Assembly (NCBI GenBank): GCA_965112735.1
Contig: OZ218954.1
Coordinates: 1,674,001 to 1,738,000, forward strand
Direction of reading: 5' to 3'
Length of the DNA: 64,000 nt
Origin: Phaeosaccion multiseriatum
Taxonomy: Eukaryota; Protista; Ochrophyta, other classes
Notes under the pieces: generated by a model
What the model was told of the DNA's origin: nothing
Database searches by the model: none
What the model saw: the letters and a program-made list of their open reading frames with translations, nothing else
Translations under genes and position numbers: made by a program
Shown: positions 1-64,000 of the stretch, in pieces
Position numbering within the stretch: position 1 is the stretch's first letter
Layout of the letters: each line of letters starts with the position of its first letter

Positions 1-2301
1 GTCCTTCAGGCAGACCTCGTCTCCCCCTCCCTCACTCATGGCGACTTTTGGACGAGGTACTTTTACAGAGCGGAACGGGTCATCAACCCAAGGCCCTCTG
101 TGTTGGTGCAGGGGCTGGGGGAGGACGACGATGAGCACGAGGAGCTCTCGTGGGGCGTTGACGACGATGACGACGAGGACAATGGTGGTGGTGATGATGA
201 AGAGAGTAGTGCTGCCAAGAAGCACGAGGAGGAGGACAAGGAGGGAAGAGATGAAGATGGACCAGCAGAACCCGCTGAGGGGACTGAGGATGAAGGATCA
301 TCTTGTGGAGCTGGAGCTGGAGCTGCTGTATCGCCTCTGGCAGGGGCGGTATCAGCCGCCCCGGCCTCACCGTCCTCTTCTCGAACAAGTAAGCCAACAA
401 GAGAAAGATGAGGCTGGAGAGGAGCCCCTATGACCTCTTGAGGTCTGGTTTCTGGTCTTGTACTCGTCAATGTGTGCCCCCTATTCCCCCTTGCTCTCGC
501 ACGGGGCGCCAACGAACGTCTCTAAGGGCGACACCTCATTGTCGTGCGCTCTCTCATCCGTCCCATCCGACCCCTTTTCTCTCTCCCCACAGAGGGCCAG
601 TCAGCCGCAGCAGCTCAGGAATCCCACTCTTCTGACGGCCGTGCTGCTGCCGTGGAAGAGTTGCGATCAACGCAACAAGCCCTCGCAAAGAGCAACTCGA
701 CGGTGGAGGCCCTCACTAAGGCTGCTGCCGCCGCTGCGTTGGAACTGGAGACGGAGCGAGCGGAAAATGAAGAGAAGATGAAGTTGTGGAAAGAGCGGGC
801 AGAGGTGCGTGGGTGCGTGCGTGCATGCGTGGGGGAAGGGGATGTGTGGGTGGTTGGGCTGGGGAAGGAGGCTCCTTGTCGACACAGCAAATTCCAACTC
901 GATGGCCGGTGCCGTGATGTGATGCGCTTCGATACCGATCCCGTTTATGGTTTTCGACCTTCAGTGGTAAGGTCACATGAATCGAAAAGTTCAGTATGAA
1001 ATGCAATACGCCTCTCCGTATCATCTGCAGGAGATGAAAGTGCAACGCAACAACTACACCAAAGATGCTGACGTGCTTCGGGAGGAGCTCGAGTGTCTCA
1101 AACAGCAGGTGAGTGAGTGCTTGCGAGAAGAGGGTTTGCTCCGTTCGGTCTCTTTGGAGCATCGTGCGCCCCCCCGATGGGACTTGTCGCGTCGAGTAGA
1201 GGGGCGCTCACTCCTATCTTGTTCCTTCCTTGCTCACTGACTCACTGACTGACTCACTGACTGACTCACTGACTGACTCACTGACTGACTCACTGACTGA
1301 GCGCCTCATCATGTGTCCTTTCTTCCTTGATGCGGAACACTCCATACTCTTATTACTCCGTACTCTATGAAATACACGAGCAGGTAGGCTCCGCGTCAAG
1401 AGGCGGAGGCTTGGAGGCGGGCAGCAGGGAGGGGACTGTCGATGAGCAGGTACGAGCAGCGGGAGGGTGGAGGGAAGGGTAGCTGCGTGTCTGTTTCAGT
1501 CCCATCGGGGCGCGCCCATAGTTCCTGGCCTTTGTACTATTTTTTAATCTTGAGCGTGGTTGGGTGCCCCCGACACCCTCTTTTCAGGTGAAGCGCTTGG
1601 AAGAGGAGCTGAAGGAGGCGAGGGAGATGATCGACCAGGTTAAGGCGGACAGGCACGAGGGTGTCATGGGGGCGCGTGAAGCGGCACAGGAAGCTCTCAT
1701 GACTGCTATGGAACAGGCCGAGGAGGAGAGGGAGGAGGCGGTGGCGGCGGCCTTGGCGGAAGAGCGGGAGAGAAGAGAGCAGGACGTGGAGATGGCAGTA
1801 AAAGAGGCAGTGGATGCAGCAGTGTCGGCGGTGAAAGAGGAGCTGGGGCAGGAGATTGAGCGCCTGCGGATGCGAGAGCGGGAGGTGCAAGAGAGAGCGG
1901 AGAGGGAGAGGGAGGAGGCGCTTTCAGCGATGGAGGTGCAGCACAAGGCGGAGGTAGGGGCATTGCGAACGAAATTGGAGGCCGCCGAAGAGGCAGCTGC
2001 TCAGGCAACTGCAGCAGCAGCAGCAGCAGCAGGAGGAGGAGGAGGAGGAGGAGGAGGAGGAACCGCAGCAAGGGGCGGGGGTGGGGAGAGCCCTACACCT
2101 GGGCAACAACAGCAAGTCACAGAGGACGACGGCGGAGATCAGGACTGGGGGGGAGAGGACGTCAAGAGCTGCTCCACGGAGAGCGCGATGCTCGTGAACC
2201 GCTCCGACGCTGCCAGTGAGGACAGAGGCGGCGCCGCGGAGATTCGGCTTCACTTGGATGATGAGGACGAGGGGGGGGCGTGGGACGACGAGTGGTCTTG
2301 A
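1..2301 (+). CDS. BSD-domain protein with C-terminal coiled coil (5'-partial, multi-exon)
   Basis: Frame 1 from base 1 reads VLQADLVSPSLTHGDFWTRYFYR (FW..YF signature at the end of a BSD domain), then an acidic EEELSWG region. GT-AG exons approx 1-388, 593-804, 1031-1108, 1384-1449, 1588-2301 encode E/A/R-rich coiled coil; TGA at 2299-2301. Confidence 0.7.
1235..1300. repeat. Intronic (CTCACTGACTGA)n repeat
   Basis: About 5 tandem 12-mers inside the 1109-1383 intron. Confidence 0.85.
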
Positions 2302-2837
2302 TCGGGAAGGGGGGATGAGTGAGTGAGACGAATGCAGCAGCAGCAACAGCAGGAGGAGGAGTGAGAGCTGAGAAGAAACGAGGAAAGGGAAGAGGCAGAA
2401 CGGCAGCCGCACGCTGTCATCCTCTTCGCCGTGTGGGGCACGTGTTGGTTCTTCGTTGTGGTTATTTGTGTCCCCCTGCCTGGGGCGGTTCTCCCTCGTG
2501 GCACACGGCACACGTGCATGTACATACGATCGTGATGATGGGAGCAAGGAGGGGTCCCGTTGGCTGGGGGTGGTGAAGGGAAGGAGGGGGGGGCAGGCAT
2601 GTTGGCAAGCATGGAGGCATGGAACCATGGAGGCATGCACGCAGCGAGGCAGTTGGCGCCTCTTGGTCTGCTGCTCTGGTGGTGGAGAGGAGAGGCGGTG
2701 CGGGGCCTGTCTGTGTCGGGGGAGGAGCAAGGGGGAGCCTCCCTCACATTTGAGCCCGAGAACTTCTCAGGGCAATCTACCATGGTACAAGACTGGGTGG
2801 GTTTTTGCGGTGCCTGTGTAAATAGCACCTCAGCCCA

Positions 2838-2878
<41 letters not shown>

Positions 2879-3150
2879 AGGAGAGAGTCGAGGCGTTCCG
2901 ACTCATGTGAATGATAGGGAAGGGGGATTATAGGGTTGAACTTACAGAACTAAAAAAAGAAGAGGTTTTCTCCTCGCGACGGCTCTTTGTCCCATGTCCC
3001 ACCCCCCAACTTTTTTCTTTTCTTTTTGTGACAGGATTGTAACAACAGGGGAGGCTCGGTCGGGCAGATAATTGGGTTGAAGAGTTGGTGATACATTGAG
3101 GAAAGAAGAGAAAAGCAACAAAAAGATAAAATATTACATTACATCACATC

Positions 3151-4384
3151 ATGATTGAGGCATGGTATATGGACGACGCCACGGACGTCGACCAGCGAGA
3201 GCCACACAGGAAGTGCCCTAACGAGCCGTGTGACGTGGATGCGCTGAAGCAGGTAAAGTAAACCTTTGCGCTGGAACTGCTCCTTCCCCTTTCTATATAT
3301 TAGGTGCTTGCTGCTCCATGACTTCTCGGGCAACGACCCTCCCATCACCATCACCGCCCCACACGCTGCAGTTGGGCGTTCTTCATTGGGCCCTTAACGC
3401 GGACAAGTTCGAGACGGACCCCGAGCTGCAGCAGATACGAGATGAGCGGGGCTACTCCTACCAAGACATAATTACGGTAAGAAAGAAAAAGACAGTGGAA
3501 TGAATGAAAGAGCGGTCATAGTGCTTGCTTTCTGACGGCCTTCTTTCAACATTGGATGTGTGCAGGTGTCTCCGGACAAGCTGCCAAACTACGAGGAGAA
3601 AATAAAGTCGTTCTTCGAGGTGGGTGTCAGTGCGGTTGGGGTGTGAGGAAAGCTGGTGACGATAATGCATTATGCAGGGAGAGAGGGAGGCTTGGCTTAG
3701 GTCTCGTCTCTCAAGCTCAGCTACATGCGCCGCAATGGTCCGCCTGCAACCCCTCCCACTGTCCAGGAGCACATCCACAGCGACGAGGAGATTCGGTACA
3801 TCCTCGAGGGAAGCGGCTTCTTCGATGTGCGAGACAAGCAAGACAGGTCAGGATGTTGGCCATACCCAGGACTCGGACCGAATGCGTATATGGCCTAGTG
3901 GAGAGGTCTGGTCGGTCAGTCAGTCAGTCAATGGATGGCCGAAGGGAAGCCCTACCAAAACCTTGAGAGAGCCGTTCTCACGCTTTCGTCTGCTGTCCTT
4001 AGCGGGCGGCAGCCGCCGTCGCCAGAGCCCAGCTTACCCAACACCGCTACACAACTGGACGACATTTCTTCTCATTCCTCCTGCTCATTATTTCTCTGTA
4101 TAGGTGGGTACGGATTTCGATGGGCAAGGGAGACATTATCACTCTCCCCGCCGGCATCTACCACCGCTTCACGCTGGACACCAACAACTACATCAAAGTA
4201 CGTATAGTATCAGTACTATTTTTGTTGCGATATGTAAGATGTCTCATTCATCCTCTCTACCCACCTCCGCTGCACCCCATGGCAGCATACCGCCACACGT
4301 ACGTCGTGCCTCACTGTATCTCACTATCTCAAGGCGTTGCTGATAAAAGTCTTTCAACAACTTTCACACGTCGCTCCCCCCTGC

Positions 4385-4423
<39 letters not shown>

Positions 4424-4624
4424 CCACTTTCCCTTGTATTACCTCACCTCCTCCCCTACCCGTTGGTCCTCCACATCACAACTGCGTCTGTTTTTTTTTC
4501 CCCTCATCGGCAGGCCATGCGACTTTTTGTCGGGGAACCCGTCTGGACCCCTCTGAACCGCCCTCAGGACGACCACCCTGCCCGGAGCAGCTACGTGCAA
4601 GGCTTGGGTCTCGCCCAAACGTGA
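3151..4624 (+). CDS. ADI1: Acireductone dioxygenase (methionine salvage; ARD/MtnD)
   Basis: Six spliced exons give [15 protein letters not shown] / [20 protein letters not shown] / [18 protein letters not shown] / [23 protein letters not shown] / [25 protein letters not shown] / [17 protein letters not shown]. Cupin metal ligands HxH..E..H are present. Confidence 0.96.
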
Positions 4625-4809
4625 GCCGGACTTACCAGGTGTTCTTGAGCATGTGGTCGCACGGGCTGAGCTCGACGACGCGCTGTGACTCGCGAGCCCG
4701 AGACGGGGGCGGGTCTCCCTCTTGACTCCTCGGTGCTCTGTCTGGTTGAGGAGAGAGTTCCAGTTTCATGTTTTTGGCTTGGTGCTCGTCGCGTCGCTGC
4801 TGTGTGTCT

Positions 4810-4861
<52 letters not shown>

Positions 4862-5536
4862 GGGGGGGGGGGGCGAGAGAGAGAGAGCACCAGAGGCCTG
4901 TCCTATTTTGGGGCGAGGACATCCGGCACAGGAGAAGAGGATCGAAGAGGAGAGGTCGGGGCGCCGCTGCTGTGCTGTGCTGTGGTGTGGAAGCGAAGGA
5001 GTGCTTGTTCGGCCGAGCTTGTGAGGGCGGCCGACATTGCAGGGGATTCGATACTGACGCAGACGAACGTAGAGAAATAGAGCCGGTGTACAGCAGGAGA
5101 GGAGAACCTCAAACCATTTATTATCGTGTCGAGAGGACTAACTAAGCTACATTCGACCCTCTCAATCCTCAAGCGACAGACGAATAGCCATGAAATGGAA
5201 ACGGAAACTAAGAAATGAACACCCCCTTTTTTCCCGTTCCGGGCTGCTGGCCGGGTCTTCGACGCCAACGTACGGTACCCCTCTAGAGCATGCGAGAGAG
5301 ACGCGGGAGAAGAATAAAGGCGAACGATTGGTGATCTCTACCCCAGAGCAGGGTAGTAAGAGGAGCCCCTAAAATCAAGGAGCAGCCCCTTGATTTGGAG
5401 TGTGCTCTCATCGGGGGGGAAATTCTTTCCCTTGAACGGGGGAGAGAATGGAAAGGCATTATAAGGAGGGTGGGGTTAGGTAGGTGTGGTGGTACCGAGT
5501 AGCTGACGAGTGTGGTGAGCTTATTGGGTATACGCA

Positions 5537-6597
5537 ATGGATGGAGTCGCTCAGCGGCGAAGGCAGCCTGGAGTTGAGGATGAGGAAGAGGAGGGGGAGG
5601 GGAGATCTGGGACGGCTGTGGGGAAGGCAGACAGCCCGGGCAGAGCGTCCGTGTCTACCGTGGCGACGACCAGCTTGAGTAGCAGCAGCAGTAGAGGAGG
5701 CAGCTTGCTGAGCTTTCGAAGCTTTCGTAGCAACGGAAGCGGCTCCAGCGTGGGCGAGAGCATCGAGGGCGACGCTTCCCCGACTGAGGGCACTCATGAC
5801 TACCCCCGGTTTGCGTCCGCCTTCTCCCCCTCTGCCGACCAGCCGTCCCCGGAGGAGGCTCAAGACCGCGTGGTGGATGGCAAGGGTGATGGGCAAGAGC
5901 AGCAGCCTGGGGATGAGCCTGACGGACACTGCTCACCTTCCTCGCCTACCCCGCGCATTTTCTTCTATCCACAAGCATTGCCGCCTCTAGCCCAGCGACG
6001 GCCGCCACCACCACATGCCAATAATGTTCTCATCGCGAGTGCTCCACCACCATCCCAGCACCAGCACCAGCCGCACCAGTACATGCAGGCACCGTCACCA
6101 CACCCTGCGAGACTTCGGAGCAGCAGCAACAGCAGTGGTACCGGGGCAGCTCCAAGTGGGGGTGTGGATACTTCTAGTGGGGGTGCGGACACGCGCTTCC
6201 CGGTCATGGGAAGGATTGCAACGTCATTTTTGCACAATTTCATGGCGGGCGGGGCGAGCCGCAGCAATAGTGAGAGCAACAGCACCAGCGAGAGTGACGG
6301 GGGCGGGGCGGGGGGAGGGAGGATGTTCAGGCTGGCGCGAAGGCGTGGAGGAGGAGGAGGAGGAGGAGGAGGAGGAGGAGGAGGAGGAGGAGAGGCAGAA
6401 GGAGATGCGGCAGCTGTCGTAGCCGCAGCTTCGGCGGCAGATGCTGCCGTAGTTACAACAGGGAGAGGGCGCGGGTATGAGCACAGCAGCAGCGGCGCTG
6501 CGGCAGCACGAGCGCCAGGAGTAACAACAGCAGCGGTGGATAGAGCGGGTGACTCGGGAGGAGGGCAGCGGCAGCTGCAGCTGCAGCAGCAACAACG

Positions 6598-6628
<31 letters not shown>

Positions 6629-6636
6629 CGACAACG

Positions 6637-6678
<42 letters not shown>

Positions 6679-9600
6679 GCAACAGCAACAGCAGCAGCAG
6701 CGGCAAGAGGTGGGCTGCACTGCCGTGTCTGCCGTATCACCAACTCCTGCAGGGGGGAGTGCCCACCCGCCCCCAGCCCCTCCTGGGCAGATGAATCCCT
6801 ACCTCTTCATTCAGAGGCTCCCTGCGTACCAAGAGGTAAGCGACTCCCCCCCCAATGCTGCGAGTCTTGCCCCCTCCGCGCCTTCCTGCGGCTCTCGGCA
6901 GCAGCAGCAGCAGCAGTAGCAGCAGTAGCAGCAGTAGCAGCAGCAGAAAGTGCAGCAGGGCTTCTTCAAACTCGCGCACAGTGTGTTGCGTGCACGTTTG
7001 TACGTGCGTGTGTTCAGCCCATTAATTTCGCTACACCTGTTGCCGAGCTCTCTCCCCTGCCCCCCCCCCCTTCTCCCCCTCCTTTGTGCTCTGCGTAGCG
7101 CTGGCATCTGTGGCGTGGCTTTGCTGATTGATGAAGGTGTTCTTGCTCCTCTCCCCCGCCTCCCTCCCTCTATGTCCGTCTGTGTGTGTCAAACGATGCA
7201 GGTTGCGGTTTCACGCCCTGCGATCCTTCCTCCTCGCACAGGAGAGAGACGCAAGCGAAAGCTCAGTCTCACCGGTCGAATAGAGCAGCACCAGCAGCAG
7301 CAGCAACAACAACAACAACAACAACAACAACAGCAGGGTAGGGAAAGAAGCAGCGGGCCAGCCGCACCCCACCCCACAGGCAGCAACCTCATCAGCAGTA
7401 GTAGCCCGGAAGAGAACCGTGGAAGGGAGCTTCCTGTCAGCAGCGGTAGCAGCGGCAGGAGTAGCAGCAGCAGCCGCGGCGGCGGTAGCGGCTGTTCGAG
7501 CGGTTCGATTTGTGGTGGGAATCGTGGTAGTGGAGACGGCGGTCAGGTATTCAACAGCAACAGCAGCAGTCAATCCCCCATCACTCAGGTATTCAACAGC
7601 AACAGCAGCTGTCAATCCTCCACCTCTCAGGTATTCAACAGCAACAGCAGCTGTTACTCCACCACGGCTCAGGTATTCAACAGCAACAGCAGCAGTCACT
7701 CTCAGGTATTCAACAGCAATAGCAGCTGTCACTCCACCACGGCTCAGGTATTCAACAGCAACAGCAGCTGTCAATCCTCCACCTCTCAGGTATTCAACAG
7801 CAACAGCAGCTGTCACTCCACCACCGCTCAGGTATTCAACAGCAACACCAGCTGTCACTCCACCACCGCTCCCGAGCCTCTGTGGAGTCTCAGCCAAGGC
7901 CTGACGCAGATGCAGATTGATAACACGCAGAGTACGTTCTACGGTGTTCCACTGGATTTGGACATTCGAAAGTACGGGGGCACGCAGATTGACGGTGAGT
8001 CAAAGCAAATACAGCGAGTCTCCGTCTCCCTCCTCCTCCCCCTCCTCCTTATGCTGACAGAAGGGGAGTGAAGTGTGCGGTGTCCTGTTGCCGTAGGGGT
8101 GGGGTGGGTGTGGGGGCTTGGGTGCTCACTGCCTGATGGTGTGTCGGTTCCTATGGCCTGGGCCCTGATCGTGACTGATTCGAACTCCCAACTTTGTCGT
8201 GTCTTTTCCCTGCTGCTTGCTTGTGTTCGACACATGGTCAATCATGCCAATCCCTTCGGCATACCCACACCGTAGAAGAAGGGCGTGGGGGAACAAGTGC
8301 GGACCCGGAGGCTGAAACTGAAACTGCACAGGTCACACACACGCACAGGCGCGCGGCCTCTCCAACCAGTCACAGCAAGAATAGTAGTAGTAGTAGTAGT
8401 AGTAGTAGCAACCTCAGCAGCAGCGGTAGGAGGAAACGACCTACGATCACCGGGGGGAGTGACCATCTTAACTTAGGGGAGAAGCGGGCTTCGTGGGCCA
8501 TGCCAACAGATTCACGGGAGATACATGGGGGACGGGTCACCACCACCACCAGCAGCAGCAGCAGTAGCAGCAGCGGCAGCAGTAGCAGTAACAGAAGCAG
8601 CAGCAGCAGTAGGAGCAGCAGCAGCAGCAGGCGGAGGGGGGCTGAAGGGACGGGAAGGAGCAACGCCGATGGCAGTGGGGCTGTGGCTGCTGACGTCATC
8701 GAGGAGGAGGTGAAGGAGTTGGCTCTACGGCAACTCTGTGTGATTGAAGAAGAGGGAGGAGGAGGCGTGCAGGAGACGGACGCATGCGCAATGGACATGG
8801 CTCCTCCTCCCCCTCCTCTTCCTCACCCTCCTCCTGCTGGTGCCGGTACCGCTGCCGCTGCTGGTAGCGCTACTGCTGGCACCGCTTCTTCATCATCATC
8901 ATCTTCTTCTTCTTCTTCTTCTTCCCATGCCTTGACGAGTGGAGGATGCGCGAGCTGCTCAACCCCCTCCTCCTCCATGACCCTCGTGCTGGACCTCGAT
9001 GAAACGCTCGTGCATTGCTCCATCGACCCTCTGCCCAACCCGGATGCCATCCTCCCTGTCTCGTTCAACGGAGAGGAGTACACCGTCTACGTGCAGAAAC
9101 GGCCGCACCTCATACCCTTTTTGAAGAAGGCTTCAGGTGAGGAGAGGGAGAGAGAGGGAACAGAAGTGGGGGAGAAGGTCGGACAGCAGTAGCAGCAGCT
9201 TCTTCTACTGACTCATCTTGTTTTTGTCTTAATGTTTGTGTTGCCGCAGCTCATGCCCAAATGACTCTAACCCTCCCTCCCACGTCTACCCCCTCCTTCA
9301 CTTTCCTACTTCTACACACTGCTACTACTACTACTACTATATACTTCTACTACTACTACACATACTTCTTCTACTCCCAAACTTTTTTTTTCTACTACTC
9401 TACTCCAACTGCTCCTGCTGCTCTACTACTGCTCTACTACCACTACGGTATGTCCCCCTAATGCCTTGTTGTGGCCTTCAGAGCTTTTCGAGGTTGTGGT
9501 TTTTACAGCATCCCAGAGTGCCTACGCCGATTCGCTCTTGGACACGATTGACCCAGAGGGACAGCTCATCCAGTAAGTCAGTGAACGGACATGCAGGGGG

Positions 9601-9689
9601 AGGGGAGGGGTCTGCTGCATCTAGCTAGTGCTACACTATGCACGTCTGGAGTGTGCCATACTCGGTCAAATCCTCTCTCGATGTCTCCT

Positions 9690-9735
<46 letters not shown>

Positions 9736-10121
9736 TTCTGGCTCTCTCTCTCCTGACTCTCCTCTCTCCACCTCTCTTCTCTTTCTTTCTCCCTCCCCCC
9801 CCCCCCCCCCCCTTCCTACCCATCCATCCCAGCCACCGCCTGTTTCGAGACGCTTGCCTGCCCGTCGGAGGAAACTTCCTCAAAGATCTCAGTGTCCTTG
9901 GCCGAGACCTCTCCCGTGTGGTGCTTGTAGACAACAGCCCGCACGCCTACGGATACCACTTGGACTCAGGCGTGCCCATCTTGAGTTGGTATGGCGACCG
10001 GTCGGATGTGGAACTGCTCAAGCTGTATGAGTTCTTACGTAGCATTGCGCATGCCAAGGATGTGCGGCCTGTGGTGCGGAATGTGTTTCGCTCGCAGGAA
10101 CTCGTCAACATGGCCAAGTGA
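5537..10121 (+). CDS. CTDSPL2: CTD small phosphatase-like 2 (SCP4/FCP1-NIF HAD phosphatase) with long low-complexity N-terminus
   Basis: Exons 5537-6835, 7202-7994, 8276-9136, 9482-9572, 9833-10121 are phase-compatible. Motifs: NPYLFIQRLP, TLVLDLDETLVH (DxDxT), VYVQKRPHL, FTASQSAYAD, KDLSVLGRDLSRVVLVDNSP. Confidence 0.9.
7543..7870 (+). repeat. 42-bp minisatellite, 8 copies (QVFNSNSSCHSTTA-like 14-aa repeat)
   Basis: Unit TCAGGTATTCAACAGCAACAGCAGC plus a variable tail; one unit shortened to 33 bp; frame preserved. Confidence 0.95.
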
Positions 10122-11404
10122 GTCTTTTTTCTGAAAGTTTCAGTCAGTCTCAGTTGCAGCTGTTACCGCCACGCCACCTCCCCAATGTTATAACCAAAAT
10201 CATGGCGTGTATATACCCCCCCCCCCACTTGTCCGTCCGTCTTCGCAGGGCCTCGTGAAGAGAACATTCACTACGCTCAAGCTCGGAGACAGACAAACGC
10301 ACACAGAGAGAGAGGGAGAGAGAGAAAGAGAGAGAGAGAGAAAGAAAGAGAGAGAGAGAGAGAGAAGGAGGAGGAGGGAGTGCTCGGGACCAGGCATCCG
10401 CTACCATCTTTGACGTCCCAGGGGGGGGGTGTTCCTACGAAGGAGCCCTTTAATTTGAGGGGTGGTGGATGACAATGTCCAGAGGTTTAATTTTGAAACA
10501 AATGGTTTTACTTTGCCGATTCACGCGCCTGCCTCAGGCAAGAGTGGCGGGTTGAGGGGGAGGGGATGACAGCGAGAGACTTTGCTTCCACGCCGATACA
10601 CGATATATGGGCGATGTGGCAACCCACCGCGGCTGGCCGCCGTTCGCTCTCGACCCCTTGCAGGAGACACGAGACCGAAGGGGCGACATGCACAACTGAT
10701 AACCACAGCGACAGACACAGCAACACCAGCCCTCATTGAGGCGTTAAGTAGGACTGAGGGAAGGAAGGGCTTTGAGAATGATGAGGTGGGGTCGGGGAGG
10801 GGAGGGGAGGGGAGGGAGGGGGGCCAGTCAGTCCCAAGGTCATTGGTCAGCAAGGAGAGCGTACAAGTCATGAGAAAGCGTGGTCGTACCGACCGAAGAT
10901 AAGACAACGCATAATAGAAGAGGAGATTGACCGAACGTCGCTATCGTCGACCATCGACTTGATGAAGTACTGTACATGTGTGTGTACACTCTCGCCACTC
11001 ACTCCACTCCATCTGTGGTCAGATCAAGCGCGTTCCTCTTCGCTACAGTAAGGCCCTGATCATCTGCCCCGACACAGAAACCATTCTTATAAACAGACAA
11101 AATGAAGCCACGTGTGGGGTGGGGGCTGGGGCTGGTGGTGATGTAGTGTGTATTTTGGTTCGGCGAAACAGACGTTATCCCGTTTGTAATGGGTTCGTGG
11201 GTGGGTGGCAAAGCTCTCAAGTGTGAGCATTGAGCAAGAGCAGAGAGGGAGAAGAAACAAGTAAGAGGAGGGTGGGGCTACTATGCTGCAACTATGCTGC
11301 TATCCCCAGAGGGAAGGTGCCACCTGCTGCCACCCCCCCTCCTTCTCCTGCTGGCTGCTGTGGAGCAACACGCCATGCTACTGCTGGAAGCGAGTAAAGC
11401 ACGG

Positions 11405-11453
<49 letters not shown>

Positions 11454-12076
11454 AGTTGCGTGCACAGGGCACTACCCTCCCATCCCCCCTCACACTCCAG
11501 CGCCGTCAGCCCTCCATCCGCCTGAGAAGAAATAGGGCGACACCCCCCCCCACCCTCCCCGCAGCGCATTCGGTCTATACCCCTCCGCACTCTCTTTGCC
11601 GCGAATCCGTCCATCTCATCCAAGGAAAAGCCGCAATAAGTCCAGTCCAGAGGCCCACGGCGGGCAAACGGGGCGAGAGAGGGGTGGGGCAGCAGGGCGG
11701 TACTCGAAGAACTTGCACCATGCAAGCAAGCAAAACCCACCACCACACACAAGCCTCTCTCCTCTCCCATTCCCTCTCCACCTCCATCACCGAAGATGGC
11801 CGCCGCACCAGCCCACCACCAGAGCATGTTGGGGGCAAAATTTACTCTTCAAAGCGCTTGTGGGCAGTCCTGCGGTCGTCCATATGGGGTGGTACGTACT
11901 ACCGCCCCCCCCCCCCCCCCCCCCATCTTTCCTTCCTCTTCCTCCCCCTCCTCTTCCTCGCCATTCCCCCCCCCTCCCCCCCCTCTCACAGCGCATCTCT
12001 CGGGAGGTTCCATGTTCCATGTGGTGCCATCCATCTGTCTATAGGAGGGGGGTTCCAACTTGTGCCATCCATCCGT

Positions 12077-13743
12077 TTAGTAGCGTGCGTTCTCAGGAGG
12101 TTGGGGTAACCTTCTGTTGGCAGCGGCTCCCATCTCCTGTCGAAGTGACACGAGCACCTGCTCCATGCCGTAATTCCTATTCCACTGCGCCAAAATGGGC
12201 AGCTTACTCTTGGAGACCTAACAAAAGTACACGCATTTGGGGGGGGGGTGCACGATACCCAAAGAGGGGAAGGGAAGACAAGAGAGGAAGAATGGGGGCG
12301 TGCGAAACACTTTTGGGTGAGTGTGTGTGGGTAGAGTCCATACCATCACTCCAGGGCGGACAGCGAGTGGCACGGAGCTCACAAGCTCACCCAACAACAG
12401 CTACGAAGCTACAGCTACGAAGCTACAGCTACGAAGCTGCAAGACGGCCCCGTATGCACTGGGGTATGAGAGATGACACTACTTTGGCCACCCCAGCCAC
12501 AGGCCGCAGCAGGTACCACCGCACCGGTAAAAGTCCCTCTCCTCTCCTCCCTTCCCCTCCCCTCCCCCCCTCCTCCTTCTCGTCCTCAACCCTCCCCCTC
12601 CTACTCACCTCCCCGGTCCTCTGATCCACGCAGGGGATATTTACGCGACTGCTGAAACGCACCAAAGGCGCCACATCTGGATAGTTCTCCCCACAGTGCA
12701 GCCGCAGCTCATAGAGCCGCCCCTCGTGGCTGGTCTGTTCGGGAGGGGAGGGGGGGGGAGGGGAGGCAAGAAGGAAGGCATTAAATGGATGCGAAGGGAG
12801 TGTGAGCATGCGTGCGTTGCGTTATGCAGTTGCAGTGAGGTTTCGGTGTGCGTGTGCCCACATGTACCACAACAAGAAAACACACACATGAACACACACA
12901 CACGCCAACAAGGAGCAGAGGAAAAGAAGCCAAGCCCAGTCTCACTCACCCCTTGGGGGCCGAGAATGGTGCCGTTCCAGTCCGTCATAAAGATGTCCTC
13001 CCCGTCCACGAGCCCGAAGGAGATGCTCATATCGCCCAGGCCCTTCTCTGCCTTCTCCAGCTCCTCCAACAGCTTAAAATTGCGAGGGACTGTGAGTGAG
13101 TGAGTGAGTGAGTGAGTAAAAAGGCAAGAGGCAGAGGCAGAGAGAGAGGGTTGTGCAGGGAGGGTTGCAAGTGTGTACGAGTGAGTGAGTGGGAGTCAAG
13201 CAGTCAGGTAGTGAGTCAACAAGTCACCAGGGACGACAGGAGCAGCAGCAGTTGAGAGGGGTGGGAAGGCGGTGAATGAGAGGAGAGGGGCGAGAGGGGT
13301 GGCAGAGAAAGGAAAGCAGTGGAACGTGTCGGGGGATAATGCAAGAGCTGTCCATCCGTCTCTACCGCCGAAATAAAGATGTGCAGTAGGCCAACTAAGC
13401 ACTGCCAGTCAGTAGAGAGAGAGAGAGGGTGGGGGCCTGTGGGGTGGGACTGCACACCCGCAGAGGTAGAAAGGATGGGCGGGAAGAGGGAGGCCCACAA
13501 CAAAGGCCGCCCAAGACCGCCTGTAAAGCCGGGGAGTCACTAAAGCATAGACAGCCCCTTCGACCCCTCCGTCCCCTCACCCTCCTCCTAGAGCAGGGCT
13601 TTTCGTAACTCTGGTCGATATGCCCCTTCTCTCTCCTTTCTTCTCCCACTCTCCTCCGGATTCTGTTCCACCCTCTTGGACCCCTCCCTCCTTACAGCGG
13701 GTAACTTACTTAGGATCACCTCGCCCGTTGCTGTCGTTTGCAT
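12077..13743 (-). CDS. UEV1: Ubiquitin-conjugating enzyme E2 variant (UEV1/MMS2)
   Basis: Four exons give [41 protein letters not shown] / [37 protein letters not shown] / [42 protein letters not shown]. Lacks the HPN motif of catalytic E2s. Confidence 0.95.
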
Positions 13744-14143
13744 GGTTTCACGTATGTGCGTGCGAGTGTGCTTTTCCTGCCGTCCTCCTCCTTTGCCTCA
13801 CTCTTCCAGGCTTTAAGCTCCCCCTCCGCTTTGCTCTCTTCTCAAGGGACAAGAGGACGTCTCTATATACAAGAGGAGGTTGTAGGGAGGATGGCACGTA
13901 TCTCGTCCTTCTCAGAGACTCCACTGACGAACTAGTCGGCCTAGTTCTAGTGTTTGACGGTAAACACTGCAAGAGGGGCAAAGCCTCGATATCTCCTTTT
14001 TCTTTTGTTTTTTTTTCTTCCCCCCTTCCTTCGCACCACAAAATCCCAGGGGGGTATTGTGGAGCTCCTCTATATTTAAAGTAGAGCTGTCTCAACGGGC
14101 AGTGAAAAAAAAATATCCCAAAATTTACATAAAAAAAGAGGAG

Positions 14144-17100
14144 ATGGCTGCCGCTGCTGTGCAGATACCGCGAGGTATCGACCCAGTTTGGTGCGTACTC
14201 GCTATTTTCTTGAGAATAGTACGCTGTGCTGGTCCAGAACCGGAAAGGGCAAGGAGAAATCCCAGCTGAATTTTTTTGCCGCCCTCTCCTCCTCCTTCTT
14301 ATCCCCTCGTTCTTCTCCTTCTCTCTGTTTATTCCATACTCAGGTATTCCCTTTCCAAACTACGGCGGAGGAAGTTCGACGATTGCAGTAGCATATGCTC
14401 AGAGATCTTAGAAGTCAACAATAGAGACCAGGTACTTCGCTCTCACCAGCTCTCCGCCTCTTGCCGAACCGAGCGCCCCCTCTTCACTCTTCTGCACCCA
14501 TGCCCCCTTTGTCTGCCTTCTTGAAATCACCCCCGTGTTGCTCACTCACCCCTACCTCCGCATGATACGCCCATCAATACCCAATGCCCTTGCTCCACAG
14601 GCCGTGTGGTATCTCAAGTGCCGAGCGCTGGCCCTGAATGAATATGTAGATGATACTGAGATGGAGGAGGAGGGGGTTGGGGAGGTTCTACTTGATGACA
14701 ATGCGACGGCAGATATGCCGAGACCAGGCACATCCCTTAGCAGGTACGCCAAGCTTCTCGTTTTAGACACAGAAGGCGAAGAAGACCTGAGCCTCAGCCC
14801 TGCTTTTCGTTTGTAGAGCTGCTGCTGTGCCCCAGATCCTGACCCCCTCCCGTGTCTTCCTCCCCTTTGTTCTTCTCTCTCAGACCAATGACTCAGGCCC
14901 TAGGAGGCAATCAAGGTATCAGGAGGGGAGAGAAGCAGAACCCAGCCCTGCTGATAGTCGACTTGAAAGAGGACAGATTGCGTGTGCTGTATGTAGAGTC
15001 ACGTGACACATAGATAACACACCCTTCCTCGCGTATCCACTCAATTTCAAACATGTCCACCCCCCCCCCCCCACCCACCCACCAAGGTGTGAGGCCAATG
15101 ACTTCATCGGGACGACCGCTGACGGGATTCAGCAGGCCGGGCACTTCTTCTCGCGTAAAGACGGGGCAGACAGACGTGTCTACCGCGATGAAGGGCACCA
15201 AGCCCGGCACAGCGAGACCCACCACGATCATGGGCAGGTATGTTTAGCTTTTTCTGTTCCCTTGCCTCGACAATGGCCCGCCCCCCCCTCTTGCTTGCCT
15301 GCCTACTGAGAACGTGAGAGTGAGAGGAGCTGAGGCTAATCCGTGCTGCTCCTGCTCATGCTCATGATCCTGCTCCTGTTGCTGCTGTATCACCGACTTC
15401 TGCTCACTGTTCGTCAGGGAAGTGCGGCTGGGCACGGCGAGCATGGCGTCTAGTAGCGGCAACACCGGCGTGCTCTTCATCAACACGGACCGCTTGGACT
15501 TCCGCAAGTACGCCAAGAGGCCACCGCTGGCCATGGTGCTGGAGGAGTACCTGCTGCACGTGGAGGTGTGTGGGCAGAGAGAGGCATAAAGGCAAAGCAG
15601 AGGCGTATGGGAAGGGCAGAGGTGTTTGGGCAGAGCAGAGGCTTAGGTAGAGCAGAGGCATATTTGAAGGGCAGAGCAGAGGAGCAAGTGAAAGCCGACG
15701 CAAGGTGTCGTGTGCCGGTTAGAAGCGTGTTGAGTGCTGTCTACCCCTCTTTCCCGTTAAGGGGAACGAAGGCTCAGTGTCAACCTCTCTTGTGCTTCTT
15801 CTTCCACCGCAGAGGAATCCCCGCAAGGCCTTGGAGCTGGCGTCGGAGGCCACCGTTGCCTATGAGTACAAGGACTGGTGGTGGAAGGCCAGGTAATGCG
15901 CATACCCACGCACGCAAGCACGCACACACGAACACACACACGCACACGCACATACACGAATACGTAAGAAAGAATATGCAACGCACGCATACACCAACAC
16001 ACTCACTCACTCACTCTCTCACTCACCCCCACCCCCTCCTTACCCCCTCTCTCCCTTACCCCAGACTGGGTAAGTGCTACTACAAGCTGGGGCTACTGCG
16101 TGAGGCAGAGAAGCAGCTGAAGAGCTCCCTCGACGCGCAGGAGATGGTGTGCACATACCTGGACCTATCCAAGGTAGGGTGGCAGTACCTGCTGTTAGTC
16201 AGTCAATAGCACTACCTGGTGTTAGTCAGTCAGTAGCAGTACCTGGTGTTAGTCAGTCAGTAGCAGTACCTGGTGTTAGTCAGTCAGTAGCAGTACCTGG
16301 TGTTAGTCAGTCAGTAGCACTACCTGGTGTTAGTCAGTCAGTAGCAGTACCTGGTGTTAGTCAGTCAGTAGCAGTACCTGGTGTTAGTCAGTCAGTAGCA
16401 GTACCTGGTGTTAGGCAGTACCTGGTACTGGCGTCTCTCCTCTATCCCTCCGACCCCTTCTTCGACTGTCTTCTCATTCCCTCCCTCCCCTTCCTCTCCC
16501 CCCAAAGGTTTACCTCCGACTCGACCTTCCCAACACCGCTCTGGACATGTTTATGAAAGCTCTGGAGAAGCACCCTGGGGAGAGCCGTCTCCTCGTGGGC
16601 ATTGCGCGTCTGCACGATACACTCAACGACAGCGCCAAAGCCATTCCTAGCTACAAGGCTGTACTCAACCTCGAGGCCAGCAACGTGGAAGCTATCGCCT
16701 GCCTCGCTGCCAACCACTTTTACACCGACCAGCCCGAGTTAGCTCTCCGCTACTACCGCCGCCTGTTGCAAATGGGCGTCAACAACACGGAGTTGTGGAC
16801 CAACTTGGGTCTCTGCTGCTTCTACGCCTCCCAATATGACATGGCACTGAGCTGTCTCCAACGTGCCTTGTCCATGTCAAGCGATGCCAACATGGGTGAC
16901 GTTTGGTACGCGGTGGGCCAAGTGGCCATTGGTATCGGAGACTTGGGGCTGGCGTATCAGGCCTTTCAGGTAATCGTGCGTAGCAACACGTATGTAGGCA
17001 GGCATACGCTGTACGTGTGTAAGTACGAAGGCAGACAGATGGATGCATGGAAACAGGTAGACAGGTAGACAGGAAGATGACTCCCTCCGTCCCTCCCATC

Positions 17101-17297
17101 ACCTCCCCTCCCCTCCCTCCATCCTCCGTAGATTGCCATTTCGGTGGACAAGAATCACTCCGAGTCCTACAGCAACCTGGGTGTGCTGGAGATGCGCAAG
17201 GGGCAGACCGACGCTGCGAGGAACAACTTCCGCACCGCACAAAGCCTGGCGCCTTACCTCTACGAGCCCTTCTATAATGGCGCCCTGCTGGCCTACA

Positions 17298-17378
<81 letters not shown>

Positions 17379-17772
17379 TGTGTGCGCGCGTTCGTGTGTG
17401 GTATGTGTGTGTTTGCGCGTGTGTGCGTGTGTGTGCAAGCGAGTGTGTGCGGGCGTTTGGCGGAGTCCTGCTCTTATTCTCATCCACGAGACCGTCTCCC
17501 TCTGGCCACTCTCTCTGCCCCTCTCCACGGCTGACCCACTCACTCACTCACTCACTCACTGCCTGCCTGCCTACCTGCCTGCCTGCCTGCCTGATTGAGT
17601 GCCCATATGCCTCTGACTGACTAATTGCCCATATGCCTTGACTGACCGAACCCAGGTTGGCGACTTCCCGGAGGCCTTCTCCACTGTCAAGAAGGCCCTG
17701 GAGGTGTACCCGGACCACAGCGATAGCAAGGAGCTGCTCAGGCTACTGCAGCAGCACTTCGCCGTGCTATAG
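14144..17772 (+). CDS. BBS8: Bardet-Biedl syndrome 8 / TTC8, BBSome TPR subunit
   Basis: [120 protein letters not shown]; TAG at 17770-17772. Confidence 0.97.
16180..16428 (+). repeat. 27-bp intronic minisatellite (GTAGCAGTACCTGGTGTTAGTCAGTCA)n, about 9 copies
   Basis: Near-identical units start a few bases after the AAG|GTAGGG donor of a BBS8 intron. Confidence 0.95.
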
Positions 17773-18644
17773 CTTAGCAGGTAGAGCTTATTTTAGCTGC
17801 TGCTTTAGCTGTAAGGTGGAGGGCTGCCCAGCCTACTGCAGCAGCACTTTTGCTGTACTATAGGCTTTCCCTGCTGCCTTGATTGGAGCTTTGCTATTAG
17901 TAAGGGCGGCCCTTCATCGCTGTGCTGATACAGCTCTTGCTTTTGATAAAGCTGTTACTTGAGTAGAGCTGCTTGGGTGAAAGGTTCACGCAGGGCTGCT
18001 CGTCTACTTTTCATAGCCTTTCCATCGCTCGCCGTGCTATTGAATGCAACTGCTTTGCCTAGAGCTAACTGCCAGGGTATAGTAGGCGGACGGCTGTCCG
18101 TCTGCGGTCGACGGGGTGGGGCGGTGTGCTCGCCTGTACTTTGTTCAGGAGTGCGAGAGAGACTCGGCGTGGAGGGGGGGAGACTCCTCTCCTTGCTCGA
18201 TCCTCCCCAATGGGATGTACATACATACGCACATACACACATACATACATACATCCACAGCTTTTTTTGTTGAAGCACTTCATTCTTAGTATGATGCTTA
18301 CGATAGGGCTTTGATATACATGCTGCTGCTGCTGTATCACCACCAACTGCTGCCGCTGCTGCTGCTGCTGCTGCTGCTGTTCCTACTGCTGCTGCTGTTC
18401 CTACTGCTCTTCCAATAAAGACTCGGTGGTTAATTGGAGAAAGGCTTCCTCCGAACCGCGGGCCTCGGCAGCAGGGTTGTGTGGATGTAGGGCATCTCAA
18501 CATCATCTCAAGGAAAAAAAAGTCCTCGCAGTTCCTCCCATCCTACCTCACTCTGCCCTGCGCCTCGATGAAAGCACCTGCCTGTGATTGTAAGACCTTA
18601 ATACCACCATCACTAGCTGGATGGAGATTGACCTGCCTCATTCA

Positions 18645-21600
18645 TCAGAGCTCTTCCTTGCCTGCCTCCTTCTCTCCCCCTTCTACCTCCTCCTCCCCCT
18701 CCTCCTTCGCCTCTCCCTCCTCACCCTCTTCCTTCTTCTCCTCCCCGTCCCCCTTTCCCTCCTCCCCCTCCCCCCCCTCCTCCTCCTCCTTCTTCTCCAC
18801 CTTGGGAGCAGGCTTCTTACTAAGCCGTGCAAACACGACCTTCAGCGAGTGCAATTTGGGCTCCACGTCGGCGGCCGAGAAGGCTGGTGTTTCGTGGCCT
18901 GGTGTCTCCGCCTGGGCGGCCTCCTTGTCGTTGAGCCACTTCTCAACATCGCTCACTAGCTCCAGCACCTCTGTTCGCTCCTCTTCTGTGATCCATGGCC
19001 GCTTCGTCTCCCACTCCGCCATCTGGGAACGGAGGTACGCACGCACGCGCACACGCACGCACACACACACGCACGCACACACACACGCGCACACACACAC
19101 ACGCACACACACACACACACACACACAAGAGAGAGAGTGACAGAGAGGTAGAGAGAACGAGAGAGGGAGAGGGTCGGTTAGACCAGTGTGGGAAATAAAA
19201 GCGCCACATTAAGAAGCCCACTGGCGGTTTCCTCTCTGTGCATACACACACACACATCCAAAACCTCTAGTTCCCCCTCTCCTCTCCTCTCTCTCTCGGC
19301 TGCGTCCCTTCATATTACACACACTCACCCACCCACCCACCCACACAAATACGTATACTTAGGTTGAGTATCTGTCGACATGAGCGTAAACATACGGCAA
19401 CGACTACCTACATACCCTCTCACCTTATCCCCCACGCGTTTCAAGTCGCCCCTCGCGCTCTCCACCGCTGCCGGTCGAGCAGTGAGCTCCTCCCATCGCG
19501 TAAAGATGGGGTCGGCCACATTCTCTAGCGTCAGCTTCTTCGCTCTATATACAGGCGCCTCCTCGTCCCACCCATCGTCATAGAGCCATTCCTCCAGATC
19601 TCCAGACAGAGCGATCACCTCCTGTGGACGAAGTGCAGGATAGGGTAGGGTAGGGTACGGTAGGGTAGGGTAGGGTAGGGTAGGTGTGTGGTAGGGTAAG
19701 AGTAGGGGAGGGGAGGGTATCGATCACACACCACACATGAAGTGTAGTTCAAAGCAGAGCAGGGTGGGGGCGGGGGGGTGGGGAGGGTCGTGGTTGGGGT
19801 GGGGTTGAGTTGCCAATGGAATCGCGTTGGGTGCTCAGACGAAGGGAGTCACAGATGCCACGGATGAGTAGGAGGGAGGGAGGAAGGGGAGGGAGCCGAG
19901 ACTAAGTGCGTGTTCAAGGGAGTGCCTCCCCCCCCGCCCGCCCGCCTCGCTTATTCTTTCGTCTTGGAGCTCGTTGGTCATCCTCTTCTCTCTCTCCCTC
20001 CCTTCCCCTCCTCTGTCCTCCTCCTCTCCGCTCGTTGGTCACCCTCTTCTCCCTCCTCTCCCCTCCCCTTCTCTCCCCTCCTCACGCACCGATCGCATGT
20101 CGTCTGTGCTCACGGCCTTGAGCTCATCCTCCTTGTCGTAAAGCTTGTTCCTCACGGTCAGAATATAAGACTCCAATCCGTTCTTGGCTTCCTCCTGAGA
20201 GTGACAACGACAAGATCAGAGAGAGGGGGGAGAAAGAGAGAGAGAGGCGAGAGAAAGAGAGAGAGAGACAGGGGGAGAAAGAGGATACAGAGAGCGAGAC
20301 AGAGAGGGGGGAGAGAGAAGAGAGAGAGGGAGAGAGAGGATAGAGAGAGCGAGACAGAGAGAGGAGAGAGAGAAGAGAGAGAGGGAGAGCAAGAGAGATG
20401 GAGAGAGCAGAGGAGAGAGGTAGGGAGATGTGTGTGAGTGAAAGTACTTCATACTTCACGTACACCCACACGTCGTTGCGTCGAGGCATCGCCATCGTCA
20501 AGCACACGCTCCCTCCACACAATAGGAAGGAAGTGAGTTGAGTACAAGTGAAAGCCTGCAAAGCGATGCAGCCCCCCCCCCCTTCCCTCCCCTCTCTTCT
20601 CTTACCTTCTCCTTGCGCAGGTGATCGGCCTTGTTGAGGGCATCAATCTTGGCCAGTCCGGCCTTGAGATCCGCACCCACAAATGGCTTTACGGTCATGA
20701 ACTCAAAACTCTCTACGATGTCGAGTGGCTGCTTCTTCTTTTCTGTCACCATTTTGGTCTTTGTCACCTGCTTGGTCTTCTTCTTCTTCTTCTTGATCTT
20801 CTTCTTGTCCTTCTTTTTCTCTTTCTTGTCCTTTTTACTCTTCTTATCCTTCTCTTTCTTACTCTGCCGAGCAGCAAAGCAAGAGCAAGCAGCAGGAGCA
20901 TGGGAAGGAAGGGCATCATGGGTCGGTGCCAGGAGTATGGTGTCGCAAGAAGGCCGCAGGCAAGGCGGAGTTAGACGACAACGTCATGCACTCATACTCT
21001 CCTCGTATCGTACGACACATCTTTTCCCCTTTGCCCCTTGCTCCTCAATGCTCAGCGCTATGGGCAGTATAGAGTCAAGGGTATAGATAGAGAGTCAAGG
21101 CTTCATCACACACCACACGTGTCGTCACCATCACTCAAGCCCCTTGCTGTCCCGTTCCATCCCGTTTGCATGCGTGCGTGCGTGCGTGGGGCGGGGGCTT
21201 AATAACCAAACCGAAACTCCCTTCTCTTGAAGCCAGCCCGACCCTCAGCGCAGTATGTGCGTGTGTGTGTGCGTTCATGCCCTCACCTTCTTATCGTCGC
21301 CATCTCCCTCCTCCTCCTCCTCCTCCTCGTCCTCTTCCTTGCCCTCGCCCTCCTCGTCCGCCGCCGTCGCCGTCTCCTCCTCCTCTTCCTCCTCTTCCTC
21401 CTCCCCCTTCTTTCCCTCCTCTGTGCCCTCATCCGACGCAGCCTTCTCGTCAGTCTCGCCATCCACTACTGTCGCTGTTGCTCCTTCCTCCTCCTCCTCC
21501 TCATCCTCTACCGTAACCGTTTCCTCATACGTCACCTCCTTTCAGAGGATTACACGGATGGAGGGAGGGAAGGAAGGAAGGAAGGAGGGGGGCGGGGGGT

Positions 21601-22054
21601 GTCAGCTTATCCGCCGATGGCAATCAGTCATCACTCTATCCGCTTACCTCCGATCTCTCCATCACTACATCCCATTCGTCCATCCATCCCTCCATCCATC
21701 CACTGCCATCTACCCGTGTACCCCCACCTACCTTCTCAAACTCCACGTGTGCCTCTGCGCTAAGGAGGGACGTTAAGCCACTCGCATCCGTGGTGAAGCG
21801 CAGAGTGACCTTGGGCTGCCCCATGCCCTCCTCACTCATCTTCACAGCAAAGTCCGCAATGCCCGTGATGTTGTACGAGGTGAGCATCTGCTGCGTGCCT
21901 GCCGGGAGGAAAGGGTTCTCCTGCGGCGGGTGGTGGTGAGGGTGGGATAAGGTGAGGCGAGGTGAGGTAAGGTCACGTAAGATGAGGTAAGATAAGATAA
22001 GATAAGGTAAGGTGGGGCGACGTGAGGCAAGGTGGGGCAAGGCGGTCGCAAGGG

Positions 22055-22094
<40 letters not shown>

Positions 22095-23370
22095 CGAGCG
22101 GGGGGCGGTGGGGGGGATCGGGCAGGTAAGAGAGCGCCATGCCACAGAGCTCTGCGCTTTCGGGGTCTGTATTGTGATCGCTTGCGTCTCAACGCTCCTC
22201 CTCCTCCTCCTGCTCCTCCTCCTCCTCCTCCTGCTGCTGCTGGTCCTGCTCACCTCTGCATAGGTTACGTTGACTTGCATGTCTGAGACATGCGTGAGAG
22301 CAATAGTCTTCTTGAAGGGCAGGGGAGTTGCCGCTTCGTACAGGTTGAAGCGCTTCCCCCATGCCTCAGCCTCCTTGGCGTTCTTCTTCTTCTTCTTTCC
22401 GCTCTCCTCCTCCTTGCCAAACAGCTTGCTCCACGCGCTCTGTGTTGTGGTTTGTGAGGGGATCGGGTCAGGATGAGGCGCGTAAACGACTTGACACGAG
22501 ACGCAGCCATGAAGGCCTGCTGGGGCAAAAAAATATATAAAGTCCACTCAACGCCCGCATTCCCTCTCTCGCACTCACTCACTCACTCACTCCACGCCCC
22601 TCAACCATGCACGCACGCACGCACGCACGCACTCATCACCCATTCAAACTCACACTACACCCCTCTCGACGCTCCCGCCCCCACGCACGCACGCACGCAC
22701 GCACGCACTCACATCCTTCTCTTGTGTGTCGATGTCCTTGAGACTGACGTCAACGGCAAAGGGCGTAATGTCCGTCAGGCCCACGGGTCGCACTTGGAAG
22801 CTTTTGGAGAGGTTTGCTCCTCTAAACACCGCTCCGAGGGCCATCGACTCGTCTCCATTCAAGTGTACGCCAAGGCTCAGGGCCTCGTTGTCTGGGGGAG
22901 AGGAGGAGAAGGAGAGGGAGGAGCAGGAGGATGAGGAGGAGGAGGAGGAGGAGGAGGAGGAGGACGACGACACGTAAGGAGAGGGGCATGGAGTGACGAT
23001 GCCATCGTTGGTAATTCCCGTAACGACTATCAACACACTTCCTTCCCTCCCCCCCTTCTACTAGAGGGATTTGAAGAAGCTTCAAAGACACGTTGCCATG
23101 GTGGCACATACGTTGGTGATATGATACACGTCTTGGCGATACACGCACGTCGCCAATCTTGCCTGCCCCCCTTGTCCCCTGCCTACCTGCGTTGGTCGCT
23201 CCGTTATCCTTGAGGTATTTGTTGAGCCTCTCCTGTACCTTGGGTGTCCTTACGCCCCCCCCAATCATCTCCACCTCATCAATGTCCTTCAAAGTAAGGC
23301 CTGCCATCTCCAAGGCCATCTCAATGGGGTGGAGGAGTCTTGTGTTTCCACATCGTGTTCCAAACGGGCG

Positions 23371-23401
<31 letters not shown>

Positions 23402-26400
23402 GGTGGGGGTGGGGGGGGGGCGGGGCAGTTGAGAAGGTGACTAGAAGAGAGGGGGCGAAACTGACAGAGGGAGAGAGAGGGACAGAAGAGAGACCGACAA
23501 GAGAGAGGTAGGCAAAGCAGAGAGGGTTGACTCTGACCTGCTGAACACGTCCTCAGAGGCCTTCTCAAAGTCTGCCCGCGAGACGGAGGTGGTGAAGTCA
23601 ATGTCCTCGTGTAGGGACTGCAGCGTGACAGGGATCTCCTTGTTGGCAGACAGCACCTCCTTCACCTTACGGGCCTGGGCTCGGATCTGGGGGAGAGGGG
23701 GGGAGAGGGAGGGAGAAGGGGAGAGGAAAGAGAGAGGGAGAGAGAGAGAGACATGGTGTGTGTGTGTGAGGGAGAGAGAGAGTGACAGAAAGAGAGGGAG
23801 AGAAGGAGAGGAGAGAGAGAGAGGAGCCCCTCCCCCACTGCTCCTCGCTCACCTTGCCCATGGGCCGCGCAAACTCCCTCACGTCCCCTCCCCCCCACTT
23901 CTTGTTGAACTCCTGTGCAAGCTTGTCCACAAGGGCCAGGTCAAGCCAAGCAGAACCCAGCGTTGTATCCCACCCTTTGCCGAGGATAGTCACCTCGCCC
24001 ACGTTCTGTGGAGGAGGAGGAGGAGGAGGAGGAGGAGGAGGAGGAGGAGGAAGAGGAGAGGGAGGAAGGAAGGCACCGTACGTACACGCGCACGCACACG
24101 CACAGGGAGAGAGAGAAACAAAGTGAGATACGGGAGACGCGAGGAGGGCCCACTAACACCCTTCCCCTCCCTCCCCTCCCCTCCGTCCTCACTCACCTTG
24201 CCCTTGACCATCTTCTTGCCGAACTTGGCCACAGTGACTTGAGCGCTGTTGGCACCCATGTTGTAGAACATAACCGTGTAGTCCTTCTCGTGCTGCTGAT
24301 CGGTAGACAGCTGGACTGCCGCAGCGGTGTTCTCATCCAACATGCTAATCAGGTGCATCCCGGACAGAGACGCAGCGTCCTACACTCGTGGGTGGGGATG
24401 GGGAGAGATGACAGAAGATGGAGGAAGAAAGCAGATGGAGGGAGAAAGGCGTGGCGGAGTGAGTAATTCAGAGCGGCGAGGCGAGGAGATCGGAAATATC
24501 ATCTCCTGCGCCCATCCTGCCTCCCTTCCTCCCTCCCTCCCTCCCTCCCTCCATGCCCTGCTCTCTCCCCCCTCTCTCCCTCCATCCCCCTTCCCTCCCT
24601 CCGTCCTTCCCTCCCTCCGTCCCTCCCCTCCCATACCTGCAGCGCTCTCCTCTCCATCTGCGTTGCGAACTCGGGCACAGTGAGCACAAAGTCCTTGACG
24701 GAGTAGCCAAAGATCTTAGTCATGTCCTGTGCACAGAGAAACGAAACAAAGAGAGAGAGGGAGAGAGAGAGAGAGCAGGGGAGAGGGGAGGACACAGAGA
24801 GACGGTTACACGGTTACACAGTTACACGCACCACAAGAGTGAGATGGGACGAGAGTCAGATAGGAGGTAGCATGAAGACAGGACGGCAACTGAGACTTCG
24901 CCGACTTGACCCCCTATGGGGAAGGGAGGGAGGTCGAGGACTGACGCGGCACATAGGCGCACACGTGCATCGCCCTCTCAGCCATACCCTCTCATACCCT
25001 CTCGCTCTCTCTCTTATCTCACACACACACTTTCTCTCTCTCACACACACTCACTCTCCTCTCTTTCTCTCTCTCACACACATACACCTATGCTCTTCTC
25101 TATCCTAAGCCCTCTCCCGTCCAGGCTTCCTCCACCCCTCCCCTCTCCCATACACCTCCGCTGTCTCTCACACCTCCTCTCCTTACCCATACACCCCCTC
25201 CTCTCCCTTTCTCCTTACCCGTGCGTGCGTGAGCACCATGGACACAAGCTCCTCCGGTGTGTACACAATCTCTTCTCCCCTGTGTGGTGTGGATTGGACG
25301 TTACACAAAATAGCATGTAAGCGAGGGAGAACAAGAAGACGAGCTTCACTCTCTAGCCCACACCCTTGGCCCATTTCCCTTTCCACTTTGGTGCCCATCC
25401 ATCCATCCATCCATCCATATGGATGGATCCATCCATCCATCCATCCATCCGATTGCTTGTTCTTTCTCCTGAGTGGGTAAAACATGAGCAGGGGGTGTGT
25501 GTGTCGTGTCGTGCACATGGCACAAAACCTCTCCCCTTGCCCTTGCCCCCCCCCCCCACACACCAGCGAGTATGAATGGTCTCTCACTATACTGTATATG
25601 CTACTAAGAAGTACTTCCACCCATTCGGACGGTCTACACGCACTTTTCTTGGATCCTGAAGGCGTGTCTCCCCTGAGTCTCGTTCCAAAACAAGTCGGTT
25701 GGCAGGCCTGAAAGGGGGAAAGGGTAGCAAGCAAAACACAGACGGTAAGAGAGAGAGAGAGAGAGGGAGAGAGAGAGGGAGGGAGAGAGGGGGAGAGAGG
25801 GAGGGAGAGAGAGGGAGAGAGGGAGAGAGAGGGAGAGAGAGGGAGGGGGGGTGGGGCGGGTGGAATGCGTGCGTGAGTGATCCTATGCCGCGCCGCAAAG
25901 AACAAGCACTGAAACGAAAGAGATACGTTTCGGCGAGCAGTCCAGCCAGGGGATCGGCAAGAAAGCAGAGAGGGTGGCGAAAGGAGGAGGGGGGTTCCGA
26001 GTCTGCGTGTTCGAACCCCTTCTGTCTCACCAATGTTATGGTACGCCTGCACGTCGGGGTGATCTGGGCCCTTGCCGAGGATGGTGGTGAGCTGTTTAGA
26101 GGCCAAAGGGGGGCGAGGGGGGAGGGCGGGGGGCGACGGTGAAGTATATGTTAGAGGCGTATTAACATGTCCGTCTGTGTGCTCTTCTTCTCCTCCTCCT
26201 CCTCATCATCATCATCATCCTCCTCCTCACCTTGGTGAATGTTTCCTTTGGCTTCCTTGTGAGCAGCAGGGCGGCATCGCTGCCAAAGGATCGCTCCCCC
26301 TTGTCAAAATTGACGGCAACCTCCGTCTTCCGCTTACTCGCTAGATTGGTCACAATCTCCATAGGCTTGCGAGGAGCCACCAGAGCCACCTGTAGCGAGA

Positions 26401-26992
26401 TATAAGGCGGCAGCACACGGGCCGGCGGAAGAGGGGTGTCGTGTCGGGGGGTGGGAGAGGGGGCGACAGCATCCGACGAGAGTTTCACAGAGCATCACGG
26501 AGCACATGGGGAAGGGGCACAAGAGAGTGGGAGAGAGTGTTAGAGAAAGAGAGGAGAGAAAGAGGTAGAAGCGAGAGCGTAAGAAGATGGATACAGAGCC
26601 TACTGTCCGCTCACCTTCATGTAGTCTACGCCCAGGTCGATACCAATCACATTGGCAGACACGCGGCTGTAGAGAGGAAGGTGGCCAAGTGGTGAGACAA
26701 GAGAGTGTTAGAAGCAGTGGGAGGAGAACGACGAGGAGGGGGAAGAGCAAAAGTAGCGGAAGAGAAAGAGGGCCTTCCTATCATCCACGGGTGGCGGCCG
26801 GCAGAATGACGGACGCCACGTTGCGCCTTCCCTTTGGCCTCCCCTGTCTCCCTTGCACTCCTCTGCTCCCTCTACACCACTACGATAACGGCCTACTTAC
26901 CTCACTGCCACCATCAATAGGGTGACAAGGAGGAGAGCGGCGGAAGCGGCTGCACCAGCCCGCCCCGTTGTTCGCTCACGGCGACTCGCCAT
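18645..26992 (-). CDS. HYOU1: ER-lumen large Hsp70-family chaperone/NEF (HYOU1/GRP170/Lhs1)
   Basis: Signal peptide (AALLLVTLLMVAVS), then VIGIDLGVDYMK|VALVAPRKPMEIVTNLASKRKT, YTPEELVSMVL, VLTVPEF, DENTAAAV, FYNMGANSAQVT, KEVLSANKE, IGGGVRTPKVQ, HLNGDESMALGAVF, LEEWLYDDG; ends KEEL* (ER retention-like). Many GT-AG introns. Confidence 0.94.
19638..19700 (+). repeat. (TAGGG)n pentamer tract in a HYOU1 intron
   Basis: About 10 GGGTA units; reads (CCCTA)n in the pre-mRNA just upstream of an acceptor. Confidence 0.85.
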
Positions 26993-27285
26993 CACGACCA
27001 CTGACCACCGGCTGCTGCCAAAAGGCGCAGAGGCGGTGTTCCCTGGTGTCCACTACCGCTGCTACTGCGCTTTTGCTGCGAGTACTGCTCTAGCTTCTTG
27101 AGAAATTGCTTTAAAGCGGTGTACGTTTGTGCCGTGTGGCATCGTTCACAGGAAAAGGCCCCGGGGTGGAAGTCTTGTGTAGCGGTTGGTGACACTCGTG
27201 TTCACAGCTGGACCATGAACTATGAACTAGAACTTCAGGTTCCCAAGTGAACTGTAGAGGCTCGTAGAGGCTGCTGGAACAGCCA

Positions 27286-28001
27286 ATGGAAAATGACGCA
27301 AGTGAGGGACCTGCCGGGATTCTGTGCCTGGCCGCTGCAGGTGCAGGGGAAGGCCGCATTCCTACCCTCATCGCCCAATGGGTCGGCATCAAGGACCTGT
27401 GCAGAATGAAGCAAGTGGGCAAGGCCTTTGCGAGGACTCTGGCCGATCGACGGGCCTGGAAAGCCTGCCTATGCGCAGGTAAAAGACTTGACTATCAACT
27501 TACTATTGCGTTGAAGAGCACGCAAGTTGGGAAAATAACTCTTCACTTTCACGCTGCATTTGGTCAACTCCTCCTCGTGCATGTATCGTATTAGGGGGGG
27601 GTATTCCCATGGAGCTTCGTTTTCCCTTTTGGCACCACGCCCTGAAGGTGGAGACCGCCAAAGGCGAAGTGCTGGCCGCACTAACCGCTGCTGCTGCGGT
27701 TGCCGGGCCTGCATCTCCTCCTCCGAGGGGGGGGGGGGCTGTGACGTCGCCCCGATCACCAGCAGCGCGCACATCATCACCCCCTTCCACTCCCCCGCGG
27801 TCGAGGGCAGGGCCAATGTCTCCCCCCCTGTCCATTCTGTCGCCCCGCTCACTGCTCTCTCCAAGTCGACGCGGCGGTGGTGGACGTAGTGAGGGAAGGC
27901 AGCAACAGAAGACATTCGATGTATACTCCAAGCACCTGTATGTGCTGTGTGCGCATCGTAACAGCATGGGGGACACAGTCGATGACGGCAACATGAGTGA
28001 T

Positions 28002-28032
<31 letters not shown>

Positions 28033-28831
28033 AGGCTGGTGGCTGTGAGAGTGGTGCTGAAGAGCAGGAGCAGGCCCTGCGAAGACGACAGAAGAAGAAA
28101 GAGCCCCATCGCAGCCTGCGTCGGCCCGAGCTGAACGTGTTCAGCGGCAAGGCAGTGCTCGCCTCTACCGGGGTCGAAGGCGAAATCCTACGCGATGTTG
28201 GAAGAACATTCCCCTCAAGGGTAAGAAGCCAGGAACAGTCTTCCTAGCTCTTTTCGTCCTCGTCCTCGTTCTCCCGCCATGCCTAAACCCCCCCCCCCTT
28301 TTCCCCTTGTCCTCGCTCCCTCCCTCCCTCCCTCCCTCCCTCCCCCGTCCCCCCTCCCCATCACACATGCGATGCCCAACAACACCCTCACGCCCCCCCC
28401 CCCCCCTTTAACTTCTTCATCACTTGTTTATTATTACGGCCTTTTCAATTGTAATTCAAATTCAAGGCCGTTTTCGCTGACTCTGAGGGAGCCGGACAGA
28501 ACATGCTCTCCAACGTCTTGAAGGCGTTGTGCAGGACCAATCCCCAAGTGGGCTATTGTCAAGGGATGAACTTCGTAGCCGGGGCACTCCTCATGGCGGG
28601 GCTGCTGAACCACCCCAACCTGCAGCCAGAGCAGGGACCTAATAGCAGTGGTAGTGGTGGTGGTGATGATAGCAGAACATCCGCGCCCGAGGAGAGTGGT
28701 GTTGTGGACCCCTCCGACGATACCATGCTGGAGCCGAGCTGGAGGAGCGGCAGAGAGCATATCGAGGTCGAGGAAGACGCGTTTTGGGTGAGTTACCCAC
28801 TCGACACACACGCAAACACACATAGAGAGAA

Positions 28832-28866
<35 letters not shown>

Positions 28867-31800
28867 CCCATACACACCGAGGTCTCTCGTTGATACGAGC
28901 CGCTCCCGCAGACAGGGGAAGTGGGGGTGTTTGGGCTACCTCAGGCCCCATTTAACACAAGTTTACTAGTGCCGCTGGTGTGCCGGACTGTGTCGTACTC
29001 TTGTCTCCTTGTCTTGTGTTTGCTCTTGACTACTCTACTTTTAACCAACCAACCACCCCCCCTCCCCCCTCCCCTTCTACCCATATGCCTCTATGCCCAT
29101 ATGCCCTAAATAGGTCCTCGTGGGCCTGAGCACTCCCCACCGCCATGTAGGCGCGGGTCTGGAGATGCAGGGGCTGTGGCTGCCCGGGGTACCTCAGATG
29201 AAGGTGAGGCGGTGAAGCCAGGGATGGCAGTAGATGGGGGGGGGGGGGGGGGGGGCAGCAGTGAGTACGATGTACTGTCTTTGTCTGTCTCCATTTCTCT
29301 CTCCTCCTTCTCACCCCGCCCCACGCCCTGCTCTCTCTCCGATCTGACATGTCTCCCTCTCCCTGCCTCCCTCCCTCCTCCCCCCCCCCCACCCCTTATA
29401 CCAGCTGAGAGTATTCCAATTCGACCGTCTGCTTGCCAAGGAGCTCCCCCGCCTGCACGGCCACTTCCGCACTATCTCCCTGCAGCTCGAGGTGTTGTGC
29501 TCCTCATGGATGCTCACGCTCTTCTCCTACAGCCTCCCCCTCCATCTTCTGCTGCCTGCCTGGGACATGATCTTCCTCGACGGATGGAAGGCCGTGTTTC
29601 GCATAGGTAGGTGGTAGCTTGGGGTGAGAGATGGAAGTGTATTGTGACTTATGGGAGTGGAACGTAAGCATACATACTTGTTATTGACTTATGGGAGTGA
29701 ACGTAAGCATGTTATTGACTGATGGGAATGATCGTGAGCATACATACTTTGCGTGTTGGGGAGGACGAAAGGACAAGAAACCGCGAAGGGTATGGTGTGG
29801 AGTGATGTGATGTGATGTGATGTGATATTGCTGCTCCTCCTCATTCTCCTCCCTCTCCTCCTCCTCCTCCTCCTCCTCCTCCTCCTCCCCCTCCTTGCTG
29901 CTACTTCCCCCCCCCCCCCTATCCCCACCCTTTCACGCACACACCAACACACACACCTGCACACCCACACCCGCCCACCCACCCCGCCCCACGCACCCAC
30001 ACACACCCACACACACCCACACACACCCACACACACCCTCACACCCACGAATGCATATGAAGGCATCTCCCGCCTCCGTGCCGCCGAGCAGCACCTCCTT
30101 CACCTTGAAGTAGAGGAGATGAGCAAGTTCTTACGTAACTTTCGTAGCCACAGCGCCCCGGACTCGCTCCGGCCTCGGGAGCTGCTGACGGCCGCTTTGG
30201 ATATTAAGATTACTCGTTCTATGCTTCAGACCTTGCAGACGGACTTTGCGGTACAGTTAATAAAGGAGCATTTGGAGGGAGGGAATAAGGGGGAGTGGCT
30301 CATGCGGTATGGGTGCAACAGCCCCGGGAGAGAGAGAGGAGGCAGTGGGGCAGGAGGAGGAGGAGGAGGAGGAGGAGGAGGAGCAGAATGGGTAGTGGTA
30401 AACAGTCCTTCTCCTCCGACGAGAGGGAGGGCCGGGCGGGAGACTACGTCTTCGAGGATCAGCAGCGGCATGGAGAGGGGGGTGGAGAGGCTGGGAGCGC
30501 GTATAGGCAGCATGAGCCCCTCAGGGATGCGGGGCCGTTTTCGAAGCCGCAGTGTATCGGGGAATGGACGCAGTCAGTCTCGGAATCGCCAAGGAGGAGG
30601 AGGAGGAGGAGGAGGAGGAGCGGGTAGGGATTCTACCTTAGGCGTAGCGGCGTTACCGCCGTCTGTGAACGGCGAAGGTGGTGGTAGTGCTGCCGGAGAG
30701 GCTGATCGAAACCAACTCGAGTCTGGCGTGGGCGGGATCGAGGTGTGTATGCGTTACCGGGGGTACACACTCACACGTGCACAAACATACACACATGCAC
30801 ACACACACGCACACACGGTTTCCATCTCGTCCTCTTTCTCTTCACACGCACTCACACGGCATCCCATCTTGGCTGCATCTACCCAACGAGCACATGCCTC
30901 CCTCATGTTATCCTTGAATCGCATTCATGACCTTCATGGAAATGCTCACACCGACTCACACGCGCACACCCTCACACGCAACCCTTTCCCTGCGCCCTCC
31001 ACTCTCCTCCTCCTCCCCTCCTCCTCCCTCCTCCTCCACCTCCTCCTCCCTCCCTCTCCTCCTCCTCCTCCTCCCGCCTCCCTGTCCTCCTCCTCCTCCT
31101 CCTCCTCCTTCTCCTCCTCCTCCTCCTCCTTCTCCCCCCCCCTCCCTCTCCTCCCTCTCCTCCTTCTCCTCCTCCTCCTCCCCCCCTCTCCTCCTCCTCC
31201 CCCTCCTCCTCCTCCCCCCTCCCTCTCCTCCTTCTCCTCCTCCTCCCACCCCAGGCGATGGTGCAAATGATGCTTCTTGACGAAGGCCTCCTAAGCCGTC
31301 TCCGCCAAGAGCTGCAGAGCAGAAAGGCACCCCTGCTTGTGGACACTCGGGTTTACCAAAGCAAGATTGAGGCAGCCACAGCAGCACAGGAGAGGCTGAC
31401 AGAGGAGAGCAACCGCCTCTCCTTGCTGCTCTACCACTCTCGACTCGAGATGGATGAGTACCTCGAGCGTAAGTCAGCGATAAAACGACAGATGCATGCG
31501 CTGCTTGTGGCGTATGAGGAGGACGAGAGGCGGCGGAGACGAGAGAGGAGGAGGAGGAGGAGGCAGCAGATACAGGGGGAGGAGGAGGGGGCGGGGATGA
31601 TGGGGTCGTCGCAGCAGCAGCAGCAGATGCAAGGGGAGGAGGAGGAAGAGCAGGAGGAGGGGGATGAGGACGGAGGGTTTGGAGGAGGGGGAGAAGGGCG
31701 AGGAAGAGGAGGCAGTGGGGTAGCGCCGGCGATGGATCGGGCGGGCACGACGATGGACGGCTTGGACATGCAACGATTGCCCGAGGCGCTGCGATTGGTG

Positions 31801-32805
31801 CTGTTGGGTAGAGCAAAAAACAACGAGGGGGGCGCTGGGCCTGGGCTGGGGCTGAGCAATGAGGTCGGGCGGCGAGGCTCTACTGACAGTGGTCATAGAC
31901 ATCGCCATCACCACACACACCGCGGGCAGCAGGATGTCCACGGCCAACAGGATGACGACGACCACGATGATGACCACGACCACCTCCGGAGGATCCATCA
32001 GCACCCGCACAGCAGCTCAGCAGACGGAGGGGCAGGGGTAGGGAGTAGGGGGTTACGACAGGCGGCGGCATCAGCAGCAGCATCAGCAGCAGCATCAGCA
32101 GCAGCAGCAGCAGCTGTATCAACTGGGGCGGCGGCGGCAGCAGCAGCATCAGCGTCGTCGTCGTCGCTCTCTCCCCCGGGGAAGCGGAGGAGTCCCCAGG
32201 GGGGGCGGATGAGGTCTGCCTCTCCCTCTCGTTGGGGGAGGGCCTCCGCGTGGTTTTCTTCCCCTTCTTCCCCGCCCTCTTCTTCCCCGCCTCGTGTTCC
32301 CTCTCCTTTGCTATTTCTCCCTCCTCCTGCTGATGCTACTGCTACTACGAATGCCACCACTGCTATTCCTGCGAGTGCAGACATCCAGCAGCAACGGCGG
32401 CAGCAGCAGCAGCCGAGAGACCAGCGGGTAGACTCGGATGACTCAATTTACGTACATGTGCGGCAAGAGGAAGTGGACCTACAGCGTAACCGTCGACGCG
32501 ATCAGCTCTACGAAGACCTTGAAGGACTGGCACTCAAACTGTCTGAGGCCCAGGCCCAAGCAGCCGACAAGCACCGTGCGTACGCGATGGTGTTTCGCGC
32601 CCACGAACACGCCCAAATAGAGGCAGAGGAGGCCCAACAAGTCACACAGTCGCTGAGCTCTCAACTCATGCAGCTCATCACGCAGCAGGAGGCGCACGAG
32701 GATGCCACACTTCGCGCCTTCACGACTACCTCTGCAGGCAGCGTGGGGTCGGGTTCGGGCTCCGGGTCGGGCTCCGGATCAGGGTCAGGGTCAGGGTCGG
32801 GGTGA
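27286..32805 (+). CDS. TBC-domain Rab GTPase-activating protein with C-terminal coiled coil (EVI5/GYP5-like)
   Basis: ILRDVGRTFP (R finger), LSNVLKAL..PQVGYCQGMNFVAGALL (Q finger), EEDAFW, WMLTLFS, WDMIFLDGWKAVFRI; long last exon ends (SG)n* at 32805. The start codon is inferred. Confidence 0.88.
29635..29750. repeat. ~35-40-bp intronic tandem repeat, 3 copies (TGACTTATGGGAGTG(G)AACGTAAGCAT)
   Basis: Visible direct repeats in a TBC gene intron. Confidence 0.85.
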
Positions 32806-33707
32806 GGGTAAGGGGGAGGGACACAGGCTCGGACTCTGAGTTGTGATGTGTGCGGGTTGGGTTGCTCTTGTGTGGTTGAGGCTCTGACTCTGGCTTTGGC
32901 TCTATAGCTTTGCCTCTAGCTTCGCCTTTGGCTTCAGCATTTGTGCAGGCTAACGTGAGGCGGAAGCACTGAATGAACTGCCTGGCCCTGGAGAGAGAAA
33001 GAGAGAGAGAAGGAGCGAGAAAAGGAGAAGAGAGAAAGGAGAGAGAGAGAGGAGGAGGAGGAGGAGGAGGAGGAGGAGATGAAGATACTTTTTATCGCCT
33101 TGGCGAGAAGCAGCAGGATTCATTCACATTGTCATTAACTTTGGTGTCTGTTTGTTTTCGGCCCCTACCCCTGCCTCCGATCCTTCATGTCTTCCCGGAT
33201 CGGTTGAGAATCAGGAATGAATGCTTTTGGAATGCTATGCTGAGCCAGCAAGTCAATAGCACTCCTCCGTCTCCTCCGTCTTCTCCACTGGATATACATC
33301 CCTATTCATCTCCCTCCCCCTTTCCTTGTTGCACAATCCCCCCGACTCCCCAGCCCCCTGTAGCTTTCGTTTCCAATCGACAAGCTTGCCCCCCCCCGTC
33401 TGGCTCTCGAAGTAGTGCGGTTAAATACGTGCCTCCTCTCTAAGACCACTCAGCTGCAACCTCAACCTTCCAAAGGTAAGGTTCAAGTCAAGAAGCCCCT
33501 GAGTTCACTCCTCCTCCTTCTTGTACTCCTCCCCCTCTCCCTCATCGTCATCCTCCCCCTCCTCCCCCTCCTCCCCCTCCTCCTCCTCCTCGTCCTCCTC
33601 CTCCTCCTCCTCCTCCTCCTCCTTCTCTCCCCCCCTCCCACTCCTCATTCTACTACTTTGATCTCTCCCCTCTTCTCCTCCTCCTCCTCCTACTACTACT
33701 ACTACTA

Positions 33708-42876
<9,169 letters not shown>

Positions 42877-43220
42877 CGTTTTCGTTTGGGGGTTGGCGGG
42901 TCTTTACAAAGGCCCGATGTGTGACTCGGTTGCGTTTTTGGCGAACTACAGCAGTTGGTTATACGTGTTCCTGCCCTCTGTCCCCATCGTCCCCCTCGGG
43001 TTAGGAAGGTAAAGGATGTATAACTTTTAACTTCTCCTCCTCCAAACACACACAGCAGGGACTATCCATACACGGCTCCTCCCCCCCTCCTCTTCCATGC
43101 TTTTTTGCCTGGGGCCTTAGACGGTGAAGGAGGAGAGCAGAGCGCGCAAAGTGCTTCAAAGAGCGTGAGGTCCTTTTCAAACGGAAGCTCTCGTAGGGTC
43201 CTGGGGCTTCCCTCCTTGCA

Positions 43221-43616
43221 ATGGAGCAGCAGCAGACGCAAGGGCTGTACCTGAGAGCGGTCTGGTCACAGAAGGGAGCGGCCCCGGCATGGGGCAACGC
43301 AGCCTGGTGGGAGAAGGAGCAGGAGGAGACTGAAGAGCAGAGGAGGAGCTTGCAGCAGCAACTGGACCAGGCCAGCGTGAGGGCGCTGCAGCAGCAGCAG
43401 CTTCATGAGCAAGAGCAGCGACGGCAGTTGCAGTTGCAAGAGGCCGAGCGGCAACGGCAAATGCAGCTAGTGCTTGGGTCGGTGCGCAACGCTGAGGAGG
43501 CTTCACTTTTGGATCGCGGCAGCAAGCGGTCCTGTGTGCGAAGAGAGGATGGAGGAGAAGAAGCTGCAGGACCAGGGAACTCCTTTGCGTTCTCGTTCAG
43601 CGGCTCCTTCAGTCCT

Positions 43617-43652
<36 letters not shown>

Positions 43653-44477
43653 GCACAACCGGGCGTGGATCAGGGGCAGCCGCCACACACAGTGAGCGAG
43701 CTCATGATGTTTCATCACACGTTTGGCGTGAGTAAGCAGACATTCGACCGTCTGCTGCTCACGATGGACAAGGCCAGGGCGTGGCTGGCCGCTGGGGGGG
43801 GTGCGGCGGCAGGGTTGGGGCAGGACGAGCAGCGATGGAGAGGCGGGTGAGTCGCCGTAGAGGGAGAGAGCACCGCACGAAGGGAGAGTGCTATCGTACC
43901 GTGTAGTAGGCTCTGCATTGCTGTTCATGACACACCCCTTTCTGTCGCTTTATTTTAGGCTCACAGGTGTGGAGGACATGGCTCCCTTTTCACGCTCCGA
44001 CCACTCGCTCTGTGACCGGCTTCATGGTGTTTTGCCCCGTTTCCCTGCCTCCCCCTCCCACCCACCCACAGGCTTCCCATGGCTCTACGCCTAAGCATGG
44101 CTTTGAGATGGGTGGGCAGCAGCAGCGTGCGAGGGGCTGGGAATGGGAATGCCGCGGCGCCAAAAGCCCTCTCTCTGCCAGCGATTGCCCAAACCTACAA
44201 TGTGGGCGTGGACGTGGCTGCGCTAGCAATCTGGGACGCCCTTCGTCTGCTACTCTTGACCCTTCCTCAGCAGCACCAGGAGCAGCTCATGGTCCCTTCT
44301 GCGACGGGGAGAGGCGGTGGAGGCTTCTCTATGCTACTGCTGGTACAGAACAAGAGACCCGACAATGTGGCGGCGTTTGGCCGATGGCACAGGTCTAACC
44401 AAGGGGCACTTGAGGCCTTTGTGAAGCAGTGCGTTGTGTTGGCCATATCACCGGAGTGGGGAGGCGGGGGAGCCTGA
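43221..44477 (+). CDS. Hypothetical protein (Gln-rich N-terminus), 2-3 exons
   Basis: The 209-aa ORF ends at a GG|GTGAGT donor (43846/7), phase-compatible with the CAG acceptor at 44071 leading into ORF 44079..44477. Head-to-head with ABCC. No family recognised. Confidence 0.5.
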
Positions 44478-45436
44478 GAGAAGGTTCTGTGGCTCTGTAC
44501 ATGGGGAGGGGGGGGGGTTGTTGAGCGCGAACCAGGCTCTATTTGCCAGAGCTGTTCAGTGCGTCCCCTCTTTCGTTGGTAGTCACCCACATTGGCCAAC
44601 ACCCGTATTGTTATCATCCCTGCTGGGCCAGAAGGAAGGACCTCCTCCAGAGAGTCCTTTCGGCAGAGTGGACGGGTGCTCCGCCTCGCCGCAGTACGGC
44701 GAAGCCCGCAACCAACCGACCGACCAACCAACCCACCTACCTGTCAACCCGCCACTACACATTTGTACAAACACGGGTGTGAGGACGCACATACATAGAG
44801 TACCATCGCGCGCGCCACGTAACTCCCTTACGTAACTCTCTTGTGAGCGGCGGCAGCAGCAGGGGGCGCACACAGGAGGGGGGGCAGAGAAGGCTTATTG
44901 TTCCTGTATATACGATTTGGGGGGGGTGGGAGGGGGGGGGTTGCATTTGCCTGTCCCTCTCTCCCCCCTTCCCCACCCCTGTGCCTTGACGGATCGAATC
45001 GCTTGTGAATGGTGTCCCACGAGGAGGAAGATGCACATCCAGGTTTATATATATGTTTAGTACTTACGTGTCCAAAGACAAGAGAGATCGAAAAAGAAGA
45101 AAGAGCAAGAGAAACAAAACATACACAGCAACATCACATCAAACAAAAGCTCAAATACAAGTAGATGTAATGAACAGCACTTCTTCTTGACAAATCAATC
45201 CTACGATTGCTAGCCATTGAGAGAGCGAGCGCTTTTGTTGCTCCCATTTCCTTTTGTACAGCAGGACAAAACAGACAGGCATCATTTTTTATACATGACC
45301 ATGAGGCTTGAGAATAAAACGAAGAGCGTTGAGAGGGAAAGGCCAATCAAGCCAGGAGGCAAGTACACCTCCCTCGTCTCACCACCCACCAACCGCACCA
45401 GTACATCAATCAGCCAACACCTCCCTTCCATACAAG

Positions 45437-48337
45437 CTAGCAGCAGCCGTCGTCTCGGTTCTTCTTGCCTCCGCCGTGCAGCTGTACCTTGTCCTGTACG
45501 CCATAGATGCCCCCTGCCCCTCCAATGTCTTCCCCTCTCGCAAGTGCCTCTTCCTCTCGAGCCCTTTGGAAGCTCACTGCCAGGCCAGCAATGGCGTCCA
45601 TTGCCCTTGCCACCCCGGTCCCGTCCTTGGCGCTCGTGTACACATGGCCCACCCCTTGCTGCCCGCACCACTTGACGGCCAGCTCTTCGTCCACAAGTCC
45701 TCCTCCTCCTCCTCCTCCTCCTCCTCCTCCTCCTCCTCCTCCTCCTCCTCCTCCTCCCTGCTGGAGCTTGGTCAGCTGATCAGTGGAGCCGTGAGAGCGA
45801 TCGACCTTATTTCCAAGCACCACAATGGGGAAGGACTCAGGGCTTACGGAATCTACCCGTTGCAGCAACTCCTCCCTGTTTGTGTGGTCACGAATGGTTT
45901 AACGGCAATGGAAACAGTGCGATACCCCGAGAAAGGTCAGGTAAGGGAGGTGTTGGGGGGTGTGTGAGAGAGGAGAGGCGAGAACGGTTCGAAACAGCCT
46001 TTGGTGGGGGGGAGAAGAAGTGACGTGCGGTTTTGACGCTATCTACCTGTTCCTTTCTCTCTCCACCCCCCCCCTTCGGCCTCCGAAACATGTGTGAGAC
46101 ACCATTCCCCCCATTCAGCACTCAATACGCAACACCCCATGCTCGCTATACCACGGAAGCTAAACTATGGAAGGAGGGGGGGGGGGATTTGAGCCCCACA
46201 GAGTGAGGAAAGGAGCTCCGTGTCGACCGGGTGCGAGTAGAACGTTTAGAGCTGGTGCGAGTTGAATGTTTAGAGCTGGTGCGAGTTGAACTCATAGAGC
46301 TGGTGCGAGTGCGAGCTCTTGCGTACCTCCACATGGCGACCTGCTCGAAGGTCTTGGGCGCGGTGACGTCATACACCAACAGGGCTGCATGGGCCCCTCT
46401 ATGTCAACAAGAGCAAGGAGCAACAAGGGAACACAAGAAAGGGGCCCATCCCGAACAAGGGCAGGCGAGAGAGGGCGTGCGAGCGGGTGTAGCATCAGTG
46501 GCAGCACCAAATGTACGTCAGGAGGGAGGGAGAGTGGATGGGAGTAGGTATGGACACAGTACAAACACAGCCAAACCACACACCACAGGTGGTCAGTCAG
46601 GATCAAAGAGAGCACGTGAGAGAAAGGCGGATGGGCAGGCAAGGCAAGGCGGCGAGGTGAGAGGAGGCTACAGCACCCGCACCAGCACCAACGCACACTT
46701 GGGTTATAAGTCAGTCTTACCTGAAGAATCCGGCGCCTAAGTTTCCTTGGTGGAATCTCTCCTGTCCTGCCGTGTCCCAGATTTGCAAGAGAACCGTCTC
46801 GCCGTCCACCTGGGGGTGTGAGAGGGAATGGGGGAGGGAGGGAGGGAGGGAGGGAGGGAGGAAGGGAGGGAGGGAGAGAGAGAGGGAGGGAGGGGACAGA
46901 AGGCAGCACATGGCAGCAGATGCACAATGAAAAGGGCCCAGGGCAGGAAGGAGGACGTTTCAGGATGGTAGAGGAGTGCCACGGAGAGGGAGAGAGAGAG
47001 AGGGGGGGGAGAGAGTAACAGAGGGCACGTCTGGCGGTGAGGACGCAAGCGAGAGCAGGGACGAAGGAGAAGGGCCTGCGGTGCAGGCAGGGGATGCATC
47101 AAAGACCGCGGCGCAGAAAGGCTCAAAGTGGTCGGGTTGGTGATCCGTGGTGTGTACGTGTGCGTGTATGTGTGTTTGTATTTGTGGGTGTTCTCAGGCT
47201 CTGCGACAGCCACACACGTCTGGTTGCACCTGGTGGCACCTGGTGGCATCTGGTGGCATCTGATGTCATCCGATCTGTTGGCTTCCCATCTCATCCAGTT
47301 GAAATCAATCACATTAACCCTCCTTCCGCGTGTGCGCGTGCACATTCTCGCCCCCCCCTATTCACTCACTCACTCTCTCACTCACTTACTCACTCACTCA
47401 CTAACTCACTCACCGTTGTCTCTCGAGTCATGAAATCTGCCCCGATTGTGGGCCTCCTGTTGTCTAAAAAGTCGTTGCTCACGTATCGCTTCATCAGGCT
47501 GCTCTTGCCAACGTTGCTGCAGCCTGGAATGAAGGTCCACAAGAGACAAGGAAAGAGAGAAAAGGGGGTGTATCACACGAGTAGATGATTGAGGGCTAGA
47601 TGGTGTTTCCTCCACGTCACGCCTCCCTCCGCTCCCACTCTTCCCCCTCTTCTCCGGTCGCTGATCCCTCAACACCACCACACCAATCACTCTATCACCC
47701 TCCTCCTACACTCGGGGTACATCTTAGGCTCAATCAAAGGTAGTGAGTCAATATGGACAGTTGGCTCTACACTCCTCCTTCTATTCTTTCCAAAGACATG
47801 GTTCGCATCGGGAAATGGCACCTCCCCTCCTGCCCTTCTTCCTTCCTCGTTGGGCTCACCGAGTACAATGATCTTCAAGAGGCGCCTCCGTCTTTTTCTC
47901 GTGCCACCAGTACCAGTAGCCGCAGCCGCGGCCGCAGCCGCTTTAGCAGCAGCAGCAGGTGTATTTGTGGAGCCGGAGGTCGTAATTCTGGCATCACCCC
48001 CTCCTCCTAACGCTGCTCCCTTGGCCGCGCCTCCCGCCTGGTCATGACCTTCCCCGTTGGAATCTCCCTCGCCCGCTCTGCCCGATGGCATACCACCAGC
48101 AGCGGAGGAGGAGCTAGCCCTGTCCCCAGCTACTACGGCGCTACCATCGCCTCCTCCCCGACCCCCTCCGCGGTTTCCACCTCCTCTTCCTCCTGCCCCT
48201 CCTCCTCCTCCTCCTCCTCCCCCCCTTCCACCGGCAGGATGCGCCCCTGGTCGTTGCGGGATTGATGTCGGTTCTAAGTAAACCTGCTTCTGCTGGTGAC
48301 GGGCTGCAGCTGCTGCAAGGGATTCATCAAAAAACAT
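45437..48337 (-). CDS. Rab7-like small GTPase with N-terminal extension
   Basis: RRLLKIIVLG|CSNVGKSSLM (G1), PTIGADFMT (G2), LLQIWDTAGQERF (G3), FPIVVLGNKVD (G4), YTSAK (G5), C-terminal GCC* prenylation motif; 5 exons. The true start codon is uncertain. Confidence 0.9.
46228..46318. repeat. 24-bp intronic tandem repeat (GAGCTGGTGCGAGTTGAAnnnnTA), ~4 copies
   Basis: Direct repeats adjacent to a minus-strand donor in the Rab gene. Confidence 0.85.
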
Positions 48338-48588
48338 CCTGCCGTAACCTTTGGCTGCCCTTAAAAGCTTCCTTCCAGCCGGGCGGCCGCAGCTCTCCTG
48401 ATCGTGAGGACCCGCCTCTGCTTCTTCTTCGGCCTCTGTGCTTCAGCGTGTCTTCCTTGCTCTACAGCGAGCTTTGGCCGAGAAAGGGGGGGATATCAAG
48501 GGGGTTGGGGGGACAAAAGTAGTAAGTCAAGGGGAGATCTCTCACGCCCCCCTCCCATCAATCTCTCTTCTCCCGCCCCCATCTATCT

Positions 48589-48975
48589 ATGCCTAAGACC
48601 TCGGGAGGGATCAGACCAGCAGTCCCAACCGAAGAAGAAGGTGCTCAAGGAGGCGAAGCAGAAGGAACGCCACCTAAGCGAGCTCGTCTCGATGATGGTC
48701 CCTCATTACCAAGAGAGGCAGCAGTGGCAGCAGAAAGCAAAGCGTCGAAGTCGGTGTACAGCTTTTATGAGGACCCTAAGTTGAAACTGAAGCTTCGACT
48801 CGTGCATCCTTACGTCTTTGAGTATAGGACACATGCCAAAGCGTGAGTGAGTGGAGAGGAGGGAGGGAGGGAGAGACGGAGGGAGGAAAGAGTGAGCAAA
48901 GAGTGAGTGAGGGAGACAAAGAAACAGAGTTGGCTCTACTACGAACAGGAAGGATCTATGGGAAGAGACTTCCTC

Positions 48976-49014
<39 letters not shown>

Positions 49015-51789
49015 TCATAACCCTTTTCCCCCTCTCTATGTGTCCATCTGCCACAATGCCAACCCCCCCCTTCTCCGTCGTGGGTACTGTGCTTCTCTCC
49101 TGTACAATAGTCGGTGGGAGGGGAGGACTCTCGCCGAAGTATTCGCCACTGAGTTCCACGCTCACAACCTCAGGTAAGACTCTTCTTGCAGTACAGACCG
49201 AATGGATCGATGATGATACGACGGTGCCGATTTGGAGGACCCTCATTGGGAGATTCCATACACAACGGCCAGCCGTTTGATGTTCATGACTGCTTGATGA
49301 TAGGACCGACCGACTAGATGGAGGAGGCTCATCGGGAGATTCCACAGAGGCGAAATGGTGTGAGGCTTCGTATCGGTTCCTTCCTTGACCCCTCCTTCCC
49401 TCCCCTCGCGCCTCCCACCCCCCCCACCTTTCCTTGTCCTCACTACCAAAAGCTATTACCGTGCCGCGGTCTCTAATGGGCTCATCTCCCTCCACCGACG
49501 AGCTCGGTCCAAGAAGAGGCCCCCCAAGAAGGCAGCAACAACCGCTTCCGATGACGCTGCATCACCCGACGCCAAGATACGTAATGGCGACCTTATCGTT
49601 CACATGAGTCACAGGCATGAGCCGCCTGTCGCGGGGGGAGCCATCGAGATCATCGCCGACGGTGCCGAGGTGGGTGGGGGATTGGATTGTATAGGAGGAG
49701 GTCCAGTCACTCTGCCTCCTTGAATGAATGCCCCAGATATCATTTCTCATCGAATTTCTGTTCATTCTCTCTCCCTCTCGCTCTGTCTCTCCCTCCTTCC
49801 CTCTCTCTCTCTCCCCCCCCCCCCCTCTCTCCCTCCCTCCCTCCCTCCCCCTCTCTCCATGTCTTCTCCCTCCCTCCCTCTCCCTCTCTCCAGCTACTGG
49901 TAGTGATGAAACCCTCCACCATTCCCGTCCACCCCTGCGGTGGCTATCACCACAACTCGCTCGTGGAGATTCTGCAACACAACTCGGAAACCGACAAGCG
50001 CCTCTTTGTGGTCCATCGAATCGACAGACTCACCAGCGGCATTGTCATCTTTGGAAGGTACGAAAGATGGGAGTCATCATCATCTGTACCTTCTTGTACC
50101 TTCTTTGCTCTCTCTAGAACACGGTAGGTGGGCAAGATGGGGCGGGGCTTGGAAGAGTGGCCTGTTACTTTCGGTAGGCGACTTGTCCCACAGAGTCCTG
50201 GAGCAACAAGTAGCGCAAAGCCCTGCAATCCCTCGACTGCCGCGGGCATCCCCCCCCTCCTCCAGTGTGGTGCACCACCCACTCACGCCAGTCGACTCTG
50301 TTTGCCTGTGTCGGTGTATTGTGATGCACGCATATGGGCGTGTGGGTGTGTGGGCGGGTGGGTGCTGCGCCTGTGCGCGTAACTGGTGCGGGCCTTTCGG
50401 GGGCGCAGGTCTGCTGAAGCGGCGAAAAAATTCTCTGCCCTCATCCGCACCAACAGTGTGCACAAGACATATGCCGCGCGAGTGAAGGGGAGGTTCGGAG
50501 ACCACTTTCCAAAGGGGAGGGAATGGATTGCTCCTCCCATCATCATCAGCAGCAGCAGCAGCCACAGCAGCAGTAGCAGCAGTAGTGGCTGCGGGGGAGG
50601 GGAGCTGAGCGCGAAGACCGCCGACGGGCAGAGCAAGGAAGAGGCAGAGCAAGAGGGGAAAGGAAAGGGAGAGGGCGAGGAGGTGGTGGAGATGTCGTCT
50701 CTGAGGGAAGGGGGAAGCTTGTCGGCAGGGCGCCCACAGCCCCCCCCCATGACGTGGAGCTGGGTGGCGGGAGGGGTGGAACGGGGGAAGCACGTGGATA
50801 AAAAAGGAGCAGCAGCAGCAGTTGGTGATACAGTAGCAGCAGCAGTTGGTGATACAGTAGCAGCAGCGAGGGGCGGACGTGAGGCAGGCACCCAACACGT
50901 GCATTTGAATGCGCCGATTGAGTGCACCAATCTCAAGGATGGTGTGTACGCCGTCGGAGAGAAGGGCAAGCCGTCAGAGGTGAGGGTGTGTAACGCTTCT
51001 CTCGGGCGTAACGTTCGGGTCTGAGGCGGAGGAGGAGGAGGAGGAGGAGGAGGAGGAGGAGGAGGAGGAGTAGGAGGAGGAGGAGGAGGAGGAGGAGAAT
51101 GCCCCAAGCCTCTCTTCCCCTTGCCTGTCTTTCTTACATGACTTATCTTAACTTCTTAACCCCCTCCTCTCTGCCGCCTTCTTCCTGCCTGTTGCATTGC
51201 TCCATTGCCCCCACGCTAGACCCTTATCCAGGCCTGTCACTACGACTCTGTGTCTGACACGACAATGGTCAAGTGCTTCCCCATCTCAGGTAGAACACAT
51301 CAGATACGCGTGCATCTGCAGTGGCTTGGGCACCCCATAGCAAACGACCCCAACTACGGGGGGGAGCTCTTCTTTGGTCGTCGAAGCGAGGCACCACCAC
51401 CACCAAGAGAAGCAGCAGCAGCAGCAGCAACAGTAGTCGGAAATACAGCAGCAGAAGCAGTTGGTGATACAGCAGTAGCACAAGCGGAGGACGGAGGCGA
51501 TGGTGATGGTGACGATGATGGTGACGATGACCTCACCCCCCTCCCCCCTCGCAGAGAGGGCGAGGGTTTGAGCGACTTTGCTTGTCGGACGTGCTCCCAG
51601 TGCCGCGGTGGCATTGGAGCGAGCATGGAGAGAGACATTGTGAGAGCAGCCACAAAGAGCCAGGGCATCTGGCTGCATGCGCTGAGGTACGCATCGGCCG
51701 TGCCGGAGGAGGGGGAGGACGGCGAAGGCTTTTGCTTTGAGAGCTCGCTGCCGGAGTGGTGGATAGAGGACGACGCCACTCCGTCTTAA
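48589..51789 (+). CDS. RluA-family pseudouridine synthase (RPUSD2/Pus8/Pus9-like)
   Basis: [69 protein letters not shown] (catalytic Asp), [43 protein letters not shown]. Confidence 0.93.
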
Positions 51790-51830
51790 CATTTGGCGCC
51801 TTTTACATTGACACACGTCTTCTATTGTCT

Positions 51831-51925
51831 ATATACTACGTAATATACTACGTAGTACTTTTTGTTTTGTTTATTCTAATTAAAAAAAAATATATATATA
51901 TTCTAATTAAAAAAAAAAAAAAAAT

Positions 51926-51957
<32 letters not shown>

Positions 51958-51960
51958 CTA
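51831..51960. repeat. AT-rich tract with short duplications and (TA)n
   Basis: ATATACTACGTA x2, ATTCTAATTAAAAAAAAA x2, then (TA)n; the only strongly AT-rich patch in the window. Confidence 0.85.
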
Positions 51961-51970
51961 TTGATGAATG

Positions 51971-52590
51971 ACCGGTTTTGGTGGGGCGAGATGCCCCACT
52001 CGGTGAAAGTGGGTATTTTTAGTACCCAATTTTTTTAAAAGTGGGTATTTTTAGTACAGTACCCAATATGGACCAGTAGCGCCCCTCCCCCCCCCCCTCC
52101 TTTTTGGTGTATCTCTCCCCTCCTCCTCCAAAATATACTACGCTATGATATGACGATTTAATGGTATTACCACGATAACAATGGTATTCATATTTACAGA
52201 CACACTTAGTGTCCGTCCTCAATCATGCATGGCATACAGTAGTAGTCAAAATCGCCTTCCGCAAAACCCTTGCTGTCGCAAAACTCGACGGTGCACATGT
52301 GGTGCACGAGGTTTCCACACGCTCTTTCGGATGGGCAGAGGAACAGCTTGACTTGCGAGGGCTTAGTACAGCCATACGAGCATGTGAAGGCCATGTCTCC
52401 CTCTCTCAAGCCGCCCAACGACGGCGCTGCTGACGCGGCAGCAGCGGCAGTAGCGGCCGCAGCGGCCGCATCAGAGGCAGCAGCAGAAGCAGCATCAGAA
52501 GCAGTACCAGTACCAGTACGCTGTTTTTTTTGGGCCCCCCTTCCCCCACCCCTTCCTCCTCGTCCTCCTCCGGCTCCGCCTCCTCCTGTT

Positions 52591-52639
<49 letters not shown>

Positions 52640-55564
52640 TGCTGCTGCCACCTCCCTCCTCGTCGTCCTCTGCACCGCTATCACCTCCATCCCCCTCCTT
52701 CGACTCGTCTGCACCAGTGCCACTTTCCTTCGCCCTCGCCCGCTTCGCCCGTTTTTTCGCGTCCGCCTGCTGCGCGCTCCATAAATTATACACGGTGGTC
52801 CACACCAGCTGATTGAAGCGGCGCTTGTGAGAATCAGAACGAGACTTGATGTCAAAGGCGTCTTTGACTGCGTCAAACATGCTTCGCGCTTCTTCAAGCG
52901 TCGGCTTGTCCTTCCAGAGCCCCTTTTCTTTCGCCGCGGATTCAATCGCACCCATCAAACAGCAAAATTTTGACATCCTTCGCTTCTCCGCCCTCCCCTG
53001 CACGTCTGCTGTCGTGAATTCTCGAAGGCGAGGAGTGCCTGTCATCCAAGCATCCCAAGCAGCGCGCACAGTGAAGCTAGGGACCTCAAAGTGCTCGGGA
53101 AGGGTATGCCACCGGCCGTTGTAGAGATACAGAGGTGGCTGATCTGCACCTGCACAAGAAGAAGAAGAGGGCGGGGCGCTGCTCGAACCCTCACCAAGGC
53201 CCAGAGTGCCTGCCTGGTGAGCCGCGAGAAGGTCGCTGAGCCCACTCTTAGAAAAGGCTGCGTCGAGGGTCGTCTGCAGGGCCCTGCTCACACCCAGACT
53301 GGTGACAGTGCCAGAGGCCTGTGCATTCTCCTCCAGAACGTCACGGATCAGCGTCTCCAAGTCGACCTTGATCGTCTGGCCCAACACCTCAAGCTTGCCG
53401 CCTAGAGAGGCCACGCTGTCCGCCACGACTTGGAATTGCCTCAGCTGCACGACGTGGGGAGGAATCCCGGTTGCAGAAATCTCGTCCGTCTCGTCCGGAT
53501 ACTTCAGCACGACATGCTCTGAAAGGTCCGCCAGCAACCTTTGATCTCGGAAGAGCTGTGTCGTGAAAAGAGGGTGATTCTCCTGAAGAGTGCTGCGCAG
53601 AAAGCCGGCGTGGTACACCACACTGGCAAGACAGAATTCAGCCACCTTCCTCAATCTCAGCGGCACGTCCCTGAAGCAGCTCACAATGGCTCCCGCGAGC
53701 ACGTCTTCAATGCCCTCCTTCGCTGTGCCGTCCACCTTGAGGCGCTGAAAAAAGGGAGGAAGCAATGCAAACTCCTTCGCTGAGATGTTCGCCCCGGAGG
53801 CAGCCCGGCCCACATACTGATCTGCTGCATTGATGGGGTTGAAGTAGATGCCCTGGACGCCGGGAAGAGACCATCCCATTCGAAGTTGCACAGCAATTGG
53901 GTTGGGAGCAGCGGACGAGCCGCTTGTGACGTGCGAGGCAGCGCCCTTGCGCCCAGAATGAGTGCCGAGGTCCTCTGGAGTCAGCCCCATGCCTTCCAAA
54001 ATGGACGAGTTCGCCGCCGCCGTACGTCTGAGGAAGCCGCAATACCTATCGTACTGATTGTTGCCAGCGAACAGCGCGTTCTTCTCAAAACCAAAGCTCA
54101 GGAGGTAAACACCAAGCGCGAGGACGGGGCAGATCTCCGGCATGATTGGATTCGCGTAGACGTGGCGAGGATGTCGGGCCTTCTCTCCCAGCTGGTCGCC
54201 CTTTTGCTTCCCAAAATAGACGCAGAGCGCGTCCCCCTTCCACTCGAGATGATCGAGACAAATCTCCACACAGTTGGTGGCGCGGCACATCAGATTCCAG
54301 GAGAGAACGAGGAAGGGGTGGCCAAAGGCGCCCTGTCTGTGCCCGTTCTCACAGACTGCCGAGCTCAGCATTGCTGCGATGTACACAAGCGAAGGAAACA
54401 GTGGCAACCAAAGACGGCGTCAGGGCTAGGAAGTGAGTGGGGGGCAGTCAATGCATCAGCCACTTGTCTCCACCCACTCCACTAGTTTCCACTGTCCACT
54501 GACTCCACACAGCTGGGAATTTACCTTTGGCAAGAGCGCGGTAGAGAGCGAACGGCATGGGAGCCTTCCCTTCTCTGACTTCGACATTTCCCTCCTGCTT
54601 CTCTCCTGCGATCGTCCTCTTCAGCCCCTTGGTGAGCGTCGCAAGGTCGCTTTGCAATTTGCGGTGCTGCTCCTCCTGATGGTAGTCTCTGTACAGATTG
54701 AAGAGTGCAGAGCGTTTCGACTGTGCACCGGCCTTGGATAAGCCCTTCGGCCCCTTCTTGACTTCAAGCAGCCACCCGAAGAACGCGTCGGCTGTCAGCA
54801 GATGGAACAGCAAAGGGTGCGGCGCCCGAGGTGCTTGGATCAAGTGTGCCTTCACCCGCTTCGTCCACTGCGCCTCAGCCTTCTTCTTGGCCTTTGCTTG
54901 GGCTTTCGCTGCTCTCGACACCTCAGCCGGCGTCTGCTGTGCCGCTGCAGTGGCACCACCCGCTCCGCCAGGTGCGGCGGCTGCTGCGGCTGCTGCTGCT
55001 CTCCTCTGTGCTTCCTCCTCTTCCCCATCTTCCCCGTCTTCCTCCTCTTCCCCCTCCGGTGGAGCAAATGCTGTCCTGAAGTCAGGGTCCAGAAGCTCCG
55101 GGTGCTTGCGGAAGAGGTATCGGATCAGCATCGTGGAGGCGCATGCATATCCACTTCTCGAGCGTGGGGCGATGGTGTTGTTTCGGGGGTTCTGAATCTG
55201 CTGCTGCTCTGCAGTAAGCGGTGCTTCTTCCCCCTCTGCTGCTGGTGCTTCCGGAACCGTAGCAACAGCGACGTCAGCCATGGTATACTCTGTTCTCCTG
55301 CAAATTCACGTGGGAGATGCCCCTCCCACCACTGGCATCAGCTGTTACAGCCGGGTATCGTCCGCGCAGCCGCTGCTCCTCTTACATAGCTGCACTGTGC
55401 AAATATGCTGATGCTGTGAATGAAATAAACTCCACGTGGGGAGGGGGGGGAGAATGCCCCACAACCAAAAAATATTGGATAAAAAACTTGAAAAACGAGC
55501 ATTTATGGCCCATAAAATATCCAAAACAATTATTTCGTGGGGCAGGTGCCCCACTTCACGGTAC
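51971..55564 (-). mobile_element. Crypton-like (CryptonS-type) tyrosine-recombinase DNA transposon; boundaries approximate
   Basis: Single recombinase gene with one short intron among intron-rich host genes; AT-rich flanks; palindromes GTGGGGC-n4/5-GCCCCAC at 51981-51999 and 55537-55554; TATGG direct repeats at 52067-52071 and 55504-55508. Confidence 0.8.
52206..55281 (-). CDS. Crypton tyrosine recombinase, 974 aa, with C-terminal PHD-type zinc finger; join(complement(54525..55281),complement(52206..54373))
   Basis: A 151-bp GT-AG intron (54374-54524) joins the two ORFs in frame (RALAK-A-MLSS). Catalytic set: WNLMCR (R), KQKGDQ (K), GTHSGRKG (HxxR), RMGW (W), VQGIY (Y). Also RHVYANPIMPEICPVLAL and DQYVGR motifs like those of oomycete/diatom Cryptons. 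Confidence 0.9.
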
Positions 55565-56191
55565 TATTAGACATACGGACTACAGAGAACTAATTTTAAA
55601 TGTTAATTTTAAATCTAAGTATAAGCTACGTATATAGCAAAGGGAAGGAATTTTTAACTCCGCTACTGCTGCTGCTGCTGCTGCTGCTGTATCGCCAACT
55701 GCTCTGCTGCTGCATGCAGATCAATCACGTCGTCTCCACACCCTCTCACACTCACGGCCCAGGGGTGTCTCCCAAACTCGCTGTTTGTCAGGTTGTGGAC
55801 ACACCCACGGACCCACGGACCTCTCACGTAAATACTCTTCCCCTCCTCTCTTCCCGGACGTAAACACTCCTCCCCTCCTCCTCACACCGCGTAAATACTA
55901 CATTCTCCCTCCCCCTTCACCTCACCCCTTCATAAAAATCACACGTGTACCCGGTTTGCTGTGGCGACCACCTTGCCTATGAGTACATTTGTGGGGGCAA
56001 CATCCCCTGTGTGCCAACGGCGGGGGCGCCGCCTCCTCCTCTCCCTCCTCGTCAGGGGCAAGACTCGTGCTTTGCAACACTTTCGTGTTCTTCCTCCTCC
56101 TCCCCCTCCTCCTGTTAGCCCTGCTCCCGCTCCTCCTCCTCTCCCCTCCTCCTCCCCCTCCCCCTCCCCCTCCTCCTCCTCTTCCCTGACC

Positions 56192-59100
56192 CTACGACGA
56201 CACTTCTGTCTTCACAGTAGAGGTGAGCTTCACCGCAGGTACTGCAGTAGTTGGTCCTTCTGTTCTTGCTGTAGCTGCTCTTGCTGCAGCCGCTGCCATT
56301 GTTCCTGTGAACGCTGGCACAGGTGCCGGTGCTGCAGCTCCGGCAACTGAAGTGGGGGTGGGTATTGCCGAGTGCTGCCCTGCTGCCGCTGCTGCTGATG
56401 GTGGTAGTGCTGCCGGCGGTGGTGCTGGTGCTGGTGCTGATGGTAGTACGGGCGCGGGTGAACTCAGCGTTGCTGGTGCTTGCCGTTGCACTGGCTGTGC
56501 TGATGTTGCTGGTAGCGCTGGTGCTGCTGGTGGTAGTACTGCTGGTGCTGGTGCTCCTGATGGTAGTGCTGTACCCGGCGCGGATGGAAGTGATTGCACT
56601 GCTTGCACTCCCTGTGCTGGTGCTGCTGATGGTAGAGTTGAGGGTAGCGGTGATGTTTGCGCTGGTGCTTGCCCCGCCTGTGGCGCTCCAGGAACAACAT
56701 ATGCAGCAACAGGAGGAGACACAGCAGTTGGTGCTACAGAGGTCGATGCCATTGCTGCCACCGGTGCTGCCGCCGGCGACGCCGCGGTCTGTTGGAGGGT
56801 CATCTGTGCTGCTGATTGCGCTGACCCTATTGGGGCTGCGGTGTACACTACCCCCGGTGATGGTTGTAGTGCTTGTGGTGTGACAAGCGGTGCTGGTACT
56901 CCTGGCGCTGCTGGGGGTGGCATTGGCGTGGAAACCGTCGTCTGGAGCGCGGTCATGGGAGCGACCGTGGTGGTAGCAGTGAGGTGTGTGACGTAGCCTT
57001 GCACCCCCGCCCCCCCTGCTCCTGCTGCTGCGCCCGTTCCACCAGCACCACCACCAGCACCAGCAGCAGCAGCAGCAGCAGCAACAGAGGCAAGAGGGGG
57101 CAGCCCTAGCGGCGTTTGGGGGAGCGCTTGTTTGGGGAAAGGTGCGGCGTCAGTGCCCCTCCCACTGTCCTCCGTCCAATCCAGCCCCTCGGCCTCACTA
57201 AGCAGCTCATCCACCTTCCTCCCCTGTGTGTACCACTTGGGCATCATGCCTGCCACTGCTGCAGCAGAAGCCGCAATGCTCGCTTCTCGGTGCTCCTTAG
57301 ATGTTGCGTCGACCCCTGGGGAAGGCTCATCGACAATGGAGACGGGAGAGAGGAAGCGAAACAGTCCTGCGTCCACCGTGTTGTTCGTAGAGACGAAGGG
57401 CTGCAAGGAAGGGGCCAGGGTGTGCTGACCTGTGGACGTGTGGACAGACGGAGTAGCAGTAGGTATGAGATGTGAATGAGGACAGAACATGGACATACGT
57501 AGTGAAGGGTCACAAGAGGGAAGAGGGAGGGGCAAGGGGAAACTAAGCCCGCCTTGCTTGCATTTGTTCCATTCCTGCCCCCCTCCGTAACTGCCGAGCC
57601 TGCCCCTCTCTTTCTCTCTCTCTCTCTAAGACATGTGTGTGGTGCTTCTTGGCCTTACCTTCGTAGAGGTCCTCCAGCCTCCGTTTGCTCCCTCTGCTCC
57701 GCCTCTTGTTGCTCCCGCCATGTTTCGAGTCCATCATCACGTCTCCGTGATCGCCATTTTGCTTTGCTTTGGCAAGCTGTGGAGGCAGGGGGGTGGGGGG
57801 GAGAGGTGTGGCGGGTGCGTGTCATCAAAGCAAGAGACACAAATACAATGGCGAAACAAAGGACAGTGGGACAAAAGAAAGGATAGGTGGGAAAAGACTG
57901 TCACTAAAAGCTGGGCAAACGCCACCCCGAAGTGTGGAAGGATGACGATTACTATCACGATAAGCAAGTCGAGCAGACGAAGGGCAAGTCGTCAGTGATG
58001 TCAGTAAGTCACAAAGAGCCCCCCCAGCACACACAAGCATCAGCTCCGAACACCTCGAATCGCAGAGGCCCTAAACAAAAGACCACTTCCCCGCCTCTCA
58101 CCTCCTCTCCCCTCTTCTCACCTCCTCTCCTCTCCTCCCCCCACCTCCCCCCCTCCCCCCCTCTCTCACACACCTTTTGAAAGTACTTCTGGGCGTGCGT
58201 CCGAATCTGAACAACGGTTCTTGTCTTGATGAGTCCAGCAATCTTCTTCCACCCCTTCCCATGTAGCTCCAATCCCTGCAAGAACAGACGATGCTCCTCG
58301 TATGTCCACCTCCCGGTGTTCTCCTTCAATGGGGCTCCATCGGGACCCACGCCTGCCTCTCCTCCGACCCCTTCTTTGCCGCTCGAGGGTTTGGTGTTCA
58401 TTTGTACCTCCACGACCGCACGGGGTGCAGGAAACACTCCGGTTGCGTCCACTTGGCCTGTAAAGGTTCCTCCTATTGTCGGTCGAAACTCCACCGTACC
58501 CGCTCCTGCACCCCCCGGCGGTGGAAGTCCATAGCTCCCATTCGCCAATGCTACTCCTCCTGCTACTCCTCCTGCTGATGCTACCCCGTTTGACCCGGTT
58601 ACTGTCAGCACTGGTGGTGGCAGGCCTGCTGCACTCACTCCCACCGGCAGTGAGACACCTCCTGGTTGCACTGCTTGCATCGCATGTCCACCACCCACAG
58701 GGTGAACCCTTCCTCCTGCCACCGCCGCCGCCGCTCTCTGTTGTGCGAGTAGCAGCTGCTGATTCTGCTGCTGCTGTGACAGGGGTATTGGGACCCCACT
58801 GAGCCCACCACTACCACCAGCAGCGGCGGCGGCAGCAGCAGCAGCAGTAGTAGCAGCAGTCGCGGGACCAGCCGCTCCATTGGTAGCAACGCCGGTAGTG
58901 GTCGAGGTACGCATCATCGCAGCGGCTCCGGTTGCGTTGGCAGGAGAGCGCTGCGCTTGCCCCATCGCCATCCCGGAGAGACCTCTCCCTAGCGTTACGC
59001 CTGTAGTGTAGTGAAAACGCCCAGCGAAGAGAAGCGAGGGGTGCGGTACGGGGGGGCGAGCAGGAACATGTAAGGGTTTCCGGGTCGGCTTTGTCTGGGT

Positions 59101-59610
59101 AGAGGACACACCGGGGTGGGTGGTCATCGGGGGGGGGTGGAGACTGGCTAACGGACAAGTGGTAGCCCATTGCGGACAATCGGCAGGGACACATATGGGA
59201 ACAAAGGGAAGGTGTGGAGGCGAGGATACACACGGGGCAGGCAAAGGAGGCAAGAGGACAGAGGACAGAGGACAGTCGGAGATCGAACACCTACCTGCCC
59301 CTAGCCCCGCTGCTGCGGGGGGAAGAGAGCCCTTCCCTCTGCCGATCATCGCTGACGGGAGGGGTGCGGGCGTGGACAGAGCGGGGCCTTGCACCCACGC
59401 ACCCACACTCCCACCCATGCTCACCCCTCGACTCGCCCACTGCTGCGGCTGCTGCGGCTGCGGAAGAGCCTGCGGTACCGGGTGCGAGTTTGGAGCAGCA
59501 GGAGCAGCAGCAGTGCCTGGAACAGGAGGCTGACGTGGTAAAGGTCCTTGTCCCGGTGTAGTTGTTGTTGCTGGTGATGCTGCTCCAGTCGAAAGCTGCA
59601 TTACTGGCGC

Positions 59611-59642
<32 letters not shown>

Positions 59643-60372
59643 CTGCCGTTGTTGCTGTTGCTATTGTTGGTGTTGGTGTCGGTGGTGTTGATGTTGCTAT
59701 TGTTGGTGTTGTTTTTGTTGTTGGTGTTGTTGTTGGTGTTGTTGTTGTTGTTGTTGTTGTTGTCGTTGTTGTCGTGGCCACGTGCAATGCGGGAGGTTGA
59801 GTGGTCTGCTGCTGCTGCGTCGTCTGTGGCAGCGGTTGTGGTAGCGGTGCTGCTAGTGGTGCTGCTCTTGGTGCCACGGATGGTGGCAGTAGTGCAGCTG
59901 GCACGGGCTGCTGCGGCTGCTGAGTTACAGCAGCGACTGCTGCCACTGATGTAAGAGGCGGCGTGGATGGCAACTGGCCTGCTGTTGGCGCTGCTTGGCC
60001 TACTGTTGCCGCTGCTGCTCCTGCAGCGGCCCCACCCGTCGTGGGCGTAGCGACGCTGTTTGACGGTCGCTTGACCGGGGGCTCTACTTCAGGCGGACTC
60101 TCCAATGCTCGCTTTCCAATCGCCACTGTCTCCTCCGCCCCTTTCGCGCTTGTTGAAGCTGAAGCTGATGCTGCCGATGCTGCTGCAGATGGTGGTGTTA
60201 CCGACGCTGCCGGTGAAGAGCGCGCCTTGATGACAGCAGCAGTATCACGGGCCCCCATAGTGCTACTGACTAAGCCGCTACCTGCCACCGCTATTGCTCC
60301 CGCCGGGACGTAACCAACAGCAGCAACAGGAGCCCCCGCCGGCGCTGGAGCCGACACAGAGACTGTACTCAT
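56192..60372 (-). CDS. MYB-related (SHAQKYF class, CCA1/LHY/RVE-like) transcription factor with long Ala/Pro/Thr-rich regions
   Basis: ENTGRWTYEEHRLFLQGLELHGKGWKKIAGLIKTRTVVQIRTHAQKYFQK at ~58175-58325, spliced to LAKAKQNG.. and GQHTLAPSL..; the 5' end and the 59001-59294 intron are inferred. Confidence 0.9.
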
Positions 60373-61139
60373 CCCTTCTCTCCCACGTGCTCCCCTCGAT
60401 CGAAGCGCCCGTGGCTAAGCTCAAGCTGCACACGAGTGCACTGCTTGTGCCTCGGCAGCATACCTGCAGGCAGGCTTTCTTTCTCGATGCCCTCCCTCGT
60501 CGTGGTGGCGGTGGTGGCGGAAGGGGAAAACCTTTTAACTAACCCGGCCCGGACCCACTCTCAAACACACTCTAAACTGATCTCTCCGGTGGGCTGGGCG
60601 TTGATGGTAGCGGTTGTCTTCCTTCCCCCGGCCACTTTCAGCCCAGTGCTGTTCCTGTTGCTGCCCCCTTCTCAGTTCCACCCCCCCTCCAACTCACTCA
60701 CTCGTACTTTCTTTATTCGCTCAGAAAGAGTCTAGCCTACAGCTCACAGCATGCTGCATGTACACCGGACCAATGCTTAAGCCTTTGCTCTGGATGGAAG
60801 CAAGAGGCCGCAAATCAAAACCCCGACACAACTCTGGGGCGATATTACCTCCACTTTTCCACCCCTCTTTGCCCTCCTTCCCTCGCTAATTCCTTTTTAA
60901 TGGGTTGTACGCTTGACCCTTCGACCTGTTACGCCTCTCTATAACCTGCTTCACCCTTTAATTAAGTATTCAAAGGCCTTCTAGCGCGAGGCGCGGCTGG
61001 AGTACGTGGCGTACCCCCTGGGGGATGTCGATATGCCTTCAAATAACATGACTTTTTTGTTTTGTTTTGTTGTTCTTTTGTTCTTTTACTTTTGCGAGCG
61101 TTATTTTTTTATTCATTTTTTGGGGGTCCTCCCGTTTAT

Positions 61140-61425
61140 TCCGGAGGAGAAGAGCCCCACGGAGGAGCTTCTCTCTCTGTGCCGGTCAACGACGAAGGAG
61201 GACGCAAGCCTGAGTCGCGATGAGTCCGCTTGCATCCGCTTGCACCGCCCGAGACGTCAAGGCGTTGCTCGAACGGGGAGCCGACGCCAATGCGCAAGAC
61301 TCGCGTTTCAATCCCGAGCGCACGCCGGAGGTGTACAAGGAGAACAGCCAGGTGGGACTTCAATGACAGGAATGACTTGAGAGTGGCGCTTCATTACGCC
61401 AGTCAAAGGGGTCTCTGGGAGAGGG
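61140..61425 (+). pseudogene. Frameshifted ankyrin-repeat gene fragment
   Basis: DVKALLERGADANAQD (from ~61253) and DFNDRNDLRVALHYASQRG (~61356-61412) lie in different frames; a 10-bp tandem duplication TCCGCTTGCA at 61225-61244 breaks the frame. Confidence 0.6.
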
Positions 61426-61796
61426 GGAAGGAAGAGGCTCGACGGAGGAGCCTTTGTAGACGCAGGTACTATTTGTTTGCAACGAAATTGGAACCCGCCC
61501 CAGCGCAGTCCTCAGAGACGTAAGGCGCCGGGGACCTGTCGAGGTTTCAATGCGGGGTTTTCCTACTCCCCCACTAACCGCGTAGGGGTTTTCCTTTTTT
61601 TCCCGAAATAAAAAATGACCATTTTCTCACTATGAATGGGCCCTAGCTGAACCCTTTTAAATAATGAATTAAATGGGACCAATGTATCAATGCCACTGTG
61701 CCTACTCCCTTGGTCTCCCTCGCGCTCTCGCGGGAGGCCCTGGAACTGAAACTGAACCGTGATCAGCCCAGGTGAGACCTCTCTGCTCTATCTCTC

Positions 61797-63987
61797 TCAT
61801 TTGGCGTAGATATCCTGTAGGCCCGAGCTCTCGTCTGGCAACACATCAAAGTCATAGTCCGAGTCCCGTGTGGGCACAAGGGAACCCTCACCTTGCCCCT
61901 TCCCCCCCTTCCCTCCTCCTCCTCCTCCTCCTCCTCCTCCTCCTCCTCCTCCGTCGGCGTCTCCCCATATGGGAGAGGTCTTTTCCATCAAGTCAGTGGC
62001 GTACTTGTCCTGCACCTTACTGCCCTTCCTCCCTCCGCCCCCCTCTGCCTCCCTCTGCTCCTTCTCTCTCTTCCTTTCCTTGCGTTCTCTCCGTCGCTCC
62101 CGATCCTCCTGCCGCTCTTGCTTGCTCTGAGGCTCCCCCCCTCCCCCCGACTTGTCCGCCCCCACACTCCCTCGATGGCCCCCGCGGCTTAACGACGCCC
62201 TCCGCCTGCCGTCTTTCCTCCCCTCCTCCTCCTCGTCAAACGCATACCCCCCGTCGGCGAAACCGTCACCACCTCTTCCACCCCCTGCCTGACCGCTACG
62301 GGGCAACAAAACGGATGAGTCTTCCTCTCCTCTCCGCCGCTCGTGCTGCTCCAGTGTTGTTGGCGGAACCATCATCAGTCCCCCACCTCCCCCGCCTCCC
62401 CCTCCTGCTAACGCATCATCCACCAACAGCAAGGGCTCCTTGGGTCGTTCCTTGCCCCCCTTGCCGCTTCTGCTCCGCTTCCCCCCCTGCCGGGACGAGC
62501 ATCGGTCTTTTGAAGGTTCTCCGTGAAGTCCCCGCTCTCCTTCTAGCGATAGCCCGCCCCCCAGGGCCCCGTCACCTCCGGTCTCGACTCCGCCGAAACC
62601 CCAATCTGCAGCGTCGGACGCCACGATCAATCTGCGCACGCGTACACACGTACACACACACGCGCGCACACACCACACACACACACGCACACGCACGCAC
62701 ACACACGCGCACACGCACACACGCACACACGCACACACACACACACATGTGCAGGAAGGGCGGGCGATACGTAAGTACACGGCCAAGGCACGCGCTGAGC
62801 TTGTCCCCTGAGCAAAGCCGTTGAGCCTAAGCTGCTCTAGCTTGTAGCTAAGCTGTTGTAGCTCGTAGTCAGTGCGATAGTGCTGCACCTAACAGTCAAC
62901 ACCTAACAGTCAACACCTAACAGTCAACGATGCTTGACTATTCGCCTCGCGCCCTGCCTCACAGCTGCTAGACTGCCGAGGTCAGACTCTCTCCCTCTCC
63001 CTCTCCCTCCCTACCTCCGTCCCGGCCTCCGTCCCTGCCTCCCTCCCTGCCTCCCTCCCTCCCTCCCTCCCTCCCTCCCTCCCTCCCTCCCTCCCTCCCT
63101 CCCTCCCTCCCTCCCTCCCTCCCTCCCTCCCTCCCTCCCTCCCTCCCTCCCTCCCTCCCTCCCTCCCTCCCTCCCTCCCTCCCTCCCTCCCTCCCTCCCT
63201 CCCTCTCTCCCTCCCTCCCTCCCTCCCTCCCTCCCTCCCTCCCTCCCTCCCTCCCTCCCTCCCTCCCTCCCTCCCTCCCTCCCTCCCTCCCTCCCTCCCT
63301 GTCTCCCTCCCTCCCTGCCTCCCTCCCTCCATCCGCCCCTCCCTCACTCACTCACCCATCTTCGAACATTCCGACGTGCTGCATCTGTGCCAGCCCCCCT
63401 CCACCTCCCCCTGCACCCCCCCCCCCGCTCGTCTTGTCCTTCCGAGTCCCTGACCGACTCGCACTAGGCCTTGAAGAGCCCCCTCCCCCCCCCGCAGTCG
63501 GACTGATGGGTGGTGTAGAGAAGCCGTCGTCCGCTCCAGCAGTATGCGAGACGGGCGGGCGATCGCTCCCTCCTCCTCCTCCTCCTCCTCCTCCTCCTCC
63601 TCCTCCTCCTCCTCCCCCGCCACCGGTACCGCTCCTGCGAGTACCCCCTCTGCTCTCACTTCTCCGACTGCTACTACCACCACTTCCACCCCCTCCTTCG
63701 CCGCCCCCGCCTCTGCTACCGCCCCCACCCCTCACACCCTTGCTGTTGTCCTCGTTTCCGCCACCTTCCGACCCCGGCGGTAAGTCGCCTCCCAGGATAC
63801 AGGGCAACTTGCTCGAGAGGAGGCCGCTGGAAGCCCCCCCGGAGCCAACCCCCCCGGGGGCGACACTGCTTCTTGGCCTCACCCTGGGCAGCTGCCACCG
63901 CTCTTCGTCCTCAATGTATTCGGCACGCTCCCAGATCTTGGCGATTTCTTTGCTGGAGAGGACGAGTTTGACCACTTGTTCCCACAG
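61797..63987 (-). CDS. 3' exons of a probable kinesin-2 family (KIF3/KIF17/OSM-3-like) protein tail; gene continues beyond the window
   Basis: After a CAG acceptor: LWEQVVKLVLSSKEIAKIWERAEYIEDEERWQLP, resembling the kinesin-2 stalk-tail motif (KI..RA.WDE....W.LP); the rest is low complexity. No motor domain lies in the window. Confidence 0.55.
63040..63335. repeat. (CCCT)n / minus-strand (GGGA)n microsatellite, ~290 bp
   Basis: Nearly pure tetranucleotide array in the 5' part of a minus-strand intron that begins GTGAGTGAGTGAGGGAGGG. Confidence 0.95.
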
Positions 63988-64000
63988 CTGTGGTGAGAGA

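Follow-up and report, generated by a model that had tools for sequence, protein, structure and literature searches.

The window analysed here, i.e., a stretch of 64,000 nucleotides from the stramenopile alga Phaeosaccion multiseriatum, probably (rough probability 0.6) contains an intact copy of a young, high-copy and transcribed CryptonS-like DNA transposon, for which excision and re-insertion by its own recombinase as well as docking via a PHD-like tail are proposed. The sole gene of the 3.6-kb repeat encodes a tyrosine recombinase, and the repeat harbours no Pfam domain of another enzyme; its other open reading frames are overlapping low-complexity frames. Being intact, multi-copy, young and transcribed, this Crypton may well be active, in line with the possibly active Crypton-type transposon proposed in an earlier note on this DNA. 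A DIRS/Ngaro retroelement was rejected, since reverse transcriptase is lacking and the repeat comprises only 3.6 kb.

Gene structure and transcription

The recombinase gene is composed of the following parts:

54525..55281, minus strand: exon 1 (757 nt), encoding aa 1-252 and the first base of codon 253
54374..54524, minus strand: intron of 151 bp, GT..AG (GTAAAT...CGCAG), phase 1, skipped exactly by contigs of runs X5 and X6
52206..54373, minus strand: exon 2, encoding aa 253-974, stop codon included

Spliced together, both exons form one open frame of 974 codons, and the intron-retained frame runs into a stop at codon 278. The reading frame thereby confirms the earlier proposal that a 151-bp intron joins two ORFs into a 974-aa protein. 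The RNA junction expected at 54374-54524 was likewise found, since assembled contigs from two public runs, X5 (record 21, 632 nt) and X6 (record 28, 507 nt), lack exactly this segment. Contigs of run X1 keep the intron. In case of X5, a 240-bp intron in the adjacent host gene is also spliced out, and the depth drops inside the ends of the element. Exon 1 encodes the N-terminal region, which can be aligned with relatives from about aa 150 onward. That the mature mRNA contains the Cys-rich C-terminal tail is deduced from the open frame and from coverage at both sides of a poly-Ala linker, across which RNA contigs could not be followed.

Recombinase core and C-terminal region

Five segments of the predicted protein were distinguished:

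53610..54371, minus strand: tyrosine-recombinase catalytic domain, aa 254-507 (alignments, AlphaFold2 model, structure comparison)
52776..53609, minus strand: conserved C-terminal region, aa 508-785, common to CryptonS-like relatives (alignment)
52731..52763, minus strand: basic, putatively NLS-like patch, aa 790-800, with KKRAKRARAK at aa 791-800, read from the sequence
52392..52730, minus strand: low-complexity linker, aa 801-913, with an acidic stretch, poly-Ala, Gly/Arg (RGG-like) and Ala/Ser/Thr
52227..52382, minus strand: candidate Cys-rich C4HC3 finger, aa 917-968, CSYGC...CMPC

The gene product is a tyrosine recombinase of the Flp/Cre type with complete active site and a predicted fold to match. 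The catalytic set, already recognized in the earlier note as R-K-HxxR-W-Y, is present in full and in order (R283, K310, H391-S-G-R394, W420, Y429), each residue being kept in at least 90 % of 36 relatives and likewise of 120 relatives in the alignments. The AlphaFold2 model of the catalytic domain (pLDDT 86) retrieved tyrosine recombinases or Ndc10 in the top 46 rows of a Foldseek search. VIA-align superimposed model residues 1-254 on Flp (Z 14.0, rmsd 3.6 A, 222 aligned) and on Cre, XerA and XerH (Z 11.3, rmsd 2.5 A, about 152 aligned), with topoisomerase IB ranking beneath Flp and Cre/Xer. Neither exon matched a Pfam family such as Phage_integrase or another curated recombinase profile (E up to 1 or 10), and a PDB sequence search with a profile of the core from 36 relatives yielded no recombinase. 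Among the 43 longest of the 120 relatives, which were scanned against Pfam, the N-terminal part of three matched Phage_int_SAM_4. Marked sequence divergence is a known trait of Crypton recombinases (PMC3212892).

Database searches with the protein gave 180 matches, the best sharing 38-39 % identity across 72-78 % of exon 2; these relatives are oomycete and metagenome proteins, including those of Phytophthora, Aphanomyces and Globisporangium. The catalytic domain is followed by a region typical of the CryptonS group, described as helical. It contains the motifs YNGRWHTLPEHFEVP, AWDAWMTG and WTTVYN, lying within a stretch alignable to all full-length relatives, which terminate 10-25 residues past the W-T-V motif. 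These motifs, the basic patch and the G/A linker were all found as the earlier note had described them. In the alignment, the low-complexity linker is missing from the relatives. Compared to all relatives retrieved, the protein carries about 190 extra C-terminal residues (basic patch, linker and an eight-ligand Cys/His module), an extension gained in the lineage of this Crypton.

The same C-terminal region and the relatives from CryptonS host genera would place the element as CryptonS-like. GCR1_C and DUF3504, named beforehand as the usual accessory domains of Cryptons, do not apply here: the former is a domain of CryptonF and the latter belongs to domesticated Crypton genes (PMC3212892), while a CryptonS-type C-terminal region is present instead. 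No Pfam match to GCR1_C was obtained on either exon.

Extent, ends and copies of the element

The repeat and its terminal features are:

51973..55563, minus strand: whole repeated element of about 3.59 kb, depth-defined, ends uncertain by about 15 bp
55537..55554, no strand assigned: subterminal 18-bp palindrome GTGGGGCA-CC-TGCCCCAC, near the 5' end (gene orientation)
51981..51999, no strand assigned: subterminal 19-bp palindrome GTGGGGC-ATCTC-GCCCCAC, near the 3' end (gene orientation)
55559..55562, no strand assigned: CGGT (ACCG in gene orientation), 5' copy of a candidate short terminal direct repeat, placed from the depth boundary
51973..51976, no strand assigned: CGGT (ACCG in gene orientation), 3' copy of this candidate repeat, placed likewise
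52006..52057, no strand assigned: pair of identical 20-nt direct repeats AAAGTGGGTATTTTTAGTAC, 32 nt apart, adjoining the 3' palindrome on its inner side, perhaps accessory binding sites

Relative to the flanks, summed contig depth of the element is raised 40-100x in X1 and X5 and about 300x in X2, with depth excess of the X1 and X5 type seen in runs from two studies; since contig depth does not equal copy number, the resulting tens of copies are a rough figure. Contigs break at sites varying between copies, of which there are about 21, eight of them coding (5 synonymous, 3 non-synonymous). The 40-100x depth together with so few variable sites points to a young, multi-copy and expressed Crypton rather than a domesticated gene. 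This copy lies in an intergenic spacer between the 3' ends of two genes rather than at a promoter. BLAST with the element and its protein revealed no second copy in the 64-kb window, record look-ups of the exact 277-aa, 721-aa and 733-aa ORF products returned nothing as to further copies, and the sequence of the 3' end had 0 matches when metagenomes were scanned.

The boundaries were set where a high-depth contig begins to fit (51973) and where a single-copy contig begins (55564). The former extends 11 nt past 51973 with letters unlike the local flank, so the true 3' end may differ from this position; ends and candidate crossover repeat were read from one copy. Long direct or inverted terminal repeats are absent from the element; Cryptons in general lack long terminal repeats and end in direct repeats of 4-6 bp. 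The pattern GTGGGGC-N(2-8)-GCCCCAC occurs within the 64 kb only at its two ends. The recombinase would bind these two subterminal GTGGGGC...GCCCCAC palindromes, release the element in circular form through exchange at the adjoining short repeat (candidate ACCG), and insert this circle again at targets with a short match, a route already proposed for Cryptons. Flexibly tethered, the terminal module most likely adopts a PHD-like finger fold, cross-braced and with two zincs; it would take no part in catalysis and may serve docking to chromatin, to another protein or to DNA.

The Cys-rich tail

Eight residues of the tail (C917, C921, C932, C938, H943, C946, C965, C968) follow the C4-H-C3 ligand order, with H944, C951 and H974 as spare potential ligands. 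Cys accounts for 13 % of the final 61 residues versus 1.4 % of the remaining protein (a ninefold enrichment), and a loosened C4HC3 pattern occurs a single time in the six-frame translation of the whole window. Cys enrichment, ordered spacing and this one occurrence per 64 kb argue against a chance origin. The two alternative frames of the tail are interrupted by stops, and its GC3 (0.67) compares with 0.675 in the core. Of the earlier reading of the tail (CSYGC-x9-C at its start, C4-H-C3 overall), the Cys-rich order at 52227-52382 holds, but 10 residues (TKPSQVKLFL) instead of 9 separate the second Cys from the third.

Canonical PHD fingers are spaced C-x2-C ... C-x(2-4)-C-x(4-5)-H-x2-C ... 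C-x2-C. The tail breaks this spacing twice, in the first pair (C-x3-C) and in the second pair (C-x5-C), and the strict pattern fails. Pfam searches retrieved no family, PHD included, with the 71-aa tail (E up to 10) and none of relevance with tail plus linker, a PDB sequence search with the tail found no chain, and exhaustive phmmer comparison of the tail against 1.84 billion protein representatives yielded no relative and no PHD protein. Two phmmer matches were dismissed as spurious: both proteins are repetitive internally, and short words (YGC..., GCTKPS) account for the match. Single-sequence AlphaFold2 modelling of the tail (pLDDT 40.6, pTM 0.26) was too poor for a fold search. The ten best named language-model neighbours of the tail are all PHD clusters (0.89-0.90, 159-164 shared features), which lie below the tool's trust levels and provide a lead only. 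The assignment as a PHD-type chromatin reader, made in the earlier note, is thus not established: two non-canonical spacings, the failed Pfam search, the lack of PDB or library relatives and the unusable fold model stand against a ligand pattern and a weak language-model lead. A RING finger was rejected, because its C3HC4 pattern does not fit the tail.

As suspected beforehand, the fusion is apparently undescribed for Cryptons: the tail is absent from all 120 relatives listed, and the Crypton literature searched mentions no such fusion and reports no PHD finger on a Crypton. In four relatives (P0043, P0046, P0048, P0049) the position of the tail is occupied by an OTU protease, which marks the C-terminus as a place of accessory-domain gain.

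Comparison with known systems

In CryptonS elements, which were described from oomycetes and a diatom, a conserved C-terminal region occurs and GCR1_C is missing (Kojima and Jurka 2011, PMC3212892). The present element resembles them in (i) its single tyrosine-recombinase gene combined with these two traits and a stramenopile host, (ii) its size of about 3.6 kb, inside the 2.8-3.7 kb listed for CryptonS, and (iii) its best protein relatives, which include those of Phytophthora, Aphanomyces and Globisporangium. It differs from CryptonS in that identity to any relative is at most 39 % and about 190 residues are added C-terminally, ending in the Cys-rich finger. Moreover, the ends are ACCG...ACCG with 18-19-bp subterminal palindromes, and TATGG is found at neither boundary, whereas the terminal direct repeats of CryptonS (5-6 bp) are mostly TATGG, a majority rather than a universal trait (PMC3212892). 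The apparent copy number of tens, roughly estimated from depth, lies above the 5-29 listed, and the host, an alga closest to brown algae, is neither an oomycete nor a diatom.

CryptonF-1_cRei of Chlamydomonas, the first Crypton seen to move (PMC9977147), is likewise a multi-copy, active-looking element encoding a tyrosine recombinase only. Both share a short terminal motif as presumed crossover site (CACCG there, candidate ACCG here), a similarity that may be coincidental. The Chlamydomonas element belongs to the CryptonF group with GCR1_C, and its movement was observed, in contrast to the sequence evidence available here. With Flp and Cre, the present enzyme shares the (here predicted) catalytic fold and the active-site set, and inverted binding elements would flank the crossover region if the Crypton ends were joined in a circle. 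Differences comprise a sequence identity of 8-15 %, the extra helical C-terminal region plus tail, and the putative joined substrate site of 7-bp arms around a 12-bp spacer.

PHD fingers are carried by several other transposons (Ginger1, CR1, Rehavkus, Chlamys and many Chlamydomonas elements), with a proposed role at chromatin (PMC2836005, PMC8557442). There, too, a transposon enzyme has received a small Cys/His finger, either at its end or internally; those fingers match PHD profiles, unlike the Crypton tail. The OTU-bearing relatives parallel the present protein in that an acidic linker leads to an accessory domain at this C-terminal position, the added domain being an OTU cysteine protease and not a zinc finger.

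Alternative interpretations

Domestication as a single-copy host gene of Crypton origin would agree with the intact ORF, the spliced intron, expression and the added host-like domain, and has occurred repeatedly among Cryptons (PMC3212892). It is nonetheless very improbable here, considering the excess depth in runs of two studies, the contigs breaking at inter-copy variants, and the full catalytic set, which DUF3504 genes have not kept. A non-functional tail, captured or arisen by chance and in frame merely through the youth of the family, is quite improbable. Copies more than 99 % alike and the lack of relatives anywhere in the scan are compatible with it, and M966K is the only common variant within the finger; given such similarity of copies, selection on the tail is unreadable. 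Conversely, the majority sequence keeps all eight ligands, Cys enrichment with ordered spacing is improbable at random, GC3 is the same as in the core, and coding variants lean towards synonymous changes (5/8; binomial p about 0.04 versus about 72 % expected non-synonymous).

A true histone-reading PHD finger steering integration to a given chromatin state, as proposed in the earlier note, would account for the C4HC3 order, the H-x2-C, the aromatic residue two positions ahead of the final C-x2-C, the hydrophobic LFLC ahead of the second ligand pair and the nearest language-model clusters, and would parallel the accessory PHD fingers recurring in other transposons (PMC8557442, PMC2836005). This reading, in which chromatin-guided site choice is speculative, is unlikely in view of the failed profile, PDB and library searches, the missing fold model and both deviant spacings; furthermore, the tail has no Trp for the usual aromatic cage, and the present copy, flanked by the 3' ends of two genes rather than placed at a promoter, speaks against chromatin-steered integration. 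Some other zinc-binding module is a minor but real possibility. It could be a DNA-binding finger helping to recognize the palindromic ends or the target motif, or else an adaptor between proteins (RING-like, treble clef). At least eight Cys/His ligands within 52 residues at spacings atypical of PHD and the missing PHD profile match would suit it, and the unusual subterminal palindromes and 20-nt repeats of the element need a reader. On the other hand, the RING pattern does not fit, the language-model neighbours are PHD rather than RING, FYVE or DNA-binding fingers, and relatives recombine without such a module. One may also speculate, with considerable doubt, on a Flp/Cre-like integrase with an acquired tethered reader (PHD-like finger plus RGG linker) which docks on a chromatin mark or partner and biases the landing of the Crypton.

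Implications

Of all classes of eukaryotic DNA transposons, Cryptons are, to our knowledge, the least understood, and we know of only one case, in Chlamydomonas, in which their movement has been seen. A family with intact, abundant, near-identical and transcribed copies may thus well provide a second active Crypton, now from a stramenopile alga. As the present recombinase shows, the C-terminus of CryptonS enzymes is an acquisition site for modules, with an OTU protease in some relatives and the Cys-rich finger here. Should the finger not be a reader, it would be a routine lineage-specific extension, and the surprise is limited in any event, because PHD fingers are already common on other transposon classes. 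For some retrotransposon integrases, chromodomains link target choice to integration. If the finger reads chromatin or DNA, integration by a tyrosine recombinase would similarly be linked to target choice; such reader-guided integration, if true, would make this element the first tyrosine-recombinase transposon of its kind and a natural template for targeted integrases.

Recombinase gene, splicing and active site

The Crypton-type element (51973-55563, minus strand) carries a single gene for a 974-aa recombinase:

55281-54525, minus strand: exon 1
54524-54374, minus strand: intron (151 bp, GTAAAT...CGCAG, phase 1)
54373-52206, minus strand: exon 2

In the ORF reading of the window, two long ORFs lie on the minus strand within 55281-52206; removal of the intron joins them into a single 974-codon frame, and its retention leads to a stop at codon 278. 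Exactly positions 54374-54524 are missing from a 632-nt contig of X5 and a 507-nt contig of X6 (two of the public sequencing runs whose assembled contigs were placed on the window), corresponding to the spliced junction. The earlier note had proposed this one-intron structure and an RNA-level check of its junction; both the frame and the junction bear the proposal out. Contigs of run X1 read through the intron, and the joined exon form is absent from the contigs of runs X1 and X2. Run X5, labelled only with a guessed 'DNA?', behaves as an RNA-derived library, since an X5 contig also skips the 240-bp GT..AG intron (50978-51217) of the neighbouring host gene.

Neither exon yielded a Pfam match, and a sequence search of the PDB with a profile of relatives as query found no recombinase. 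A word-indexed protein search retrieved 180 relatives, of which the best share 38-39 % identity with the protein across 72-78 % of exon 2. Phytophthora, Aphanomyces and Globisporangium are represented among them, alongside many proteins from metagenomes and transcriptomes. The complete R-K-HxxR-W-Y set claimed previously is invariant or at least 90 % conserved across alignments of 17, 36 and 120 sequences: R283 (in WNLMCR), K310 (in K-x-D-Q-x-G), H391-x-x-R394 (in GTHSxRKG), W420 and Y429. The AlphaFold2 model of aa 254-800 (36-sequence input) reached pLDDT 86, and Foldseek rows 1-46 comprised Flp, XerH, Cre, Tn1549 integrase, XerD, XerA and the recombinase-derived Ndc10. With model residues 1-254, VIA-align gave Z 14.0 for Flp (rmsd 3.6 A, 222 residues) and Z 11.3 for Cre and Xer (rmsd 2.5 A, about 152 residues), type IB topoisomerases scoring below all three. 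The conserved catalytic residues and the Flp/Cre/Xer-like predicted fold thus identify the protein as a tyrosine recombinase whose active site is complete.

Copy number, divergence and transcription

Summed contig depth over 52058-55549 far exceeds that of flanking host DNA in runs X1 (about 2,300-7,100 vs 44-105), X5 (about 2,200-4,300 vs 14-121) and X2 (about 12,000-26,000 vs 34-75). Such depth is not a copy number, as the tool itself warns; read roughly, and from depth only, it corresponds to tens of copies or more. No second copy is present in the 64-kb window. At about 21 positions, where contigs break, part of the depth carries a second letter; with so few variable positions, the copies are more than 99 % alike. 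Given the high element depth and these variants between near-identical copies, a domesticated single-copy gene is therefore very unlikely.

Five of the eight common coding variants are synonymous, the others being M966K, N782I and P32L. Since roughly 72 % non-synonymous changes would be expected (p about 0.04, by our own arithmetic), this gives a weak hint of selection on the protein during spread of the family. Upstream of 55356 the depth of X5 is down about sixfold, and below 52058 about fivefold, suggesting that the transcript lies within the element bounds.

X6, labelled organism B of the same study, contains element contigs of depth 2-5 on 52130-55253 that are about 99 % identical and include the spliced junction. 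Carry-over between samples of the study could explain them, as could the presence of this young element in a related species.

Genomic context, termini and classification

The element sits between the 3' ends of a pseudouridine-synthase gene and a minus-strand ORF:

34520-35977, minus strand: ABC transporter exon, ABCC-type
49687-51789, plus strand: RluA-type pseudouridine-synthase gene (weak Pfam PseudoU_synth_2 match on the last exon)
stop at 56192, minus strand: ORF on the far side of the element
58009-60372, minus strand: 787-aa ORF with a Myb DNA-binding domain

This copy does not lie at a promoter, and a single insertion does not by itself reveal target choice. Low-complexity DNA (CT/GA, CACT, CCCT and GCA/GAG triplet runs) is extremely abundant across the window, giving rise to numerous long but spurious ORFs in every frame and swamping repeat searches. 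Judged from the ABC transporter exon, the host is a stramenopile near the annotated brown algae but outside them, since its closest matches are brown-algal proteins (57-60 % identity) and the next reach at most 48 %.

High depth starts at 51973 and a single-copy contig at 55564. Directly inside each boundary lies one palindrome, whose motif has no further occurrence in the 64 kb:

55554-55537, gene orientation: 5' palindrome, GTGGGGCA-CC-TGCCCCAC
51999-51981, gene orientation: 3' palindrome, GTGGGGC-ATCTC-GCCCCAC
52006-52057: two exact 20-nt direct repeats, 32 nt apart, directly inside the 3' palindrome

ACCG (gene orientation) is present at both boundaries, and a fourth GTGGGGCA half-site is found at 55455-55462, about 75 nt inside the 5' palindrome. 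Circularization through these ends would create the junction GCCCCAC-CAAAACCGTGAA-GTGGGGC, i.e., inverted arms around a spacer, which in this one copy would resemble a recombinase core site. The true 3' end may differ from 51973, since one high-depth contig runs 11 nt past it with letters unlike the local flank. An AT-rich microsatellite (TA repeats and poly-A, 51860-51972) adjoins this end and was skipped as a repeat in read placement, which blurs the exact boundary.

CryptonS elements, described from oomycetes and one diatom by Kojima and Jurka, lack the GCR1_C domain, have a conserved C-terminal region, measure 2.8-3.7 kb, occur in 5-29 copies and end in direct repeats of 5-6 bp, mostly TATGG (PMC3212892). 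The present element agrees in gene content, size and C-terminal region: aa 508-785 align with every full-length relative, confirming the conserved domain recognized earlier by its sequence motifs. Its termini, however, do not match those of CryptonS. Going by the published description, the element would be assigned to CryptonS.

Cysteine-rich tail

Relatives stop at about aa 785-800, whereas the recombinase continues with KKRAKRARAK, an acidic stretch, 16 alanines, a 17-residue segment, an Ala/Ser/Thr stretch and a Cys-rich end (CSYGC-x10-CPSERAC-x4-HHMC-x18-CMPC), six residues before the C-terminus. The earlier note had quoted this end correctly except for the gap between the second and third cysteine, which is 10 rather than 9 residues. 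The evidence favours the tail being real coding sequence, since the last 61 residues contain 13 % cysteine (1.4 % elsewhere in the protein), both alternative frames are interrupted by stops, GC3 is the same as in the core, and a loosened C4HC3 pattern occurs only once in six frames of the whole window.

The proposed PHD-type finger has the ligand order of PHD rather than RING fingers, and H-x2-C and the final C-x2-C have canonical PHD spacing; the strict pattern nevertheless fails, because the first two ligand pairs are spaced C-x3-C and C-x5-C, and neither Pfam (E up to 10) nor the PDB returned any match to the tail. Exhaustive phmmer against 1.84 billion cluster representatives retrieved only two repeat proteins by short-word matches, and the single-sequence AlphaFold2 model (pLDDT 40.6) was unusable. 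Two runs of ESM Atlas feature search ranked PHD clusters first, at values (0.90 and 0.89, with 159 and 164 shared features) below the tool's trusted levels. The tail is probably a zinc-binding finger, which may be PHD-like; a role as chromatin reader is supported by no result of this analysis.

A Cys-rich C-terminus was found in none of the 120 relatives listed. Among the 43 longest, Pfam detected no PHD, Phage_int_SAM_4 in three and a C-terminal OTU protease in four (P0043, P0046, P0048 and P0049), CryptonS-like proteins of 960-1010 aa in which an acidic linker precedes the OTU cysteine-protease domain. The 2011 Crypton survey mentions neither PHD nor OTU, but does mention a separate C48/Ulp1 peptidase (PMC3212892), and full-text literature searches combining Crypton or tyrosine recombinase with PHD gave incidental co-occurrence only, in line with the earlier impression that PHD-bearing Cryptons had not been described. 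The fusion is not new in kind, since PHD fingers are a common accessory in Ginger1, CR1, Rehavkus, Chlamys and many Chlamydomonas elements (PMC2836005, PMC8557442). A finger on a Crypton would thus be a further case of an accessory type already common among other transposon classes.
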